A stretch of DNA of 60,593 nucleotides from Candidatus Giovannonibacteria bacterium (GTDB lineage: Bacteria > Patescibacteriota > Minisyncoccia > JACPKW01 > UBA11713). This document shows, piece by piece, positions 1 through 60,593 of this stretch (position 1 is its first letter; each line of letters opens with the position of its first letter). The stretch covers positions 196,237 to 256,829 of the forward strand of contig JACPKW010000004.1 of assembly GCA_016186825.1 (NCBI GenBank). The letters are read 5' to 3'. Both the position numbers and the translations under genes were made by a program. The notes beneath the pieces were generated by a model, which saw only the letters and a program-made list of their open reading frames with translations, ran no database searches and was not told the DNA's origin.

Positions 1-450
1 ATAAGTGCTCGGATTGTCCCAATCTCCGGAAATTTCTGAATCGCAGTCGCCTCCCAGTGCGAATGCTTCAGGCATATTTCCAAGTGCAGTTCTTAATTTT
101 ATTTTTTGCGGGCGGAGCGCTTCGGTGGACCACGAAATATATCCGGTCGCTTCCTTCAAGCAGGGTGTTTTGTCTCTTACAAAAAGTGATTTTTGATAGA
201 TATCATCGGTTGAGGTTCCAAGCGTGAGCAACTGTGTAAAATCAAATCTGGAAATTGCGCGCGCTTCTTCCAAAACTTTTCCAATTTTGTTCAAAGCCTC
301 GTTTTGAGTAATGCTGTCTGCTTTCAAGCTTTGATTTGCAAAAACGAGAAGCGCCGATGCTGAAAGGCTTAGGGAAAGCAGAGCAAGCGCGATTAAAATT
401 TCAAGCAGGCTTCCGCCCCTTATTCTGCATTTTTTGAAATCAGTAATCAA
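1..450 (-). CDS. type IV pilin-like (pseudopilin) protein, 3' end cut by window edge
   Basis: Not in ORF track because it runs off the window. Minus-strand frame is open from 450 to 1. TTG at 450-448 overlaps the stop of the upstream pilin gene. Translated N-terminus MITDFKKCRIRG/GSLLEILIALALLSLSL is a prepilin-type leader plus hydrophobic helix with Glu at +5. Confidence 0.5.
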   Translation of the reverse strand, partial: MITDFKKCRIRGGSLLEILIALALLSLSLSASALLVFANQSLKADSITQNEALNKIGKVLEEARAISRFDFTQLLTLGTSTDDIYQKSLFVRDKTPCLKEATGYISWSTEALRPQKIKLRTALGNMPEAFALGGDCDSEISGDWDNPSTY

Positions 451-976
451 TTCCGCCCGCATTGTTGATTGTGATTGTAAATGTTTTTTGACTGTTTGAA
501 ATTTTGAGATTGCAGTTTCCGGTCTCGCCTGAAACTTTTGAAAAAACAACTTCATTGTTTGTGCATGTGTTTGAAAAAGAAAGAGCTGGGTTTTTTTCAA
601 GCGGGAGGTTGTAAGCGGGCTGTGCGCCGTAAGTATTTCCTCGAAAGAGAATAAGCGCTGTCGGATTTGCGAGATATACACCGTGGTCAGCGCCCGAAAT
701 ATTGTTAATCGCTTCGCTCCGCGCTTTTTCAAGAGCAAAGATGGCTTCATCAACTTGCGAGCGAAGGTTTTGTTTTCGGTAAGAATCAATCCCTGCGATA
801 ATGCCGTATGTAGCAATTATCCCAATAATCGCGATGACAATAATCAGTTCAATAAAAGTAAATCCTCCCGCCAAATTTTTGGAAAAATTTGGCGGGAGGA
901 TTATACCGCGATTAGCGGGGCTCGCCCCGTTAGAAGTTGGGTTATTCTTTAAATGATACAGTTGCATTATCGTCAA
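440..976 (-). CDS. type IV pilin / pseudopilin with prepilin-type N-terminal motif
   Basis: AGG/FTFIELIIVIAIIGIIATYG is a class III signal-peptide cleavage/methylation motif (Glu+5) plus hydrophobic helix. Start is uncertain: the ATG/TTG near 967-976 gives a ~37-aa leader, while an in-frame TTG at 874-872 gives an MAGG leader. Confidence 0.75.
   Translation of the reverse strand: MTIMQLYHLKNNPTSNGASPANRGIILPPNFSKNLAGGFTFIELIIVIAIIGIIATYGIIAGIDSYRKQNLRSQVDEAIFALEKARSEAINNISGADHGVYLANPTALILFRGNTYGAQPAYNLPLEKNPALSFSNTCTNNEVVFSKVSGETGNCNLKISNSQKTFTITINNAGGIDY
864..899. repeat. perfect 36-nt palindrome inside the pilin leader-coding region
   Basis: CCTCCCGCCAAATTTTT-GG-AAAAATTTGGCGGGAGG read directly, with 17-nt arms. 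A TATAAT hexamer lies immediately upstream on the minus strand. Confidence 0.9.
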
Positions 977-1016
977 AATTTTTCATCAAATTTTTTTGCA
1001 AAGACTTCTAACGGGG
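925..1016. repeat. inverted-repeat element with CCCCGTTAGAAGT / ACTTCTAACGGGG termini (long copy 1)
   Basis: 13-nt arms at 925-937 and 1004-1016 are exact reverse complements. One arm supplies the last codons and stop of pilC (SPR*); the other lies in the 5' part of the pilin ORF. An adjacent CGGGGCTCGCCCCG mini-hairpin (916-929) competes for the same CCCCG. Confidence 0.8.
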
Positions 1017-2186
1017 TGAAAGATGCTGGGTAACTTCATAAATCGGAGTGATAATTGAAATTGCGATAAACCCGATCATAAGCCCCATCAAAATCATCAT
1101 TGCGGGCTCGATTACGTTCGAAAGTCGTTTTGTTTCATCGTTCAATTCCTGCTCATAAATTTCAGAGAGATATAAAAGCGTTTCGGAAAGATTCCCCGTG
1201 GCTTCTCCGACCGAAAGCATTTCCGATACCAAAACAGGAAACAGCCGCTCATTTTTTTCAAAATATTTTGAAAACGTGCCGCCTTTGGTGATGTCGCGAT
1301 GCAAGTTTCTAAGTTCGCGCTCATAAATCAAGTTTGCGGTCGTGTCTGCGGTAATTTGAACAGCTTCGAGCACGCGCACCTGGCTTTTCAAAAGGAGTCC
1401 AAGCGTGCGGCAGATGTTTGCAAGATAATAATGTTTTAAAAGAAGGCCGACCAGGGGGAGCCTCAAGAAGAAGCGATCGAGCTGAAATTTAAACCGCCGA
1501 AAACGCAAAAGAAAAATAAATAAGAAAAAAGCAGCAATTAATCCGGCAAGAAGGAAAAAACCGAATTTAATAAGGAAAGTCGAAAGACCTAAAAGCGCGC
1601 GAGTTGTGAAAGGGAGTTCCACCTTGAGGCTCTGAAAAACCGGCAGAAGCTTGGGAAAAAGATAAACTGTGAGAAGAGCTGAAACTGCGAATGCCGCAAC
1701 CATTATAAAAAGCGGGTAGACCAAGGCGCCCGTGATTTTCCGTTTAAGCTCGCGTTTTTTGTCAAGTTCCTGGGACAAGTATTTTAAATTTTCCGAGAGC
1801 GTTCCCGAAGTTTCGCCGACTTTAATAATATTGACCGCAAAACTTCCGAAAACTTTTGAAAAGCGTCCGAGGCTTTTTGAAAGAAACTGTCCGTTTGAGA
1901 CATCATGGAAAATAGTCTCAAACATTTTTTTATTTGAAAGGGATTTTGCCTGCTTCTTTAAAATATTAATGGATTCTAAAATCGGCATTCCGGCTTTTAC
2001 TAAAAGCGAGAGGCGGCGCGCAAAAAGCGATTGTTCTTGCAGCGAGAGTTTGGCCCTCGAAAAGCTTGGCAGACGAAATTTACTCCGCTCTATCGCGTTT
2101 TTTTCTAACTTTTTATCACGCGAAATAGAATTAATAGTTTTTCTGCGAAGCATCAACATTTGAAGGAGTATGCGGGGCTTATTCAT
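1008..2186 (-). CDS. pilC: type IV pilus / T2SS platform protein (GspF/PilC family)
   Basis: 392 aa with two repeated T2SSF-like cytoplasmic regions and hydrophobic TM segments (e.g. GALVYPLFIMVAAFAVSALL). Overlaps pilB by 8 nt. Confidence 0.85.
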   Translation of the reverse strand: MNKPRILLQMLMLRRKTINSISRDKKLEKNAIERSKFRLPSFSRAKLSLQEQSLFARRLSLLVKAGMPILESINILKKQAKSLSNKKMFETIFHDVSNGQFLSKSLGRFSKVFGSFAVNIIKVGETSGTLSENLKYLSQELDKKRELKRKITGALVYPLFIMVAAFAVSALLTVYLFPKLLPVFQSLKVELPFTTRALLGLSTFLIKFGFFLLAGLIAAFFLFIFLLRFRRFKFQLDRFFLRLPLVGLLLKHYYLANICRTLGLLLKSQVRVLEAVQITADTTANLIYERELRNLHRDITKGGTFSKYFEKNERLFPVLVSEMLSVGEATGNLSETLLYLSEIYEQELNDETKRLSNVIEPAMMILMGLMIGFIAISIITPIYEVTQHLSPR

Positions 2187-3396
2187 GGATCACCCGCAAA
2201 ACTTCTTCCACAGTGGTTATGCCCTCCTTAACTTTATCGAAACCGTCGTCAACCATGGTTTTCATTCCGCGGGCAATCGCCGTTTTCTTAATTTCGAAAG
2301 CTGAACTTCTTTTGAGCATGGCTTCTCGAACCGTTTCATCCATTTCGAAGACTTCATAAATTCCAATTCTGCCGAAATAGCCGGAGTAATTGCAGTCATC
2401 GCAGCCCTGTCCTCGATAAGTTTGAGCATCTTTATCAAAACTTGTCTTGCCGGATATTCTGTCGAGATATTTTAATTCGTATTTTGTAAATACATGTTTT
2501 ATTTTGCATTTCTCGCAGATTTTTCTGACGAGCCGCTGGGCAATAATGACGTTGACTGTGGCGGTGATCAGATATGGCTCAATACCTAAATCAAGAAGTC
2601 GGGGGAGGGTAGTCGCCGCGTCGTTCGTATGCAGGCTTGAAAGGACGAGATGGCCAGTAAGGGCGGTATTTACAGCAAGCCCCGCGGTTTCGCCGTCGCG
2701 GATTTCCCCGACCATGATGATATCGGGATCCTGGCGGAGGATCGAGCGAAGGCCGTTTGCGAAACTTAGGCCGGTTTTTGAATTAACCTGCATTTGAATT
2801 ATGTCGTTGATTGCGTATTCGATAGGATCCTCGATCGTAATTATCGAAACGCCCGGCGTGTGGAGCGCTTTTAAAATTGTATAGAGCGTAGTTGTTTTTC
2901 CGGATCCCGTCGGGCCGGTTGCGAGAATCATCCCGTAAGGTTTTCGCATTGCGTGGTCGATTTTTTCCATGTCTTCGGTGCGGAAACCCAAAGTATCCAA
3001 AGTGAATTTTTCAGCGCGATCTGAAAGAAGCCGGAGCACGGCGTTTTCTCCGTAATAAGTCGGCGCGATTGAAACGCGCACATCAATTGCTCCCATGTGT
3101 TCTGAAATTACGCGAAAGCGGCCGTCTTGTCCGGTTTGATGTTCGTCTGTGCGGATGCCTGCGAGAACTTTTATTCTTGTTACGACTTCTTGCTGAATAT
3201 CTTTTGGAAATTCATATACGTCTTGAAGCATGCCGTCAATCCGCAGGCGTATTTTTACTTCGTTTTCACGGGGATCAATGTGGATGTCTGATGACCGAAG
3301 TTCGTGCGCTTCTTCGATCAGGGCATCCACAAGTGAAATTATAGAAATGATTTGCCCGCCTTTGAGTTCCTTTAGAACCTTGTTTTCTTTAATCAT
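2179..3396 (-). CDS. pilB: type IV pilus assembly ATPase (GspE/PilB family)
   Basis: Walker A GPTGSGKTTT, Asp box, Walker B-like DPDIIMVGEIRD, His box LVLSSLHTNDA and a C-terminal tetracysteine motif (CEKC...CDDC). Confidence 0.9.
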   Translation of the reverse strand: MIKENKVLKELKGGQIISIISLVDALIEEAHELRSSDIHIDPRENEVKIRLRIDGMLQDVYEFPKDIQQEVVTRIKVLAGIRTDEHQTGQDGRFRVISEHMGAIDVRVSIAPTYYGENAVLRLLSDRAEKFTLDTLGFRTEDMEKIDHAMRKPYGMILATGPTGSGKTTTLYTILKALHTPGVSIITIEDPIEYAINDIIQMQVNSKTGLSFANGLRSILRQDPDIIMVGEIRDGETAGLAVNTALTGHLVLSSLHTNDAATTLPRLLDLGIEPYLITATVNVIIAQRLVRKICEKCKIKHVFTKYELKYLDRISGKTSFDKDAQTYRGQGCDDCNYSGYFGRIGIYEVFEMDETVREAMLKRSSAFEIKKTAIARGMKTMVDDGFDKVKEGITTVEEVLRVIHE

Positions 3397-3406
3397 TTTT
3401 CGTTTT

Positions 3407-3509
3407 CCCCCGTTAGAAGCTCACACGGGGCATTAAACCTCTTTGTTTGCTAAAATCGAACCGCATTATCCTCCCGGAAAACCGCGGAGGAATTCTGCTT
3501 CTGACGGGG
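3407..3509. repeat. inverted-repeat element with CCCCGTTAGAAGC / GCTTCTGACGGGG termini (long copy 2)
   Basis: Arms at 3407-3420 and 3497-3509 are complementary with one mismatch. They enclose ~75 nt containing an internal CCTCCCGG...CCGCGGAGG hairpin. The element sits immediately 5' of the pilB start on the minus strand. Confidence 0.7.
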
Positions 3510-3599
3510 TTTAGGCTAAACTATAGCACGAGATTTTCGAAATCACATCTGATCTCTATTAGATAATTATAGTCGTATTTATGAGGTATAATATACAAA

Positions 3600-4541
3600 T
3601 TGAAAAAAACGCTTAAAAAATACTTTATTCCCCACAAGGAGAACGATAATAAACCCCATTTTCTGCGCCCGGTGGCTGTTTTCGTTGTTCTCGCAGCTAT
3701 CTTAATTGCCGAAGCTGTTTTTCTTCTTGATATTTTTTTTGCGTTTCCGAAATCGAATTTCATCGCGGCCGTTTTGCCGAGTGTTCTAGTTGATCTCACG
3801 AATGAATCCAGGGCCCAAGAAAATATGATGCCGCTTCAAACAAATTCGCTTCTGGAAAAAGCCGCAAAACTGAAGGCAGAGGATATGGCTAAACGCGGAT
3901 ACTTTTCACATGTGGCGCCAGACGGCAAATCGCCTTGGCATTTTTTTGACGAGGTGGGGTATCTTTATCAGGGTGCCGGCGAAAATCTTGCTGTGAATTT
4001 TTTTGATTCAAGCGATGTTGCGCGGGCCTGGATGAATTCGACCGGACACCGCGCAAATATTTTGAATAAACAATTTAAGGAAATAGGGATTTCGACAGCC
4101 GAGGGTGTTTATGAAGGGAGAGTCGCGGTTTTTGTTGTCCAGTTTTTTGGAACACCTGCCATCGCTAACTCGGGTTTCAGAGCAACCGGAACCGCAGGCA
4201 CTACGCCCGATATAAAAATTACCGAGGCAGAAAATAAAATGTCGATTGCGCTTGCTGTGTCGCAAGAAAATGCCGAAACAACCTCCGTCTTATCCGTTAG
4301 TAACGAAAAGGCAGCCGCGTCTGTTGGTGAAAAGATATTTTCGGCTCCGCGTATGGCGCTCAATTACGTTTTCGGGGCGCTTGGCATAATTGTGATGCTC
4401 GCGCTGATGCTTAAAATTTTTGTGAAAATAAAAATCCAGCACCCCGTTTTGATCGCAAACGGAGTCCTATTGATAATCACAATGCTTGGATTCGCGGCGG
4501 CAAATGATTATTTAAACTTTTTGTTTACAAAAATTATCTAA
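3600..4541 (+). CDS. membrane-anchored CAP/SCP (YkwD-like) domain protein
   Basis: N-terminal TM helix, then a CAP-domain pattern (AEDMAKRGYFSHVAPDG...GENLA...WMNSTGHRANIL...IG), then C-terminal TM helices. TTG start lies only 8 nt after a TATAAT at 3587-3592. Confidence 0.65.
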   Translation: MKKTLKKYFIPHKENDNKPHFLRPVAVFVVLAAILIAEAVFLLDIFFAFPKSNFIAAVLPSVLVDLTNESRAQENMMPLQTNSLLEKAAKLKAEDMAKRGYFSHVAPDGKSPWHFFDEVGYLYQGAGENLAVNFFDSSDVARAWMNSTGHRANILNKQFKEIGISTAEGVYEGRVAVFVVQFFGTPAIANSGFRATGTAGTTPDIKITEAENKMSIALAVSQENAETTSVLSVSNEKAAASVGEKIFSAPRMALNYVFGALGIIVMLALMLKIFVKIKIQHPVLIANGVLLIITMLGFAAANDYLNFLFTKII

Positions 4542-4547
4542 TTAGTA

Positions 4548-5606
4548 ATGACAGATCGGCAGATTTTTTATAAAAAAATCGTTTATCTTTTATTCGCTCT
4601 GATTTTAATAGCGGGTGTTTTTGTTTACTTGCTTTTAGTCCCGGCCCCGGATTTTCCGATCGGCGAAGTATTTACGATCCGTCAGGGCGAAGGATTGAAA
4701 GAAATCGCTACTAACTTGCACGAGCGCGGTTTCATCCGCTCAAGCTCGCTTTTTCAGCTCTCGGTTTCGTTTTGGGGCAAAAGTAAGAATTTGCAGGCGG
4801 GGGATTATTATTTTGAAGCGCCCGTTTCGCTTTATGAGATTGCAAAGAGAGTTTCGAGAGGCGATTTTGGCATAAAAATTTTTAAAATCACAATTCCGGA
4901 AGGCTCGAATTTAAAACAAATTGCGGATATTTTTGAAGGCGCCGGACTTTATAATAAGCAAAAAATTTTTGAATTGACGGGTTTGCCCGCGGTCATTGAT
5001 AAAAATCCGACAGTGCTTTCATCTGGCGACTTTTCAGAAAAGAGTCCGCTAGTCTCCAAAAAGCCTAAAAGTTTATCGCTCGAAGGCTATCTTTTCCCTG
5101 ACACTTATTTTTTTACCGAATACACCTCGCTCCCAAAAGCGCTCGAAAGGATGATTAGGAACTTAGAGGACAAAGTCACGCCTGAAATAAGGTCAGAAAT
5201 TGCGAGAAAGGGAAAAACAGTCCACGAGATTCTTACAATGGCTTCGTTGGTTGAAGAAGAGGCTACTAAAGACACTGATCGAAAGATGATAGCGGGAATT
5301 TTATGGAAAAGGCTTGCGATTGGCATGCCTTTGCAGGTTGATCCGACTGTCCGATACTCTACTGGAAAATATAACGGAGGAATTCCGGCGGAAGATTTTA
5401 AAATTGATTCTGCATTTAATACGTATAAATACGCGGGGCTTCCCCCGGGCCCAATTTCAAATCCGGGCATTGAAGCAATTCGCGCAACGCTTGAACCGAT
5501 CGAGTCGCCATATTTCTTTTATATGTCGGACGCGCACGATAACACTTATTACGCGGTAACTTTCGAAGAGCACAAAGAAAATAAGCGCAAATATTTGAAC
5601 AAATAG
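4548..5606 (+). CDS. mltG: endolytic murein transglycosylase MltG (YceG-like), copy 1
   Basis: N-terminal TM anchor plus YceG motifs LQAGDYYF, ITIPEG, ASLVEEEA, LQVDPTVRY and NTYKYAGLPPGPISNPG. Confidence 0.85.
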   Translation: MTDRQIFYKKIVYLLFALILIAGVFVYLLLVPAPDFPIGEVFTIRQGEGLKEIATNLHERGFIRSSSLFQLSVSFWGKSKNLQAGDYYFEAPVSLYEIAKRVSRGDFGIKIFKITIPEGSNLKQIADIFEGAGLYNKQKIFELTGLPAVIDKNPTVLSSGDFSEKSPLVSKKPKSLSLEGYLFPDTYFFTEYTSLPKALERMIRNLEDKVTPEIRSEIARKGKTVHEILTMASLVEEEATKDTDRKMIAGILWKRLAIGMPLQVDPTVRYSTGKYNGGIPAEDFKIDSAFNTYKYAGLPPGPISNPGIEAIRATLEPIESPYFFYMSDAHDNTYYAVTFEEHKENKRKYLNK

Positions 5607-5722
5607 TCTGCTTTACAATTTTTTTAAAAATATGTATTGCTTTTTTCATTTTGACCCAGAAGCTGAATAGCGGTTATATCTAAGTGAGTGTTCGTTTTTA
5701 AATTTTTACTCGAGGAGGTTCT

Positions 5723-6286
5723 ATGCTCAGAAAGCTGAATAAAAGTTATCCGGTTAATATAAGTTCAAAGCTGCGCAAAGATCACCGCTGGTTTGAAAAA
5801 GCACTTGAGCCAATCAAGAATAAGCTCTTGAGTGATAAACGCAAAGAGCTTGCTTTGACGGGGCCAAAACTTACGCCTCGTGAATTAGTTAAGATAGCCG
5901 ATGAGCTTGAGGAAATTCAAAGAGAGTTAAATCCCTTGCTGATTAGGCACAAAGAACTTTCCGACCAAATTGCTGCGCATTTCGGGCACACCGGGATCAA
6001 AGAAATCATCGGGAACCTCGGCCGAACGGAGATTTCTACGCCTTATATTATTAAGGTGGATCCAAAGATTATTGAAAAAGAAATGCCGGAAGAAATGGCT
6101 GCTATGACGGAGCGGAGGTTGGTTCCTGAAAGAATGCTTCTGCATCTGCAAAGAAACTGGGACGTGTTGTCGGCGGCTTTCTTAAAAGCCATCATGGGCA
6201 GGGTATCCATTTATATTACACTTCCGAGTTCGCAGAGGCCCGAGAGCGGGAGAACCTTTGATGAGGAAGAAGAGACTGCCGCTTAA
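5723..6286 (+). CDS. hypothetical protein (coiled-coil N-terminus, acidic C-terminus)
   Basis: Strong RBS GAGGAGG 5 nt upstream of the ATG, and a terminator directly downstream. No recognisable motif. Confidence 0.5.
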   Translation: MLRKLNKSYPVNISSKLRKDHRWFEKALEPIKNKLLSDKRKELALTGPKLTPRELVKIADELEEIQRELNPLLIRHKELSDQIAAHFGHTGIKEIIGNLGRTEISTPYIIKVDPKIIEKEMPEEMAAMTERRLVPERMLLHLQRNWDVLSAAFLKAIMGRVSIYITLPSSQRPESGRTFDEEEETAA

Positions 6287-6306
6287 AGAGCTTTTAAAAA
6301 AATTGA

Positions 6307-6341
6307 CCCGTTTCGGTGCGATCGAAACGGGCATTTTTTAT
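6307..6341 (+). terminator. rho-independent terminator (copy 1 of an identical pair)
   Basis: CCCGTTTCG-GTGCGAT-CGAAACGGG followed by CATTTTTTAT. This 35-nt string is identical to 7663-7697. Confidence 0.8.
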
Positions 6342-6415
6342 GCTGTTTAAGTAATTTCAGGAAGCGATATGCGTCTTAAGATTACGATATCTACGATCTA
6401 AAGGAGGCTGTTTTG

Positions 6416-7633
6416 ATGAACCTTAAAATAATTACGGCTATTTTTGCTGTGCTTCTGTTGAGTTTCATCCAGGCTGAATCGGCAGAGCTAATTAACGGCG
6501 GCTTTGAAACTGCGGGAGCTTCATTAAATGAGGCATTAAACTGGAAACTGGCGAAGTTTTGCAATAAGGGACATGTCAGGGTGAGAAGTCCGAGAAAATC
6601 GGGTTCTTGGTCGCTCAAGTTGCAGAACACTTCGGCTGATGACATTTCCTGTTCGTTTCAAAAAATTGTTTTTAACCAGCAGGAGTTAAAGCCCATTTTG
6701 TTAACTGGGTTTATCCGAGGAAATGTGAAAAAAACACCGAATGGATTTTTTGGGGCTACTCTATATGTAGAAATCCATCTCGTTGACGGCACGATTGTTT
6801 ACTGGAATTCGGCTCCGAATTTTGGGAGCTTCGCATGGCGGGAAGCGGGAATAAATCTTTCGAGCATCTATAAAGTGACTGGACCAATTGCGTATGTAAA
6901 CGTGATCCCGCTTCTGATGGATGGGACTGGCGCCGCCTACTTCGATAATTTAGTGATCCGGGAATTCGAACCGCGCGAGGCAGCGGTTACGCTGATGTTC
7001 GACGACGGACACGAATCTGCTTTCAATGTCGCAAAGCCGGTTTTGGATGCATACGGGCTTTGCGCTTCGGCCGCAGTCGTAACTGGAGAGATCGATAAGC
7101 CTGATTCAATGACAACAGCAGATTTGCAGGAGCTTGAAAACGATTGCTGGAGCATTTCTTCCCACAGTGAAACCCATGCTCATCTAGACGATATTCCAAT
7201 CGGCAAAGCGAGAAACGAAATGATCAATTCGAAAAAAACGCTCAAGAAGAAAAAGATCGAGGCAGTCAGTTTTGCCTACCCGTTTGGAGATTTTAATGGG
7301 GCGCTTTTTGCGGAATGCCAAAAACACTATGTCTCTTGTCGCGGAGTGAATGCTGGAGTAAACCCGACGCGAGGGCTTTACCCGCATGACGTTAAAACGC
7401 GGGTAGTAAAAAATACGACAACGCTTGGGGATGTGTGGAACTGGCTAAGCGAAGCTTGGGAAAAGAAAGCGTGGGTTGTAATAGTTTTCCATGTGATCGC
7501 TGATGATTGGGACGATGCTTACCATACTCCCGTTTCGGACTTCGAGGAGATGGCGGATCTTGTCGCTAATTCCGGACTCGACGTAATCACCTATGACGAA
7601 GGAGTCAGGCGCTACTCCGTCGGGAAGCCTTAG
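6416..7633 (+). CDS. secreted polysaccharide deacetylase (NodB/CE4-like) with N-terminal carbohydrate-binding-like domain
   Basis: Signal peptide MNLKIITAIFAVLLLSFIQAESA, an NGGFE motif typical of CBM4_9-like modules, NodB motifs TLMFDDGHES and HSETH, and RBS AAGGAGG 8 nt upstream of the ATG at 6416. Confidence 0.7.
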   Translation: MNLKIITAIFAVLLLSFIQAESAELINGGFETAGASLNEALNWKLAKFCNKGHVRVRSPRKSGSWSLKLQNTSADDISCSFQKIVFNQQELKPILLTGFIRGNVKKTPNGFFGATLYVEIHLVDGTIVYWNSAPNFGSFAWREAGINLSSIYKVTGPIAYVNVIPLLMDGTGAAYFDNLVIREFEPREAAVTLMFDDGHESAFNVAKPVLDAYGLCASAAVVTGEIDKPDSMTTADLQELENDCWSISSHSETHAHLDDIPIGKARNEMINSKKTLKKKKIEAVSFAYPFGDFNGALFAECQKHYVSCRGVNAGVNPTRGLYPHDVKTRVVKNTTTLGDVWNWLSEAWEKKAWVVIVFHVIADDWDDAYHTPVSDFEEMADLVANSGLDVITYDEGVRRYSVGKP

Positions 7634-7662
7634 CCGCAGTCAATAAAGACTTATGAGTCCTG

Positions 7663-7697
7663 CCCGTTTCGGTGCGATCGAAACGGGCATTTTTTAT
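7663..7697 (+). terminator. rho-independent terminator (copy 2 of an identical pair)
   Basis: Same 35-nt string as 6307-6341. The ORF-track start at 7653 translates this hairpin and is therefore unlikely to be real. Confidence 0.8.
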
Positions 7698-7787
7698 TTT
7701 AAAGTTGTTAACAGTTTTTTTGTTGGTGATTTTTTAATTTCTTGCTATATCAAAAGAGGAATCCTTAAATTTTTAGCCGAAAGCGAG

Positions 7788-8714
7788 GTGAGTGAAGTGA
7801 GATTTTGGAATGACTGTACCGCTTACAATCAAATTCGGAAAAATGCTGCTATCGTCGTTCTTAAGATCGAAGGAAGGTGGCGACTGTTTTACGAAGATGT
7901 CAAGCTCGAAAAAAGGGCTTTGCCTCTCATAGCATTTCTTAATCCTGAAGAGGAGAGAATAGTTTACGAGATTGGCTTTGCTCGTTTGAGTCCGTATCTT
8001 TCAGAACACAACGGGCATACCCGCAGAAGGCCTTATCTATGCAGGCGCAATCATTATCCCGCTCCTGTTTGCATGGATTTTGAAAAATGTCTGCGTTTTG
8101 TGCTGGCACTTGTAGTAGAGGCCAAAATGAGCGGGAAGAGCTCAAGATCTTATAGCTGGCATGATAAGGCCTACGGAGTCTCATTCATGAGACGAGGGAC
8201 AAGTTTTGAGTTCAAGGAAAAGAGCCATTGCCAGTATTGGCACGGCGTTCGTTTTTCAATTCATCCTTTGGATATCGACCTAGTGGAGTGGTTCAGGCAT
8301 GAGGAGATGTGGGGTGAATGGTGGCAAACGATAAGATTCCCGTGGTTTGAGGATAACGGGCTCGCTTGGCTTAGGAGTAAGAAAAAAGGGTATTTTTCAC
8401 TGCGCACCTTGCTCTGTCAAAAGGGATATGAAGGGTTTCGGAATGTTAACATCATGACGGCTTTTTGCTTGCGGTTAGATCTAAACAATCGGGAGCTGAT
8501 GTTTGATTTCCTCGAAACACACTATCCGTCCTTATGGACGGCTGTGGTCAATAATCTGAAGAAGACAGAGAGAATCGGCGCAAAAAACGGCAATCCAAGT
8601 CAGCATCTAAGCCTGGTAGAAGTGGGAAACAGGAGGAGAGGATCGAGAGTGTTCCAAGCGTTCAATAACAAAAGCATACCGCGAATTTTAAAGGATACTG
8701 CAATTTTCCAATAG
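7788..8714 (+). CDS. hypothetical Trp-rich protein
   Basis: ORF-track ORF 7653-8714 trimmed to in-frame GTG codons at 7788/7797 that follow GAGG. The upstream part overlaps the terminator. No family recognised. Confidence 0.45.
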   Translation: MSEVRFWNDCTAYNQIRKNAAIVVLKIEGRWRLFYEDVKLEKRALPLIAFLNPEEERIVYEIGFARLSPYLSEHNGHTRRRPYLCRRNHYPAPVCMDFEKCLRFVLALVVEAKMSGKSSRSYSWHDKAYGVSFMRRGTSFEFKEKSHCQYWHGVRFSIHPLDIDLVEWFRHEEMWGEWWQTIRFPWFEDNGLAWLRSKKKGYFSLRTLLCQKGYEGFRNVNIMTAFCLRLDLNNRELMFDFLETHYPSLWTAVVNNLKKTERIGAKNGNPSQHLSLVEVGNRRRGSRVFQAFNNKSIPRILKDTAIFQ

Positions 8715-8732
8715 GAAAGGAGGTAGGGCAAC

Positions 8733-10079
8733 ATGTCGAGTCCGGCAAAGATAGAGGAATCTAGTCCCGCTTTGCCGGAAAACGGTAAAGCCTTGGGTCC
8801 GGTTCGGAAAAAAAAGTTTGCTGTCCGGTTTGACGCAGAAGTCGCTTTTGAAGTTTTCTCAACGCTCGAGGATTGGTGGCGCGAGCGGCGGGGTTATCTT
8901 GCAAAAATCGTACCCCCGCACCATTATTATCTTCCCCGAGGCATAGAGAGAAATTCAACTGAACTATGCCGCTGGCTGTTTTTTATGGCAATTCCGATGC
9001 GCGGCGGGATTAACTCGGATGACGCGTTCAGATTTATGAAGGCCTTTTACGAATCTGCTCCCGAGTTTTTTGATCCTCATGTCGTGCAAAAGAAAAATCC
9101 GGATGAGATTATGTACGCCGTTAGAGCGGTTGCCGGTGCGATTCATAATGGCGGGAGCAAAGGCAGAAAAAAGGCCGGCACTTTTTCTTACAAAATGGAA
9201 GAACATGTGGCGGCCTGGATTGTAAATGCTCGAGTTCTTGTTGAGAGATGGGGCGGTGATGTGAGGAAGGTTTTTGAATCCGTCGCGGATTTTGAAGAAG
9301 CGTTTGCCCGTGTGGACTATGAACGAAATGAGTTTGGATTCATTGGAATGAGGAGAAAGATTTTTTCCCTCCTCACTTTGTGGATGCAGGATTTTCATAT
9401 GATTCACAAATTCCCAATGCCGCTCATTGTTGATTTTCACACAATCCGGATGCTCTTGCAGCACCGGATTTTGCAGACAGAGTACAAGATTCTGGGGCCG
9501 AACAATACTAAAAATCCTCTGCGTGTTCGGCCTGAAAGCATGTGGAATTACACGGCACTACGCGTCACTGAAAAACTGGTTGATCAAATCATCACGTGGT
9601 CCCAGAAATTCTGTGAGAAGAGAAATTTAGTTCCTTACGATGTGGCGCATGGCCTTTGGTACAACTCAAGACTTTTGTGCGCTTCATATTTAGGCAACAG
9701 ATCGAAGGAAAAAAAGCTAGATGATAATAGGCGAACAGTAACGGAGTTCCTCATCGACGCCGAGCCTCTAAAGACTCGCGCGGGCTGGCCAAAAGACTAT
9801 CGCGATCCCTGCAGGCACTGTCCGGTTGAAACAACATGCAAAGTAGCCATACCTTCCGGTCCGTATTTTGATTGGGGCGTAATGGTGAAAGCGGGAAAGC
9901 ATGTGCTCTTCCCCGGGCGGCAAAGAAGATTTGCCGGAATTAAATGGCGAGAGATGTCAGGGTCATTCAGGAGCACGAAAACGCGGCATTTTCGGTCGGC
10001 AACAAACGGGAATGGCAACGGAAAGGAGGAAAACGCCAAAGCTCACGAAGCTTTGCAGTTGCCATTCTACGAAGATTGA
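8733..10079 (+). CDS. hypothetical protein with EndoIII/HhH-GPD-like signature (possible DNA glycosylase fold)
   Basis: RBS AAAGGAGG. FIGMRRKIFSLLTLWM resembles the HhH GxG-K segment (Lys retained). PLIVDFHTIRMLL resembles the PVDTHV catalytic-Asp segment. C-terminal CRHCPVETTC resembles part of an Fe-S cluster loop. Function is tentative. Confidence 0.45.
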   Translation: MSSPAKIEESSPALPENGKALGPVRKKKFAVRFDAEVAFEVFSTLEDWWRERRGYLAKIVPPHHYYLPRGIERNSTELCRWLFFMAIPMRGGINSDDAFRFMKAFYESAPEFFDPHVVQKKNPDEIMYAVRAVAGAIHNGGSKGRKKAGTFSYKMEEHVAAWIVNARVLVERWGGDVRKVFESVADFEEAFARVDYERNEFGFIGMRRKIFSLLTLWMQDFHMIHKFPMPLIVDFHTIRMLLQHRILQTEYKILGPNNTKNPLRVRPESMWNYTALRVTEKLVDQIITWSQKFCEKRNLVPYDVAHGLWYNSRLLCASYLGNRSKEKKLDDNRRTVTEFLIDAEPLKTRAGWPKDYRDPCRHCPVETTCKVAIPSGPYFDWGVMVKAGKHVLFPGRQRRFAGIKWREMSGSFRSTKTRHFRSATNGNGNGKEENAKAHEALQLPFYED

Positions 10080-10112
10080 GGCCGCACCCATTCGGGGAGC
10101 GGCCTTTTTTCT
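10079..10112 (+). terminator. rho-independent terminator
   Basis: AGGCCGC-ACCCATTCGGGGA-GCGGCCT followed by TTTTTTCTTTC, overlapping the stop codon of 8733-10079. Confidence 0.75.
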
Positions 10113-10232
10113 TTCTAAATTTTTATATATAATCTGGGCGATATGAATAAGGGAAAAGGGAAAGTTTTTGTAGCAACATACACGAATCAGGATTTAAAGA
10201 TTCAAATGGTCGTCGGTCCGCTGAAATTTTCA

Positions 10233-10271
10233 CCCCGTTAGATAAGAAGCTATCTAACGGGGCAGGCGAAG
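10233..10271. repeat. short hairpin copy of the CCCCGTTAGA/TCTAACGGGG repeat family with GGGGCAGGCGAAG tail
   Basis: CCCCGTTAGATA-AGAAGC-TATCTAACGGGG is a perfect 12-bp hairpin. The tail GGGGCAGGCGAA recurs at 24276-24287. Confidence 0.85.
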
Positions 10272-10403
10272 TAAGAGGGGAGGAGATTAAGTGGTATTTT
10301 GCGAATGGCACACTTTTGTGTTATTCACGAAACGCAGAATATTGTTACCAATTATGCATACTTTACACACTGTACAATGCAAAAAAGGGATTTTTAGTAT
10401 AGT

Positions 10404-10437
10404 GTAGTGCACAAAAAGTCCCGATTTTGTGCACTAC
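10404..10437. other. 13-bp perfect hairpin in a long non-coding region
   Basis: GTAGTGCACAAAA-AGTCCCGA-TTTTGTGCACTAC read directly. A second palindrome ATAGTACAAAATTGTACTAT lies ~35 nt downstream. Confidence 0.8.
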
Positions 10438-10516
10438 AGTGATACAACTGGACAAAATCGGCTTTTCGCCAATAGTACAAAATTGTACTATTCCGGAAAC
10501 ACCAAGGAAGTAGTTG

Positions 10517-10546
10517 TTGACATATTGAGATGCTTTCGTATATAAT
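10517..10546 (+). promoter_or_regulatory. sigma70-like promoter for the Fic/methyltransferase operon
   Basis: TTGACA (10517-10522), 18-nt spacer, TATAAT (10541-10546), ~85 nt upstream of the Fic ATG. Confidence 0.5.
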
Positions 10547-10578
10547 TGGATATAGTTATCTATATAGCATCAAACCTG

Positions 10579-10616
10579 CCTGCCTACCCTGCCTGCCGGC
10601 AGGCAGGGTAGGCAGG
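10579..10616. repeat. perfect 38-nt GC-rich palindrome (family shared with 42460-42479)
   Basis: CCTGCCTACCCTGCCTGCC|GGCAGGCAGGGTAGGCAGG lies between the predicted promoter and the Fic start codon. The core CCTGCCTGCCGGCAGGCAGG is identical to the one at 42460-42479. Confidence 0.9.
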
Positions 10617-10629
10617 ATATATCAGAAAT

Positions 10630-11688
10630 ATGAGCGAAAACAGCTTCAACAAACGAATAAAATTAAGCCAGGAGATACTTGGCAAGATCGCTAAAATTGA
10701 CGAGTTCAAGGGTCTTTGGCATGGCAGTTTAAGGCTAAGCCCTCAAATTTTGGGTCGGCTTAAGTCATCGGTGATCATTACGTCTACCGGTGCCTCAACC
10801 CGTATAGAAGGATCGAAAATGAGCGACGAGGAAGTGGCTCGTCTTTTGCGTGGTCTGAAATCTAATCCTCCCAAGAATCGTGATGAGCAGGAAGTCGCCG
10901 GTTATGCCGATTTACTCGGAAGAGTTTTTGACCACTACCGCACGCTTAAATTGACCGAGAATAATATTTTGCATTTCCATAGCATTCTTTTGCAATTCTC
11001 TAACAAAGATCAATCGCATAAAGGCAAGTACAAGGACTCCGATAATGCGGTGGTTATGAAAAATGAGAAAGGAGAAGAGATTGTTCTGTTCAATCCGACT
11101 AAACCTTATTTAGTCAAGCCAGAAATGGAAGCGATTATTGACTGGACAAATCAGGAGCTCGAAAAGAAAGAACTCCACCCCGTGCTTATCATTGCTAACT
11201 TTGTCTTTGAATTTTTGGCTATTCACCCGTTTCTTGATGGCAACGGCCGTCTTAGCCGCGCCCTGACAAACTTGCTTTTGCTTCGCAACGATTATGCCTA
11301 TGTACCGTATGCTTCGCTTGATGAAATTATTGAGGAACGCAAGGACAGTTACTATCTCGCTCTCAGGGCAACGCAAAACAATCACAAAACAGAGAATGAA
11401 GATATTACGCCGTGGCTGAATTTCTTGCTTGATGCATTGCTGACTCAAGGCGATGTTGCTCGAAAACTGATGAATGCTGAACAGCCGGAAAAGCTTTTGT
11501 CCGAAAGACAAGAGCAGGTTTTCGCTATCCTAAAAGACGGCGAAACATTGGGCGTGGCAGAGATCGACAAACGTCTCAATGGTTCTGTGCCGCAGGTTAC
11601 AATCAAACAATCTCTCGCCAGATTGGTGGCTTTGCGTTTGGTTGAACGAGTCGGCCAAGGCAGGGGCGTGAGATATAAGAAAATATAA
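10630..11688 (+). CDS. Fic/DOC family protein with C-terminal winged-helix-like domain
   Basis: Canonical Fic motif HPFLDGNGRLSRALTNLLLL, a Fic_N-like N-terminus, and a C-terminal segment (GVAEIDKRL...LARLVALRLVERVGQGRGVRY) typical of wHTH. Confidence 0.85.
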   Translation: MSENSFNKRIKLSQEILGKIAKIDEFKGLWHGSLRLSPQILGRLKSSVIITSTGASTRIEGSKMSDEEVARLLRGLKSNPPKNRDEQEVAGYADLLGRVFDHYRTLKLTENNILHFHSILLQFSNKDQSHKGKYKDSDNAVVMKNEKGEEIVLFNPTKPYLVKPEMEAIIDWTNQELEKKELHPVLIIANFVFEFLAIHPFLDGNGRLSRALTNLLLLRNDYAYVPYASLDEIIEERKDSYYLALRATQNNHKTENEDITPWLNFLLDALLTQGDVARKLMNAEQPEKLLSERQEQVFAILKDGETLGVAEIDKRLNGSVPQVTIKQSLARLVALRLVERVGQGRGVRYKKI

Positions 11689-11694
11689 AACTAT

Positions 11695-11886
11695 ATGTCA
11701 GGGGAAATCGCCAACAAAACTAAACAGGAAACTTACTACAGATGCACTCATTGCGGAGATGAGATTTTTTGGAATACTTATAAAAAGTTTACCCACTGCA
11801 AGTGCAGGAAAATTTGGGTAGATAGTTGTGAGGATTACATTCGGATTGGTGGCAAAGAAGAAGACCGTAAGGTGATCAAAAAATAA
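11695..11886 (+). CDS. small Cys-rich (zinc-ribbon-like) protein
   Basis: 63 aa with CTHC...HCKC...C spacing. Sits 6 nt after the Fic stop and 4 nt before the methyltransferase start, which implies co-translation in the operon. Confidence 0.5.
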   Translation: MSGEIANKTKQETYYRCTHCGDEIFWNTYKKFTHCKCRKIWVDSCEDYIRIGGKEEDRKVIKK

Positions 11887-11890
11887 ATTT

Positions 11891-13000
11891 ATGGCAAACG
11901 AATTTCTTACAAACGCAAAAAAGGTGAAAAACGACGAGTTTTATACTCAGTACAGCGATATTCAGAAAGAGATTGAGGCGTATTTGGAATACAACAAAAA
12001 CGCATTTCGCGGCAAGGTTGTGTATTGCAACTGCGACGATCCGTTCGAGAGCAATTTTTTTCGCTATTTCGTACTCAATTTCAATAAACTTGGATTGAAA
12101 CGACTTATCACCACCAGTTACAAACCCTCGCCGGTAGCCAACACGCAACTAGGACTGTTTGGCGACGACAAGACTCTTACTAAATCAATAGGCCGTCCGA
12201 AAGTAACTGCTAATAAATTTATTATCAATGAAGTGAAAGACATAGATGGCGATGGCGAGTTCAATTTGAAGGATGTTGCTAAGCAGTTGAAGGCAAACAA
12301 AAACAATGAATGGACGCCGCTTGACGGCGACGGCGATTTTCGTAGCGAGGAATCAGTCGATCTACTGAAACAATCCGACATTGCAGTAACCAATCCGCCA
12401 TTTAGCCTATTTCGCGAGTATATAAAACAACTTGTTGATTACGATAAAAAGTTTTTGATCATTGGCAACATGAACGCTATTACCTACAAAGAAGTCTTTC
12501 CGTTACTTAGAGATAACAAAGTTTGGTTAGGTAATAACTATAAAGTCAATGCCGGCGCGATGTTTTTTGAGATACCAGAAAAAATTGCCAATTTGGAGCA
12601 AGTCCGTGAGGTTAAGACAAATGAGAGTGGCAAGAAGGTTTATATTACACGAGTGCAAGGCATTCGTTGGTTTACTAATCTTGATCACGGCCGACGTCAT
12701 GAGCCGCTTCAGCTTATGACCGAAAAAGAAGTGATAAAGTTTACAACGAAAAAACCTTTTGAAAAATATGATAACTACGATGCAATAGAGGTTTCGTTAG
12801 TTAAAAATATTCCGAGTGATTATAAAGGTGTCATGGGCGTACCAGTTAGTTTTTTAGATAGTTACAACCCTGATCAATTCGAAATTTTAGGCTCGAATCG
12901 TGGAGTTGACCAAGACCCAAATAAAATATATGGCAAAGGCTCTTATTTAAATGGGAAAGAGGTCTATAAAAGGTTATTTATCAAACATAGAAAAAAATAA
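11891..13000 (+). CDS. N6-adenine DNA methyltransferase (EcoRI-methylase-like family)
   Basis: Motif [11 protein letters not shown]. The N-terminal [15 protein letters not shown]...[18 protein letters not shown] pattern recalls Pfam EcoRI_methylase-type enzymes. Confidence 0.75.
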
Positions 13001-13001
13001 T

Positions 13002-14171
13002 ATGAAAACAATTTTAACAACCAACATAACTGTTCAAGAAATCTGTGACGGATTTGTCTATAACGAACTTGAGGGCAAGGGTTTGTTTGGCTTGTCTGGT
13101 AAGCTCACCATTCAACCGGAGTATCAGCGAAACTATATTTATGCCTCTGACGGAGGAAAAAGAGAAATGGCCGTTATTGAATCAGTCCTCAAGGGATACC
13201 CGATAGGATTGATTTATTTCAACAAAGTTTCTGACGATAATCTAGAAGTTTTAGACGGACAACAGCGTATTACCAGTCTTGGGCGGTTTGTAACTGACAA
13301 ATTTGCCGTCAAAGACGAAAACGGTAATGAACAATATTTTGGTGGTATGGCAAAAGACAAGAAAACCAAAATTCTGGAAACGAAATTGCTCATTTATGAA
13401 TGTGAAGGAACGGAAAGCCAAATAAAAGAATGGTTCAGAACCATAAATATTGCTGGTGTTCCGCTCAATAATCAGGAATTACTTAACGCCGTATATTCTG
13501 GCCCGTTCGTAACTAGAGCCAAAGAGGAGTTCAGTAATAGTCAAAACGCCAATATTCAAAAATGGAGTGCGTATGTTTCCGGTAGTGCGAACCGACAGGA
13601 ATTTTTGGAATGTGCTCTTGATTGGGTAAGCAAAGGCAATATTGGCGATTACATGAGCAAACATCGCAAAGACAAAAATATTGATGAGTTGAAAAAATAT
13701 TTTAACACCGTCATTGATTGGGTATCTAGCATATTTACTGACGTAGAAAGCGAAATGCGCGGGCTTGAATGGGGACGACTTTACAAGGAATATCACAAAA
13801 AATCTTATAATCTAGCTAAAGTATCAGCCGAGGTGCGTAAGCTCTATGGCGATCCGTACATCAAAAATCGCAAAGGCATTTTTGAGTATATTCTAGGCGG
13901 TTCAACTGACACAAAATTACTTGAGGTTCGAGTTTTTGATGAAGCGACTAAAAGATCTACTTACGAATTACAAACCGCCAAAGCAAAGAAAAAAGAAGAA
14001 TCAAATTGTTCTCTCTGTGCCGTCGGCCACGATGCGAACAAGGGAAAGATTTGGAGTTTTGGTGAAATGGAAGCCGATCATGTATCAGCTTGGAGCAAGG
14101 GTGGCAAAACAACTGCCAAAAATTGTGAGATGTTGTGCAAAACGCACAATCGAGCAAAGGGTAATCGGTAA
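13002..14171 (+). CDS. DUF262 (GmrSD N-terminal/ParB-like) plus HNH endonuclease fusion
   Basis: DUF262 motifs [11 protein letters not shown] and [14 protein letters not shown]-terminal HNH is CSLC...[34 protein letters not shown] at 13002 lies 1 nt after the methyltransferase stop; the ORF-track upstream extension overlaps the methyltransferase. Confidence 0.8.
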
Positions 14172-14286
14172 TGCAAACAAGATCACTGAACTGGGAGAAG
14201 TGCGAGCGTGATGATTGGAGTGTGTGGGATGAGGTAAGGTTTTGAGTCACCGAAGCTTGTCTAGAAAATGATAATGAATATGCAAT

Positions 14287-16119
14287 ATGAAGCTCACAGA
14301 AATATCAATTGAAAATTTTAGATCAATTACATCCATTAAGAATGTAAAGATTTTTCCTACCCAAGCACTTCTTGGCGAAAATAATGCTGGAAAATCAAAT
14401 GTCCTATATGCGATTGATGCCTATTTATCGGCTGGTTCAGGTGGTATCAACGAGAGTGACTTTCAGGATAAAACAAAGCCCATAATTATTGCGGCTAAAT
14501 TTTCTTTGGCCTCGCCAAACTTAAAGAAAATCTGGCGGCCGTACATGATAAATGATGAGTTGATTCTTGAAAAACATATCTGGATTGAAGAAGACGCGCG
14601 CACTAATAAAGAAACAATTAAAAACGAATTTCACGGTTACCAAGCTGAACCGAAACAGTGGTTTTTATCTATCAAGAAAATTAAGGAACAAAAAGGAGAT
14701 CGGCCAAAATGGAAAGATATCGTTTCTGAGAATAGCTTACCGGATTACTTTTTAAATAATGACAGCTGTACAAAAGACGACTATGGCAAAGGATTAGAGA
14801 AATATTTTCAAGAAAACGATATTGAATACGATGAACCAGATTTAAGTGCGACGCAAGCTCTCGGTTTTCAGAGTAAAGCAATTTCTAATCTACCCAAATT
14901 TTATCTTTTAAGAGCTGAGACAAATTATTCTGATGAGACAGACAAGCGGTCGTCAACATCTACTTTTAGAAAGTTAATGGCTGATCTCACAGATCGGATC
15001 ATCAAAAACGATCCAAAATATCAAAAAATTGAAGATGCACTTAAGACAGTAAACAACTTACTTAATGAGACAAAGACTGAATCAACCGAAAGCAATGGAC
15101 GTCTAGATAGTCTTGCAACTATTGAAGACAGCATCAAAAAGATTTTGTGTAATTTGATGCCATCGGTAGAAAAAGTAAAACTAAAAGTTGCAACGGAAGA
15201 TGTTACGGCAATATTTTCTAAAGGTGTAGAAATAACAGTCGACGATGGTGTCGAAACAGACGTCTTATTAAAAGGACATGGCCTGCAAAGATGTATTATT
15301 TTTTCTCTACTACAGGCTTTGATTTTAAATGAAAGAAATCAGCTCGTATCATCTGAAGGAATAGAAGAATTAAATCATCCAATTATCCTTGGCATTGAGG
15401 AACCAGAGCTTTATATTCATCCACAATTAGGAAAGTTGTTTTATGATGTTTTAAACTCCTTTGCAGACAAAGACCAAGTGATATATACGACCCACTCTCC
15501 GCGTTTTATAGACGTGTATAAATATGATTCTATAGCGTTAATTAAAAAAACCAAATCGGAAGGAACAAAATTTATTAATTGTGACCAGACCGCTTTTGAT
15601 GGATTGATTGATAGAAAAGTTTTTCAAGGACTAACACAACTAAATACTGATGTGAATGAGCTATTCTTTGCAAAGAATGTTCTTGTGGTCGAGGGTCCTG
15701 AAGACAAAATTGCTATCACGGAGACCATAAGGAAGCTCGGCAAAATAAAAATGAGAATTGAAGAAGTAGACGTTACAATTATTGCGGCTGGTGGCAAACA
15801 ATCAATCCCATTTTTTGTTCGTGTACTAAATGCATTTAAAATTAACTATGCGGTTTTGCACGATCTTGATATTGAAGAAGGAATGCCTATAGATTCAAAA
15901 AACACGGAAGAAAGTAGAAACAAAACTATTGCAGACTTAGCACCTCAAAAAGTTATTACTTTCCCTATAAAACTAGAAAACACTCTCGGACTTGAAAAGG
16001 GTCACTTAAAAGATCAGTACGAGGCATTGTCCTATTTTTCCGATCATTCAAATATTAACTCCGATCTAGAGAATATTATTAAGCAAGCGACCAGTTTAGT
16101 CGGGATTAAATTTGAATAA
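14287..16119 (+). CDS. OLD-family nuclease (ABC-type ATPase plus Toprim)
   Basis: IENFRSI...GENNAGKSN (Walker A), ILGIEEPELYIHPQ (Walker B/D-loop), TTHSP (H-loop), and C-terminal Toprim LVVEGPEDKIAI ... AVLHDLD. Confidence 0.8.
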   Translation: MKLTEISIENFRSITSIKNVKIFPTQALLGENNAGKSNVLYAIDAYLSAGSGGINESDFQDKTKPIIIAAKFSLASPNLKKIWRPYMINDELILEKHIWIEEDARTNKETIKNEFHGYQAEPKQWFLSIKKIKEQKGDRPKWKDIVSENSLPDYFLNNDSCTKDDYGKGLEKYFQENDIEYDEPDLSATQALGFQSKAISNLPKFYLLRAETNYSDETDKRSSTSTFRKLMADLTDRIIKNDPKYQKIEDALKTVNNLLNETKTESTESNGRLDSLATIEDSIKKILCNLMPSVEKVKLKVATEDVTAIFSKGVEITVDDGVETDVLLKGHGLQRCIIFSLLQALILNERNQLVSSEGIEELNHPIILGIEEPELYIHPQLGKLFYDVLNSFADKDQVIYTTHSPRFIDVYKYDSIALIKKTKSEGTKFINCDQTAFDGLIDRKVFQGLTQLNTDVNELFFAKNVLVVEGPEDKIAITETIRKLGKIKMRIEEVDVTIIAAGGKQSIPFFVRVLNAFKINYAVLHDLDIEEGMPIDSKNTEESRNKTIADLAPQKVITFPIKLENTLGLEKGHLKDQYEALSYFSDHSNINSDLENIIKQATSLVGIKFE

Positions 16120-16123
16120 ATTT

Positions 16124-17695
16124 ATGGCAAAAGATTTTCAAAAAATAATATGTCCGCACTGTAAGGTTGAGATCTCACTTGACGAGGCAATCACGCATCA
16201 GTTCGAAGAGTCGATTAAAAAGCAGATCACTGAGGAACAACAGGCAAAACAGGCTGAATTTGCGAAGCGTGAAAAAGAAATTACTGATAAAGAAAAAGCA
16301 ATTGCTGAGTCAAAAAAGTCGCTAGAAAAGGAAGTCGCTGAACAAACAGAGAAAGCAAAAGTTGAACTCGAAAAGGAAATAAGGGCTAAGCTATCGAAAG
16401 AAAAAGATAGTGAAATTAATGCCCTATCTGAGGACCTGAAAGCAAAAGAAAAGAGTCTCGTTGAGGCTCGACAAGCCGAACTTAATTTACGTCGAGAAAA
16501 AACAAAATTTGAGGACGAAAAACAAGCGTTTGAGTTGGAGAAACAGCGACAGCTTGATCAGGAAAGAGAGAAAATAAAAGCAGAGGCATTAAAATCTTTT
16601 GAGGTTGAACAACAGACGAAAAATAAAGACAAGGAACAAGAAATTAAACTACTAAACGGGCAACTTGAGACTAACAAAAAACAACTTGAAGAAGCTCGAT
16701 CGGCAGAGTTAGAAATTCGCAAATCAAAGATTGATTTAGAAAATGATAAAAGAGCATTTGAGCTTGAAAAGCAACGCCAGCTTGATGCCGAGAGGGACAA
16801 AATCCGAGAAGATGCACAGAAAAAAGCCGAAGAAGATATGCACTTAAAAATTCTTGAAAAAGAGAAGCAACTTCAGGATGCTATGAAAGCCAATATGGAA
16901 TTACAGAGAAAACTTCAGCAAGGATCACAGCAAACTCAAGGAGAAGTTTTAGAGCTTGAACTGGAGGGGTTGCTTGGTAATTGGTTTACTCACGATACCA
17001 TTGAACCGGTCCCTAAAGGCATAAACGGTGCTGATGTAATACAAAAAGTTATCAGTAATTCCGGCCAGCAGTGCGGCTCTATAGCTTGGGAGTCCAAACA
17101 TACTAAAGCTTGGAGTGAACTATGGGTTGCCAAGCTAAAAGAGGATCAAAGAAAAGTAAACGCTGATGTGGCTGTTCTTGTCACAGAAGTCCTGCCAAAG
17201 GATATTAAAAATTTTGCTTATCGGGATGGTGTTTGGATCACAGATCAGAATTCTATTTTTGGTTTAGGTACAGCATTAAGAATCCAGCTTATTCAAGCCA
17301 CAACAATAAAGCTCGCAAGTGTCGGGAAAAATGAAAAAATGGAAGTGCTTTATGGATATTTATCAGGTACTGAATTTAGACATAAAGTTGAGGCAATCGT
17401 AGAAGCCTTTGTTGGTATAAAGCAAGACTTAGACAAAGAACGGCGAGCGATGACCAGAATTTGGGCAAAAAGAGAAAAACAAATTGAACAGGTAGTTAAT
17501 AATACGGCAGGAATGTACGGAGATGTTCAAGGTTTGCTTGGTACAGCTATACAGCCAATAGCCGCCTTAGAAGCCGGATACGATCTGATTGAGGATGATG
17601 AACAAGATGAGATTGAGGAAACAGATAAGAAAAAACCAGAGCCCAAAAAGCAAGTTGTAGAGGAAACCATTGATCCAAAAGATATTCCATTTTAG
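16124..17695 (+). CDS. DUF2130-like protein: CxxC ribbon, long coiled coil, PD-(D/E)xK-like C-terminal domain
   Basis: ATG at 16124 lies 4 nt after the OLD stop. N-terminal CPHC motif, ~250-aa Glu/Lys-rich coiled coil with an internal duplication, and a C-terminal GADVIQKV...IAWESKHTKAWS...ADVAVLVT pattern. DUF2130/RmuC-like assignment is from memory. Confidence 0.65.
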   Translation: MAKDFQKIICPHCKVEISLDEAITHQFEESIKKQITEEQQAKQAEFAKREKEITDKEKAIAESKKSLEKEVAEQTEKAKVELEKEIRAKLSKEKDSEINALSEDLKAKEKSLVEARQAELNLRREKTKFEDEKQAFELEKQRQLDQEREKIKAEALKSFEVEQQTKNKDKEQEIKLLNGQLETNKKQLEEARSAELEIRKSKIDLENDKRAFELEKQRQLDAERDKIREDAQKKAEEDMHLKILEKEKQLQDAMKANMELQRKLQQGSQQTQGEVLELELEGLLGNWFTHDTIEPVPKGINGADVIQKVISNSGQQCGSIAWESKHTKAWSELWVAKLKEDQRKVNADVAVLVTEVLPKDIKNFAYRDGVWITDQNSIFGLGTALRIQLIQATTIKLASVGKNEKMEVLYGYLSGTEFRHKVEAIVEAFVGIKQDLDKERRAMTRIWAKREKQIEQVVNNTAGMYGDVQGLLGTAIQPIAALEAGYDLIEDDEQDEIEETDKKKPEPKKQVVEETIDPKDIPF

Positions 17696-17700
17696 TTTTT

Positions 17701-18126
17701 ATGGAAATCGAATCGAAGCAACAAATTTTGGAGCGGCGGAAAGAGATTGAGCAGGAGCTCATGGATATGCTCAAAGAAACTGAGCGCGATTTTACCTTGG
17801 ATCGTGTTCGGGATGCTATTTATAACGAAGAGGATAACGACGACATGATGAAAGTTGTGACAATGTTTGATCGTGGCGGCGATACAACAGAGCTTGAAAA
17901 TGTGCTCGAGCTAGTAACCGATGCGTGGAATTATTTTCCGCACAAAGTCCTCGGCGGTATCTCCCCGGCCGAGAAGTTGTTGGAGCATCAATCTCAATCA
18001 CCTTTGTATGAATGTCCGGAATGCAAATTGAAGTATCGAGAAAAGAAATGGGCAAAAGCATCTGAGGCATGGTGCCGTGAGCACAAGAGCTGTAATTTAG
18101 AAATAACCGCCCACGCCGAAAAATAA
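17701..18126 (+). CDS. hypothetical protein with C-terminal CxxC...CxxWCxxHxxC domain (paralog of 23755-23997)
   Basis: Starts 5 nt after the DUF2130-like stop. The C-terminal 40 aa YECPECKLKYREKKWAKASEAWCREHKSCNLEITAHAEK closely matches the small ORF at 23755-23997. Confidence 0.55.
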   Translation: MEIESKQQILERRKEIEQELMDMLKETERDFTLDRVRDAIYNEEDNDDMMKVVTMFDRGGDTTELENVLELVTDAWNYFPHKVLGGISPAEKLLEHQSQSPLYECPECKLKYREKKWAKASEAWCREHKSCNLEITAHAEK

Positions 18127-18130
18127 AACT

Positions 18131-18607
18131 ATGAAAATCAACAACACATTTAAACTTATCATAGCTATCGTAGTCTCCGAGCTGGCCGGTATCATCGGCT
18201 CGGTGTTTACCACTCCGTCCATTGCCGGATGGTACGCCGGGATCGTCAAACCGGCTCTCAATCCTCCAGCGTGGGTGTTTGGACCGGTCTGGACGACATT
18301 GTTTGCTCTTATGGGTATTTCGGCGTTTCTGATCTGGAAAAAAGGTCTGAATCGCAGAGATGTAAAAATCGCTCTCGGCATATTTCTCGGCCAGCTGGTC
18401 TTGAACACGCTCTGGTCGATTATCTTTTTCGGACTGCATAGCCCGGGTGGTGCGCTTGTCGAGATCATGCTCCTCTGGCTCGCCATCCTCGCCACGATCA
18501 TCGCTTTTGCAAAAATCTCTAAACCAGCCGCTTGGCTCTTGGTGCCGTATATCCTCTGGGTCAGCTTTGCGATGTATTTAAACTATTCAATTTGGGCATT
18601 GAATTAA
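18131..18607 (+). CDS. tspO: TspO/MBR tryptophan-rich sensory protein
   Basis: Five TM helices with the typical pattern WY..L.KP...PP.WVFGPVWTTLFALMGISAFLIW and further Trp-rich helices. Confidence 0.85.
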   Translation: MKINNTFKLIIAIVVSELAGIIGSVFTTPSIAGWYAGIVKPALNPPAWVFGPVWTTLFALMGISAFLIWKKGLNRRDVKIALGIFLGQLVLNTLWSIIFFGLHSPGGALVEIMLLWLAILATIIAFAKISKPAAWLLVPYILWVSFAMYLNYSIWALN

Positions 18608-18615
18608 AAAATAGT

Positions 18616-19734
18616 ATGTTTGAATATCTCAAAAACCCCGAAGGATCCCTCCAAGGCGGGACCTACGGGGCAGGTAAAAAAATTCTGCTCGCCGTCGTTT
18701 TAGTGGCTTTGGTGTTTATTGGTGTAGTTGGTTTTGTGGCCTACAATTCATTTTTCGGCGCGCCGCAAGCCAGCGCGGAATTGGAACAATTCACAATGCC
18801 TTTAGGTTCGGGCGACTTTAAGGAACTCTCGGCGTTGCTTAAGGAGAAAGGGTTCATCAAAAGCGAGGCCGGTTTTAAGATTACTTACTTCAAAACAAAC
18901 GGAATAGACATCGGGGCAACAACCTGCGTGGACTGCTTCGTTCCTGGCGCGTATAAAATCTCCAAGAGCATGAATGCCTGGGAGCTGGCAAAGGCTTTGC
19001 GAAAGCCCTATATGAAATGGGTGGTCATACCCGAAGGACTCCGCAAAGAGCAAATTGCCGACATCATCGGCGATGCCCTTACTCTTAATTGGGATGAGGC
19101 GACCAAAAAGAAATGGGTCACAAACTATACCGCAATGAAATATGACGAGGTTGAAGGACTGTATTTCCCTGACACGTATCTTATTCCTGTAGACGAAGAC
19201 CCGCTTAAAGTGGCCGATCGATTGCGCGCAAAATTCAACGAAAAATTCCAGCCGTATGCGCAGGAAGCATTAAAGCAGGACATCAAGTGGACGACAGCGT
19301 TAAAACTGGCCTCGATAGTGCAGAGAGAAGCGGCCGGGAAAGAAGATATGCCCTTAATTGCTGGTATTCTTTGGAATCGTCTGCTCAAGGACATGAAGCT
19401 TGAGGTAGACGCCACGATCCAGTATGTGCGCGACGACGTGATCCATTACGGCGAAGCTCGCTACGATAAACAACCCGGGAGTTATTCAAGCGACGGAAGC
19501 TGGTGGATGCCGATTAAATTGGCGGATATGGATATTGCTTCGCCCTATAATACCTACCGCAACAAAGGATTGCCGCCTCATCCGATCAGCAACCCGGGGC
19601 TTGATGCGATCAAAGCTGTTCTTGAACCGGCAGAGACGGAATGTCTTTATTACCTGCACGACGAATCAAAAACCATTCATTGCTCTAAAACTTTTGAAGA
19701 ACACAAAGCGAACATCGCCGCGTACTTAAAATAA
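18616..19734 (+). CDS. mltG: endolytic murein transglycosylase MltG (YceG-like), copy 2
   Basis: ATG at 18616 (MFEYLKNPEG), TM anchor, and YceG motifs IPEGLRKEQI, ASIVQREA, LEVDATIQYV and NTYRNKGLPPHPISNPG. The upstream part of the track ORF overlaps tspO. Confidence 0.8.
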   Translation: MFEYLKNPEGSLQGGTYGAGKKILLAVVLVALVFIGVVGFVAYNSFFGAPQASAELEQFTMPLGSGDFKELSALLKEKGFIKSEAGFKITYFKTNGIDIGATTCVDCFVPGAYKISKSMNAWELAKALRKPYMKWVVIPEGLRKEQIADIIGDALTLNWDEATKKKWVTNYTAMKYDEVEGLYFPDTYLIPVDEDPLKVADRLRAKFNEKFQPYAQEALKQDIKWTTALKLASIVQREAAGKEDMPLIAGILWNRLLKDMKLEVDATIQYVRDDVIHYGEARYDKQPGSYSSDGSWWMPIKLADMDIASPYNTYRNKGLPPHPISNPGLDAIKAVLEPAETECLYYLHDESKTIHCSKTFEEHKANIAAYLK

Positions 19735-19816
19735 TTTACAAAGCTCGCCCCCGGGGCAAAAAGCGCAATAAGTGGTAAAATATAAATATGTTTCAATACT
19801 TAATTAAGAAAATTAT

Positions 19817-20491
19817 ATGAAAAAGAGTATGTATATATTTATTATAATCTTAGTAGTTCTCTTGGTAGGATGGACAGCGGTTAGTTATTTTTTTGATCGT
19901 TCAATAAAAACGCCTGAATATACCGTTGTAGAGAAAAGCGCAGGGTACGAAATACGTTCGTATAAACCATACATCACCGCTCAAGTTGAAGTATCCGGTA
20001 CTTATGATGAAGCGCTCAATCAAGGCTTCCGTGTTCTCGCTGATTATATTTTCGGCAATAACACGAAACGAACCGGCATTGCCATGACCGCCCCGGTTAC
20101 AGAGGCAGAGTCCGAAAAGATGGCAATGACGGCTCCGGTAATGGAAAAAGAGAGCGAGGTCTTGGCTATGACCGCGCCGGTAGTTGAAACCGGAAATAAT
20201 ACAAAAAGGATTATCTCATTTGTTATGCCGTTTGAATATTCACTTGAGACACTGCCAAAACCAAATAATCCCGAAGTGAAGATTGTCCCCCAAGAGGCGC
20301 GAAAAGTGGCGGCGTTGAGGTTTTCGTGGTTTAGAAATGCTGATCGTGTCGCAGATAAAAAACAAGAACTACTCAAATTTTTAGAACGAGATTCTATTAC
20401 GCCGAAAGGACTGCCTGAATATGCCGGATACAATGCGCCATTTACCGCCCCGTGGCTCAACAGAAACGAAGTAATGATTGAGATTGAATGA
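19817..20491 (+). CDS. SOUL/HEBP heme-binding family protein with N-terminal anchor
   Basis: PEYTVVEKSAGYEIRSYKPY start typical of SOUL domains. Three tandem AMTAPV(x) units. TM or signal segment at the N-terminus. Confidence 0.7.
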   Translation: MKKSMYIFIIILVVLLVGWTAVSYFFDRSIKTPEYTVVEKSAGYEIRSYKPYITAQVEVSGTYDEALNQGFRVLADYIFGNNTKRTGIAMTAPVTEAESEKMAMTAPVMEKESEVLAMTAPVVETGNNTKRIISFVMPFEYSLETLPKPNNPEVKIVPQEARKVAALRFSWFRNADRVADKKQELLKFLERDSITPKGLPEYAGYNAPFTAPWLNRNEVMIEIE

Positions 20492-20495
20492 CAAC

Positions 20496-20535
20496 AAAAA
20501 ACCGCTCATTCAAGAGACGGTTTCTTGTTTGATTT
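20496..20535. terminator. probable bidirectional terminator between convergent genes
   Basis: AAACCG(CTC)...(GAG)ACGGTTT hairpin flanked by an A-run upstream and a T-rich stretch downstream. Confidence 0.5.
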
Positions 20536-20555
20536 TTATCTCAAATAAAAAAAGC

Positions 20556-20762
20556 TTACTGTTTAGCAAGCTTCATAGATATGGCGGCGAGGTAGACGGC
20601 GGCAAGCCCGACGAGAGCGTACACGACTCTTGAGAGCCCGGACATATCACCGAAGATAGTAGCCACGAGATCAAAGTTGAAAATGCCGACCAATCCCCAG
20701 TTTAGGCCACCGACGATAACTAGTACCACAGCGAGCCAGTCGAAAGCATTGAGTTTGTTCAT
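20556..20762 (-). CDS. DUF378 family small membrane protein
   Basis: MNKLNAFDWLAVVLVIVGGLNWGLVGIFNFDLVATIFG...LSRVVYALVGLAAVY matches the DUF378 pattern. Internal ATG chosen over the track start. Confidence 0.7.
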   Translation of the reverse strand: MNKLNAFDWLAVVLVIVGGLNWGLVGIFNFDLVATIFGDMSGLSRVVYALVGLAAVYLAAISMKLAKQ

Positions 20763-20902
20763 AATTTTTTTTATTTTTAATTTACTCAGTATGCGTTTCG
20801 ACCTCCAACACATGTAAAAAAATTATAACACAAATCACGCAATGAGTGATATACTTAATGCACAGATCATGACTTCAAAAACTAAATTACAAACAAAATT
20901 GT

Positions 20903-21358
20903 ATGACCACGCTTTGGATTGATACAATCGGACTGTTTGTATTCATCGCTGGTTTTGTGATCGGCCTTGGCGCAGTGACATTCATAGACATTCACGGCTT
21001 TCTGGGCAGGAAATCCTCCTATTGGACCGAGGCCACTACTCGAACGCATAAAGTTACCAAGCCCTTGATCTGGGCCGGTATCACGCTTGCCGTTATCGGC
21101 GGTCTGATTTTTTACCGCGGACAAAGTTTTTCCGGCATTCCATTCATTCATGCCGTCATTGCCATCGCGCTCATTTTCAATGGTTATTTTCTCTCGTTCA
21201 AAGTCAGCCCTTTCCTGCTAAAGCGCGAGAAAGAGGGTCGGTCGGGAGAACTCCTGCCAGCTTCTTGGCAGAAGAAAATTATGGCAGGCCTCATTGTGTC
21301 AGATATCGGCTGGTGGGGCGGATTGCTTCTCTTGGTCGTGCATCTCCTTTACAGGTAA
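20903..21358 (+). CDS. hypothetical integral membrane protein (4 TM)
   Basis: Hydrophobic helices throughout. No motif recognised. Confidence 0.5.
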   Translation: MTTLWIDTIGLFVFIAGFVIGLGAVTFIDIHGFLGRKSSYWTEATTRTHKVTKPLIWAGITLAVIGGLIFYRGQSFSGIPFIHAVIAIALIFNGYFLSFKVSPFLLKREKEGRSGELLPASWQKKIMAGLIVSDIGWWGGLLLLVVHLLYR

Positions 21359-21359
21359 A

Positions 21360-21400
21360 CCCCGTTAGAAATAACGGGCAGAGTAAAATTTCTAACGTGG
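21360..21400. repeat. hairpin copy of the CCCCGTTAGA/TCTAACGGGG repeat family
   Basis: CCCCGTTAGAAAT-AACGGGCAGAGTAAA-ATTTCTAACGTGG has 13-nt arms with 1 mismatch. It starts 2 nt after the stop codon of 20903-21358. Confidence 0.75.
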
Positions 21401-21468
21401 TAAAAGTATTTATTTGCAACGCGATAAAATGAATACGGTCGGGTAATTAGAATAATTTAAAAATCTTT

Positions 21469-21612
21469 ATGAAAAATATATTTATTGCAGCTGCTGGGAT
21501 TGCGTTTTTGTTGGCGGTGTACTTATGGTTTACGGGGCAAAAGGACGCCGGTGTTTTTGTCGGGTTATGGGTTCCGTCTATTTTGAGCTTGGGCGCGCTT
21601 TTGCGTAAGTAA
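21469..21612 (+). CDS. possible small membrane protein (47 aa)
   Basis: Below the ORF-track size cutoff. MKNIFIAAAGIAFLLAVYLWFTGQKDAGVFVGLWVPSILSLGALLRK has two hydrophobic helices. Confidence 0.3.
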   Translation: MKNIFIAAAGIAFLLAVYLWFTGQKDAGVFVGLWVPSILSLGALLRK

Positions 21613-21642
21613 TATTTAGGTCAGTGTGTACGGCCAATCAAT

Positions 21643-21726
21643 ATGAGTGACGCCACTATTTTTATAATAGGATTTTTAATTTCTCTACTCGTAGCTTACG
21701 GAGTTTATTTGGAGTACAAAAAATAG
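21643..21726 (+). CDS. possible micro-ORF encoding a single-TM peptide (27 aa)
   Basis: MSDATIFIIGFLISLLVAYGVYLEYKK. Speculative. Confidence 0.2.
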   Translation: MSDATIFIIGFLISLLVAYGVYLEYKK

Positions 21727-21746
21727 ACACCAAGCAGAGATATTTT

Positions 21747-22169
21747 ATGAGAAAGGAAATAGTGAAAGTTAACGATAAATTTCAGAGAAATTACAAGTAT
21801 GAGCTCACCGAACCATTGGGCAGGAATTTTCATCCGGATTTTAAACCAGAACTTACTCCAAAAGAGATGCTTGCGCTCGGTGTTTTTGGCGGCAAGTATA
21901 TGACCGATTGCAAAAAGGAGTTTCCAAAAGACTGGTTTACCCGCGCCAAGCTTTCGCCCGAACATCACGACGACACGCTCAACTTTTTCCATAAGCACGC
22001 CAGCCAGCCGCTCAAAGTCTGGATTGAGAAAGGCTGGATCAATCAAGAGCACGACCCGCGCGGCTGGTTCCAGTGGTATTGCCGTTACTACATGGGCAGG
22101 CGGCTTCCGGGAGAGGACGAACGGCAGATCAAACGGTGGAAAGCCATAAACGACAGTCGGAAAATATGA
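21747..22169 (+). CDS. conserved hypothetical protein
   Basis: 140 aa with Trp-rich conserved-looking motifs (DPRGWFQWYCRYYMGRR). Family name not recalled. Confidence 0.5.
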   Translation: MRKEIVKVNDKFQRNYKYELTEPLGRNFHPDFKPELTPKEMLALGVFGGKYMTDCKKEFPKDWFTRAKLSPEHHDDTLNFFHKHASQPLKVWIEKGWINQEHDPRGWFQWYCRYYMGRRLPGEDERQIKRWKAINDSRKI

Positions 22170-22232
22170 CTCGGCTGTTTATTTAATTAAGCAAATCAAG
22201 GTATACACATTATCAAATAAATAAAAATAACT

Positions 22233-22622
22233 ATGAACTACAAAGGAGCAATTATTGAGGAAAGTTTAGAAAAAGCCGACGCTCTAAAAGATGTCGTTGT
22301 AGTCGAGACTAAAGTTGAATCAGTTACAGAAGAACACAAAACCCCATGGATTAAGCAGTGGACTCTGCACACTGTTGAAATTCCAGAAGAGAAAGCAGAT
22401 CTGGTAGCTGAAAAATTGAGCGCGGATTTAGATAAAGAGCATGAGTGGTATGCAGATTATAAAAACGACCAATACCACTACATCATCTACCGAGGCAAAG
22501 TATTTAAGGTTGATCTGAAGAACCCTGTGCTTTACAAAGACGCCAAACAGTACGGCATCTCCGTAGGCATTCCTGAATATCAAGTTGATTTTGCTCCTGA
22601 CGATAAAGTTTGGGAAAGATAA
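22233..22622 (+). CDS. hypothetical protein
   Basis: 129-aa acidic protein with no motif recognised. Coding-like composition. Confidence 0.45.
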   Translation: MNYKGAIIEESLEKADALKDVVVVETKVESVTEEHKTPWIKQWTLHTVEIPEEKADLVAEKLSADLDKEHEWYADYKNDQYHYIIYRGKVFKVDLKNPVLYKDAKQYGISVGIPEYQVDFAPDDKVWER

Positions 22623-22624
22623 TT

Positions 22625-23251
22625 ATGGCTACAAAAAGTAAAATCCAAGTGCTATTAGTTCATGGCGGAATGACCTTCAAAAATGAGAAGGACTATTTGC
22701 ATTATCTAAAAACCAAAAAAGTAACAACAAAGAAAAAGATTTCTTGGGCGGGAGATTATTTGGAAAAAAGTTTAGGTAAAAGGTTTGAGATAATTTCGCC
22801 ACGAATGCCTTTGCAGGATTTTGCGAAGTACAGAGATTGGAAGATATTTTTTGAGAGATATTTATTCCTTATCAAAAATAAATATATTTTGATCGGTTCG
22901 TCTTTGGGCGGAGCTTTCCTTGCAAAATACCTTTCTGAAAATAAACTTCGCAAAAAGGCCTTGTCGGTATATTTGGTTTGTCCGCCTTTTGATAATACAT
23001 TGCCAGACGAAGATTTGGTCGGTGGCTTCACGCTCGGTAGTGATTTGTCGTTGATTGAGAAGAATTGCAAAAATCTCCATTTACTATTTTCAAAAGACGA
23101 CGATGTTGTGCCCGCCTCTCATGCCGATAAATACAAACAAAAATTGAAAAACGCCCATGTTGTGATTTACAAGAGGAAGGGTGGGCATTTTAACATCGTG
23201 AAATTTCCTGAAATAGTTAGGATGATTTTTACAGATATTAAAAGAAATTAG
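22625..23251 (+). CDS. alpha/beta hydrolase (YdeN-like serine hydrolase)
   Basis: Nucleophile elbow GSSLGG, a later D...H (KDDDVV...GGHFN), ~210 aa. ATG at 22625 (MATKSK) lies 2 nt after the preceding stop. Confidence 0.65.
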   Translation: MATKSKIQVLLVHGGMTFKNEKDYLHYLKTKKVTTKKKISWAGDYLEKSLGKRFEIISPRMPLQDFAKYRDWKIFFERYLFLIKNKYILIGSSLGGAFLAKYLSENKLRKKALSVYLVCPPFDNTLPDEDLVGGFTLGSDLSLIEKNCKNLHLLFSKDDDVVPASHADKYKQKLKNAHVVIYKRKGGHFNIVKFPEIVRMIFTDIKRN

Positions 23252-23425
23252 CCGCCGATTTTTTCAAAAAAGAAAGCCGAAGCCCGCGCGGAGGAGCGAG
23301 AATTCGTCTACGCATACCGCAAGGCAGAAAATTCAAGCTTCGCTCATAAAAAAGATTGTAAAAGACCGAATACGAACGCGTACTTGAAGACAAAACTTAT
23401 GCGAAGGTTATTTGTTATAAGATAT

Positions 23426-23626
23426 ATGAAAAAACTTAAATGCGATTTGTGCGACGCGACAGCGGAAGGCGAAACATTCGAAGAGTGGCAAAAAGCTTTG
23501 ATACCTCATTATATGCAAGCGCATGCTGAAGTAATGAAAGAAAATGCCAACTTATCTGATGAGAAAAAAAAGGCAGAGATGGATAAGTGGATGGCAGAAA
23601 ACAGGGCACGCTTTGAAGCTGCCTAG
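23426..23626 (+). CDS. small DUF1059-like protein
   Basis: MKKLKCDLCDATAEGETFEEWQKALIPHYMQAHAEVM resembles the DUF1059 pattern (MKxxxCxDxG..C.F...A.T.EE......H....H). Internal ATG preferred. Confidence 0.4.
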   Translation: MKKLKCDLCDATAEGETFEEWQKALIPHYMQAHAEVMKENANLSDEKKKAEMDKWMAENRARFEAA

Positions 23627-23722
23627 ATCTGCGTACTCGCAAATTCTTCGTCACCCTTACATCCTTTTCCCCCAGTCCAAGCGAATGCGCGCAAGACTTT
23701 ATGGAAGTAGAATCAAAACTAT

Positions 23723-23752
23723 CATCCTCATATACTTGAGAATATGAGGATG
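23723..23752. repeat. hairpin CATCCTCATAT-N8-ATATGAGGATG (related to 23996-24029)
   Basis: 11-bp perfect stem read directly. It shares the CATCCT.ATA / TAT.AGGATGTTG core with the hairpin after the next gene. Confidence 0.8.
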
Positions 23753-23754
23753 TT

Positions 23755-23997
23755 GTGAAGAAAAACTTGAGGTGTAAGCTGCCCAAAACAATGCGTCGAC
23801 TTCGCCGAGGGCAAGAAAAATGGAATATAATCAATAACATGGTCAAGGTAACCAAAGAAGATAAAAAATTATATCAGTGCGAAGAATGCGGTTTTCACTA
23901 TGCCAAGAAAGAATGGGCTGAAAAATGCGAGGCCTGGTGCCGGGAGCACAAGAGTTGCAATATCGAGATCACCGCACATGCCGAGGAAAACAAATAA
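23755..23997 (+). CDS. small protein with CxxC...CxxWCxxHxxC domain (paralog of the C-terminus of 17701-18126)
   Basis: YQCEECGFHYAKKEWAEKCEAWCREHKSCNIEITAHAEENK. Start is uncertain: GTG at 23755 (GAGGA 5 nt upstream) or ATG at 23839. Confidence 0.5.
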   Translation: MKKNLRCKLPKTMRRLRRGQEKWNIINNMVKVTKEDKKLYQCEECGFHYAKKEWAEKCEAWCREHKSCNIEITAHAEENK

Positions 23998-24029
23998 CAT
24001 CCTTATAAACTGGAGTTTATAAGGATGTT
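23996..24029. repeat. hairpin AACATCCTTATAAAC-TGGA-GTTTATAAGGATGTT
   Basis: 15-bp perfect stem overlapping the stop codon of 23755-23997. Possible terminator, but no T-run follows. Confidence 0.8.
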
Positions 24030-24106
24030 GAAACGAGCCGAAAGTCCAGTCGTGCCAGAACGTCTGAAAAAAAGATATAAAAAGGAATAAGATTCACGAA
24101 CGGGAA

Positions 24107-25300
24107 ATGGACAAAACTGACATTCCCGGTACTTTTAATGCTGGGGCCACATTAGACCCGGTTCAGCCCATGAGATATGCTGAATTACCTCATGAGCTAA
24201 ACAAAACGAATATGGCAAGAATTTGGAATAAATTCATCCCGTTAGATAAAAAATTATCTAACAAAGTTTCCCTACGGGGCAGGCGAAAGGTCTTCGTGGC
24301 GATGTCCGGAGGCGTGGATTCGAGCGTCGCTGCTTTGATGTTGAAGCGAAAAGGTTACGATGTGACGGGTGCGCATATGATCTGTTGGGAAGGATGCGAA
24401 AATAATCAGGACAAACAAGATGCGATGCGAGTTGCGGCGAAACTCGAGATTCCGTTTATTGTTTTTGATTTTCGAAAGGAATATCGCCATAAAGTTTATG
24501 ATTATATGATTAACGAGTACGCGGCTGGCAGGACTCCGAATCCCGATGTCGTCTGCAATTCGGAAATAAAATTTGGGATATTTTTAAAGCGTGTTCTCGA
24601 GATGGGGGCGGATTATATTGCAACGGGGCATTACGTAAGGGGAGTGGGAGATAAACTGAGAATTGCCAAAGACTTAAACAAGGACCAATCTTATTTTCTC
24701 TGGAAACTGACACCGGAGCAAATTTCCAGATCGCTTTTTCCGATCGGCGAATATTTTAAAAGAGAAGTGCGGCAGATTGCGAAAGACGCGGGCTTGATCA
24801 CTGCGGAGAAAAAAGATTCGCAGGGGCTTTGCTTTGTGGGAAAGCTCGATTTTCAGGAATTTTTGCGTGAAGTTTTGCCAAAACGCGAAGGGGCGGTTGT
24901 AAATTCAAAAGGCGAAGTTCTGGGTCAGCATGACGGTGCGCAATTTTTTACACTCGGCCAAAGGCATGGGCTTAAGCTTGGCGGCAATTTGCGGCCGCTT
25001 TATGTTGCCGAAAAAAATTTGGAAACAAATACGATTTTAGCGGCAGAAGGTTCGGACGATCCGGTTTTATATAAAAAAGAAATCGAAGTAGGGGATTTGA
25101 ATTTAGTTTCGGACTTGCCCGAAAAAGTTCTAGTGCGGATCAGATATCGCCAGCCTCTTCAGAAAGCTCATGTCCATAAACTATCAACTAAAATCTATAA
25201 ACTATTTTTTGATTTGCCAGAGCGTGGAGTTGCCTCCGGCCAGTCGGCTGTTTTTTATGAAGGCGAAAATCTGCTCGGTGGGGGTATAATAAAGGCATGA
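24107..25300 (+). CDS. mnmA: tRNA 2-thiouridine(34) synthase MnmA
   Basis: PP-loop VAMSGGVDSSV, GRTPNPDVVCNSEIKF, ADYIATGHY, KDQSYFL and C-terminal barrel motifs. The true start is probably downstream of 24107 (candidates ATG 24212, GTG 24295), because 24238-24290 is a repeat-family hairpin. Confidence 0.85.
   Translation: MDKTDIPGTFNAGATLDPVQPMRYAELPHELNKTNMARIWNKFIPLDKKLSNKVSLRGRRKVFVAMSGGVDSSVAALMLKRKGYDVTGAHMICWEGCENNQDKQDAMRVAAKLEIPFIVFDFRKEYRHKVYDYMINEYAAGRTPNPDVVCNSEIKFGIFLKRVLEMGADYIATGHYVRGVGDKLRIAKDLNKDQSYFLWKLTPEQISRSLFPIGEYFKREVRQIAKDAGLITAEKKDSQGLCFVGKLDFQEFLREVLPKREGAVVNSKGEVLGQHDGAQFFTLGQRHGLKLGGNLRPLYVAEKNLETNTILAAEGSDDPVLYKKEIEVGDLNLVSDLPEKVLVRIRYRQPLQKAHVHKLSTKIYKLFFDLPERGVASGQSAVFYEGENLLGGGIIKA
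24238..24290. repeat. degenerate copy of the CCCGTTAGATA/TATCTAAC...GGGGCAGGCGAA repeat
   Basis: CCCGTTAGATAA-AAA-TTATCTAAC hairpin, then an 11-nt insert, then CGGGGCAGGCGAAAGG. Compare 10233-10271. Confidence 0.7.
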
Positions 25301-26007
25301 TCTATCCCTATACGGTAGCGCTTCATGGAGTAATGGCTTTATTAAGCCTGCTAAGTTCTATTTATCTTTTTTATCGCAAGCGCGACACGGACAACGAATC
25401 AATCGGCGCATTTTTTTACTGGTTTTTGTACTACTTCATATATAATTTTATATTGGCGCTTTCCATAATAATTGCAGGAGAGCTTAATGAACTTGTCGGA
25501 ATAAGCTATGCTATTGCGCTTGTTTTCCAGGGATTTGCCGCATGGAATGCATTCAATGTTGCTTTGAATTTGGCAGGTTTCAATTTCTTTATAAGAAAAT
25601 CTTTTTCGTGGTTATATCTATTGGGTATGTTGATTGCTTCTATGCTGCACCTCATTTATTTTGAGATTCCGATAGGAACATCGGATGCGAAGTGGGTTCT
25701 TTGGTACTCTAACCAACCTCGGTCGCTATTTTTTACTTTTTTTATGTTTGTCGCGGGATGGACATTTGCCTTGGTGCATTTTAAGGCGCTGTTTCTTCTT
25801 CATTCCGCCGCGCTTAAAATGCGCGCGTTTTTCTTTGCGCTTGCCGCCTTCATTCTCCCATTTGCCGCGTGGTTCTATTTTGGAGCGCAGGATGTAAACG
25901 ATATTTTCTTTGCATTCCTATTTGCCATCCTGGGGTTGGTTTTTCTTGCGGTGGGAAATGTTGTTATAGGTGTCTTAAAAGGAGAGTGGATAAGCGCCAA
26001 AGAGTAA
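25297..26007 (+). CDS. hypothetical integral membrane protein (about 7 TM)
   Basis: ATGA overlap with the mnmA stop. Strongly hydrophobic, Phe/Leu-rich helices. Confidence 0.55.
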   Translation: MIYPYTVALHGVMALLSLLSSIYLFYRKRDTDNESIGAFFYWFLYYFIYNFILALSIIIAGELNELVGISYAIALVFQGFAAWNAFNVALNLAGFNFFIRKSFSWLYLLGMLIASMLHLIYFEIPIGTSDAKWVLWYSNQPRSLFFTFFMFVAGWTFALVHFKALFLLHSAALKMRAFFFALAAFILPFAAWFYFGAQDVNDIFFAFLFAILGLVFLAVGNVVIGVLKGEWISAKE

Positions 26008-26087
26008 AAAGTGCAAGTTATTATGGACAAAACTGGTCTCTTAATGATACAAATTAAGTGACAAAATCTTTGTAAATAGGAGGTTTT

Positions 26088-26393
26088 ATGACAACAGTTC
26101 TTCTTTCATCATTCAGGAGTTTGAAAAAAATTATCTTTAATCTATCGCAGGGCGCTTTAGAGATTCAAATAATTAACTGGATTAAATCTCCTGAAGGAGA
26201 AATGGAATTTCTTAAGCTTTCTCTATGTGGAGAAAGCTTCGAAAGAGCGATTTATTTCTGGGGAGATAGCCGGAAGATATTTGCGTCCAATTACTTACCA
26301 GATTCTGCAAATACCAATGTGCTTTCGATGTTTCTTGCGGAAAGTGTCAGCGTGCGGCTAGATAAAGAAGGAAATATCCTAAGTCTTTCTTAA
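26088..26393 (+). CDS. hypothetical protein
   Basis: RBS AGGAGG 6 nt upstream. 101 aa with no motif recognised. Confidence 0.45.
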   Translation: MTTVLLSSFRSLKKIIFNLSQGALEIQIINWIKSPEGEMEFLKLSLCGESFERAIYFWGDSRKIFASNYLPDSANTNVLSMFLAESVSVRLDKEGNILSLS

Positions 26394-26599
26394 CTGGGTC
26401 GGTCACGCAAAAAGATGGCGGTTGAAATTTATATTTCGCCGCTGTTTTTTATGTTGGTGGTAAAATGCTCGGAGGCGGAATAATTAGATAGTTCAAAAAC
26501 GAGTGATGCGCTTCAGAGTTGAATTTTAGTAGAGAATTTGACATTATGTAGGCTTAGTGGTACTGTCTTTTTTTGTAGGTCCAATTAGAGGAGGGAAAA

Positions 26600-27022
26600 A
26601 TGAAAAAAAGAGAGAATTATGATGGGGCTACGGATATGGGGACTGCTCCTTTTGTTGCTCCGGACACTCTGCTCCCGGAGCAATATTTTGCAACTTTTCG
26701 GCGGGAAAATCTTGAGCCGGAAAAGGCCCTAATGCTGGCGATTCTGGAAGACGCAATTCTATGCTTCCAGAAGTATTCTGGGGCCGGCAAACGGGTACAT
26801 ATCAGACTTTTTCGAGATGCTGAAGCGTGGATCGTTAGCAACGAAGGAGACTGGCTTTTCTCGTTTGCTAACATCTGCGAGGTTTTGGGTTTCGACCCAG
26901 ACTTCCTAAGAAAAGGCCTTCTTAGTGAGAAAGAGAAGACGGCCGGTAAAAAAAGCACTCGAAAAGTCCCCGTTAAATATCTCGCGCTCCCGCGCGGGAT
27001 ATCCAAACGAAAAGCGGCCTAA
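26600..27022 (+). CDS. hypothetical protein
   Basis: RBS GAGGAGGG upstream and a terminator downstream. The central ALMLAILEDAILCFQ...AEAWIVSNEGDWLFSFANICEVLGFDP looks conserved, but no family name is recalled. Confidence 0.5.
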   Translation: MKKRENYDGATDMGTAPFVAPDTLLPEQYFATFRRENLEPEKALMLAILEDAILCFQKYSGAGKRVHIRLFRDAEAWIVSNEGDWLFSFANICEVLGFDPDFLRKGLLSEKEKTAGKKSTRKVPVKYLALPRGISKRKAA

Positions 27023-27033
27023 ACGTCTTTATC

Positions 27034-27080
27034 GAGGTGGCGAGGTGAAGCAACATGCTAAACCCGCCGCCTCTTTTTTA
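27034..27080 (+). terminator. rho-independent terminator
   Basis: GAGGTGGCG...CGCCGCCTC stem (one G-U pair) followed by TTTTTTATTT. Confidence 0.6.
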
Positions 27081-27126
27081 TTTGTGGTGATTTGAGCTTT
27101 TTTGGCTTCGGAGGTAAATTAATCTT

Positions 27127-28842
27127 ATGTCTTCGAACGAATTGCGTAAGAAATTTCTGGAATTTTTTAAGAAAAGGGAACACGCGATTGTGCCGTCTTC
27201 TTCGCTCATGCCCGATGATCCCTCGGTCTTGTTAACAACCGCTGGAATGCAGCAGTTCAAAAAATATTACACAGGAGAAGCTGATGCGCTCCAAGATTTT
27301 AAGTCTAAGAACACTGCTTCAGTTCAGAAATGTTTTCGTACGTCCGATATTGATGAAGTCGGAGATGATACGCACCTTACTTTTTTTGAAATGCTCGGGA
27401 ACTTTTCGTTCGGAGGCTATTTCAAGGAAGAGTCCATCCGTTTTGCGCACGATTTTTTAGTAAACAATCTGAACTTAAAAATAGATTATGTTTCAGTTTT
27501 CAAAGGCACAAAGGGTGTTCCCGCAGATACTGAATCGGAAAAAATTTGGAAAAAAGTTGACCCCTCGATCGAAGTCAGGAAATTCGGGCGCGAAGACAAT
27601 TTTTGGGGACCGACCGGATCAGAAGGGCCGTGCGGACCTACAACTGAAATTTACATCAACGGCACGGAGATCTGGAACATTGTTTTTAATCAATATTATT
27701 CGCATCCCGACGGGAAGCTCGACCCTTTGAAAACGCCGGGCGTAGATACAGGCATGGGGCTCGAAAGGCTTTCCATGGTAACGCGGAACGTAAAAAATAT
27801 CTTTGAAACGGACCTTTTCCGGCCTTTGTTGAATGCTTTACCTGAAGAAATTTCAGAAAGAAATCGGAGAATTATCGCAGATCATCTTCGCGGAATTGCA
27901 TTTCTGCTTGCAGACGGATTTCGCCCTTCTAATAAAGAAGCGGGGTATGTCTTAAGGCGCCTGATTCGGCGTGTTTTGGTTTATGGAGAACGTTACAATA
28001 TTCCACCGCATGTATTTGAAGCGCTTTTGCATGACGTCGTTCATGAATATGGAAAATTTTACAAAGAGCTCATGTCGACATCTGATGTGATCCATACCGA
28101 GTTCGCGCTTGAACGAGAAAAATTTTCACGAACGCTTGCGCGCGGGCTAAAAGAGTTGTCTAAAGAAAGTAAGATTGATAGCGAAAAAGCATTCCGTTTG
28201 TATGAAACATTCGGCCTGCCTTATGAAATTATTAAAGAGTTTGCAGGAGAGCGGGGGCGGATTCTTACGCGCGATGGATTTGATGAAGAATTCCGGAAAC
28301 ATCAGGAGCGTTCGCGGGCCGGTCTTGAGAAAAAATTCGGCGGGCACGGTCTTTTACTTGATACAGGCGAATTGAAGGCAAAAGACGAGGCGGAGCTTAA
28401 AAAAGTAACACGCTTGCACACTGCAACGCATCTCTTGCAGGCGGCGCTAAGAAAAGTGTTGGGAGAAGAAGTTAAGCAGATGGGGTCTGATATTACGGCA
28501 GAGCGCACCCGTTTTGATTTTTCTTTTCCCCGAAAGCTAACACCGGATGAAATAGAAAAAATAGAGCAACTGGTAAACGAGGCGATCTCCAAACAGCTAA
28601 AAATTTCGATGGAAGAGATGAAATTTGAAGATGCTCAAAAATCCGGAGCACTTCACTTTTTCAAGCAAAAATACCCGCCGCGAGTGAAGGTTTATACAAT
28701 GGGATCCAAGGAGGAAGAATTTTCAAAGGAAATCTGCGGCGGCCCGCATGTTTTAAACACTGACGAAGTTGGCAAATTTGTTATACTGAAAGAGGAGGCA
28801 GTGGCGGGAGGAGTGCGGAGGATCCGCGCCGCCGTGCTTTAG
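27127..28842 (+). CDS. alaS: alanine--tRNA ligase, short form (catalytic, tRNA-recognition and editing domains; no C-Ala domain)
   Basis: LLTTAGMQQFK, QKCFRTSDIDEVGDDTHLTFFEMLGNFSFGGYFK and DTGMGLERL mark the class IIc core. TATHLLQAALRKVLG and CGGPHV are editing-domain Zn motifs. 571 aa versus ~870 in typical bacteria. Confidence 0.9.
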   Translation: MSSNELRKKFLEFFKKREHAIVPSSSLMPDDPSVLLTTAGMQQFKKYYTGEADALQDFKSKNTASVQKCFRTSDIDEVGDDTHLTFFEMLGNFSFGGYFKEESIRFAHDFLVNNLNLKIDYVSVFKGTKGVPADTESEKIWKKVDPSIEVRKFGREDNFWGPTGSEGPCGPTTEIYINGTEIWNIVFNQYYSHPDGKLDPLKTPGVDTGMGLERLSMVTRNVKNIFETDLFRPLLNALPEEISERNRRIIADHLRGIAFLLADGFRPSNKEAGYVLRRLIRRVLVYGERYNIPPHVFEALLHDVVHEYGKFYKELMSTSDVIHTEFALEREKFSRTLARGLKELSKESKIDSEKAFRLYETFGLPYEIIKEFAGERGRILTRDGFDEEFRKHQERSRAGLEKKFGGHGLLLDTGELKAKDEAELKKVTRLHTATHLLQAALRKVLGEEVKQMGSDITAERTRFDFSFPRKLTPDEIEKIEQLVNEAISKQLKISMEEMKFEDAQKSGALHFFKQKYPPRVKVYTMGSKEEEFSKEICGGPHVLNTDEVGKFVILKEEAVAGGVRRIRAAVL

Positions 28843-28845
28843 AAA

Positions 28846-30030
28846 ATGTTTTTCAAAAATTCAAAGGAATCAAAAAAAATACTTGTTATTGATATTGGAA
28901 CTTCCTCCATCAATGGTTTTTATATTGAAATAATAAGCGGGAAAAAGCCGCGGATATTAAAGACGCTTCATCGCGACCTTGAATTTCTAAACGACCCCAA
29001 TTTTCAGACAATGTGGGGAAATATCAAATCAGGAATTCTTGAAATTTTTACTTTTTTCAAAAAGAATGATGCCAAATTCCATGTTGATTTTGCCGAGGTC
29101 ATATTGTCATCCCCTTGGTATCTTTCTCAGACTCGGATGGTGAGAGTGAAGCGGGATTATATTTTTACTGTGAATGAAGGCCTGGTGGACGATCTGATTG
29201 AAGAAGAAACAGCCGCATTTCTAAAAAAGTCAGTTTCTCATTTAAAAATGGAAGTTCGGGAACTTGCAGTGCTCGAAAAATATGTTATGAAAGTTTTTCT
29301 TAATGGATATCCCGCGCCGCAACCATTTGGGAAAAAAGCGCAGGAGCTGGTGTTATGTCTTTATGTGAGCATTTGCAGAAATGAAATTGCGCGAGAACTC
29401 GGGGATTTAGTTCGCCACCAGTTCCCGCGGACGCGTCTCATCATCAACTCTTCGCCTGCAGCTCTTTTTCAGATTTTCAGACGGAAATTCGATCCCGAAG
29501 AGGGATTTATAATAGCTGATATTGGCGGCGAAATTACCGAAATTACGTTTGTATCCGGGCAGGTTATTGAAGAGGTTGCGACTTTCCCGCGCGGAGGGAA
29601 TTTTATAGTCCGGCGGCTTGCTTCCGGATTGGGTATTCCTGTTAATGATGCACTGACCTTGCTCAAATCCCGCACGAAAGGCGCTCTCAAAGAAGAGCTT
29701 TCTGAAAAAATAAAAGGACTTATAGAAGGGGCCTCAAAAGAATGGTACAAATTTTTTTACGAGACCATTTCCGATATCGGAAATGAAAAGCCTTTGCCGC
29801 AGTCTTTGATTTTAATCGGCGGAGCAGCCGGCATCGATATTTTGAAACTTTCGAGCCAGTCAGAAGATCTTTCAAAATTTACGATTCTCGGCCGTTCTTT
29901 CACCACCCAGACATATCTTCCGGAAAATTTTGAAAGCGAGTTGGATTATGCCGGGATTGACCGCAAAGATCCCCAGATGTCGCTTCCGTTATTATTAGTT
30001 CTTTCGTCGCTTGAAAATGCCAAAAAATAA
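28846..30030 (+). CDS. actin-like ATPase (FtsA/PilM family)
   Basis: ILVIDIGTSSINGF (phosphate 1), IIADIGGEITEITFV (phosphate 2) and LILIGGAAGI (adenosine motif). Confidence 0.6.
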   Translation: MFFKNSKESKKILVIDIGTSSINGFYIEIISGKKPRILKTLHRDLEFLNDPNFQTMWGNIKSGILEIFTFFKKNDAKFHVDFAEVILSSPWYLSQTRMVRVKRDYIFTVNEGLVDDLIEEETAAFLKKSVSHLKMEVRELAVLEKYVMKVFLNGYPAPQPFGKKAQELVLCLYVSICRNEIARELGDLVRHQFPRTRLIINSSPAALFQIFRRKFDPEEGFIIADIGGEITEITFVSGQVIEEVATFPRGGNFIVRRLASGLGIPVNDALTLLKSRTKGALKEELSEKIKGLIEGASKEWYKFFYETISDIGNEKPLPQSLILIGGAAGIDILKLSSQSEDLSKFTILGRSFTTQTYLPENFESELDYAGIDRKDPQMSLPLLLVLSSLENAKK

Positions 30031-31384
30031 TTCATATGAATATGATTCCGCTTCAGGGCGGCCGATAATGAGAGATATTGTCTCAGACGGCTCAAAGCGT
30101 CCTGTTAAAAGCGAGCCCAAGCCCGAAAAGAAAGAAAAATCGGAGGGATTTAACATTCGAATAACGCGGCCGGGTAAAAAAAGCGACTCCCGCGTTGAAA
30201 GCTATTTTAAAAAAGGTTCGGTTGAAAGGAAAAATGCTCGAGCAAAATTCCGAAGAAGGGCTTTTTATTTAATCCCGGCCATTGTAGCGCTGGCAATCGC
30301 ATTTATTTATATGAACAGTTTTGCAAAAGCCCTCGTCGTGATAACGCCGCGCCAGGAATTCATAAATGTGGATTTAAATATTCGCGCTTCTGCAAGTTCG
30401 GCGATTTTGCGAGATATCCCGCTTGAATTTGTATCGTTCGAGGATGAGCGCGAGCTCAATCAAGCAGTAAAATCGATCAAAACCATTGAGGCGCGCGCCA
30501 AAGGGGTTGTCGTTATATACAATAATTTTTCTACCGCGGCCCAGCTGTTAGTTAAGGGTACGCGGCTTGAAGCGCCTAACGGAAATATTTACCGGCTCGA
30601 AAATAATGTAAACGTTCCTGGGGCGAAAGCTGCCGACGGAAAAATGACCCCACAAGGCGTCGAAGTTGCAGTTAGCGCGGATCAGCCAGGGGAAACATAT
30701 AATATCGGATTAACTGACTTTAATATTCCCGGATTCAAGGGATCGCCGCGTTATGGGAAATTTTACGGCCGCTCGAAGACTGAAATCACCGGCGGATTTA
30801 CGGGCAGCGCGCCGATTGTTACTGAAGAAGATTTGAGTGATCTTGCCCAAAAAGCCAAAGCCGAATTGATTCAGGGATTTAAAGAGCGAGTCAAAAGAGA
30901 TCTTCCGTCTGGTTTCTTTCTGCCGGAAAACGCTTATGATCTCAAAATGGAAATAGCGGAGTCGAGGCCAAAATTGGGAGAGCGGGCGGAAAGAATAAGC
31001 GTGAAATATATTGGAAAGCTTTCCGGACTCGCACTTGAACAACAGAGCATTTCCAGATTTTTGGCAGAAAATTATTTAAAGTCAGAAAATGCCGATGTCA
31101 TAAGAGTTGTGAATCTGGAAAATCTTCCTTTTGAGGTGCTCGAAAAAAATATGAACGAGAAAACAATTGCTTTCCGAATAAGGGGCCGCGCGCATTTTGT
31201 ATGGAAAGTTGATGAAGCCGCGCTGAAAAAAGATTTGATCGGTAAAAAGGGTGAAAGGCGCGACGTTTTCAAATCCTACGGCGGAATTGAGAGGGCGGAG
31301 ATCAAGTTTAGCCCCAGTTTTTGGAAGATTTTTCCAAGCGATTTAAATCGGGTCGAGGTGCAGCAGATTATCAGAGAGGGGTGA
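30017..31384 (+). CDS. hypothetical membrane-anchored protein
   Basis: Basic N-terminus, a single TM (AFYLIPAIVALAIAFIYM) and a large extracytoplasmic domain. Overlaps the preceding gene by 14 nt. Confidence 0.5.
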   Translation: MPKNNSYEYDSASGRPIMRDIVSDGSKRPVKSEPKPEKKEKSEGFNIRITRPGKKSDSRVESYFKKGSVERKNARAKFRRRAFYLIPAIVALAIAFIYMNSFAKALVVITPRQEFINVDLNIRASASSAILRDIPLEFVSFEDERELNQAVKSIKTIEARAKGVVVIYNNFSTAAQLLVKGTRLEAPNGNIYRLENNVNVPGAKAADGKMTPQGVEVAVSADQPGETYNIGLTDFNIPGFKGSPRYGKFYGRSKTEITGGFTGSAPIVTEEDLSDLAQKAKAELIQGFKERVKRDLPSGFFLPENAYDLKMEIAESRPKLGERAERISVKYIGKLSGLALEQQSISRFLAENYLKSENADVIRVVNLENLPFEVLEKNMNEKTIAFRIRGRAHFVWKVDEAALKKDLIGKKGERRDVFKSYGGIERAEIKFSPSFWKIFPSDLNRVEVQQIIREG

Positions 31385-31456
31385 TCTCTCACGGGTTGAC
31401 TTCGATTTCTTTTTGATTTAACATGGAGAAGCTGGTCTACCAGTCGTTTGTTTTAA

Positions 31457-31675
31457 ATGGCTGAAAATAAAGAAAAAATAACGCGCATTGGCACAGTCGT
31501 AGAGGCCCTTCCGAACGCAACTTTTCGGATAAAGCTTGAGGATGAGAAAGAGATTCTCGGGCATTTAGCTGGGAAGATGCGTCTTTTTTACATAAGGGTT
31601 TTGCTTGGCGACAAAGTCAAAGTAGAACTTTCTCCTTACGACGAAACCAAGGGGAGAATAGTCCAGCGTCTATAG
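31457..31675 (+). CDS. infA: translation initiation factor IF-1
   Basis: [31 protein letters not shown]...[12 protein letters not shown] is the canonical S1-like IF-1. Confidence 0.92.
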
Positions 31676-31687
31676 AATTTATTAGAA

Positions 31688-31801
31688 ATGAAGGTTAGAG
31701 CTTCAGTTAAGAAAATTTGTGTTTCCTGCAAAGTTATCCGGCGTAAAGGCCGGCTCTATGTGATTTGCTCTAACCCCAAACATAAGCAGAGACAAGGCTA
31801 A
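31688..31801 (+). CDS. rpmJ: 50S ribosomal protein L36
   Basis: Below the ORF-track cutoff. [37 protein letters not shown] read directly. Confidence 0.9.
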
Positions 31802-31803
31802 AA

Positions 31804-32187
31804 ATGCGAATTGCAGGGACAAACGTACCGGATAATAAAAGATTAGAGGTGGCGCTTACATATATTTACGGCATCGGTTCATCAACAGCGAGAAAAATTC
31901 TTGTAGAATCTAATGTTTCTCCGGACAAAAAGGCAAAGGAAATTTCGGGCGCTGAAATTAACCGTCTGCGGAATATTATTGAAAAAAATTACAGAATTGA
32001 AGGCGAGCTTCGCCGCGACATTCTTTTAAATATTAGAAGGCTTAAGGAAATCGGATCCTATCGCGGCGCTCGCCACGCAAGATCTCTGCCGGTGCGGGGA
32101 CAGCGCACAAAAACCAACTCGAGAACGCGCAGAGGGAATGTCCGAAAAACAATGGGGTCCGGAAAAAGGAAATTAGATAAGAAATAG
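31804..32187 (+). CDS. rpsM: 30S ribosomal protein S13
   Basis: MRIAGTNVPDNKRLEVALTYIYGIG...RGARHARSLPVRGQRTKTN. Confidence 0.92.
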   Translation: MRIAGTNVPDNKRLEVALTYIYGIGSSTARKILVESNVSPDKKAKEISGAEINRLRNIIEKNYRIEGELRRDILLNIRRLKEIGSYRGARHARSLPVRGQRTKTNSRTRRGNVRKTMGSGKRKLDKK

Positions 32188-32188
32188 A

Positions 32189-32623
32189 ATGGGCAAGAAA
32201 CGTATTATCACAAAAGGATCATCGGGAGTGGATCAGGGATTGAAGGCCCGCGCTCTTGCGAAGTTGCCGAAGAAAAAACTTTCTTTTGGGATTTTGAATA
32301 TTCTCTCGACTTATAACAATACTTTAATTTCGCTTTCTGATGAAAGCGGAAACGTAATACTTTCGTCCTCAGCCGGCTCAATGGGATTTAAGGGGGCGCG
32401 CAAAGGGACTCCGTATGCCGCATCGAAAGTTTCTGAATTTATTGCTGAGCGCGCGAAGCTGATCGGCGTTGATAAAGTCGGAATTAAGGTTAAGGGAATC
32501 GGAGCTGGCAGGGAGTCTGCAATCCGTTTTTTTGCAGCTCAAGGTTTCGACATCGGTTTTATTAAGGACATTACACCGATTCCTCACAACGGTCCTAAAC
32601 TGCCTAAACCTCGAAGAGTATGA
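32189..32623 (+). CDS. rpsK: 30S ribosomal protein S11
   Basis: NNTLISLSDESGNV...GFKGARKGTPYAA...GAGRESAIR...DITPIPHNG. Confidence 0.92.
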   Translation: MGKKRIITKGSSGVDQGLKARALAKLPKKKLSFGILNILSTYNNTLISLSDESGNVILSSSAGSMGFKGARKGTPYAASKVSEFIAERAKLIGVDKVGIKVKGIGAGRESAIRFFAAQGFDIGFIKDITPIPHNGPKLPKPRRV

Positions 32624-33237
32624 GCACACATATTACATGTAAAATTTGCAGGCGGCTTGGCATGTCTGTTTGCGGGCGCGAAAAGTGCGCCTTCAAAAGA
32701 AAGCCTTATCCGCCCGGAGAGCATGGGAGGAAGTCCAAGCACGCGCGTTCCATTTCGGAATACGGCATGCAGATGCGCGAAAAACAGCGTCTGAAATTTA
32801 CATACGGACTTCGTGAAGCCCAGTTTAGAAATTATGTTAAAGAAGCCCAGCGCAGAGGCACAAATACTACCGAGGCGCTTTTACAAATTTTGGAGTCGCG
32901 CCTTGATAACACGGTGCATCGCCTAGGATTTGCTGTGACCCGCAGCTTCGCGCGACAGCTGATTTCTCACGGGCACATTATGGTAAACGGCAGAAAAGTT
33001 AATATTCCTTCATTTCGGACGCGGACAGGCGATGTCATTTCCATACGTCCGCAAAGTTCGGCAAAGGGCGCGTTTAAGGATCTCGAAATTACGCTGAAAA
33101 AATACAACACGCCGCCATGGCTCGCTTTAGACAAGGAAAAGAGAGAAGGCAAGGTGCTCGGCAAAGCAGATGTGGCGGATCCCTCCATGTTTTTGAATTT
33201 GAAATTGGACAGCATTGTAGAATTTTACTCGCGATAA
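32620..33237 (+). CDS. rpsD: 30S ribosomal protein S4
   Basis: CKICRRLG...SEYGMQMREKQRLKFTYG...LESRLDNTVHRLGFA..R..ARQLISHGHIMVNG. Confidence 0.92.
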   Translation: MSTHITCKICRRLGMSVCGREKCAFKRKPYPPGEHGRKSKHARSISEYGMQMREKQRLKFTYGLREAQFRNYVKEAQRRGTNTTEALLQILESRLDNTVHRLGFAVTRSFARQLISHGHIMVNGRKVNIPSFRTRTGDVISIRPQSSAKGAFKDLEITLKKYNTPPWLALDKEKREGKVLGKADVADPSMFLNLKLDSIVEFYSR

Positions 33238-33279
33238 AAATTTTATTTTAATTTTTTATTATTAATTAACGATTGAGTT

Positions 33280-34245
33280 ATGATTTACACAATAAACATT
33301 CCTTCGCGTCCGAGAGTTGTCGAAGATTCCCCGACAAAAGGCGTCTATGAAATAGATGCTTTGCATCCGGGCTACGGCCATACTATCGGAAACAGCTTGA
33401 GGCGGGTTCTTTTATCATCTTTGCCTGGAGCTGCGATTACCAAGGTCAGAATCCACGGCGTGCCGCATGAATTTTCAACAATACCGGATGTCAAAGAAGA
33501 CGTGATTTCCATCCTGCTTAACTTAAAGCAGGTGAGATTTTTAATGCATACGGATGAACCGGTTGAAGTAAAGCTTTCTGCAAAAGGAGTCAAAGAAGTT
33601 AAGGCTAAAGATTTTGAAACTCCGACGCAAGTTGAGGTTGTCAACAAGGATGCACTGATCGCGACCTTGGGGGCAAAAGACGGAAAATTCGAACTGGAAG
33701 CGACAGTCGAAAAAGGCTTGGGCTACATTCCTCGCGAAGTCATTGAAAAAGAAAAAGTGGATATTGGCACGCTTACGCTTGATGCGATATTCACACCGAT
33801 CCGAAAAGTAAATTACGAAGTTGAAAATATGCGCGTGGGTGATCGCACGGATTATAATCGCTTGCGTTTTTCGATTGAAACAGACGGGACGATCACGCCG
33901 AGAGAAGCTTTCGAAAAAAGTTTAGAAATTTTATTAAAGCAACTGGAAGCTGTCCGAATGATGCCCAAAGAAGAAATAAGGGAAATCGCCGAGGAAGCAA
34001 AAGAGACCTCTAGCGAAGAAACTGCAGAAAAAAGTGAAGCGGAAGATCCTCTCAAAATCAGAATTGAGGATCTCGATTTGTCAGGGCGCACTTTCAACGC
34101 ACTTTCAGGGGCTGGGATCCGGACTGTCGGCGGACTTGTAAAGAAAACCCGTGAAGACTTGCTTGAACTTGAGGGTGTGGGAGAAAAGGCTGTATCTGAA
34201 ATCAAGAAAGCTTTGGGTAAATTAGATCTTAAATTAAAGGAATAA
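33280..34245 (+). CDS. rpoA: DNA-directed RNA polymerase subunit alpha
   Basis: GYGHTIGNSLRRVLLSSLPGAAIT N-terminal domain and the C-terminal LDLSGRTFNALSGAGIRTVGGLV HhH domain. Confidence 0.92.
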   Translation: MIYTINIPSRPRVVEDSPTKGVYEIDALHPGYGHTIGNSLRRVLLSSLPGAAITKVRIHGVPHEFSTIPDVKEDVISILLNLKQVRFLMHTDEPVEVKLSAKGVKEVKAKDFETPTQVEVVNKDALIATLGAKDGKFELEATVEKGLGYIPREVIEKEKVDIGTLTLDAIFTPIRKVNYEVENMRVGDRTDYNRLRFSIETDGTITPREAFEKSLEILLKQLEAVRMMPKEEIREIAEEAKETSSEETAEKSEAEDPLKIRIEDLDLSGRTFNALSGAGIRTVGGLVKKTREDLLELEGVGEKAVSEIKKALGKLDLKLKE

Positions 34246-34308
34246 AGTGATCAATTTTTGCCAAAGTTTTGATTATAAATTGAATTATTGTAATTTATAA
34301 AAATTGGC

Positions 34309-34659
34309 ATGCGACATCAAAGAGCTGGCAGAAAATTTGGTAGGGTAAGAAAAGTCAGGAGAGCTTTTTTCAAGTCGCTCTTGCGCTCTTTGATTTTGAA
34401 AGAGAAAATCATCACAACTGAAGCGCGGGCGAAGGAAATCCGGCCGAAAGTTGAAAAATTAGTTACAAAAGCGAAGCGAGGCGATTTGGCTTCACGAAGG
34501 CTTGTCATTTCAGAAACTGACAATAAAACCGCTATTCGATTGTTTTCTGCGATCGCGCCGCGTTTCCAGGAACGACATGGCGGCTACACGAGGATTACAA
34601 AGCTTCCGAGGAGAAAGTCAGATAATTCCCCACGGGCAATAATTGAATTCGTAAAATAA
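34309..34659 (+). CDS. rplQ: 50S ribosomal protein L17
   Basis: MRHQRAGRKFGR...ITTEARAKEIRPKVEKLVT...HGGYTRI. Confidence 0.9.
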   Translation: MRHQRAGRKFGRVRKVRRAFFKSLLRSLILKEKIITTEARAKEIRPKVEKLVTKAKRGDLASRRLVISETDNKTAIRLFSAIAPRFQERHGGYTRITKLPRRKSDNSPRAIIEFVK

Positions 34660-34666
34660 AAAAATC

Positions 34667-35008
34667 ATGCAAGTTTTGACTGTTGATGTTAAAGGAAAAA
34701 TATTGGGACGCGCAGCATCAGAGGTCGCGATACTTTTGCGCGGGAAGAATCGTGCTGATTTTGAGCCCCGAATTCGCCCGACGCACAAGGTTAAGATTGA
34801 GAACGTGGACAAATTGAAAGTAAGCGGAAATAAATTCCGGGAAAAAATTTACATGAGATATTCCGGCTTCCCGAGCGGCCTTAGGCGTTTGACTATGGAA
34901 GAAGTTTTTATGAAAAATCCTGAAGAAATTTTTAAGCGTGCCGTTTGGGGGATGCTTCCGAATAATAAATCCAGAAAATTTATTATTAGAAATTTGATTT
35001 TTAAATGA
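34667..35008 (+). CDS. rplM: 50S ribosomal protein L13 (short, 113 aa)
   Basis: LGRAASEVAILLRGKN...Y..YSGFPSG...AVWGMLPNNK. Confidence 0.85.
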   Translation: MQVLTVDVKGKILGRAASEVAILLRGKNRADFEPRIRPTHKVKIENVDKLKVSGNKFREKIYMRYSGFPSGLRRLTMEEVFMKNPEEIFKRAVWGMLPNNKSRKFIIRNLIFK

Positions 35009-35502
35009 AAAAAGAACTGAAAACTAAAAAGGCTTCTGAAAAAAATCTGCATGTGAAAGCAAAAAAGGAAACTGCGGAAATCGAAAAACCGGAAGCGGCC
35101 GCACCGATAGTGGAAAGATTTATTGAAGCTGTTGGGCGCAGGAAAACTTCGATTGCCCGCGTTCGGATTACAGAGATGGGGAAGCGCGGAATGGTAATTA
35201 ACAAAAAGGAACTTGAGACTTATTTTCCGACATTTGAACTGCAAAATATTGTGCTTGAGCCGTTTAAGAAAGCCGCGCTTAAGAAAAGTTTCTCTCTGAG
35301 CTCAAAAGTTTCGGGAGGGGGAATTCACTCGCAGGCGGAAGCGGTGCGGCATGGAATTTCGAGAGCGCTTGTAAAATACGACGAAGCGCTGCGTTTGAAC
35401 TTAAAGCCTTTCGGTTTTTTGAAACGCGATCCGAGAATGAAGGAGAGGCGCAAATTCGGCCTGAAAAAAGCACGCAAAGCTCCGCAGTGGTCGAAGCGTT
35501 AA
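35005..35502 (+). CDS. rpsI: 30S ribosomal protein S9 with Lys/Glu-rich N-terminal extension
   Basis: GRRKTSIARVRI...GGGIHSQAEAVRHGISRAL...RDPRMKERRKFGLKKARKAPQWSKR. Confidence 0.88.
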   Translation: MKKELKTKKASEKNLHVKAKKETAEIEKPEAAAPIVERFIEAVGRRKTSIARVRITEMGKRGMVINKKELETYFPTFELQNIVLEPFKKAALKKSFSLSSKVSGGGIHSQAEAVRHGISRALVKYDEALRLNLKPFGFLKRDPRMKERRKFGLKKARKAPQWSKR

Positions 35503-35658
35503 AACGCATCTAGGAAAGGATTTAATTCTACATTGGTACCATCTTGGGGCGATCGTGGGGAGATGGAACCATAAAAAGATAGTATTCATTAGAAGAAATC
35601 AAGAAATAAAAGAGGCGGGAGAATGTTGAGTTCTTTCCGCCTCGTAATGTTAGCCAAA

Positions 35659-36255
35659 TCAGAGTCCGACTGTTTGGGCTATCCGGATACCCGTCACAAC
35701 CCAAATAAGTATCCAGACACTGCCTATCTGCCAAATCGCTGTAAGAGTCAATTTCCACTTGTGTGTGAACTTTATAATTCCCAATGGGATATGGATTGAG
35801 AGCAAGACGGCGACTCCGAACAGCTCTTTTACTGTTGGTGAGGGCGATATCTCCCCAAAGTAGAACTTCAGGAAAATCCATAGGACAATCACGGAGTAAA
35901 TTCCGTGAAGTATCCCCGCACCTGTTGTTTTCCCGTCGTGGGTGTGAGCCTCGGGAAATTTTTTTCCATTCTCGCGGTACATTTTCCCAAAAGTCAGAAC
36001 GACTGCAGTCGAGATAATGATGGCAAGCGAGCCGCTCTGCGATAATAACGGGAAGTCGTGCTTTTTGAGAAGATATGTAACGAGTGGTGTCATGATTATA
36101 AGATCTGACCAAATACCGCCATGCTGCAAAAAGGAGTAGGCGTTCCCGCCCCAAATTTCAATCTGCCTTTTGGAGAAGTAGCGGTCCCTCGCAGACATTA
36201 CTCCCTGTAGAATGATCAATCCATATCCGACCAATAACCATATCAGAACTTCCAT
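35659..36255 (-). CDS. hypothetical integral membrane protein
   Basis: RBS GGAGGTG upstream and several hydrophobic helices. Preferred over the overlapping alternative-frame ORF 35528-36154. Confidence 0.5.
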   Translation of the reverse strand: MEVLIWLLVGYGLIILQGVMSARDRYFSKRQIEIWGGNAYSFLQHGGIWSDLIIMTPLVTYLLKKHDFPLLSQSGSLAIIISTAVVLTFGKMYRENGKKFPEAHTHDGKTTGAGILHGIYSVIVLWIFLKFYFGEISPSPTVKELFGVAVLLSIHIPLGIIKFTHKWKLTLTAIWQIGSVWILIWVVTGIRIAQTVGL

Positions 36256-36326
36256 TATTGCACCTCCGTGTCTGAAATTTGATTAATTTAATACCATTTG
36301 CATATGAGATTGTCAAATCCGAAAAT

Positions 36327-36353
36327 TTAGCACTCTTGACGGGGGAGTGCTAA
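36327..36353 (+). promoter_or_regulatory. CIRCE operator (HrcA binding site)
   Basis: TTAGCACTC-TTGACGGGG-GAGTGCTAA is a perfect match to the CIRCE consensus TTAGCACTC-N9-GAGTGCTAA, 17 nt upstream of hrcA. Confidence 0.9.
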
Positions 36354-36369
36354 ATGATAAAATGGCCTA

Positions 36370-37089
36370 ATGAGATTGGCAGAAAGGGAGGAAAATATTC
36401 TTGATTTCATTATCCGAGATTTTATCCGGAGCGCGGCTCCGGTTTCATCTGGGCGGATTGTCGATGAAAGTTCGTTTGATCTAAGCCCTGCAACTATCAG
36501 GAACGCAATGCTTAAGCTTGACGAAGAAGGTTTCTTGGAACAGCCGCACACTTCCGCTGGGAGAATTCCGACGGATCGGGGATATAGATATTTTGTTGAC
36601 AATTTGATGGAACATGAAATTCCGCAGAAGAAGGAGCGCGAAATTTTTGAGGAAATGCAAAAAAATTTTCAGGATTCGAGCGAGGACCTATTCGAGAATT
36701 TCGGAAAAGAAGTTTCAAGGCATTTGAATCTTTTTTGCGGATTTGCTAAATTCGGCGCGCGTCTGCACACGGATGGTTACGGTTTCGAGGAAGTTTTGAA
36801 AGAGCCGGAATTCGAAGACCGGGAAATGCTTCTTGAATTCGGCAAGCTCGTGGATAACCTCGATCTCCTCACCTCAAATTATTTTGAGCGCACGCGCAGG
36901 GGAAATCCGGCTGTATTCATCGGCGAAGAAAATCCGATCCGTTCGGCAAGAAATTTCGGCGCGGTTTCTGTCAGATTTGAAAATGGCAATTTTGGGAAAG
37001 GAGTTATCTTTTCCATCGGACCCAAGAGAATGAATTATGAACGTGCGTCTGCGCTTCTCGATTTTGCACTGAAGCAATTTATTAAATAA
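36370..37089 (+). CDS. hrcA: heat-inducible transcription repressor HrcA (short, 239 aa)
   Basis: N-terminal wHTH pattern ...PVSSGRIV...LSPATIRNAMLKLDEEGFLEQPHTSAGRIPTDRGYRYFVDNL. Gene context CIRCE-hrcA-grpE-dnaK. Confidence 0.8.
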   Translation: MRLAEREENILDFIIRDFIRSAAPVSSGRIVDESSFDLSPATIRNAMLKLDEEGFLEQPHTSAGRIPTDRGYRYFVDNLMEHEIPQKKEREIFEEMQKNFQDSSEDLFENFGKEVSRHLNLFCGFAKFGARLHTDGYGFEEVLKEPEFEDREMLLEFGKLVDNLDLLTSNYFERTRRGNPAVFIGEENPIRSARNFGAVSVRFENGNFGKGVIFSIGPKRMNYERASALLDFALKQFIK

Positions 37090-37098
37090 TTTTTGAGT

Positions 37099-37641
37099 AT
37101 GGAAAAAGATGAAAATACTTCAGGCCAAGAAGAAACGCTCGAACTTGATGAAGAAATGCTTGAAGAGGAAGGGCTGAAAGAAAAATTAAAAAAAATAAGG
37201 CGTGAGCTTGAATTATGCAGGAAAGAAAAGGAGGAATACTTGGCGGGCTGGCAGAGAGCGAAAGCGGATTTCATAAACGCGAGAAAAGACGAAGAAAAAA
37301 ACCGTGTAAATCTGTTTCATTATGCAAAAGAAGAGTCGATAAAAGATTTTTTGCTTATAGCGGATTCATTGGAGCTTGCGACTAGATCGAAACCTTCCGA
37401 AGGAATGAGCCAAATACACGCTCAGTTGATAGAAATTTTAAAAAGAAACGGGGTGGAGCCGATTGAGTGCGTTGGCGCAAAGTTTGACCCGGAAGAACAC
37501 GAGGCGCTCGAAAAAATGGAAGTGGCTGAAGAGTTGAAAGACGAAATAGTGCTCGAAGAATTTCAGAAAGGATATCGGCTTGGTGACAAAATATTACGAC
37601 CTGCAAAAGTTAAAGTAGGCGAGTACAAATTAAAAAATTAA
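37099..37641 (+). CDS. grpE: nucleotide exchange factor GrpE
   Basis: Coiled-coil N-terminus, YLAGWQRAKADFINARKD, and C-terminal FDPEEHEAL...GYRLGDKILRPAKVKV. Confidence 0.88.
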   Translation: MEKDENTSGQEETLELDEEMLEEEGLKEKLKKIRRELELCRKEKEEYLAGWQRAKADFINARKDEEKNRVNLFHYAKEESIKDFLLIADSLELATRSKPSEGMSQIHAQLIEILKRNGVEPIECVGAKFDPEEHEALEKMEVAEELKDEIVLEEFQKGYRLGDKILRPAKVKVGEYKLKN

Positions 37642-37661
37642 CAAATTAAAAAATTTAAAAC

Positions 37662-39590
37662 ATGGCAAAAATATTAGGAATTGATTTAGGAACCACAAAC
37701 TCGGCAATGGCAGTTGTTGAAGGGGGGGAGCCTAGGATTATTGAAAACGACGAGGGCGCGCGCACTACGCCGTCCATTGTTGCGATCTCAAAATCAGGCG
37801 ATCGATTGGTTGGCCTGCTCGCAAAGCGTCAAACAGTTACAAATCCAGAAAATACGATCTACTCTGTTAAGCGCCTGGTCGGGCGAAAGTTTTCCGATTC
37901 CGAAGTCCAGAAAGACCAGCAGCTTCTGCCTTATAAAATCAGAGAATCTGCAAACGGCGGAGTGGAGGTAAAAATGGGTGAGAAATGGTACCGTCCGGAG
38001 GAAATTTCCGCAATGGTGCTTCAGAAATTAAAAAAAGACGCAGAAACGCGCATGGGCGAAAAAATTACGTCCGCGATTATAACAGTCCCGGCTTATTTCG
38101 ACGATGCGCAAAGGCAGGCTACTAAAAACGCGGGAGAAATCGCGGGTTTCAAAGTTGAGCGGATTTTAAATGAGCCGACTGCCGCGGCATTGGCATATGG
38201 TTTTAATAAAAAGAAAAACGAACAAATTGTTGTTTATGATTTTGGAGGAGGCACGTTTGACGTTTCAGTGCTTGAAGTTTCAAAAGACACGATTGAGGTT
38301 AAGGCGACCGACGGGGATACGCATCTCGGCGGCGATGATTTTGACCAAAAAGTTATTTCGTGGATTATTTCAGAATTCAGAAAAGACCAGGGGATTGATC
38401 TTTCGAAAGACACGCTTGCGCTGCAGCGCCTGAAAGAAGCGGCGGAAAAAGCAAAGCACGAACTTTCAAATACGCCCGAAACCGAACTCAATATTCCGTT
38501 CATTACTTCTGACGCATCTGGACCCAAGCATCTGGTAATGAAATTTACCCGAACTGAGCTTGAAAAGTTGGTTGAAGAGCATGTGGATCGTTCTGTCGAA
38601 ATTACAAAACGCGCGGTTTCAGCTGCAGGATTCCAACTTACGGATATAGACGAGATTATTTTAGTCGGAGGCCAGACGCGAATGCCTTTGATTCAAGATA
38701 AAGTCCGCTCACTTTTTGGGAAAGAACCGAACCGCTCCATTAATCCCGATGAAGTTGTCGCGATCGGCGCGGCGGTGCAGGCTGGAATTTTGCAGGGCGA
38801 TGTTAAAGACGTGCTTTTGCTCGATGTAACTCCGCTTTCCCTTGGAATCGAAACTTTGGGAGGAGTCATGACAAGAATAATTGAAAAAAATACAACGATT
38901 CCTGTTACAAAAACGCAGGTTTTCTCGACCGCTGCTGATAATCAGACTTCTGTTGAAATTCATGTTTTGCAGGGCGAGCGCGAAATGGCGGCTGATAATA
39001 AAACGCTCGGCAGATTTATTTTGGATGGAATTCCTCCTTCGCCGCGCGGTCTTCCGCAAGTTGAAGTATCTTTTGATATCGATGCGAACGGAATTCTGAA
39101 CGTGAAAGCTAAAGATAAGGCAACTTCAAAAGGACAGTCTGTGAGGATCGAAGCTTCGACAGGCCTTTCGAAAGAAGATATTGAGCGGATGCAAAAAGAT
39201 GCGGAGCTACACGCGGCGGAAGACAAAAAAAAGCGCGAATTAATCGAGGCGAAAAACAGCGCGGATCAGATAATTTATTCTGCAGAGAAAGCGTTGCGGG
39301 ATTCTGGCGATAAAGTTTCCGAAGATATTAAAAAAGATATTAATACGCATATTGAAGATTTGAGGAAAACTAAAGACTCGGCGGGAAGCGCCTCGGAAAT
39401 AAATTCTAAAATTTCTGAACTGTCAGGGGCGCTCCAAAAAATAGGAGAGGCGATATATCAGGGAAAAAAGGGCGGAGAAGCTGGCGCAAATCCGGGCTCA
39501 TCCGGCGCTCAAGGTTCGCCTGGCCCCGAAGCTCGCGATGCAAATTACGAGGAGATTAATGAAGATAAAAAAGACGAAGAGAATAAATAG
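37662..39590 (+). CDS. dnaK: molecular chaperone DnaK (Hsp70)
   Basis: [29 protein letters not shown] and other canonical Hsp70 signatures. Confidence 0.97.
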
Positions 39591-39594
39591 CTAA

Positions 39595-40527
39595 ATGCGA
39601 AAATTTTCCAAAATAGGCTTAGCTCTGGCAATTCTATTAACAGCTCTGCTATTTTGGTTTCTCTTGCTCCGTTTTCCGTTAGTGCCCGACAACCCTCTTG
39701 TATATCTCGGATTGGGCATTATCGCAATCTGTATCGCTCTGTTAAGCTTTGCCCTTCTATTCTTGCCGTGGTGGGCGAATGCGCTTCTCGTTTTTTTGGC
39801 CGCTCTGCCGGTTCTTTCCTTTGCGGATTTTTCAGCGAAAAATTTATTTTTGCTTGTTATTTTTGCATTATTCATTTTTTGGCCGGCGCATCGCTTAAAA
39901 AGAGAGGCAATTTCGCGAGCTGATTTTTCTTTTGCGAAGATTTTCAGAAAAGGAATCCCGCTTTTTGGAACGTTGGCGTCTCTATTTTTGGCACTTGTAT
40001 TTCTGCCCTCTTTTGAGGAATTCAGCCCTGAAAAATATTTTCCGAGAGATTTTTTCAACATTGTTTATCGGGGAGTCAAACAAACAATCTCAACTGTGAA
40101 TCCAACGCTCAAAAACCTTTTACCTGATCCGAACCGCAAAATTGATGACGTCATTTATGACCAGATTTCAAAAAATTCAAAACTTAATTTAAGAAATGTT
40201 ACGGAAGCCGAGCGCGAAATTATGATTTCAACGGCGCGTCAAGAAATGTCCCAAACTTTCGCGATTAAAATTGAGAAAGGGGAGACTGCCGGGGATGTTT
40301 ATTACAGATACTCCATAAGCGCTCTTGACAGTGGGCTCCGCTATTACCGTCAGTACATCCCGGCTTTCTTTTCCTTGGCAATTTTCGGCCTTTCCCGGCT
40401 TATTTTCGCGATTTTGGGCTGGATATCTTTAGTTCTTGCATGGATTTTGCTAAGATTGGGCTTGAAGAGAGGCATTTTTGAATTTAAAGAGCGCTCTCTT
40501 ATGCAAAAATATTTAGTTTTAAGATAA
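39595..40527 (+). CDS. hypothetical integral membrane protein inserted between dnaK and dnaJ
   Basis: Starts 4 nt after the dnaK stop and ends 6 nt before the dnaJ start. Multiple TM helices and no motif recognised. Confidence 0.55.
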   Translation: MRKFSKIGLALAILLTALLFWFLLLRFPLVPDNPLVYLGLGIIAICIALLSFALLFLPWWANALLVFLAALPVLSFADFSAKNLFLLVIFALFIFWPAHRLKREAISRADFSFAKIFRKGIPLFGTLASLFLALVFLPSFEEFSPEKYFPRDFFNIVYRGVKQTISTVNPTLKNLLPDPNRKIDDVIYDQISKNSKLNLRNVTEAEREIMISTARQEMSQTFAIKIEKGETAGDVYYRYSISALDSGLRYYRQYIPAFFSLAIFGLSRLIFAILGWISLVLAWILLRLGLKRGIFEFKERSLMQKYLVLR

Positions 40528-40533
40528 ACTTTT

Positions 40534-41598
40534 ATGCCAAAGGATTATTATGAAATTTTAGGAGTAGCCAGGAACGCATCAAAAGATGACATAAAAAAAG
40601 CTTTTCGAAAACTTGCGCATAAATTTCATCCGGACAAATCGGGAGGAGACGAGGCGAAGTTCAAGGAAATTAACGAAGCTTATCAAATCTTGCAGGATGA
40701 AAAAAAACGCGCGGAGTATGATCGCTACGGCAGAGTTTTTGGAGACATGGGAGGCGGCGGCGCGGGCGGTTTTGATTTTTCAAATTTCAGCAACTTTTCT
40801 GATTTCGATTTCGGGGACATTTTTGAAGATTTCTTCGGGTTCGAAAATACGAAAGCGCGGAAGATTCGCCGCGGCCGCGATATTTCCATTGATGTGGAGC
40901 TTTCTTTCGAAGAAGCGGTTTTCGGCTCATCGCGCCGCGTTTTGATAAACAAATTTTCTTTTTGCGAGCTTTGTAAGGGAAAAGGTTCTGCGGTTGGCTC
41001 GAAAGAAAAAACTTGTTCGGTTTGCAATGGCTCGGGAATGGTTCGTGAAAACAAGCGTTCGTTTTTTGGGACGATTACAACAATGCGAGAATGTAAAAAC
41101 TGTTTCGGAACGGGAACAATTCCTGAAAAAGAATGTCCGAACTGCACAGGCGCCGGAGTTTTGAAGCGAAGCGAGGAAGTTAAAATTTCCGTTCCCGCGG
41201 GAATCAGGGACGGCGAAATTATAAAACTTTCCGGAAAAGGGGAGGCGGCGAGCCGAGGAATCGCGGGCGATCTTTATGTTCGGATTCATGTTTTGGAGCA
41301 TGCGGTTTTTAAGCGCGAAGGACAGGACTTGGTAATGGATATGGAAATTCCCATGTCGGAAGCGCTCCTAGGAAGCGAGCACAATATCGCGACGCTCGAC
41401 GGGAGCATAAAATTAAAAATTCCAGCAGGAATTGATTCGGGCGAACTCTTGCGCGTACGCTCCAAGGGAGTTCCATACGCGTCCGGCGACGACGGCAGGC
41501 GCGGAGATTTAATCATCAAAGTTATTGTAAAAACTCCGAAGCGGCTTTCAAAGAAAGCGCGCCAGCTTATTGAAGAGCTCAAAAAAGAGGGAATTTAA
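40534..41598 (+). CDS. dnaJ: molecular chaperone DnaJ
   Basis: J domain (DYYEILGV...HPD), a G/F region and four CxxCxGxG zinc-finger repeats. Confidence 0.93.
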
Positions 41599-41603
41599 AT
41601 TAC

Positions 41604-42104
41604 ATGGAAATATCGCTTGCGAGCGTCCAGACGATTATGAAAAATCCTACTTGGGACGTTCTTGCGGTGGTTTTTTTTATTGCGGCTGGATTTATTTATG
41701 GAATGTTTGCGGGCAAAAGCAGACTGATTTCCGTTTTGATTGGAACATACATTTCATCATTTATCTTTTCGAATCTTTATTTTCTAAACTCGTTCACAAA
41801 GGAAGGTGATCCCTCCACAATTTTTTTCGTGCGCCTATCCGTTTTTTTTATTCTTTTGATTTTAATTTCTCTTTTGGTCTCGCGATTGCTGGATGGCCGC
41901 ACCTATGAAAATAAAGTCTGGTGGCATGTATTTACGCTTGCTTTTCTTGAGATCGGTTTTTTGATGAGTCTCGCTTTCAAATTTCTGCCGGCGCGCGATG
42001 TCTTGGAATTTTCACCCTTAATTCAAAACTTTTTTGCGGGAGACACTGCGCTTTTCTGGTGGATGAGCCTTCCGCTTCTTGCTCTCTGGATAATTTCGAG
42101 ATAA
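41604..42104 (+). CDS. small integral membrane protein (possibly CvpA-like)
   Basis: Four TM helices, 166 aa. The CvpA assignment is tentative. Confidence 0.45.
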   Translation: MEISLASVQTIMKNPTWDVLAVVFFIAAGFIYGMFAGKSRLISVLIGTYISSFIFSNLYFLNSFTKEGDPSTIFFVRLSVFFILLILISLLVSRLLDGRTYENKVWWHVFTLAFLEIGFLMSLAFKFLPARDVLEFSPLIQNFFAGDTALFWWMSLPLLALWIISR

Positions 42105-42132
42105 TTATATGCGCTTGAAACTCATATTATTG

Positions 42133-42205
42133 TCCGCCCTGCAGGGATCGAACCTGCGACCTTCTCCTTAAAAGGGAGCTGCTCTACCAACTGAGCTAAG
42201 GGCGG
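42133..42205 (-). tRNA. tRNA-Lys (anticodon UUU)
   Basis: Hand-folded cloverleaf: CCGCCCT-UA-GCUC-AGUUGGUA-GAGC-A-GCUCC-CUUUUAA-GGAGA-AGGUC-GCAGG-UUCGAUC-CCUGC-AGGGCGG-A. Features are a 7-bp acceptor stem, G18G19, the T-loop UUCGAUC and no encoded CCA. Confidence 0.85.
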
Positions 42206-42206
42206 A

Positions 42207-42443
42207 TTATGATAATTTTTTTAAGAATTCTTTTCCAAAACCTGATTTTAATTTTTTTTCTGCGTCTCTTGCCTCTTTTCGTGAGCCGATTTCCTTTTCA
42301 AATATTAGAACCCACGGACGATATGCTTTTGTCGACTTTGTTTCCCCATTATTATGAGAAACCAATCTTTTTTTGGGATTCTCACTTATCCCAACATAAA
42401 TCATACCATTCACATAACTTTTTATTGCGTAAACTGAATACAT
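42207..42443 (-). CDS. GIY-YIG nuclease family protein (COG2827/UPF0213-like, 78 aa)
   Basis: MYSVYAIKS...GMIYVGISENPKKRLVSHNNG...R.WVLIFEKEIGSRKEARDAEKKLK has GIY...YVG, conserved Arg, and Glu in the EKKLK helix. The stop codon is 1 nt from the 5' end of tRNA-Lys. The track's N-terminal extension translates a tRNA fragment and a palindrome. Confidence 0.8.
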   Translation of the reverse strand: MYSVYAIKSYVNGMIYVGISENPKKRLVSHNNGETKSTKAYRPWVLIFEKEIGSRKEARDAEKKLKSGFGKEFLKKLS

Positions 42444-42453
42444 ATCACCATGA

Positions 42454-42500
42454 CTGCTCCCTGCCTGCCGGCAGGCAGGTACCAACTGAGCTAAGGGCGG
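42454..42500 (-). pseudogene. partial duplicate of tRNA-Lys 5' portion (nt 1-27) interrupted by a 20-nt palindrome
   Basis: The minus strand reads CCGCCCTTAGCTCAGTTGGTA (tRNA nt 1-21), then CCTGCCTGCCGGCAGGCAGG, then GAGCAG (nt 22-27), and then diverges into the GIY-YIG upstream region. Confidence 0.8.
42460..42479. repeat. 20-nt GC-rich palindrome CCTGCCTGCC|GGCAGGCAGG
   Basis: Perfect palindrome with the same core as 10579-10616. It sits exactly between positions 21 and 22 (D-loop/D-stem junction) of the tRNA fragment. Confidence 0.9.
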
Positions 42501-42618
42501 GAATTCTAGGATTTTATACTTTATTCTTAATGTTTTCAAGCAGTCTTGTAAAACAAATTATCAATAGCGATTGTTAGTATGTAAATTAAAGGTCTAATAG
42601 TTGGTAAATATTATTAAT

Positions 42619-42801
42619 ATGCCTAAATACTCAAGAAGTGCGCAAGATGACATTCAACGCGCTCAAAGAAGGCGCAAACGTGGGACACTCCGTTCCGGCC
42701 GGAGCGGCAAGCGCGTTATAAATCCAAAACAGGCGATTGCAATCGGCCTTTCAGAAGCGCGCCGAAAAGGGAAAAAAGTTCCTCCGCCTCCGCGGGAATA
42801 A
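42619..42801 (+). CDS. small basic protein (DUF6496-like)
   Basis: MPKYSRSAQDDIQRA..RRKRGTLRSGRSGKRVINPKQAIAIGLSEARRKGKKVP. Family assignment is from memory. Confidence 0.5.
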   Translation: MPKYSRSAQDDIQRAQRRRKRGTLRSGRSGKRVINPKQAIAIGLSEARRKGKKVPPPPRE

Positions 42802-42810
42802 TAATGTATT

Positions 42811-43161
42811 ATGAATATTTTGATTAATTGGATTATCTCTGCTCTCGTCGTGATCGCGTCCGCTTATATTTTGCCGGGCGTTACGGTGGATAATTTTTTT
42901 GTTGCCTTCATAACTGCGCTTGTCATCGGATTAATCAATACATTCATAAGGCCGGCGATTTTACTGCTCACGTTGCCGATCACAATTCTAACGCTCGGGC
43001 TTTTTAGTTTCGTAATCAATGCGCTGCTAATTTTGCTTGCATCGGCAATCGTTCCGGGTTTCGAGGTTGCCGGCTTTTGGTGGGCGCTTTTATTCAGTTT
43101 GGTGCTTGCGGTTGCGAATCACTTTGTCGGAACAGTTATGACGAGACGTTATTCGTATTAA
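42811..43161 (+). CDS. DUF360 / phage-holin-4-like membrane protein (YvlD family)
   Basis: WIISALVVIASAYILPGVTVDNFFVAFITALVIGLINTFIRPAILLLTLPITILTLGLF is the typical DUF360 pattern. Confidence 0.65.
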   Translation: MNILINWIISALVVIASAYILPGVTVDNFFVAFITALVIGLINTFIRPAILLLTLPITILTLGLFSFVINALLILLASAIVPGFEVAGFWWALLFSLVLAVANHFVGTVMTRRYSY

Positions 43162-43162
43162 G

Positions 43163-43642
43163 TTAAAGCCGAAATTCCGGTTTTCGGATGCGGTTTATCA
43201 GAAACGCGCTAGTTAAGAAAAGAAGCAAAGTTATAGTGGCCGAGATCATGCAGTAAACGCAGATTGCCCGAATTACAAAAAGCTGAAGATAAACAAGCCC
43301 GATTGAAGCAAGTAAGCCAAGAGTTGTTATATAAAAAATTGATATTAGCGTTCGGATTGATTTATTTTCGGATGTTAAGTATCCCACAGCCAAAATCAAA
43401 ATCGCGAGATAATAAATGACGCCGAAAAGAGCGGTCGGCAACGGGCCGACAGTCGCGTATTTGCTTTGAAGCACTGTATCGCACCCGCCGGTGAGACCGC
43501 AGGGAACATTGAAGTTTAAATAATATTCAAGCGACAAAAAAGTTGCATCGGCAAAGCCGAGGAAAGCGAGTATCGCGATTAACATAACCAGTCCTTTAGG
43601 AAGATTGAAGGGCGGATTCAATGATGGATTTGAATTCATCAT
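43163..43642 (-). CDS. vitamin K epoxide reductase (VKOR) family protein
   Basis: Four TM helices, loop cysteines CGLTGGC and active-site CVYC. The start is ambiguous (ATG at 43642, 43639 or 43585); the longest form overlaps the upstream DsbA-like gene by 47 nt. Confidence 0.7.
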   Translation of the reverse strand: MMNSNPSLNPPFNLPKGLVMLIAILAFLGFADATFLSLEYYLNFNVPCGLTGGCDTVLQSKYATVGPLPTALFGVIYYLAILILAVGYLTSENKSIRTLISIFYITTLGLLASIGLVYLQLFVIRAICVYCMISATITLLLFLTSAFLINRIRKPEFRL

Positions 43643-44276
43643 AGCTTCTCGGGTTTGGAATTTGTTTTTGGTTTACAAAAAATGTTGGCGTGTGATCGAC
43701 TTGGGCCGCTGTTGCGCTTTTTATATCTTGGGCAATTTTGTTTTTAACCTGATCCGATTTCATGTCCTGATGGAATCTATCGAGATCAAGTCCGAGTTGA
43801 GAAGCGAATTTATCAAAATACTGTTTTGTCGCTTCGCTTTCAGAAAGCAGAGACCAATCTTTTTGGTTGTCGTAAAGGAACGCCATCATTTCCATATATT
43901 TACCCTGTATTCCGGCCGCTTCGGCAGCTTGGGCGGAAACCTCGGCATTTTTATGGACCTGATAAAGCGGGAAATTTCTGAAGGCAAAAACTACGCGGTC
44001 GCCGTATTCTTGAACAAGCTGTTTGACCATCGGATAATATGCCGCGCACGCGGGACATTGGAAATCGGCGTATTCGATTACGGAAACTTTTGCTTCTTTT
44101 TTGCCCGAGATCCAATCGGTGGACATTATTGCTGACGCTGTTGTTTCTTTAAAATTCTGGCCAGATCCTCCGGTTTTAAAAACCAGATAAATAAATCCGA
44201 CTGTAAAAACTAAAATAACACCGAGCGCCACCCAGGTTGAAGTGTTTCCAGACCTTAAAAATTGGCTGTTTTTCAT
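43596..44276 (-). CDS. DsbA-like thioredoxin-fold oxidoreductase, membrane-anchored
   Basis: N-terminal TM, a CPAC active site in VIEYADFQCPACAAYYP, and a DsbA-type helical insert. Confidence 0.75.
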   Translation of the reverse strand: MKNSQFLRSGNTSTWVALGVILVFTVGFIYLVFKTGGSGQNFKETTASAIMSTDWISGKKEAKVSVIEYADFQCPACAAYYPMVKQLVQEYGDRVVFAFRNFPLYQVHKNAEVSAQAAEAAGIQGKYMEMMAFLYDNQKDWSLLSESEATKQYFDKFASQLGLDLDRFHQDMKSDQVKNKIAQDIKSATAAQVDHTPTFFVNQKQIPNPRSYDEFKSIIESALQSS

Positions 44277-44337
44277 GGATTAACTATTATTATACACATT
44301 CTTTCAAAAAAATCCAGTCCGAGATATCCTTAAATTA

Positions 44338-45009
44338 GTGACAAAATACACTCACTGGTTTTTTCAAAATTTTGTTTTGCGCCCTGTTTCATGGTCGCTT
44401 ATTCATCTTTTTTATACGTTTGAAATTCGCGGCGTCGAAAATCTTGTTAAAACTTCAAAGCCGCTCGTAATTGTTGCGAATCACAAAAAATTTTTCGACG
44501 GATTTTTGGTCGGACTTTCTTTCCCTTTTTGCTCCCGGTTTTTTCCTTTCAGATTTATGACGGAGTCTCTGCAGTTCAACGGAACATTCAGCGAATTTAT
44601 GAGAAAAATCGGATTGATGCAAATTGCATATCGAATGTGCGGCGGGTTTCCGTCGAGAAGGGGACTGGGCGCCCAAAAAGCTACCCTCCGCCCGCTAAAG
44701 TATTTACAGAGTGGCCAGGCGATTGTGATGTTTCCGGAGGGACAACTGGTGCGAGAGGATGAGCTTGGATTTTTTTATCCTGGAGCGGCTGTGTTGGCCA
44801 TGAAAGCCGGAGCTAATATTTTGCCAATACATATTTTCGCAAAAAAACGGAAAATTTTGGTGCGTATAGGCGAGCCTTTCTTTTTGCTGGCGTCTGATCC
44901 CGAGGAGAACACTGCCTTGATAAGGGCGAAAATTGAAGAACTGATGCCAAAAATTTTTGCTGTAGCTCCGGATGAAATTCCTGCCCGCAGAGAGCTCGAA
45001 AAGATCTAA
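44338..45009 (+). CDS. plsC: 1-acyl-sn-glycerol-3-phosphate acyltransferase-like (PlsC family)
   Basis: Acyltransferase motif I ANHKKFFDG (HX4D) and motif III FPEG. GTG start. Confidence 0.7.
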   Translation: MTKYTHWFFQNFVLRPVSWSLIHLFYTFEIRGVENLVKTSKPLVIVANHKKFFDGFLVGLSFPFCSRFFPFRFMTESLQFNGTFSEFMRKIGLMQIAYRMCGGFPSRRGLGAQKATLRPLKYLQSGQAIVMFPEGQLVREDELGFFYPGAAVLAMKAGANILPIHIFAKKRKILVRIGEPFFLLASDPEENTALIRAKIEELMPKIFAVAPDEIPARRELEKI

Positions 45010-45080
45010 TCCACAGGAGTTTTCGTCGGCATGTTGACTAATTGTATGTGGTTGTTATTATCTATTTTGTGAGTAGCATA

Positions 45081-45207
45081 GGACTAAAACTTAACTTGTG
45101 GCTTATTATGCTCCTTGGAATTTGGAGCCCTGTTTTAGTCTACGAAAAAAAGTAAAATTTCAAAATCTAAAGACTAAAATCGGGCTCTCCGAGAGCCCGA
45201 TTTTAGT
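45081..45207 (+). promoter_or_regulatory. putative attenuator-like leader with mutually exclusive helices and a terminator-like hairpin
   Basis: Segment 0 GACTAAAAC (45082-90) pairs with segment A GTTTTAGTC (45132-40). Segment A' GGAGCCCTGTTTTAGTCT (45124-41) pairs with segment B AGACTAAAATCGGGCTCTCC (45171-90). Segment B also pairs with segment C as a perfect 15-bp hairpin (45173-45207) with GC core CGGGCTC/GAGCCCG and tail ATTTTAGTTT. Upstream lie a candidate promoter TTGACT-N16-TATTAT (45034-45061) and a 13-codon Leu-rich mini-ORF (45031-45072). Confidence 0.35.
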
Positions 45208-45312
45208 TTAACGGTTAATTTACGCTTTGAAGATTGCTTGCGAGGGGAAGCAATTTTCAGACCGCAAATCTAACATGCGGTCCTGTTCTTTAAATGAGGA
45301 GGAAAAAGCAAT

Positions 45313-45519
45313 ATGAAACTCGAACAGGTAATTTTTGCGGAAAAGCCTTCTTGCATATCGTGCAAACAAAGAATGATTTATGCGGAGGGTAAAAAGGGTA
45401 ATGCAGGATGGGGAAATGGTTCGAGTAACAAAGGTTGGGTTTGTCCGAATGGATGCTACTCAACGATTCCCCTGGTGCAAAGCGGCTGGTTATCTGACAA
45501 AGGAGGTGAACATGATTAG
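45313..45519 (+). CDS. small zinc-ribbon protein (68 aa)
   Basis: Strong RBS GAGGAGG. CISC...(24 aa)...CPNGC four-Cys arrangement. Confidence 0.5.
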   Translation: MKLEQVIFAEKPSCISCKQRMIYAEGKKGNAGWGNGSSNKGWVCPNGCYSTIPLVQSGWLSDKGGEHD

Positions 45520-45748
45520 ATTCAATGGGCGTGTCGTTGAAGGTGATCCTTACGATTTTCTGGCGAAAATTGCCGATTTCAATGGGGAGATTTTGTTTGG
45601 TGTTACCTTCCCCGACCCAAACGAAGAGGGGAAGAAAAGAGTCGCTGTAGCAGGTGTTATTGGAGCTAGTCTGCTGAAAGAAGCGGCGAAAAAACTGGAA
45701 ATGGAAAATCCCGGGGTGAAGTTTACTATCGAAGAAATCAGGGCGTAG
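45512..45748 (+). CDS. small hypothetical protein (78 aa)
   Basis: RBS AAAGGAGGTG 5 nt upstream of the ATG at 45512. The ATG overlaps the stop of the preceding ORF (ATGATTAG). A strong terminator follows. The track's longer ORF from 45380 is in the same frame but lacks an RBS. Confidence 0.5.
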   Translation: MIRFNGRVVEGDPYDFLAKIADFNGEILFGVTFPDPNEEGKKRVAVAGVIGASLLKEAAKKLEMENPGVKFTIEEIRA

Positions 45749-45762
45749 CTTCGCGCATTTAA

Positions 45763-45808
45763 CAGGGAAACCGCGGACGAAAGTCTGCCGCGGTTTCCCT
45801 GTTTTATT
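45763..45808 (+). terminator. rho-independent terminator
   Basis: CAGGGAAACCGCGG-ACGAAAGTCTG-CCGCGGTTTCCCTG (14-bp perfect stem) followed by TTTTATT. Confidence 0.85.
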
Positions 45809-45880
45809 AATTGTTCTGACATTACTACTATGGTAAGTTGGTCTTTGAGCAATCTTTAACATTTTAGGAGGGAAATCTTT

Positions 45881-47032
45881 ATGAAAAATTGGCTTGATGA
45901 ACTTGAGTCCTTTTTGAAAAACCATAGCTGGAAACGTTTTATCTGCGCAGAATGTAGTAGAATTTTTTTTAGCAAGATAAATTCGCTTTGCTGCACATGG
46001 CGAAACTGTAATCAGCAATCTGAAAAACTTTGCTTCTTCTCCAAGCGAAATAGACCTGTTCCGATACATAACACTTCACTGTCAATACAGGGTTCGCTTC
46101 AATCTTTGGGTTATTTTAAATGGGAACCAATGCCTGTTGCGAGCTCGAGTGGCAATACCGACCTAGTGACGGCTGGCATTCAATTGTTTAACTCTTGCAT
46201 TTACGAAAATGCTGAAACACCAACAAAAAAAATGTTTATTTTCCAGCCCGTAGTGAGGACACAATATCAACCTTTTGTTGGGGAAATGGATGGCATTTCG
46301 ACAGCCTTTGTAAATGTTTGCACGGAATACGGAGATGCAAAGCTCGAGGATCACTTTTGTTCGCTGGATGCTTGGATTTCGGTACTCTCAAAGGCAGGTC
46401 TGTATGCGAACGAGCTAAATCTTGTTAGTCGAGAGAAGATTTTTGACTGGGGAAGTGGAGAGTTCACAACAAGAAGCATTTTCTTCGTTTACAGAGGAAT
46501 TGAAATTGGTGATGGAACCTTTGCCCTTATCCCATGTAAGGACAAGAGGCTACTGGCAATAAGTGATATTGGTTTTGGGCTTGAAAGGATCTCGTGGGCA
46601 CTAAACGAGAATTCGCATTACTACGATTTCTTACGTCCCGTAGACATAAAAGGTACACGCGAAATGTTTGACGTATTACGAACATTGGCTTTATTAGCTT
46701 TATCTGGCATTAAGCCCGGCCACAAAGGCGCTGGTTTTCAATTCAGAAGTTTTGCTAATATAATCGCAAATAAATATATCCTAAACTCCTGGGAAACGGC
46801 GTTCTCTTTCTATCTTCCGTATTGGAAAAACTTCGTCCAGAATGCTGTTTCTGATTACGAAGCCGTTCGGACGATCAAATGCGAAGTTGGCAGACTTTTG
46901 GGAATTAAGATGAGTAAAGAATTAAAAATCCCGCCAATTCGAGCGGATGAAACATTAGAGGAATATTTTGTGCGAATGGTTTATAATCAAGGCATTCATC
47001 AGGACATCATTCGCAAGTTTATCGGCACATGA
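45881..47032 (+). CDS. stand-alone paralog of the AlaRS (class IIc) catalytic core with N-terminal Cys-rich ribbon
   Basis: By-eye alignment to alaS in this window: [113 protein letters not shown]. No editing-domain motifs. N-terminal CAEC...CCTWRNC. RBS AGGAGGG. Confidence 0.7.
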   Translation: [383 protein letters not shown]

Positions 47033-47724
47033 ATCATCAAAAGTCATTCAACTTATATTTGTCGGGAGGGGGGGATGAAAAACAATCCTTCTCTCTCGAT
47101 AAATTTTTTTTTGAAGATATTGATAATAAAGCGAGATTACTTTATATTCCAGTAGCTTTGCGGGGACATAAATTATATTCCGAAGCGGGTGTATGGATGA
47201 AATCAGTTTTAGATTTACACAATAGAATGGATATTGAATTTGAACTTTGGGACGATCTTTCTGATAAAAATTATTCAGATTTAGAAGAATTCAATGCGAT
47301 ATATATAGGCGGTGGAAATACTTGGAATTTAATAAAAGAAATCCGAGAAAAAAATTTTGGTTTAATCTTAAAGAAATATCTTGAGTCGGGTGGATTAATT
47401 TACGGGGGAAGTGCTGGAGCAGTCATTTTAGGAAATCGCATTGACGCTCAAGATGACAAAAATGAACCTGCATTGCTAGATAACATCGGTTTAAATATCT
47501 TGGGAAAGTATTCCGTGGCCACTCATTATAAAGCAGAGTTTAAAGAAAAATATCTTGCCTGGGTTTCTAAGGAAAATCAGCCCTTGCTTTGTCTTCCTGA
47601 AGAAACAGGTTTCGCTTATGATGGTCATGTTTTTTTTTGTATAGGAACTAAACCTGCTTTAGCGATTGAAGCCTCGCATTTGATGAATGAAATATTTCCA
47701 GGGATTTCATACATAAAAAAGTAG
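47029..47724 (+). CDS. peptidase S51 family protein (dipeptidase E / cyanophycinase-like)
   Basis: IYIGGGNTWNLIKEIRE...GGLIYGGSAGAVILG matches the S51 GGGNT...G.SAGA nucleophile region. ATGA start/stop overlap with the AlaRS-like gene. Confidence 0.7.
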   Translation: MNHQKSFNLYLSGGGDEKQSFSLDKFFFEDIDNKARLLYIPVALRGHKLYSEAGVWMKSVLDLHNRMDIEFELWDDLSDKNYSDLEEFNAIYIGGGNTWNLIKEIREKNFGLILKKYLESGGLIYGGSAGAVILGNRIDAQDDKNEPALLDNIGLNILGKYSVATHYKAEFKEKYLAWVSKENQPLLCLPEETGFAYDGHVFFCIGTKPALAIEASHLMNEIFPGISYIKK

Positions 47725-47749
47725 CTCGCGCATTTCCTACGCGAGCTAC
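47713..47749 (-). terminator. rho-independent terminator for the minus-strand MAT-like gene
   Basis: GTAGCTCGCG-N9-CGCGAGCTAC (10-bp stem). On the minus strand it is followed by TTTTTTATG. It overlaps the stop codon of the convergent S51 gene. Confidence 0.7.
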
Positions 47750-47764
47750 GCATACGTAAACGAC

Positions 47765-49027
47765 CTAATAAAGTATAAGATCGCCACGCACAATTTTCAG
47801 GGTAATTGAGGGAATGTCAGCAAGCGTTTTTTCAACGATTGCTTTGATGAGTTGCTGTGTACCAGGGCTAATATCTTTACCGCAAACTTCAACGACCACT
47901 GACCAGGGATCGTTCAGACTTCGACCCATTTGGGAGGTCATGAAAACATAGTTTTCAAGGCCGGTTAAAGTGTGTACTTCCTTGGATATGATTGATCCAA
48001 GGGCGGTATATAGCTTTCCGACGTGGTAGACGGGATTTTTACCGCAACATGCTTCGAGAGTCATGTGGCGTGTGAATGGGATCACGCCATTATAACGATT
48101 GCCGCGTCCAACCACGCCTTCATCGCCACTTTCTATAGCGCTTCCAGTCAAAGTTAAGTAGTAGTCGGATTTATTCACATCGTCTCTTGTGTTTAAAAAT
48201 ATATTAACTTGATATTTACTATCAAGTTTCTTTTGAACAAATCCGATTAGAAACTGGTTAAGCTCAAGAAGTTTCTCAAAATAGAATTCCTTCGACGGTG
48301 TTTTGCTAGCAATAAATGGAACAGCAAGAGTCAACTGTATATGATCATGGTTCCTTCTGCCCATAACCTTGATATCTGTTCCAACCCAAGGATTAAGACT
48401 TTTGAACTCTTTACCGCTAAGCGTTTGTTCAATTAATATAACCAATTGCTCAAGAACACTTAACGGATGGTAGGTAACGATGGTGGAGGTATCATTTGAC
48501 CGAAAACTGTTGTTGTGAAAATAAGCAAAGTCTTTGTTTGGGACATCGAAAAAGAACTTTCGCTCATTGTTCGTTTCCCAATTTTTGTCATAAACTATGC
48601 CCGGACCTGGTGAAAAATGAGTGTTGTCAACTATCATGAGCCATTTGTCTTGATTCAGTAGTGGAATGATCTCCCCAAAATGTGATCGAATCGAATCGGT
48701 TGCTATCTGAAGGTATGGAATCGTCTCATTCTCGAAACTTTTTGTAAATCTGCAATTCAAGTACATGCGAACTGGGCTGATCATTTCACCTCCACCAAAT
48801 CGGACTCGTGAAGCTCCTCCTGACAGCGCAATTTTGTCTACCATGTGCCGGAGAATTGTGGAGTATCGTTCAAGACAGAATTTTGAGTAATTAGCTGATA
48901 TTTTTTCAGCAATAACATCACAAAGGGTATCTGGGTGTCCAACTCCTTTTCGTTCGACAATGTCGAACTCTTTTTTGTCAGTGGGTATTAGTCCCGAAGC
49001 AACAATTTTAAGATTTTTTTTGTCCAT
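47765..49027 (-). CDS. archaeal-type S-adenosylmethionine synthetase (PF01941-like) homolog, divergent
   Basis: VERKGVGHPDTLCDVIAEKIS, NDTS, GTDIKVMG, YLTLTGSAIESGDEGVVGRGNRYNGVI and GKNPVYHVGKLY track the archaeal MAT pattern. The HHNTDQ segment is replaced by RHMVDK, and there is a ~40-aa insertion. Confidence 0.7.
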   Translation of the reverse strand: MDKKNLKIVASGLIPTDKKEFDIVERKGVGHPDTLCDVIAEKISANYSKFCLERYSTILRHMVDKIALSGGASRVRFGGGEMISPVRMYLNCRFTKSFENETIPYLQIATDSIRSHFGEIIPLLNQDKWLMIVDNTHFSPGPGIVYDKNWETNNERKFFFDVPNKDFAYFHNNSFRSNDTSTIVTYHPLSVLEQLVILIEQTLSGKEFKSLNPWVGTDIKVMGRRNHDHIQLTLAVPFIASKTPSKEFYFEKLLELNQFLIGFVQKKLDSKYQVNIFLNTRDDVNKSDYYLTLTGSAIESGDEGVVGRGNRYNGVIPFTRHMTLEACCGKNPVYHVGKLYTALGSIISKEVHTLTGLENYVFMTSQMGRSLNDPWSVVVEVCGKDISPGTQQLIKAIVEKTLADIPSITLKIVRGDLILY

Positions 49028-49543
49028 AATTCCCCCCTTCCATTTTTTAAATAACTAATTGGAGTCAGACATAAATTTTATAAATTGTCAAAATAAATGG
49101 GTAATGAGCGACATTCAAATATGGTTTCATGATTTCAGTATTACTAAAAACAACTAGATTTAACAGCATAATAAGGATTACGCAAATTTTTCAGCGGGAG
49201 GAGTTGGTTTCTGCGAAATAATTAGACAGGCGCATACATATTAAATTCCTAAATTTTTCTGAATATTTTGGTCGATTTTATAGTGATCACCTGAAGGTTT
49301 TTTGTGATTTTGTTAAATGAGACGGAATTCAGGGAAATTTTACAAAAAAAAGAAAAATTATTTTATCCCGCTCTAAAACAGAAACTTTCGATCATTCAGT
49401 TTCTGTGGGAAGACTCTGACAATGTGATTTCTAAAAAGTTTATTCTAGACAGCATAAATAGAATCAATAGTGTTTCATAGTTTTAAGCACATCGTTTGGG
49501 ATTACTCTAGACTTCTAGACTAATTATATGTTATAAATATACT

Positions 49544-50500
49544 ATGATAAATAGTAAAGTTAAAATTTTGGTTACTGGTGGTTGCGGTTTTATAGGGTCT
49601 CATATTGTTGATGCCCTCATTTTAAAAGGCTTTGAAGTAGTCGTTTTAGATAACTTTTCGACTGGTTCTAGAAAAAATTTAAACTCGAGAGCTAAATTTT
49701 ATAACGTTGATATAATAAATTACTCTAAGATTAATAGATTGTTTGAGGGTGTAAATTATGTTTTCCACACGGCAGCTTTGGCTCGGATACAACCCTCTAT
49801 TAAAAACCCTGCCGATACTTTTAATTCAAATGCAGTTGGAACTTTTAACGTTTTACTTGCAGCAAAAGAGGCAGGTGTCGCGAGAGTTATTTATTGCGCT
49901 TCTTCTTCTGTGTATGGAGATCAAAATAAATTGCCTTTAGATGAAGAAATGGTTCCCAGGCCAAAAAGTATGTACGCATTATCTAAACTTATGGGGGAGG
50001 ATATGTGTAAAGTTTTTTCTAGTCTTTATGGTTTACAAACGGTCTCTTTAAGATACTTTAATGTTTACGGCCCTAGACATCTTGAATCCGGCGCATATTC
50101 AACAGTTGTCGGTATATTTTTGAAACAACAGAGGGATGGTCTGCCACTAACAATAACTGGTGACGGCAGTATTAAGAGAGATTTTACTTATATTTCAGAT
50201 GTTGTTGAGGCTAATTTATTGGCAATGACATCAAAAAAAGTTGGTAAGGGAGAAATAATTAATATCGGTTTTGGGGAGAATTTTAGCATTAATCAGGTGG
50301 CAGATATTATTCTCGGATACCCTTTCTTAAAACATAAAAATGCCTTGAGGCAAAAAAAAATAATCTATCTTCCTCCTAGGCCGGCGGAAAGTAAAGCCAC
50401 ATTGGCTAAAATTACAAAAGCTAAGAATTTGTTAGGTTGGGTGCCCAAGGTTTCTTTTGTGCAAGGAGTTGGATTGACAAAAAAAGAACAGATAAAATGA
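49544..50500 (+). CDS. NAD-dependent nucleotide-sugar epimerase/dehydratase (extended SDR)
   Basis: Rossmann motif VTGGCGFIGSH, catalytic SSS...YALSK (YxxxK), ~318 aa. Confidence 0.8.
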   Translation: MINSKVKILVTGGCGFIGSHIVDALILKGFEVVVLDNFSTGSRKNLNSRAKFYNVDIINYSKINRLFEGVNYVFHTAALARIQPSIKNPADTFNSNAVGTFNVLLAAKEAGVARVIYCASSSVYGDQNKLPLDEEMVPRPKSMYALSKLMGEDMCKVFSSLYGLQTVSLRYFNVYGPRHLESGAYSTVVGIFLKQQRDGLPLTITGDGSIKRDFTYISDVVEANLLAMTSKKVGKGEIINIGFGENFSINQVADIILGYPFLKHKNALRQKKIIYLPPRPAESKATLAKITKAKNLLGWVPKVSFVQGVGLTKKEQIK

Positions 50501-51237
50501 AGGCTTTAATTTTGGCGGCTGGTTTTGGCACTCGACTCAGGCCGTTGACAGATAATTTACCCAAATCATTATTGTCGATTTGTGGGCATACCATTATTGA
50601 TGAGCAAGTTTCTGCATTAAAAAAGATTGGAGCAAAAGAAATTTATATTTTAACAAACAATAAATTTTATGAACATTTTATAAAGTGGAAGGAAGGTAGC
50701 CAAAATGAAGAAATTTTTATTATTAAAAATGGAATATTTGGTGAAGGAGAAAGAAATGGCGCGATTGGAGATTTATTCTTTTTTTTAACTGAAATAAAAA
50801 ATAATGACGATTTGCTAGTTATTGGCAGCGACAATCTTTTTGAGGAAAGTTTTTTCGGGATTTTAAATTTTTTTCTCGAAAAAAAAGAAATTACGATAGC
50901 TTTGCACGAAATAAATAATACTAACTTTTCGAAACAGCCCAATGAGGTTATTTTTAATAAAGTTACATCAAGAGTTACTAATTTTATTGAAAAGCCCTTT
51001 GCGCCGTCTTCTCCGCTATTTGCGTCAATGCTGTATTTTTTTCCCAGCGAGCGTTTAGATTTAGTTGAAAGATATATTAATTCCGGAGAATCGCGGGAAA
51101 ATGCTGGAAACTTAATCGCTTGGATAATAAAGCAAAACTTTAAAGTTAATGGATATATCATGAACGGCAGAAGATTTGATATTGGCGACGTAGAAACGTA
51201 TGAACAAGCTAAAAGAAATTATCCTTGTTATGTGTGA
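50497..51237 (+). CDS. sugar-phosphate nucleotidyltransferase
   Basis: MKALILAAGFGTRLRPLTDNLPKSLL is the canonical GxGTRLxPLT signature. ATGA overlap with the epimerase gene. Confidence 0.8.
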   Translation: MKALILAAGFGTRLRPLTDNLPKSLLSICGHTIIDEQVSALKKIGAKEIYILTNNKFYEHFIKWKEGSQNEEIFIIKNGIFGEGERNGAIGDLFFFLTEIKNNDDLLVIGSDNLFEESFFGILNFFLEKKEITIALHEINNTNFSKQPNEVIFNKVTSRVTNFIEKPFAPSSPLFASMLYFFPSERLDLVERYINSGESRENAGNLIAWIIKQNFKVNGYIMNGRRFDIGDVETYEQAKRNYPCYV

Positions 51238-51293
51238 TTGATATTTTTTAAAAATCGTTGTACTATAGGTTATAATGACAGTTCTGAAAGGAG

Positions 51294-51968
51294 GTGAGAA
51301 CATTGAAAAAAAGAAATGGGGCTATCGTGACTAAGTCGGAAGTGAAGTACGATAAATACGGCCTAAAAGTTGTAGAAGAAAACTTCGAGCACGAGTTAAA
51401 CAAGCAGGGCCTTTATCGCTATATTGAAATGGTTCCGCAGGTTCGAGTTGTTCCTGTAACGGAAAGTGGAGATTTTATCCTCATACAGGAATTTAAATAT
51501 CCCCAGGATGAATATATTCTTTGTTTCCCTGCTGGTAGTGTTGAAAAGGGGGAAACGTCTTTAGAGGCGGCAAAGAGGGAGCTCGAGGAAGAGACTTCTC
51601 TTACAACAGAAACCTTTATTGATCTCGGAGCGTACCACCCTATGGCTTCGACCCTGCGACAGGATGCAAAAGTTTTTTTGGCGATCAACGTGCGGCCGAT
51701 CCTGATGAATAATGGGGATACGTACGAAAGATCTAACATAAAAACTGTGAAGGCATCTCTGGAAGGTTTGTTTAGTGCGATTGCAAATAATAGACTTAAT
51801 GATGGCCAAGCGTTGGCGGCTATTTGTAAGGTTTTTGTTGCAATGGGCTGCTTTCACGGCTCAAAGCCTTCTGCAGATGCTGGGCTTGCTAGAACGCTTG
51901 CGATTGGGGATCGTTTTGATTTAAGGAGTATTAATGAAGATGCAAAAAATGCTCGGTTATCTCGGTAG
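51294..51968 (+). CDS. Nudix hydrolase (ADP-ribose/nucleotide-sugar pyrophosphatase-like)
   Basis: Nudix box GSVEKGETSLEAAKRELEEETSL. Start is uncertain: GTG at 51294 or TTG at 51303, 8 nt after GGAGG. Confidence 0.75.
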   Translation: MRTLKKRNGAIVTKSEVKYDKYGLKVVEENFEHELNKQGLYRYIEMVPQVRVVPVTESGDFILIQEFKYPQDEYILCFPAGSVEKGETSLEAAKRELEEETSLTTETFIDLGAYHPMASTLRQDAKVFLAINVRPILMNNGDTYERSNIKTVKASLEGLFSAIANNRLNDGQALAAICKVFVAMGCFHGSKPSADAGLARTLAIGDRFDLRSINEDAKNARLSR

Positions 51969-51991
51969 ATGACCGGGCATTTAGTTTTTAT

Positions 51992-52062
51992 AACTGTAAT
52001 CAGCAATCTGAAAAACTTCTCTTCTTTTTCCGAGCTAAATATTCTGTTTCAAACATTCTTGT
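51992..52062 (+). pseudogene. remnant copy of the 5' region of the AlaRS-like gene
   Basis: AACTGTAATCAGCAATCTGAAAAACTT (27 nt) is identical to 46004-46030. Similarity continues in degraded form for ~40 more nt. It would encode NCNQQSEKL... and then runs into a stop. Confidence 0.65.
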
Positions 52063-52178
52063 TTGGCGCAAGTAAAACCTGTGAGATAGAAGCCACTAAA
52101 CAGCGCTAGTGGTTTTTCACTCATGGCTATTCGGAGGGGCATTTCTTTTTTTACTTTTCCCTTATTTTCTCCACTTTT

Positions 52179-53864
52179 TTGTGGGATAATTTATGTTATC
52201 ACCTTGAATTTACTATGCCGTTGAGTGTTGATGCAATAAAAATAGTTTTGGGCATTTCCGAAGAAGAAATTCCCTTAGACCCCGATGAAATGGCTAAAAA
52301 GCTTTCTGTGACCTTTTATCCCATTGAGGGGCATATTGTTAGCGAACGTGTATTGGATTTTAGTGAAAAGTTAAGGCAAACATTAAGCGATCTTGGAGTA
52401 AATATTATTCCATATGAAAAAGCTCTTGTCTCTGTCACAAAGTCGCTGATGTTTAGACGTTATTTTTATGCCTTTTTAAATAATATTAAAATTTTGATCA
52501 GTGGAATATTTGGAGTTCAGACTACAGAAAATTATATAACTTTAAAGGTATTATCAAAAATTAAAAAGGGGAAGAAAGTTAGAAAAGGAATAAGGATCAT
52601 CTCTTTAGGCGAGGGATCGACCGGAAATTTGCCGATGGATAACGTACAAAGCTTTACTGATAGTACAGTAATAACAATCCTGGATATGCCGGAGCATATC
52701 GATGAAACAACAGATTTTAGTGTTCACTTCGACACTTCTTTCAAATTATTTGCTTACCATATGACAAACATTATTATTGGCGTGGGAGAAAAAAATTGGA
52801 TTTTATATAATTTTAATGCTTCTCATCCTATTTATCCGTTGGACATCAATTTAAAAAAAAATGTTCTTTACAGTCTTATACCAAAAATTGCTGCTCCCAT
52901 CCGCCCTCCTAGTTTGGCTGAATTTACTATCCGGCCTGAAGTTTTCGATGTAGATGCTAAAAAAAATGCACCATTTGTAAACGATTTGGTTGAAAGCGGG
53001 CATATTCTGGAAAAGACTGGGCTTTTTCTGCAAGGAAAATCGATCCACGAGCTTTCTTTCAGAAATGAGTTTTACGAATGGGTGGGTAGAATACATTTAG
53101 ATCACCGTACCGGAATGAGTTTTGGCTTTCTCGCTCGGCAACTGCCGGTTAAATTGCCGTTGGTCTGGTCAGAAGCAGAAGCAAAAGAAAAATTTAGCCA
53201 GAAAATTAACTCAGGAGAGGATTATTTTTTTGCTGAAGGAAAAATTATTTTGCGTTTTGATACTGGATTCGGAAAACTGTATGTGGAAAATCCTGAAGAA
53301 GTTTGGGTTTTAACCCAGCGTTCGGGTGCCAATAAAACACGAATTGATCCGCATAAAGATATAATAAAAATGGGAATTTGTAAGGGTAAAATGATGTTGG
53401 AAACTCCGCGCGGATTAAAACTTTTAAGCTATTATAAACCCTCCTTTGATACAAAAGTCATTTTAGCCCATGCCTTAGGCAATGTCATTATAGCCGCACT
53501 ATTAAAAAAAGTTAAAAAAGACTCAAAATTTTCTGTATATCTCGAAGAAAAAGGAATGGCAATTAGTCATTGGCATGGCTATATAAATCCCGAACACATT
53601 CCTGTCGGATGGCATGTGTATGGTCTAGAAAATCCGCCCGTTTCCTGCTCTTCGCCGCAATCAGCCATATATGCTTTCCAGGGCAAAGAAAAAGCTTTTA
53701 TAAAATCGCTTTCTGATAATAAAGAGTATCTTGGAGATATTCATATAGAACCTCAACATGGAACAAACATTGTTTATACTTCACTGCGTGAATTAGGCGG
53801 TTTTTTGAATTCAAATAAAAATATTTCCTCTTTAGGAAATAAGCATTTAGTTAATTACAAATAA
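52179..53864 (+). CDS. large hypothetical protein (561 aa), no recognisable family
   Basis: Long uninterrupted ORF with coding-like composition. An alternative ATG at 52215 (MPLSVDAIK) exists. No motif recognised. Confidence 0.55.
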   Translation: MWDNLCYHLEFTMPLSVDAIKIVLGISEEEIPLDPDEMAKKLSVTFYPIEGHIVSERVLDFSEKLRQTLSDLGVNIIPYEKALVSVTKSLMFRRYFYAFLNNIKILISGIFGVQTTENYITLKVLSKIKKGKKVRKGIRIISLGEGSTGNLPMDNVQSFTDSTVITILDMPEHIDETTDFSVHFDTSFKLFAYHMTNIIIGVGEKNWILYNFNASHPIYPLDINLKKNVLYSLIPKIAAPIRPPSLAEFTIRPEVFDVDAKKNAPFVNDLVESGHILEKTGLFLQGKSIHELSFRNEFYEWVGRIHLDHRTGMSFGFLARQLPVKLPLVWSEAEAKEKFSQKINSGEDYFFAEGKIILRFDTGFGKLYVENPEEVWVLTQRSGANKTRIDPHKDIIKMGICKGKMMLETPRGLKLLSYYKPSFDTKVILAHALGNVIIAALLKKVKKDSKFSVYLEEKGMAISHWHGYINPEHIPVGWHVYGLENPPVSCSSPQSAIYAFQGKEKAFIKSLSDNKEYLGDIHIEPQHGTNIVYTSLRELGGFLNSNKNISSLGNKHLVNYK

Positions 53865-53875
53865 TGAGCTAATTT

Positions 53876-55471
53876 GTGCCTTTAAGTTACTATACACTTT
53901 CATTAGCATTAGGCGGGTTTATTGCCTTAATCTCTTCTTTTTTTGTTCTTTTTAAAGGTCCGAAACAAGGTGAAAGGGTTTCGTGGTTTTTACTTAGCAT
54001 TTCGAGCGCGATGTGGAGCTTCGGATATTACTTTATGATTTCGGCAAATGATGTCAGCAGCGCCTTTATCGCAAACAAGGTTTTACATCAGGGAGCAATA
54101 TTAATTGCTTTTTTTTACCTTGTTTTTATACTTTTTCTCACTAGCACAGTTGGGCGGCATAAATATGCATTACTTTCGTTTGCTTTATTAGCGGTAGTCT
54201 TCTCAATTTTAAATTTCAGCGACTCTTTTATCAGAGCTGTATTTTCCAAATACATTTTCAATTTTGCTCCTGATGCCGGTCCTCTATATATTTACTTCAC
54301 TATTTATTTTTTTGCACCCACAATCTATGCTTTTTTAATTTTATTCCACCAATCGCTGAAGGTTTCCTTTGAAGATGCACAAAGGTTTAAGTATGTGTTA
54401 GGCGCATCACTAGCCGGTTTTGTAGGAGGAGGTAGCGTTTTTTTTCTGACGTTTAATATTAATGTTCCGCCCTATCCCGTTGCACTTTTCTCTTTGTACC
54501 CGATTATTATTACTTACACCATATTAAGGTTTAAACTTTTTAATATACGCGTCGTGGCTACAGAGTTGCTTGTATTTACGATCTGGGTTTTCCTTCTTGT
54601 GAGAACGATTTTGGATGAGAGCCTGCGCGAAAAAATTATTGACGGGACGCTTTTGGCGCTTGTTATTTTTTTTGGCATTCTATTGATTCGTAGTGTATTG
54701 CATGAGGTTAAACAGCGGGAGGAGATTCAGAAATTGGCGGAGGATTTGGAGAAGGCGAATGAGGAGCTGAAAAAACTCGACAAATTGAAATCTGAATTCG
54801 TTTCGCTCGCGACGCACCAGCTGCGGACGCCCCTTACGATTATTAAGGGCTATATTTCAATGCTTCAGGAAAATTCATTCGGCGAGGTTCCGGAAAAAAT
54901 CCGCGATGTGCTTAGAAAAGTTTATCTTTCAAACGAGCGGCTGATTAACTTGGTGAACGATTTTCTTAATTTGTCGCGAATCGAATCCGGTCGAATGAGA
55001 TATAATTTTGAAACTGGAAAGGTTGAGGATTTGGTTGCAAACGTGGTTGAAGAGTTTCAGGAGGTTGCAAAAGATAAGAAGCTCTCTCTCACATTCGAGC
55101 CGCCTAAAACGCCGCTTCCGGAGGAAAATTTTGACAAAGAAAAATTCAGACAAGTGGTCACGAACATAGTGGACAACGCTATTAAATACACGGAGCATGG
55201 ATCAGTGAATATTAAAGTTCAGCTGGACGGGTCAAATGTTCTGATATCAGTAAAGGACACCGGAATCGGGATGACATCGGAGGAACTCGGCACGATTTTC
55301 AAACGCTTTTCAAGAGGGGAAGGAGGCTATAAAGTTAATACAGAAGGCACAGGCCTCGGGCTTTATCTCGCCAAAAAGATTGTTTCGGACCATGGCGGAG
55401 ATATTTGGGCAGAGTCAAAAGGGCATGCCTCGGGAAGCACGTTTTGGATAAAGTTGCCCGTTAAGAAATGA
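53876..55471 (+). CDS. sensor histidine kinase with polytopic N-terminal membrane domain
   Basis: About 8 TM helices, H-box FVSLATHQLRTPLT, N-box VVTNIVDNAIKYT, G1 DTGIGM and G2 GTGLGLYLAKKIV. No adjacent response regulator. Confidence 0.85.
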   Translation: MPLSYYTLSLALGGFIALISSFFVLFKGPKQGERVSWFLLSISSAMWSFGYYFMISANDVSSAFIANKVLHQGAILIAFFYLVFILFLTSTVGRHKYALLSFALLAVVFSILNFSDSFIRAVFSKYIFNFAPDAGPLYIYFTIYFFAPTIYAFLILFHQSLKVSFEDAQRFKYVLGASLAGFVGGGSVFFLTFNINVPPYPVALFSLYPIIITYTILRFKLFNIRVVATELLVFTIWVFLLVRTILDESLREKIIDGTLLALVIFFGILLIRSVLHEVKQREEIQKLAEDLEKANEELKKLDKLKSEFVSLATHQLRTPLTIIKGYISMLQENSFGEVPEKIRDVLRKVYLSNERLINLVNDFLNLSRIESGRMRYNFETGKVEDLVANVVEEFQEVAKDKKLSLTFEPPKTPLPEENFDKEKFRQVVTNIVDNAIKYTEHGSVNIKVQLDGSNVLISVKDTGIGMTSEELGTIFKRFSRGEGGYKVNTEGTGLGLYLAKKIVSDHGGDIWAESKGHASGSTFWIKLPVKK

Positions 55472-55477
55472 TTTTTC

Positions 55478-56881
55478 ATGAAAATAGATTTAATTGAAAC
55501 GCCGAAGCATCTCGGCAAAAAAATAGATTTATTCGGATGGATTGATGCGAGGCGCGATCACGGCAAGCTGATTTTTTTTGATTTGCGTGACCGCTCGGGC
55601 AAAGTTCAGCTCGTGGTTACTCCCGAAAACGAAGAACTTCACAAAAAAGCTGAAACGCTCCGTCCAGAGTGGGTAATTAAAGCGAGCGGAGAAGTTAAAA
55701 AGCGCCCGCAGAATATGATCAACGAAAAAGAGCCCTGCGGGAAAATAGAAATTAATGTTTCAAAATTAGAAATTTTGAGTGAAGCAAAAACTCCGCCGTT
55801 TGATCTTTCGGGCGATGGTTACGAAATCGGAGAGGAAATGAGGATGCAATACCGCTATTTGGATTTGCGCCGCGCGCGCCTGATGAAAAATTTAATCGTA
55901 CGCGACAAACTGATTCTTTTCATAAGAAATTATTTATCAAATCTAGGATTCGTTGAAATAGAAACACCCAATCTGTCAAAATCGACTCCTGAAGGCGCGC
56001 GAGACTATTTGGTTCCTTCGCGTCTGCACCCTGGAAATTTTTACGCTCTGCCGCAAAGCCCTCAGCAATATAAACAGCTGTTGATGGCCGCAGGAGTCGA
56101 AAAATATTTTCAAATTGCGCGCTGTTTTAGGGACGAGGACACAAGAGGGGACAGGCAGCCTGAATTTACACAGCTTGATTTGGAAGTGAGTTTTACCACG
56201 CGTGAAGAGGTTATTGATTTGAATGAAAAACTTCTGATCGAGCTAGTCAAAAAAAATTATCCGGAAAAAATCATTCAAGAAATTCCTTTTCCGCGTCTTT
56301 CTTATAAAGAAGCTATGGAAAAATATGGGATCGACCGTCCTGACTTGCGAACTGATAAAAATAATCCGAATTTGCTCTCATTTTGCTGGATCATTGATTT
56401 TCCATTTTTTGAAATAACTGGTGAAGATAAATGGACTTTCACGCATAATCCATTTTCCGCACCGATGCCCGAATTTATGGATGATCTTTTGAAGCAAAAA
56501 AATATTGGGGATATTGTTGCGGCGCAGTATGACGTGGTTTTGAACGGATTTGAAATAGGCGGCGGCAGCATCCGCAATCATAATCCAGAGGCCCTGCGGG
56601 CAGTTTTTAAAATCATGGGTTTTTCTGACGAGCGGATTGAAGAAAATTTTGGCCATATGCTTGAAGCTTTCTCGTTCGGAATTCCGCCGCACGGAGGCAT
56701 CGCATGGGGCTTAGATAGACTTGTAACAACTCTTCAGAACGAACCCAATATTCGCGAGGTAATTGCGTTTCCAAAAACAGGGGATGGGCGCGATTTGATG
56801 ATGCATGCGCCTTCGGAGGTTGATCCCGCACAGCTGGCAGAACTCGGAATAGAAATTAAAAAATCCAAAAAGAAAAAATGA
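55478..56881 (+). CDS. aspS: aspartate--tRNA ligase (short form without GAD insertion domain)
   Basis: OB-fold FFDLRDRSGKVQLVV, QSPQQYKQLLM, motif 2 FRDEDTRGDRQPEFTQLDLE, GGGSIRNH and motif 3 PPHGGIAWGLDRLV. 467 aa. Confidence 0.9.
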   Translation: MKIDLIETPKHLGKKIDLFGWIDARRDHGKLIFFDLRDRSGKVQLVVTPENEELHKKAETLRPEWVIKASGEVKKRPQNMINEKEPCGKIEINVSKLEILSEAKTPPFDLSGDGYEIGEEMRMQYRYLDLRRARLMKNLIVRDKLILFIRNYLSNLGFVEIETPNLSKSTPEGARDYLVPSRLHPGNFYALPQSPQQYKQLLMAAGVEKYFQIARCFRDEDTRGDRQPEFTQLDLEVSFTTREEVIDLNEKLLIELVKKNYPEKIIQEIPFPRLSYKEAMEKYGIDRPDLRTDKNNPNLLSFCWIIDFPFFEITGEDKWTFTHNPFSAPMPEFMDDLLKQKNIGDIVAAQYDVVLNGFEIGGGSIRNHNPEALRAVFKIMGFSDERIEENFGHMLEAFSFGIPPHGGIAWGLDRLVTTLQNEPNIREVIAFPKTGDGRDLMMHAPSEVDPAQLAELGIEIKKSKKKK

Positions 56882-57588
56882 CGTATAGAGTTAAAATCGA
56901 AGGCTTCGAGGGGCCGCTGAATTTGCTATTAGACTTAATTGAAGCAAAAAAACTTCCGATTTCAGCGGTTTCGCTTGCAAAAATTACGGATGAATATTTA
57001 ACATACATTAAATCGCTTAAAAACTTCCAGGTCGCGGAAGTTGCAAGTTTTTTGGTTGTGGCGTCAACGCTGATGCTTATAAAATCTCGTTCGCTCCTGC
57101 CAAATTTTCAAATTTCGCCCGAAGAACAGCAGGACATTTCGGATCTTGAAGCGAGGCTGAAACTTCTGAAAAGAATACGCGATCTCTCGTTGCATATAAA
57201 AAAAGACTGGGGGAAGCGAGAAATGTTTTCTCGGGAAGCTTTTCAGGGCTGGGAAGCTTCATTCATCGAGCCTCAAGGCATCACGATAAACACTCTTGAG
57301 AGCGTTCTTGCCGGGCTGATTCGCTCGCTTCCAAAAATATCAACACTGCCGCAAAAGAGCCTTGAAAAGGTTATTTCGCTCGAAGAAAAAATGCTTGAGA
57401 TCGTAACGCGGATTTCCGAGCGAATGAAAATGAGCTTTCATGAAGCGCTCGGAACAAAAAGCCGCACGGAAGTAATTGTAGGATTTCTCGCGCTCCTCGA
57501 ACTCGTGAGGCAAGGAGTCTTGCTCGTAAAACAGGAAGAGAGATTTGGTAAGATTGAATTTGAAAAAAGGGAAAACTCTTATGGATAA
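56878..57588 (+). CDS. scpA: segregation and condensation protein A
   Basis: FEGPLNLLLDLIEAKKLPISAVSLAKITDEYL is the typical ScpA N-terminus. Followed by scpB. Confidence 0.8.
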   Translation: MTYRVKIEGFEGPLNLLLDLIEAKKLPISAVSLAKITDEYLTYIKSLKNFQVAEVASFLVVASTLMLIKSRSLLPNFQISPEEQQDISDLEARLKLLKRIRDLSLHIKKDWGKREMFSREAFQGWEASFIEPQGITINTLESVLAGLIRSLPKISTLPQKSLEKVISLEEKMLEIVTRISERMKMSFHEALGTKSRTEVIVGFLALLELVRQGVLLVKQEERFGKIEFEKRENSYG

Positions 57589-58138
57589 CCTTAGCCAAAA
57601 AATAGAAGCGGTTTTATTTCTTGCGGGGGCACCGTTGAATATTTCGCGCTTGTCCCATTTTTTAAAAGAAGACAAAGATAAAATTATAGAAGCGCTCGAT
57701 TTGCTTTCGAAGAGTTTAGAGAATCGCGGGATTCGCTTGATAAAAAGGGCCGAAGAATATTCATTCGCATCTGCGCCGGAGTTTGGTTCGCTCGCGCGAG
57801 ATTTTCTGAAAGAAGAAGTTGGCGAGGATCTCTCCAAAGCCGCACTTGAAACGCTTTCGATTATAGTTTACAAAGGGCCGATTTCAAGGACAGAAATTGA
57901 TTACATTCGCGGCGTAAATTCCAGTTTTACTTTGCGAAATCTTCTTATTCGCGGTTTAGTTCTGCGTGTGCAGGACCTGAAAGATTCGCGCGTGCACCTT
58001 TATGAGCCATCTCTGGATTTTCTGAAATATATGGGCATCGAAAAAATCGAAAAATTGCCTCATTATCTTGAATTTAAAAAAGAGCTTGAGGAATTTTCAA
58101 AAAGTATTAAAAAAGATAAAGAGGGGAACGATTTATGA
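57581..58138 (+). CDS. scpB: segregation and condensation protein B
   Basis: ATG at 57581 (MDNLSQKIEAVLFLAGAPL...). Tandem wHTH pattern ETLSIIVYKGPISRTEIDYIRGV. 8-nt overlap with scpA. Confidence 0.8.
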   Translation: MDNLSQKIEAVLFLAGAPLNISRLSHFLKEDKDKIIEALDLLSKSLENRGIRLIKRAEEYSFASAPEFGSLARDFLKEEVGEDLSKAALETLSIIVYKGPISRTEIDYIRGVNSSFTLRNLLIRGLVLRVQDLKDSRVHLYEPSLDFLKYMGIEKIEKLPHYLEFKKELEEFSKSIKKDKEGNDL

Positions 58139-59124
58139 TAAAAGAAATACTCGAACGAATTTTTTTGGTTCTGGTTTTATTTGCGGTTTTATTATTTTCG
58201 GGGACTTTTATAAACGGCTCGCCCGCGAAAAGTTATGACGTAAAGCCGTTTTCAATTGCTTCTTTGAGTTCTAGTGTCGCAAAAACCGAAACCGAACCCC
58301 CTCCAATAAAAAAATCCGAAAATCTTTTTTTGGACGTTGACGTTGATGCAAAAAGCGCATACGTTTTGGATCTGAAGGAGGGGAGAATTCTTTTTGAAAA
58401 AAATTCTATAGAAAAAAGGCCGCTTGCGAGCATCACAAAATTACTGACCGCTCTTCTCGCGCATGAGCTCGTCCCAAAAGGCGGATACATCAGGATTTCT
58501 GGTGACGCTATCAAGCAAACTGGTGATGATGGTTTTGTTGTGGGCGATAAATTTAAAAAAGAGGATCTTATAAATTTTATGCTCATCACTTCATCCAATG
58601 ATGCGGCATATGCGTTTGCCGAATACATGGGAGATAGCCTTGCGGGAGAATCGGGAGGCGGCGTATCACGCTTCGTCGCATTTATGAACGAGCGCGCAAA
58701 AAATCTTGGCCTCCTGAATTTTTCTTTTTTAGGTCCGACCGGCCTTGATCAGGAAGTAAATCTGGAGACTGTTTCCAGTGCCGACGGGACTGCTTTCGGG
58801 GCGGTTTTGCTGATTCGCTATATTTATGAGACGTATCCAGAAATTCTAAAGGAAACGCGTCAAACGGAAATTTCTATGAAGTCGCAGAATGGAAGAATTA
58901 TTTCCGGAAAAAGCACAAACAAAGCGATTTTTGATATTCCGCAATTGGTGGCAGCTAAAACAGGATTTACGAGGCTTGCTGGCGGAAATCTTGTCTTTAT
59001 TTTTGACTTTGGAGAATCGCACCCAATTTTAGTCTCTCTGCTGGGCTCCTCGGAGGAGGGAAGATTTGAAGATGCTAAAAAAATCGTAGGCGCAGTTTAT
59101 AATTTTTATGATGAGAGCCCATGA
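58135..59124 (+). CDS. D-alanyl-D-alanine carboxypeptidase (peptidase S11, PBP5/6-like)
   Basis: N-terminal anchor, SxxK (ASITKLLT), SxN (SSND) and KTG (KTGFT). Confidence 0.8.
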   Translation: MIKEILERIFLVLVLFAVLLFSGTFINGSPAKSYDVKPFSIASLSSSVAKTETEPPPIKKSENLFLDVDVDAKSAYVLDLKEGRILFEKNSIEKRPLASITKLLTALLAHELVPKGGYIRISGDAIKQTGDDGFVVGDKFKKEDLINFMLITSSNDAAYAFAEYMGDSLAGESGGGVSRFVAFMNERAKNLGLLNFSFLGPTGLDQEVNLETVSSADGTAFGAVLLIRYIYETYPEILKETRQTEISMKSQNGRIISGKSTNKAIFDIPQLVAAKTGFTRLAGGNLVFIFDFGESHPILVSLLGSSEEGRFEDAKKIVGAVYNFYDESP

Positions 59125-59228
59125 TTATGAAATTTGAAAAATGGAGCAAAAGTTTAATTACTATGATGTATTCATTAATTATTAACAATTTCGATATATA
59201 GAAGTAAAGTTAGAGTTATTTATAAGAA

Positions 59229-59306
59229 ATGAATTCTGAAGTTAAAATCTGCCAAAACTGTCCCGATTTTGTTTACAAAATCGAGGATCCTCGACTACAT
59301 TACTAA
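59229..59306 (+). pseudogene. 25-codon remnant of the N-terminus of a Cys-rich protein family
   Basis: MNSEVKICQNCPDFVYKIEDPRLHY* resembles the start of the next gene (MNKEIKQCQNCKQNF...) but is truncated. Confidence 0.4.
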
Positions 59307-59335
59307 ATTATAATAATGAAAGTCGGGACAAAAAG

Positions 59336-60593
59336 ATGAATAAAGAAATAAAACAATGTCAGAATTGTAAACAGAACTTCACCGTCGAACCCGGTCCCTC
59401 CGCCGACTTTTTGTCCAGAGTGTAGGACAAGGCGGCGCATAATCTGGAGAAACGAAAGGACATTATATAAGAGAAGTTGCGACTTATGTAAGAAAAATAT
59501 TTTCAGTACTATTAAACCCTCCTCACCATATACAGTCTACTGCCCGAAATGCTTTTACAGTGATTCTTGGGATCAGCTTGCAGCAGGGAGAGATTATGAT
59601 TTTTCAAAATCCTTTTTTGAACAATATGGGGAACTTTTACTGAGAGCCCCAAAGTTGGCGGTGCAGGTAGGCAACGATAACATAAATTCCGATTATGTTA
59701 ATGCCGCGTCAAGTTTAAAAAATTGTTATCTAGTGTTTGCTTCCGTAAATAATGAAGATTTAGCTTACTGTAATTATACAAACGAATCAAAAAGTACAAT
59801 AGACGGGCTGCGTGTCTTGAAAAGTGAGTTGTGTTACGAATGCGTAGATTGTTCAAAATCATATAACCTAAAACATTCTCAACAATGCAAAGATTGCCTT
59901 GACAGCTGGTTTCTATTCAATTGTAAAGGCTGCTCAAATTGTATGCTTTCCTCAAATCTTATAAACAAATCATATTGCTTTCTTAACAAACAATATTCCA
60001 AAGAAGAATACAAAAAAATCATTGAATCGGTGCAACTAGGTTCTTTTGAGAGAATCAATGAACTAAAAGTGAAATTAGAGGAATTGAAAAATAAAACTAT
60101 TAGAAAGGCGATGGAAGGAAATAATAACTTTAAATCTTCGGGCAATTATTTAGTGAACACGAAAAATTGTTCCCGATGTTTTGATTTGTTTGAAGCAGAA
60201 GATTGTAAATATTTAACTTATGGCACCAAAGTTAAAGACTCTTTTGATATATATGGTGCATATCCCACCACGGAACTTTGTTATGAAATGACTGGAGTTG
60301 GGGAAGGCTCGTATAATTGTCGCTTCGGTTATGCTTGGCAAGGCTTTAATATGGATTACTGTTATGCTCTTTTTTATAATTGTAATAATTGTTTTGGATG
60401 TAACCAGTTGCGCAACAAGAGCTACTGCATCCTAAACCGCCAATACACCAAAGAAGAATACGAAGCCCTCGTGCCTCGTATTATCAAACACATGAACGAC
60501 ATGCCCTACATAGACAAGAAAGGCAGAGTATATAAGTATGGCGAATTCTTCCCTCCAGAACTCTCTCCCTTCGCATATAACGAAACCATCGCT
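59336..60593 (+). pseudogene. frameshifted, 3'-incomplete gene for a Cys-rich repeat protein (CxxC zinc-ribbon N-terminus)
   Basis: ATG at 59336 gives MNKEIKQCQNCKQNFTVEP... and stops at 59423-25. The +1 frame is open from 59352 to the window end and continues PPPTFCPECRTRRRIIWRNERTLYKRSCDLCKK...NCYLVF...CYECVDC...CKDC...CKGCSNC...CFGCNQLRNKSYC. There is no usable start codon in the +1 frame. Confidence 0.55.

Follow-up and report, generated by a model that had tools for sequence, protein, structure and literature searches.

Few ATPase-nuclease defence genes are as widespread as those for class 1 OLD proteins, which are still treated as solitary, the class being defined as stand-alone and without a conserved neighbour. 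What triggers them, and how they avoid autoimmunity, is only now emerging; the current model invokes aberrant DNA and competition with host nucleases. Here we examine a 60,593 nt stretch of DNA, hereafter the window, from Candidatus Giovannonibacteria bacterium (GCA_016186825.1 JACPKW010000004.1:196237-256829), in which an OLD gene is directly followed by a gene of the DUF2130 family. An earlier note had proposed the two as a candidate two-gene defence system. We ask whether these genes form a functional unit or simply travel together, and what such a unit might do. All coordinates are those of the window.

The locus

All features described here lie on the plus strand, and the island reads SoFic, type II restriction-modification (R-M) pair, OLD, DUF2130. 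Its left part (10517-11886) consists of a predicted sigma70-like promoter (10517-10546, 12/12 match), a Fic/SoFic gene recognised by Pfam and PADLOC (10630-11688) and a DUF7695 mini-gene (11695-11886). The R-M pair (11891-14171; Pfam and PADLOC) is directly upstream of OLD and comprises an EcoRI-type adenine methyltransferase (11891-13000, 5.9e-125) and a DUF262/GmrSD_N+HNH endonuclease (12951-14171; PADLOC REase_II, 2.8e-82). The defence-island context that had been supposed is thus real. G+C content is 36-40% over about 11-17 kb, compared with 43-47% in the flanks.

The OLD gene (14287-16119, 610 aa) ends in TAA at 16117-16119 and is separated by the four nucleotides ATTT from the ATG of DUF2130 at 16124, before which no Shine-Dalgarno sequence is visible. 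Counted from this ATG, the DUF2130 gene (16124-17695) encodes 523 aa; an alternative TTG at 16112 would overlap OLD. Its TAG stop (17693-17695) is followed after 5 nt by the ATG, at 17701, of a 141-aa ORF (17701-18126). Both ORFs, both spacers and the motifs quoted in the earlier note are as described there.

The 141-aa ORF had been suggested as a third component. It has no match in Pfam, PADLOC or NCBIfam. Its N-terminal ~100 aa represent an island gene, versions of which follow DUF2130 only in the nearest relatives, loci L093 and L094, the latter without OLD; its C-terminal ~40 aa, a zinc ribbon, were locally acquired and are a paralogue of the C-terminus of the ORF at 23755-23997. Moreover, similarity between the window and its relatives ends at about 17990, inside this ORF. 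The suggestion is therefore not supported, and the ORF is probably not part of the system.

The OLD protein

The assignment of 14287-16119 to the OLD family is correct. The protein matches Pfam AAA_15 (7e-33) and OLD-like_TOPRIM (1.7e-16), and its top PADLOC model is 'Old' (4e-69), with GajA models at 3e-33 or worse. Its best solved relative is the class 1 OLD of Thermus scotoductus (TsOLD, 6P74; 2e-29, residues 368-547 matched). In an alignment of 13 sequences of its clade, the ATPase motifs G30-E-N-N-x-G-K-S-N38, E371-E-P-E374 and T402-H-S-P405 are invariant, as are E469-G-x-E-D473 and H525-D-x-D528 in the Toprim domain. These supply the Walker A (GENNAGKSN), Walker B/D-loop (EEPE) and H-loop (THSP) of an ABC ATPase, together with the Glu and DxD acidic cluster of a Toprim nuclease (E469-G, D473, D526-x-D528). 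Judged from the sequence, all catalytic motifs are intact.

Three other OLD classes were considered and rejected. Gabija (class 2) is opposed by the neighbouring ORFs over 10.6-18.6 kb, none of which encodes a helicase, and by the far better score of the Old than of the GajA model (4e-69 vs 3e-33). Against a retron association (class 3), no RT domain is found among the neighbours and an Rfam search of the window returned a tRNA as its sole match. PARIS (class 4) does not apply because ATPase and Toprim both reside within one 610-aa ORF. With no UvrD helicase, retron or split architecture, the locus resembles class 1 (P2 Old, Thermus scotoductus OLD, Vibrio cholerae Vc OLD), to which the 'Old' model and 6P74 also point. 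The protein is thus class 1-like by sequence, yet it departs from a solitary class in being tightly coupled to a DUF2130 nuclease, here and recurrently elsewhere. Most members of its clade are solitary or lie beside R-M genes.

The DUF2130 protein

To our knowledge, DUF2130 (PF09903/COG4487), a large and highly conserved family found in many phyla, plasmids and phages, has no described function. Pfam places residues 241-482 of the protein in this family (2.5e-67, 227.3 bits against a gathering cut-off of 26.7). An AlphaFold2 model comprises a beta-knuckle at residues 7-18 (strands 7-9 and 16-18), helices 19-190 and 198-287, and an alpha/beta core. The knuckle carries a CPHC motif (residues 10-13; 16151-16162), of which C10 and C13 are invariant among 114 homologues and P11 is conserved in at least 90%; as it holds only two cysteines, completing a zinc site would take another protomer or more distant ligands. 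The helices build a Glu/Lys-rich stalk (residues 19-287; 16178-16984), which differs in length among homologues and contains an internal duplication (residues 105-174 vs 181-250, 49% identity over 70 aa, E 1e-15).

The core (residues 288-373; 16985-17242) contains the predicted catalytic residues D304 (17033-17035), E323 (17090-17092) and K325 (17096-17098), all invariant in the same 114 homologues. Its modelled order is alpha-beta-beta-beta-alpha-beta, in which D opens strand 2 and ExK closes strand 3. A Foldseek search of BFVD gave 12 matches at E<=1e-3, all to proteins described as Mrr-like, restriction endonuclease or PD-(D/E)XK. Matches in the PDB are weaker (E 1e-3 to 0.1) and fall on the nuclease domains of DREN, DdmD, MspJI and Ecl18kI. 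The family also appears as PD-(D/E)XK in PMC3424549. On the basis of sequence and model, the protein is a member of the PD-(D/E)xK nuclease superfamily and is predicted to be catalytically intact, which bears out both the nuclease fold and the family assignment first made for it. A disordered, acidic C-terminal tail (17573-17692; pLDDT <50 at residues 484-514) ends in DIPF and resembles the C-terminal tip of SSB; 20 of the 114 homologues end in [DE]..[IVLM]PF.

The domain had also been called RmuC-like. This holds for architecture and superfamily, and RmuC replaces DUF2130 near related OLDs (see below), but not for the sequence profiles: there is no PF02646 (RmuC) match in the protein at E<=0.01, and hhalign of the DUF2130 profile against RmuC gives a probability of 0.2%, a weak test with two RmuC sequences. 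The N-terminus (MAKDFQKIICPHCKVEISLDE...) is a polar knuckle with no hydrophobic segment, so that an RmuC-type membrane anchor is not seen, and the RmuC of locus L186 begins with a hydrophobic helix. A similar comparison applies to Shield, whose RmuC-domain protein ShdA likewise joins a coiled coil to a C-terminal PD-(D/E)xK nuclease; DUF2130, however, belongs to another Pfam family, its profile does not match RmuC significantly, and it has a CPxC knuckle instead of a membrane anchor. Shield is found in defence islands, where ShdA is sufficient alone and accessory partners vary by subtype; no subtype contains OLD, and the system is reported only in Pseudomonas (PMC10270631).

An analogy with Rad50 or RloC stands in architecture only. 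ABC ATPase, nuclease, long coiled coil and CxxC motif are all shared with SbcCD and Rad50-Mre11, but DUF2130 has no ATPase domain and is not a Rad50/SbcC zinc-hook protein. Coiled coil and CxxC sit on the nuclease subunit here and on the ATPase in SbcCD, the CPxC is N-terminal (residues 10-13) and not at the coiled-coil apex, and a PD-(D/E)xK nuclease takes the place of the Mre11 phosphoesterase.

Recurrence of the pair and its optional nature

Locus samples consisted of the 80 loci most similar to the query, with genes called by simple ORF rules. An OLD-like neighbour was present in 9 of 79 non-identical metagenomic DUF2130 loci, and in 5 of the 26 whose flanks both extend 1.9 kb or more. The pairs are always on the same strand and occur in both gene orders; six of the nine are immediately adjacent, with gaps of -17 to +75 nt, and the others are 341-862 nt apart, one (L145) with an intervening gene. 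Pairing extends over at least five phyla, with examples in Elusimicrobia, Planctomycetota, Chloroflexi and Aminicenantes, and an Aliarcobacter plasmid encodes DUF2130-GajA-GajB with a spacer of 1 nt. Altogether, OLD is coupled to DUF2130, or at two loci to RmuC, in at least 13 further non-identical loci; in L186 the RmuC gene runs 4 nt into the start of a 69%-identical OLD, and in L041 RmuC stands before OLD. Seen from the other side, the Pfam family found most often beside OLD at 29 loci of its clade is DUF2130 (5 loci), and nucleases of the DUF2130/RmuC type rank with the commonest neighbours of the clade.

This recurrence shows that the arrangement is more than chance. OLD matches number 9 in 233 kb within 2.2 kb of DUF2130 vs 1 in 226 kb farther away (Poisson P about 3e-4). 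No description of the pairing was found in the searchable literature, and no family of PADLOC-DB v2.0.0 matches DUF2130 or the 141-aa protein at E<=0.01. Thus other genomes share the adjacency, the second protein has a predicted nuclease fold and the pair corresponds to no system named in these sources, the three points on which the earlier note had staked its claim.

The note's 'two-gene system' is nevertheless not obligate. Paired loci are a minority, some 11-19% on the DUF2130 side and 4 of 80 on the OLD side; DUF2130 orthologues of 81-89% identity occur without OLD, and OLDs of 51-77% mostly without DUF2130 (relatives at 77%, 73%, 71%, 65% and 64% lack it). In L094, beside an 89%-identical DUF2130, an uncharacterised 380-aa gene and HerA occupy the exact OLD slot; in L001 (81% identical) a SNF2 fragment and a 100-aa ORF take the place of OLD; and in L134, whose DUF2130 is 86% identical to that of L101, an AAA_13 ATPase does so. 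None of the 20 DUF2130 genes on phage contigs has an OLD neighbour.

The main alternative, in our judgement less probable than not, is that these are two autonomous single-gene defences, a class 1 OLD and a ShdA-like DUF2130, which co-travel in islands without functional interaction. The occurrence of each gene without the other in close relatives is as this reading predicts, as is the lack of OLD-DUF2130 co-phylogeny (Spearman -0.06; C-terminal domains of DUF2130 are 50-66% identical while the partner OLDs are 24-52%). Further in its favour, HerA, SIR2-HerA, AAA_13 or R-M modules also take the slot beside DUF2130, and a class 1 OLD alone (PMC12392090), like ShdA alone (PMC10270631), suffices for defence. 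Autonomy sits poorly, however, with same-strand pairing in both orders at mostly short spacers, with an enrichment of OLD that falls with distance from DUF2130, with RmuC taking the place of DUF2130 beside related OLDs and with insertion of the pair as a unit into other operons. OLD genes are estimated to be far rarer in genomes than R-M genes, yet OLD-type families are the top Pfam families among 114 immediate DUF2130 neighbours (AAA_15 7, OLD_TOPRIM 6, any R-M family 2).

An optional link also distinguishes the pair from Gabija. Both operons have two genes, one for an OLD-family protein and one for a partner that handles DNA and is believed to read its ends, but GajA-GajB linkage is obligate, and GajB is a UvrD-like SF1 helicase whereas the partner here is a coiled-coil PD-(D/E)xK nuclease.

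A mobile cassette

The locus is a compact, horizontally mobile two-nuclease cassette within a defence island. The cassette (about 14.19-17.6 kb) is present in other flanks: the segment 14189-17605/17990 is common to L007 and L093, whose flanks differ, those of L007 being a type III R-M system upstream and Mrr downstream. Breakpoints in blastn at 14189/14192 against L007, L093 and L094 mark its left edge, where the spacer upstream of OLD holds a remnant of a type III restriction res gene, from its 3' end (14192-14228), identified by blastn and by alignment to res 3' ends; res genes are annotated in L007. Because this junction holds a relic of a different R-M system, R-M was swapped while OLD-DUF2130 stayed. 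Elsewhere, the pair separates R from M in a Tsp45I system (L101) and addB from addA in L123. Among close relatives the cassette is patchily distributed.

These junctions bear on a second alternative, that the partner of OLD is the upstream R-M system, with OLD as a back-up abortive nuclease upon anti-restriction and DUF2130 incidental. Firing upon phage anti-restriction has precedents, since PrrC backs up EcoprrI and PARIS responds to Ocr. R-M genes immediately precede OLD in the window, L007, L013, L184 and L207, the last with the same EcoRI-type methyltransferase and DUF262-HNH pair before a 65%-identical OLD without DUF2130, and methyltransferases are collectively the commonest OLD-clade neighbours (about 12 family matches, some overlapping, at 29 loci). 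But the R-M type varies by locus (type II, IIG, III), many OLD-clade members have no R-M neighbour, and the swap at the junction kept OLD-DUF2130. As this reading also leaves the DUF2130/RmuC recurrence unexplained, we consider it unlikely.

DUF2130 neighbours further include AddAB-type PDDEXK_1 proteins (4 loci), LexA (4 loci) and phage DNA-replication genes, which fits action of DUF2130 on replication or repair intermediates. That the pair is a repair or recombination module and not a defence, handling hairpins or broken forks for the benefit of the cell in the manner of SbcCD/Rad50-Mre11 or RmuC, would suit these neighbours, the pair inside addB-addA, the phage copies in replication and recombination modules, the SSB-like tail, a degree of conservation unusual among defence genes (some 50% identity between phyla) and the non-defence role of the archaeal OLD Cran1 (PMC12796447), but it is improbable given that neighbours in the window and most pair loci are R-M, Shedu, SoFic, Mrr and SIR2-HerA, that the cassette is low in G+C, mobile and patchy, and that plasmid occurrences adjoin TA, WYL and RT genes.

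Proposed mechanism and significance

OLD binds aberrant DNA and hairpins, and its activation is counteracted by SbcCD, lambda Exo/Beta, RecBCD and AddAB; for P2 OLD the triggers are ssDNA hairpins and unprocessed ends, with host DNA-processing nucleases such as RecBCD/AddAB and SbcCD as restraints (bioRxiv 10.64898/2026.07.10.737580). We propose, with a probability of about 0.5, that the pair is an optional two-nuclease module against mobile elements, in which aberrant DNA is sensed by OLD and processed by DUF2130; the two would act in one pathway against invading DNA. By analogy, DUF2130 may be a dimeric, structure-specific DNA nuclease that acts on intermediates of replication or recombination, and it would both remove trigger DNA derived from the cell itself and attack DNA from outside. 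OLD, as a sensor dependent on ATP, would also be the abortive effector and would fire once aberrant DNA builds up or once a phage inhibits DUF2130 or exceeds its capacity. In PrrC-EcoprrI, RloC and PARIS, too, an ABC-ATPase-linked nuclease lies beside a DNA-targeting enzyme and may monitor whether that enzyme is inhibited or overloaded; we extend this logic by analogy to OLD and DUF2130, although the ABC fold is the only homology they have with PrrC or RloC. With a nuclease encoded alongside it, OLD would be portable across hosts whatever their repair repertoire, and such portability would account for a partner that is optional and replaceable by RmuC.

More tentatively, OLD with DUF2130 or RmuC might constitute a new OLD class in which the nuclease sets the activation threshold by destroying or creating the trigger. 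DUF2130 might then be a portable plug-in that processes DNA for several abortive ATPase systems (OLD, Gabija, X-HerA and AAA_13), possibly docking on the replisome/SSB interactome via its DIPF tail; we hold this to be a speculative extension that is less probable than not.

If OLD and DUF2130 are coupled, an operon of OLD with a dedicated nuclease would offer a direct genetic handle on OLD activation and autoimmunity, and would provide the first functional context for DUF2130 (COG4487). Even if the genes are independent, a new defence nuclease of the stand-alone, Shield-like kind would have a good candidate in DUF2130.

An OLD gene and a predicted nuclease gene

The two ORFs called in the earlier note were recovered at exactly those positions, 14287–16119 and 16124–17695, both on the forward strand. 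The first encodes 610 aa and matches AAA_15 (7e-33) and OLD-like_TOPRIM (1.7e-16) in Pfam, and in PADLOC the model 'Old' at 4e-69, with the best GajA model well behind (3e-33). Its nearest solved relative is 6P74, the class 1 OLD of Thermus scotoductus (2e-29). The Walker A, Walker B, H-loop and Toprim acidic motifs that had been proposed were all found, and are invariant in 13 clade members that are 52–89% identical. Moreover, the gene fails the defining neighbour tests of OLD classes 2, 3 and 4 (Gabija, retron and PARIS). Judged by sequence and domain layout, it is a class 1 OLD.

After the OLD stop codon (TAA, 16117–16119) come ATTT and, at 16124, the ATG of the second gene, a start backed over an upstream TTG by homologue N-termini (MAKDFQKI... 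and MSKNFQKI...). The 523-aa product matches PF09903 (DUF2130) at 2.5e-67 in Pfam. Residues invariant in 114 homologues include C10 and C13 of the CPxC motif, D304, E323 and K325. In the AlphaFold2 model (pLDDT 77 at full length, 84 over residues 255–481), a beta-hairpin knuckle is followed by two very long helices and an alpha-beta-beta-beta-alpha-beta core, in which D304 opens strand 2 and E323-x-K325 closes strand 3. Foldseek found no close solved structure for this model in the PDB; the best matches (E 1e-3 to 0.1) were the PD-(D/E)xK domains of SPARDA DREN, DdmD, MspJI, Ecl18kI and PaqCI. In a viral structure library there were 12 matches at E<=1e-3, including Mrr-like, 'restriction endonuclease' and PD-(D/E)XK proteins. 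Sequence searches for a homologue of solved structure gave none, only coiled-coil noise, and homology to RmuC (PF02646) was rejected, as hhalign of the DUF2130 profile against two RmuC sequences was not significant. DUF2130 appears in a list of the PD-(D/E)XK superfamily with its function unknown (PMC3424549). On the strength of the invariant D/E/K residues, the model topology, the Foldseek matches and this listing, we regard the PD-(D/E)xK nuclease fold as confirmed at the level of the predicted structure; the AlphaFold2 core and the Foldseek matches bear out the nuclease fold first proposed from motifs.

The coiled-coil stalk contains an internal duplication, residues 105–174 against 181–250 (window 16436–16645 and 16664–16873; 49% identical, E 1e-15). 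Stalk length varies by repeat number, from one copy in homologues of ~415 aa to more in a 692-aa homologue (P0084). Residues 484–523 (17573–17692) form a disordered acidic tail ending in DPKDIPF. In bacterial SSB, repair and replication proteins are recruited by the C-terminal tip (DDDIPF), which the DUF2130 tail may mimic; a C-terminal [DE]x(0-2)[IVLM]PF is present in 20/114 homologues and 13/86 loci. A specific link between this tail and OLD was considered and rejected, there being no clear correlation (4/15 OLD-linked versus 9/71 other loci). Among named relatives, Patescibacteria come closest for both proteins; the window contains no rRNA gene.

Recurrence of the pair

Neighbourhoods were surveyed from both sides, each scan taking the best 80 matches and not a random sample; neighbour genes were called by ORF rules and all flanking ORFs were clustered. 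Metagenomic loci may include related strains, as they were merged only if their C-termini were identical. Among the best 80 metagenomic DUF2130 matches, 79 were non-identical and 9 of these have an OLD-type neighbour; for loci with at least 1.9 kb on both sides the figure is 5/26. OLD forms the largest neighbour cluster of DUF2130 by a wide margin (15/88 loci, counting the window with its close relatives and four loci taken from the OLD-side scan). Its members are all on the same strand, mostly with gaps of -17 to +75 nt, and occur in both gene orders. The top Pfam families among 114 immediate DUF2130 neighbours are AAA_15 (7) and OLD-like_TOPRIM (6), followed by PDDEXK_1 and LexA/Peptidase_S24 (4 each) and UvrD, AAA_13 and SIR2 (2 each), with no R-M family exceeding 2. 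Moreover, OLD-type matches are concentrated near DUF2130, with 9 in 233 kb up to 2.2 kb away against 1 in 226 kb farther out (Poisson P about 3e-4).

From the OLD side (best 80 loci, one genome per species), DUF2130 directly adjoins OLD in genomes of Elusimicrobia, Planctomycetota, Chloroflexi and Aminicenantes, so that the adjacency is not unique to the genome of the window. Around 29 loci of the OLD clade no Pfam family is as frequent as DUF2130 (5 loci), and the class 1-type 'Old' model of PADLOC scores highest for 8/10 partner OLDs.

Several settings are informative. In locus L101 the pair sits between Tsp45I endonuclease and methylase genes. The gene order of L123 (739–10430) is addB–OLD–DUF2130–addA with spacers of 21–75 nt; read from the sequence, the pair is inserted inside an operon for AddAB, the RecBCD analogue, which is notable because activation of P2 OLD is tied to RecBCD/AddAB function. 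On an Aliarcobacter butzleri plasmid (NZ_CP104379.1, 31476–36682), DUF2130 lies with a 1-nt spacer upstream of a complete Gabija system, GajA (PADLOC 2e-190) and UvrD-type GajB. Lastly, RmuC lies directly upstream of OLD in L186 (545–3780; 4-nt overlap, OLD 69% identical to that of the window) and in a WOR-3 genome (L041, 583–3746). Coiled coil and PD-(D/E)xK nuclease are combined in two bacterial families, DUF2130 and RmuC. This swap between partners of equivalent architecture argues more strongly than any other single finding for a functional link.

The linkage is optional

OLD and DUF2130 do not form an obligate system. The two-gene unit first proposed does not hold in that form, since close DUF2130 orthologues occur without OLD and OLD relatives without DUF2130. 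In L094 (3197–7524), whose DUF2130 is 89% identical, the OLD slot behind the same res 3′ boundary holds a 380-aa gene of unknown function and a HerA ATPase, which from gene content is a clean case of module swapping beside DUF2130. Upstream of an 81%-identical DUF2130 (L001) lie a SNF2 fragment and an ORF of 100 aa, two other loci (L011, L107) have SIR2-HerA downstream, and L134 has an AAA_13 ATPase at the place taken by OLD in L101, its 86%-identical relative. Conversely, OLD relatives of 77%, 73%, 71% and 64% identity lack DUF2130 and have beside them a type IIG R-M, a CoiA-like nuclease, a HinfI R-M and Shedu, respectively. In L207 (1756–5821) the methyltransferase, DUF262/GmrSD_N+HNH and OLD genes of window 11891–16119 recur at 51%, 38% and 65% identity, and OLD is followed by DUF5655 and NERD genes with no DUF2130.

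Co-phylogeny of the two proteins was rejected, as pairwise identities across pairs are uncorrelated (Spearman -0.06). Across pairs the DUF2130 nuclease domains are 50–66% identical and the partner OLDs down to 24–30%, and OLD-positive loci are spread through the DUF2130 similarity clustering. The two may simply be autonomous defence genes, co-localised and co-transferred, a possible reading to which we give limited credence; it has to be weighed against the exchange of DUF2130 for RmuC.

Phage-borne pairs were also sought, and 0/20 IMG/VR DUF2130 loci (L187–L206) have an OLD neighbour. These phage copies are shorter genes within DNA-replication and nucleotide-metabolism modules, beside DNA polymerase A, dCMP deaminase, thymidylate synthase, Cas4-like exonuclease and AAA ATPase, which suggests a role in recombination or replication. 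The 7 GenBank phage matches are all Helicobacter prophages, and on plasmids the neighbours of DUF2130 are TA, WYL, R-M and RT genes. In five metagenomic loci (L096, L147, L155, L124, L156) a LexA repressor gene lies upstream, divergent in several and with gaps of 77–79 nt in two; DUF2130 may be SOS-regulated in these lineages.

In the literature searched, OLD diversity comprises classes 1–5 and 11 unnamed clades, and the neighbourhoods of these clades are not given (PMC10568477, PMC12796447). The earlier note was aware of no described OLD and DUF2130 pairing, and this stands: we found no such pairing in the non-subscription literature searched, where DUF2130 (PF09903, COG4487) is named in 5 papers, none of which concerns defence, and PADLOC v2 has no DUF2130 model. 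Therefore, with a class 1 OLD in first position, we rate the locus as an OLD system with an optional partner, a predicted nuclease, that had not been described before.

A mobile cassette within a defence island

A perfect sigma70-like promoter (TTGACA-18-TATAAT, 10517–10546) precedes eight tightly packed forward-strand genes: Fic/SoFic (PADLOC 1e-40), a 63-aa zinc-ribbon DUF7695 mini-gene, an EcoRI-type methyltransferase, a DUF262/GmrSD_N+HNH endonuclease (PADLOC REase_II 2.8e-82), OLD, DUF2130, a 141-aa ORF (17701–18126) and TspO. Neither a promoter nor an intrinsic terminator was found between the R-M genes and OLD. G+C is 36–40% over about 11–17 kb and 43–47% on either side. This region is a defence island; SoFic, the R-M genes and the low G+C agree with the context first suggested. 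YceG genes at 4548 and 18616 were considered as flanking direct repeats, but they are old paralogues (31% identity) and not repeats. To the left of the island (7653–10079) are two large unannotated ORFs, one of 448 aa with no match in Pfam, NCBIfam or PADLOC and one of 353 aa with no match in Pfam, the only database searched for it. Elsewhere, 48000–54000 has the lowest G+C of the window (0.32–0.37) and may be a second acquired region.

The mobile unit is smaller than the island, as delimited by DNA comparison: similarity to L007 and L093 starts at 14189/14192 and stops at 17605 (L007) or 17990 (L093). The first 37 nt of this unit (14192–14228), lying in the spacer that separates OLD from the HNH gene, are a type III res relic, from the 3′ end of the gene, and the same sequence still ends a res gene in L007 and L094. 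The ancestral order was therefore mod-res-OLD-DUF2130, and the window later gained a different R-M upstream. The relic shows that the upstream R-M was exchanged by recombination and OLD-DUF2130 retained. Such retention, and the fact that the type of R-M differs between loci, argue against a reading in which OLD backs up the upstream R-M and DUF2130 is incidental; R-M is the commonest neighbour class of OLD, and many members of its clade have R-M of several types directly upstream, but we consider this explanation improbable. Five Logan short-read assemblies (L177–L181) contain an identical OLD-DUF2130-141-aa segment on contigs of only 3.9–4.5 kb, ending just outside the cassette, as would be expected if the flanks differ between co-existing strains.

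The 141-aa ORF had been suggested as a third component, a role we reject. It has no family match and is a fusion. About 100 aa are common to the small gene after DUF2130 in L093 and L094, and this conserved part lies 3′ of DUF2130 in the closest relatives alone, one of which (L094) lacks OLD. The remaining ~40 aa, a C-terminal CxxC...WC..H.SC zinc-ribbon segment, are a local paralogue (77% nt identity) of the C-terminus of an 80-aa ORF at 23755–23997. The break at about 17990 is probably the right edge of the island.

A possible division of labour

P2 OLD is an abortive tRNase. Its triggers are aberrant DNAs: ssDNA hairpins at origins of replication, and DNA left unresolved in cells deficient in RecBCD. 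RecBCD, AddAB, SbcCD and lambda Exo/Beta oppose its activation via competition for DNA (bioRxiv 10.64898/2026.07.10.737580). Vc OLD nicks DNA and blocks the replication of phages (PMC12392090). ShdA, the RmuC protein of Shield, degrades DNA, confers defence on its own and has variable accessory genes (PMC10270631).

Taken together, we put the probability that OLD and DUF2130 cooperate functionally at about one half; that the pair is a repair module and not a defence system seems improbable, given its place in a defence island. As to how they might cooperate, we tentatively propose that DUF2130 would be a dimeric, structure-specific DNA nuclease. A place of action at replication or recombination intermediates is suggested by its SSB-like tail and by the genes found beside DUF2130 (LexA, AddAB-type nucleases, phage replisome genes). 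Next to OLD, DUF2130 would control the supply of DNA structures read by OLD, holding OLD silent on self DNA and attacking the DNA of an invader. OLD would fire when such DNA builds up or when DUF2130 is blocked. This mechanism would account for the replacement by RmuC, for the presence of DUF2130 beside other abortive ATPase modules and for the insertion in addBA. It would also explain why the linkage is optional, since OLD can use host nucleases and DUF2130 can act alone.

Follow-up and report, generated by a model that had tools for sequence, protein, structure and literature searches.

Why should a nuclease gene be flanked by two copies of one and the same tRNA gene, one partial and one complete? 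We asked this of a locus in a 60,593-nucleotide stretch of DNA from Candidatus Giovannonibacteria bacterium, referred to here, at its full length, as the window. Read along the minus strand, to which coordinates refer unless stated, the locus comprises nucleotides (nt) 1-21 of a tRNA-Lys, a 20-nt palindrome that we call PAL, tRNA nt 22-27, 10 nt, a GIY-YIG open reading frame (ORF) with its TAA stop, 1 nt, and an intact tRNA-Lys(UUU). A first-pass annotation had given this order correctly to the base, and the sequence confirms that the GIY-YIG gene is nested between two copies of one tRNA, of which only the second is complete. The features are as follows.

42511..42539, minus strand: promoter-like site TTGAAA-17-TAAAAT (consensus scan, 10/12 matches)
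42480..42500, minus strand: truncated tRNA-Lys(UUU) copy, nt 1-21, without a difference from the intact gene
42460..42479, no strand assigned: PAL, 20-nt perfect palindrome CCTGCCTGCCGGCAGGCAGG, in the truncated tRNA copy
42454..42459, minus strand: truncated tRNA copy resumed, nt 22-27, GAGCAG, D-stem 3' strand
42444..42453, minus strand: 10-nt spacer TCATGGTGAT ahead of the start codon; GGTGA in it may be a weak ribosome-binding site
42207..42443, minus strand: gene for a 78-aa single-domain GIY-YIG nuclease (ATG 42443-42441, TAA 42209-42207)
42206, minus strand: single T separating the GIY-YIG stop codon from the tRNA
42133..42205, minus strand: intact tRNA-Lys(UUU), on which ARAGORN (42132-42205) and Rfam (RF00005, 69.3 bits, full model) agree
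10579..10616, no strand assigned: solo PAL nested in a 38-nt perfect palindrome (exact PAL copy at 10588-10607)

The first 21 nucleotides of the fragment supply the acceptor 5' strand, the D-stem 5' strand and the D-loop. PAL splits the tRNA exactly at positions 21/22, with no target duplication, and tRNA homology ends 6 nt beyond it. The 27-nt tRNA 5' segment and the palindrome each occurred in 0/100 dinucleotide shuffles. The tRNA-Lys(UUU) is the sole tRNA in the window and the GIY-YIG ORF the sole one of its kind there; Rfam matched nothing besides the tRNA at the locus down to E ≤ 10, and a protein search for an orthologous locus with the 166-aa neighbour gene returned no relatives but itself. 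The promoter-like site ends ~10 nt before the fragment begins (the consensus scan found 6 such sites in the region vs 1.3 expected). It is presumably the native tRNA-Lys promoter, which from its position would now drive fragment, PAL, GIY-YIG gene and tRNA as a single transcript. Because the site lies just upstream of the fragment and a 1-nt gap separates the GIY-YIG gene from the tRNA, the tRNA would have to be transcribed through the nuclease gene, as had been proposed.

The 78-aa protein matches the Pfam GIY-YIG domain (PF01541; E 9.5e-16, 22.6-bit cut-off) over residues 1-71. It has the catalytic domain and the Tyr, Tyr, Arg, His and Glu residues of the GIY-YIG superfamily (Y5, Y16, R26, H30 and E62), followed by the C-terminal motif LKSGFGKEFLK. 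Homologues are 74-96 aa long; Y5, Y16, R26 and E62 are invariant in 28 of them, and H30 is nearly so. The protein is one 78-aa domain in which a homing-endonuclease DNA-binding domain is absent, and the NCBIfam group I intron endonuclease model scored only 17.8 bits against a 56-bit cut-off. The best solved-structure matches were the minimal GIY-YIG folds of UPF0213 (YhbQ, EF2693, BH0048; 1e-7) and SLX1, along with I-TevI. SLX1 acts in a structure-specific way on branched and stem-loop DNA, but it needs SLX4 and has a RING domain, and for neither UPF0213 nor SLX1 has a cognate repeat or tRNA linkage been described. By sequence, the protein appears to belong, as a minimal GIY-YIG nuclease, to the UPF0213/Ssn/SLX1 branch. 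Its family numbers 3,418 representatives at E ≤ 1e-10, and among the best 150 of these, 24 contain translated PAL. The C-terminal tail and stop codon of the GIY-YIG gene are often encoded by tRNA-derived sequence. A 110-aa ORF with a TTG start was rejected as the real protein because its extension, which is translated fragment plus PAL, is not kept in frame in other loci, where other frames are used.

The closest characterised system is the Ssn family of single-domain GIY-YIG proteins, which bind the cognate hairpin repeats that flank their genes and cut single-stranded DNA (ssDNA) beside them (Chenal et al., Nat Commun 2025, PMC11893778). The SsnA/NTS pair limits natural transformation, and its domestication has been proposed; SsnA does not bind RNA, family membership was set at E<1e-10 against N. 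meningitidis SsnA (clade CDD cd10448), and tRNA is nowhere mentioned in the paper (PMC11893778). Ssn and the window protein both consist of a single GIY-YIG domain within fewer than 100 aa and share catalytic spacing (Y6/Y17/E64 in SsnA, Y5/Y16/E62 here). The window protein likewise lacks an extra DNA-binding domain, although it is about 20 residues shorter than Ssn proteins, which measure about 90-100 aa. In both systems a hairpin-forming repeat belonging to the gene lies beside it, further copies of that repeat stand alone at dispersed sites, and members come from several phyla. Alignment to NTS-flanked Ssn-type proteins from viral contigs gave 31% identity over 65 aa (pairwise E 2e-8), with the catalytic residues lined up but a different C-terminal module (LKSGFGKEFLK in the window protein vs KKW-R-WK..LIE..NP-W-DL in Ssn). 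In profile searches, Ssn-type proteins scored 27-43 bits, similar to the 28-35 bits of the UPF0213 structures. At 31% identity, the window protein family would be a shorter sister family of Ssn, and the ssDNA specificity and cut position of the 78-aa nuclease are predicted by extrapolation from a protein that shares only this 31% identity and has a different C-terminal module.

PAL itself departs from Ssn repeats in being perfect and symmetric. It does not match the published SRM consensus, HGTCWYN(0-2)YYVSBRHN(0-5)WNVSBRGN(0-2)RNCYNB, which had 0 matches in 301,505 nt of GIY-YIG loci and none on either strand of PAL with its typical flanks. Unlike in Ssn, the module usually has one PAL copy on one gene side only (at some loci palindromes lie on both sides), and PAL is embedded in a truncated tRNA copy beside an intact tRNA; nuclease activity is predicted.

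We surveyed 56 homologous loci in reference genomes from at least five phyla. An adjacent tRNA was found in 47/56 loci, on the same strand in 47/47, and the GIY-YIG gene was always co-directional with it. In line with the first-pass annotation, GIY-YIG genes are generally associated with tRNA 5' ends: the start of a same-strand tRNA lies between -45 and +130 nt relative to the ORF end in 40 of the 56 loci, and 7 further loci have the tRNA just upstream of the ORF. In four of the other loci an insert interrupts a tRNA-Asn downstream of its anticodon, making this an intron-containing tRNA; at L021 the insert was confirmed as a group I intron. Partial duplication recurs as well, the upstream fragment copying the 5' end of the adjacent tRNA itself, with local alignments well above controls at most loci. 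A 60-kb stretch contains one GIY-YIG copy, and the scanned genomes mostly have a single locus.

The same 20-mer lies ≤200 nt from the ORF in 54/56 loci, where it forms an exact break in colinear tRNA sequence, always inside the truncated copy. Conversely, of the 57 PAL copies counted in 295 kb, 44 precede a GIY-YIG start by no more than 150 nt. Because the 20-mer recurs across phyla in this position, it cannot be regarded as a later hit on an old tRNA fragment, as initially supposed; its distribution indicates that PAL is a built-in partner of the nuclease and not a later accident. We propose that PAL is the cognate hairpin of the 78-aa nuclease. The window locus is one copy of a widespread three-part module, made of a GIY-YIG gene, PAL and a partly duplicated tRNA gene. 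This module has apparently not been described previously: the literature on GIY-YIG proteins with tRNA genes, tRNA fragments or palindromes yielded mitochondrial and phage homing systems only, and PAL and its substrings appeared in no relevant paper.

PAL also occurs alone. The copy at 10579-10616, nested in a variant palindrome, is intergenic and lies 13 nt upstream of a Fic-like ORF, and with this second copy in the window PAL is a dispersed element in the window's genome. Solo PALs elsewhere were found in terminator loops, other hairpin loops and inside other PALs, in many unrelated contexts that include 67% GC viral contigs. No consistent target-site duplication was seen at solo palindromes, the few cases lying within tandem repeats. 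In viral contigs, 41/42 exact PAL copies had no nearby GIY-YIG gene; PAL therefore does not need the gene in cis, and its partner could be some other enzyme.

The extent of the tRNA duplication proved variable. An insertion point fixed at tRNA position 27/28 had been suggested, but fragments end at nt 27, 37 or 45 within the Lys(UUU) clade, and across loci the duplication ends anywhere from nt 12 to 46 or more, at a distance of 4-26 nt beyond PAL. Measured from PAL, tRNA homology stops 4-27 nt away on the GIY-facing side, and at 58 other D-loop sites, with or without a GIY-YIG gene, the breakpoint falls 4-19 nt beyond PAL. Neither is the duplication specific to the tRNA 5' half: mirror loci run tRNA, GIY-YIG gene, PAL-bearing 3' fragment, so that the tRNA 3' part is duplicated, and their PAL lies in the D-, anticodon- or T-loop. 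PAL was found within a complete tRNA at only 2/84 sites; at one of them, L149, the PAL-bearing complete tRNA is followed by a second, intact tRNA-Ile. The acceptor stem of the fragment is unlike that of the adjacent tRNA at 17/58 sites, which a purely local break-and-repair origin does not explain. Tandem arrays occur at L031, L043, L117, L123 and L155, and L047 combines a chimeric fragment with the nested remnant of a second GIY-YIG copy. The tRNA sequence between PAL and the GIY-YIG ORF is of local origin, so no one unbroken stretch can be delimited as the mobile DNA.

Fragments without the nuclease gene had been named in advance as an outcome that would speak against the association. Such sites do exist, at about 33 of 74 evaluable D-loop palindrome sites, yet PAL is still there beside the fragment and intact tRNA. 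Only one of 25 distinct GIY-less spacers holds a recognisable GIY-YIG remnant (a start codon and a C-terminal GIY-YIG peptide), so that derivation by simple deletion is shown for this one GIY-less form and was not accepted for such forms in general. The tRNA association and the nesting thus stand from the first reading of the locus, whereas the late palindrome, the fixed site and the restriction to tRNA 5' ends do not.

GIY-YIG clades follow tRNA type, and closely related GIY-YIG genes are also found at different tRNA genes. The closest homologue (78% identity) sits at a tRNA-Lys(CUU) in a different neighbourhood. In Flagellimonas, the module holds a syntenic position in 11 species, the 11 loci show strong purifying selection (dN/dS 0.067; dS 1.2), and PAL is kept at orthologous loci while the spacer falls to 53% identity; selection maintains both protein and PAL. 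Such vertical retention is as compatible with a domesticated function, or one of use to the host, as with a selfish one. The empty-site junction of the window locus (upstream flank joined to uninterrupted tRNA-Lys) had 0 matches in metagenome contigs, and in four groundwater runs the contigs break at the tRNA repeat, with no clean empty-site joint seen.

On balance, and cautiously, we favour the reading that the module is an Ssn-like nuclease and hairpin pair that resides in tRNA genes and draws its expression from their promoters. If it acts as SsnA does, the nuclease would recognise PAL as an ssDNA hairpin and cut a few nucleotides beside it; since PAL is symmetric, the cut could fall on either side. 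PAL would persist only in a redundant tRNA copy. The breakpoints near PAL may be scars of such cuts and of unequal or illegitimate joining, which would have kept or regenerated one intact tRNA. The nuclease gene would spread or persist beside PAL, with the flanking tRNA-derived sequences acting as conserved homology arms, and arms of this kind would explain why clades are tied to one tRNA type with occasional switches. The module may borrow the tRNA promoter, such that fragment, PAL, GIY-YIG gene and tRNA are co-transcribed and RNase P frees the tRNA. More tentatively, PAL might be a 20-nt mobile hairpin that is moved or maintained in trans by the nuclease and inserts precisely, without target duplication, into single-stranded hairpin loops, with a preference for tRNA gene loops. 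The pair would then break, duplicate and replace tRNA genes across bacterial phyla and phages, its expression secured between the tRNA promoter and the regenerated tRNA.

Patescibacteria are thought to be naturally competent, which counts in favour of a domesticated guardian or regulator: a host-retained pair like RAYT/REP or the transformation-limiting SsnA/NTS, no longer mobile, that uses the safe and strongly transcribed niche beside tRNA genes for expression and leaves fragments as neutral by-products. RAYT/REP (REPIN) systems resemble the module in their short GC-rich palindrome dispersed in the genome, in a single-copy, vertically retained gene with its own flanking repeat under purifying selection, and in presumed hairpin recognition on ssDNA. 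However, the RAYT enzyme is an HUH tyrosine transposase (IS200/IS605-like Y1) and that of the module a GIY-YIG protein, REPs are extragenic with no tie to tRNA gene fragments, and REPINs are paired repeats; no HUH Y1 transposase belongs to the module, and the resemblance is functional only. The selection and synteny in 11 Flagellimonas species, the low copy number of the gene, the dispersed solo PALs and the Ssn precedent for domestication and a role in transformation (PMC11893778) all agree with such a pair. We nonetheless think it rather unlikely, given close GIY-YIG relatives at different tRNA genes and neighbourhoods, tandem arrays and internally deleted derivatives that resemble ongoing turnover, and foreign acceptor stems on fragments; it also leaves unexplained why PAL is always in a tRNA fragment beside the gene.

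Somewhat more doubtful is an intronless homing cassette, in which a free-standing GIY-YIG enzyme acts on double-stranded tRNA-gene DNA and cuts it at one set position; double-strand-break repair then copies the cassette in with a replacement 5' segment, and the old 5' part, left behind, is later struck by an unrelated palindromic element. Mobile endonuclease ORFs of mitochondria bring along a substitute end for the host gene and leave the original end behind as a displaced fragment, examples being the C-terminal duplications of fungal atp6 or cox1. They share with the module an endonuclease between a displaced partial and a regenerated copy, and an ORF that can read into host-derived sequence, but their targets are protein genes, 3' ends are duplicated, a palindrome partner is lacking and they are organellar. 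Phage T4 SegB (PMC2330249), a GIY-YIG homing enzyme in a tRNA cluster, has the same catalytic domain, as does I-TevI, and lies among or next to tRNA genes with its inheritance possibly helped by flanking homology. Unlike the window protein, Seg and Tev enzymes have about 200-250 aa with DNA-binding domains and cut dsDNA, and they have neither a cognate palindrome nor a partial target-gene duplication. The gene's position between partial and intact tRNA, its tRNA-derived tail and stop codon, the clades specific to tRNA type and the L047 structure would suit homing. An identical PAL in 54/56 loci across phyla is incompatible with an independent later hit, and the duplication end varies even inside one clade. 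Regenerating the tRNA would restore the target site, the protein is without a DNA-binding domain, mirror and GIY-less forms occur, and long vertical retention at dN/dS 0.07 is atypical of a pure homing cycle. The homing-endonuclease-like behaviour first ascribed to the locus has a closer precedent in the hairpin-guided ssDNA nucleases of the Ssn type (PMC11893778).

PAL could in principle act as RNA, with fragment and PAL forming a structured 5' leader, or in mirror loci a 3' trailer, by which the GIY-YIG mRNA is stabilised or attenuated once the tRNA has been processed. What is conserved in PAL would then be its RNA hairpin and not a DNA site; hairpins of the REP type are known to stabilise mRNAs. 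PAL folds into an 8-bp stem with a CCGG loop, prolongs the tRNA D-stem in the predicted RNA by stacking on it, so that one longer hairpin forms, and lies 14-30 nt from the ATG or, in mirror loci, just past the stop codon. This explanation is very improbable: the folding energy of PAL is not exceptional against shuffles (RNA z -0.36), for which reason structure alone was not counted as evidence, and the sequence identity of PAL is far stricter than a hairpin requires, with compensatory variants only rare. Solo PALs in unrelated contexts, among them the 67% GC viral contigs, and the lack of RNA binding by SsnA (PMC11893778) also stand against it.

An integrase-type integrative element remnant or an assembly artefact is effectively refuted: partial tRNA duplication flanking an insert with a regenerated tRNA is a hallmark of tRNA-targeting integrative elements (tyrosine integrases), but those have an integrase between 3'-derived repeats, whereas the repeats here are 300 nt apart with a 240-nt insert that holds the GIY-YIG ORF only and no integrase or other element gene, the duplicated part is the 5' end in the window and usually elsewhere, and a palindrome lies in the fragment; an artefact is rejected because isolate genomes from different laboratories share the module in syntenic position and show natural variants of it, and the structure recurs in many independent assemblies and in four sequencing runs at even depth.

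If the pairing of nuclease and PAL is true, the Ssn principle of a tiny hairpin-guided nuclease reaches a second, shorter protein family, whose 20-nt site is fully symmetric and whose members number in the thousands, some of them in the Candidate Phyla Radiation, and is tied to tRNA genes for the first time. The pairing would also explain many stray tRNA fragments and tandem partial tRNA copies in annotations, as well as the odd N- and C-terminal tails of predicted GIY-YIG proteins, and a compact nuclease with a defined site would be a possible ssDNA tool. The module offers a testable case of a selfish or domesticated element that lives inside essential single-copy genes without destroying them, and since culturable Flagellimonas carry it, experiments are feasible. 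Should the mobile-hairpin reading be true, PAL would be among the smallest mobile DNAs, and the nuclease and hairpin pair would form a novel class of selfish element resident in tRNA genes, one that drives the turnover of these genes.

On the minus strand, the tRNA-Lys(UUU) locus and its small single-domain GIY-YIG nuclease gene (GIY gene) are arranged in the order below, with the promoter-like site first and a distant palindrome last.

42539-42511: promoter-like site TTGAAA-17-TAAAAT, ending ~10 nt before the tRNA fragment
42500-42480, minus strand: tRNA fragment, nt 1-21, identical to tRNA-Lys(UUU) nt 1-21
42479-42460, in minus-strand order: PAL, CCTGCCTGCCGGCAGGCAGG, a perfect palindrome by sequence
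42459-42454, minus strand: GAGCAG, the fragment continued (nt 22-27), by sequence match to the tRNA
Between GAGCAG and the ATG, minus strand: 10-nt spacer
ATG at 42443, TAA at 42209-42207, minus strand: GIY-YIG ORF, 78 aa (PF01541, E 9.5e-16)
Between the GIY stop codon and the tRNA, minus strand: a single T
42205-42133, minus strand: intact tRNA-Lys(UUU) (ARAGORN; Rfam 69.3 bits)
10579-10616: 38-nt perfect palindrome, PAL nested in a variant palindrome (CCTGCCTAC...GTAGGCAGG)

Sequence, ARAGORN, Rfam and Pfam agreed exactly with the layout of tRNA parts, palindrome, ORF and tRNA described in the first-pass annotation. The window contains no other GIY-YIG ORF in its 60,593 nt and, by ARAGORN, no other tRNA gene, and both the 27-nt tRNA segment and PAL were absent from shuffled sequence. 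A second exact copy of PAL was found at 10588-10607, within the 38-nt palindrome, which stands 13 nt before the ATG of a Fic/DOC-like ORF (10630-11688) and has neither a tRNA nor a GIY gene nearby; this copy was the first sign of a repeated element. The window also carries an exact 35-nt direct repeat, CCCGTTTCGGTGCGATCGAAACGGGCATTTTTTAT, at 6307-6341 and 7663-7697 (copies 1.36 kb apart), which consists of a terminator-like hairpin plus a T-run.

The 56 homologous loci found by a family-motif scan of one genome per species belong to Patescibacteria, Omnitrophota, Ignavibacteria, Bacteroidota (with 13 isolates or MAGs of Flagellimonas/Muricauda/Allomuricauda among them) and further groups. Measured from the end of the ORF match, a same-strand tRNA begins at -45 to +130 nt in 40/56 loci, and in 7 more one ends just upstream of the GIY ORF; the tRNA is co-directional with the GIY gene in all 47 of these tRNA-adjoining loci, and its type may be Asn, Lys, Leu, Thr, Phe, Met, Gly, Arg, Ile or Pro. 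Four full-context loci without a called tRNA do contain a tRNA-Asn, interrupted after the anticodon. At locus L021 (3267-3550), the insert follows CTGT of the tRNA-Asn(GUU) anticodon loop and is a group I intron (RF00028, 84 bits); similar tRNA-Asn(GUU) inserts lie downstream of GIY in L007, L009, L014 and L025, all below the Rfam threshold, so that confirmation is confined to L021. ARAGORN misses all of these interrupted genes. In nearly every locus the fragment upstream of the ORF is a copy of the 5' end of the adjoining tRNA itself, and fragment-tRNA alignment scores are mostly far above controls. The placement of a GIY gene between a partial and a complete tRNA copy is recurrent, with a same-strand tRNA adjoining 47/56 loci.

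PAL is equally regular. The same 20-mer or close variants, nested and tandem copies among them, interrupt the fragment in essentially all loci. PAL (≤4 edits) occurs within 200 nt of the ORF in 54/56 loci, and of the 57 copies in 295 kb, 44 fall within the 150 nt that precede a GIY start. It divides colinear tRNA sequence to the base and leaves no target duplication. The last tRNA base before PAL is nt 7 or 9, nt 15 (tRNA-Leu), nt 20/21 (tRNAs Asn, Lys, Phe and Met) or, in the remaining cases, nt 23-26; tRNA homology then stops 4-26 nt past PAL. The anatomy of the module, its recurrence and the strict conservation of the PAL sequence are established. The earlier observation was confirmed, and its interpretation was borne out in part: the GIY-tRNA duplication is recurrent, but the proximity of PAL to the ORF in 54/56 loci refutes a palindrome that later hit an old fragment, and the proposed insertion point at tRNA 27/28 is contradicted by fragments ending at nt 27, 37 or 45 within the Lys(UUU) clade of the window. 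In the Flagellimonas/Muricauda loci L019-L045, a second 20-nt insert, GTCATGCCTACGGCAGACAA, a reverse-complement relative of the PAL-B family (CCTGTCTGCCGGCAGGTAGA), occurs at -1 of tRNA-Leu(UAA) and of its fragment. Its occurrence is independent in each copy (fragment, intact tRNA, both or neither), and palindromes therefore flank the GIY gene on both sides in some of these loci.

The first-pass annotation had proposed that the tRNA is transcribed through or from within the nuclease gene. Transcription through the gene is presumed here: the gap of 1 nt is too short to hold a separate tRNA promoter, and the promoter-like site precedes the fragment. Co-transcription from the tRNA promoter, with release of the tRNA by RNase P, would account for this arrangement. 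The GIY stop codon coincides with U8-A9-G10 of the tRNA in 11 loci (offset -10), which explains the unusual C-terminal ends of the aligned proteins (AVAQW, SGVAQR). Since tRNA processing would there yield a non-stop mRNA, these loci would presumably depend on translation before processing, or on low expression.

GIY-less, tandem and solo forms also exist. In a mirror form, the order is intact tRNA, GIY, a few tRNA bases, PAL and tRNA 3' part. PAL occupies the D-loop in L043, position 26/27 in L031, L023 and L012, the anticodon loop in L036 and the T-loop in L048; the mirror units are in tandem in L031 and L043. The tRNA breakpoint is constantly close to PAL in both orientations. Loci L037, L044, L051 and L012 contain PAL-bearing tRNA fragments adjoining intact tRNAs without a GIY gene, and solo PALs occupy the loops of unrelated hairpins. 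A GIY-independent sample, obtained by querying metagenome contigs with GGTA-PAL-GAGC (>120 stretches, 84 sites analysed), had a GIY gene after PAL at ~41 sites and none at ~33. GIY-less sites consist of the fragment and PAL, then 4-19 nt of tRNA sequence, a spacer of 10-96 nt and finally a complete tRNA; they form arrays in L117 (x2), L123 (x3) and L155. One of 25 distinct spacers retains a start codon and a C-terminal GIY peptide and is therefore an internal deletion derivative. Removal of PAL regains a complete tRNA at only 2/84 sites, and in L149 a PAL-bearing complete tRNA-Ile precedes a second tRNA-Ile that differs from it and is self-consistent. PAL thus behaves as a simple insertion, and it would survive only where there is another functional tRNA copy.

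In viral contigs, mostly of 45-68% GC, the exact 20-mer occurs 42 times, 41 of them without a GIY gene nearby; one copy interrupts the variable loop of a full-length tRNA-Met, another belongs to a canonical module, and no consistent target duplication was found around these copies. The phage tRNA-Met (L087, 2239-2330) is still called as a 92-nt tRNA, where PAL may be accommodated as an additional arm; in L064 (8616), which carries this insertion as well, the T-arm is deleted. L047 contains a nested remnant ~140 nt before the GIY start. The order there is resident tRNA-Asn nt 1-12, a 46-nt GIY 5' remnant, nt 1-20 of a foreign tRNA-Asn that matches the L005 type exactly, PAL and resident-like nt 21-30; the intact GIY gene and then the resident tRNA follow. 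Family proteins P0039, P0089, P0178 and P0088 either have two GIY-YIG stretches in one prediction (171-214 aa) or lie inside a 655-aa protein, and may be tandem modules read as a single ORF.

GIY clades track tRNA identity (Leu, with both orientations, Lys clades, Asn clades, Phe and Arg-CCU), and switches of tRNA type occur between genes at 68-74% protein identity. The closest homologue of the window protein (78% identity) is arranged in the same way, at tRNA-Lys(CUU) and in another neighbourhood; in its loci, L057-L062, an AIPR (abortive-infection phage resistance) family gene directly follows the module, downstream of the tRNA. At L046, the tRNA-Lys(CUU) (3234-3305) has an unusual D-arm (TAACTTAATGGTAAAGTA), and in the adjoining PAL-bearing fragment the D-arm is canonical and the anticodon arm resembles that of Lys(UUU), which could reflect target escape or an imported fragment. 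Across 11 syntenic Flagellimonas loci, median dN/dS was 0.067 at dS 1.2, and nucleotide identity was 83% in the ORF versus 53% in the 30 nt before the ATG, with PAL retained, indicating that selection maintains both protein and palindrome. The fragment acceptor stem is that of the adjoining tRNA at 21/29 GIY-bearing versus 11/29 GIY-less D-loop sites, and clearly unlike it at 6 and 11, respectively. The family numbers 3,418 representatives (50% identity) at E≤1e-10; PAL is translated in 24 of the top 150, typically after a translated tRNA D-arm.

By sequence, the nearest solved structures are UPF0213 (1YWL, 1e-7; 1ZG2, 1e-5), followed by SLX1 and the catalytic domain of I-TevI. Our search of the published literature found no description of PAL or of any GIY-YIG link to tRNA fragments. 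Ssn proteins are single-domain GIY-YIG proteins (SsnA, 94 aa; catalytic Y6, Y17 and E64) whose genes have cognate hairpin repeats (NTS/SRM) on their flanks; the proteins bind the hairpin only as ssDNA, cut a few nucleotides upstream of it and modulate natural transformation (PMC11893778). In contrast to the tRNA-embedded window module, tRNA is absent from that description (PMC11893778), and the published SRM pattern had 0 matches in 301 kb of GIY loci. For comparison, genuine NTS-flanked genes of the Ssn type were recovered from viral contigs by the NTS motif. The window protein shares 31% identity over 65 residues with one such protein, catalytic residues aligned, but lacks the Ssn-type C-terminal module and is ~20 residues shorter; we therefore treat its family as a sister family that would act like Ssn, rather than as a demonstrated member. 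The NTS motif occurs in >118 IMG/VR stretches, and the viral contigs L267 (7823-8134), L290, L218 and L288 carry Ssn-type GIY-YIG genes flanked by the Neisseria-type motif.

Classical homing, a domesticated guardian and an RNA leader are rival explanations for the module. In the nuclease-hairpin mechanism that we propose, the nuclease would recognise PAL as a hairpin in ssDNA and cut beside it, and the tRNA breakpoints would be repair scars. PAL would persist solely in the redundant tRNA copy; the tRNA-derived flanks may act as conserved homology arms, and the GIY gene would spread among tRNA loci. The GIY-PAL-tRNA module is widespread and, as far as the literature searched shows, apparently undescribed. 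On this comparison, the locus would be a new, tRNA-embedded variant of the Ssn-like nuclease-hairpin principle.
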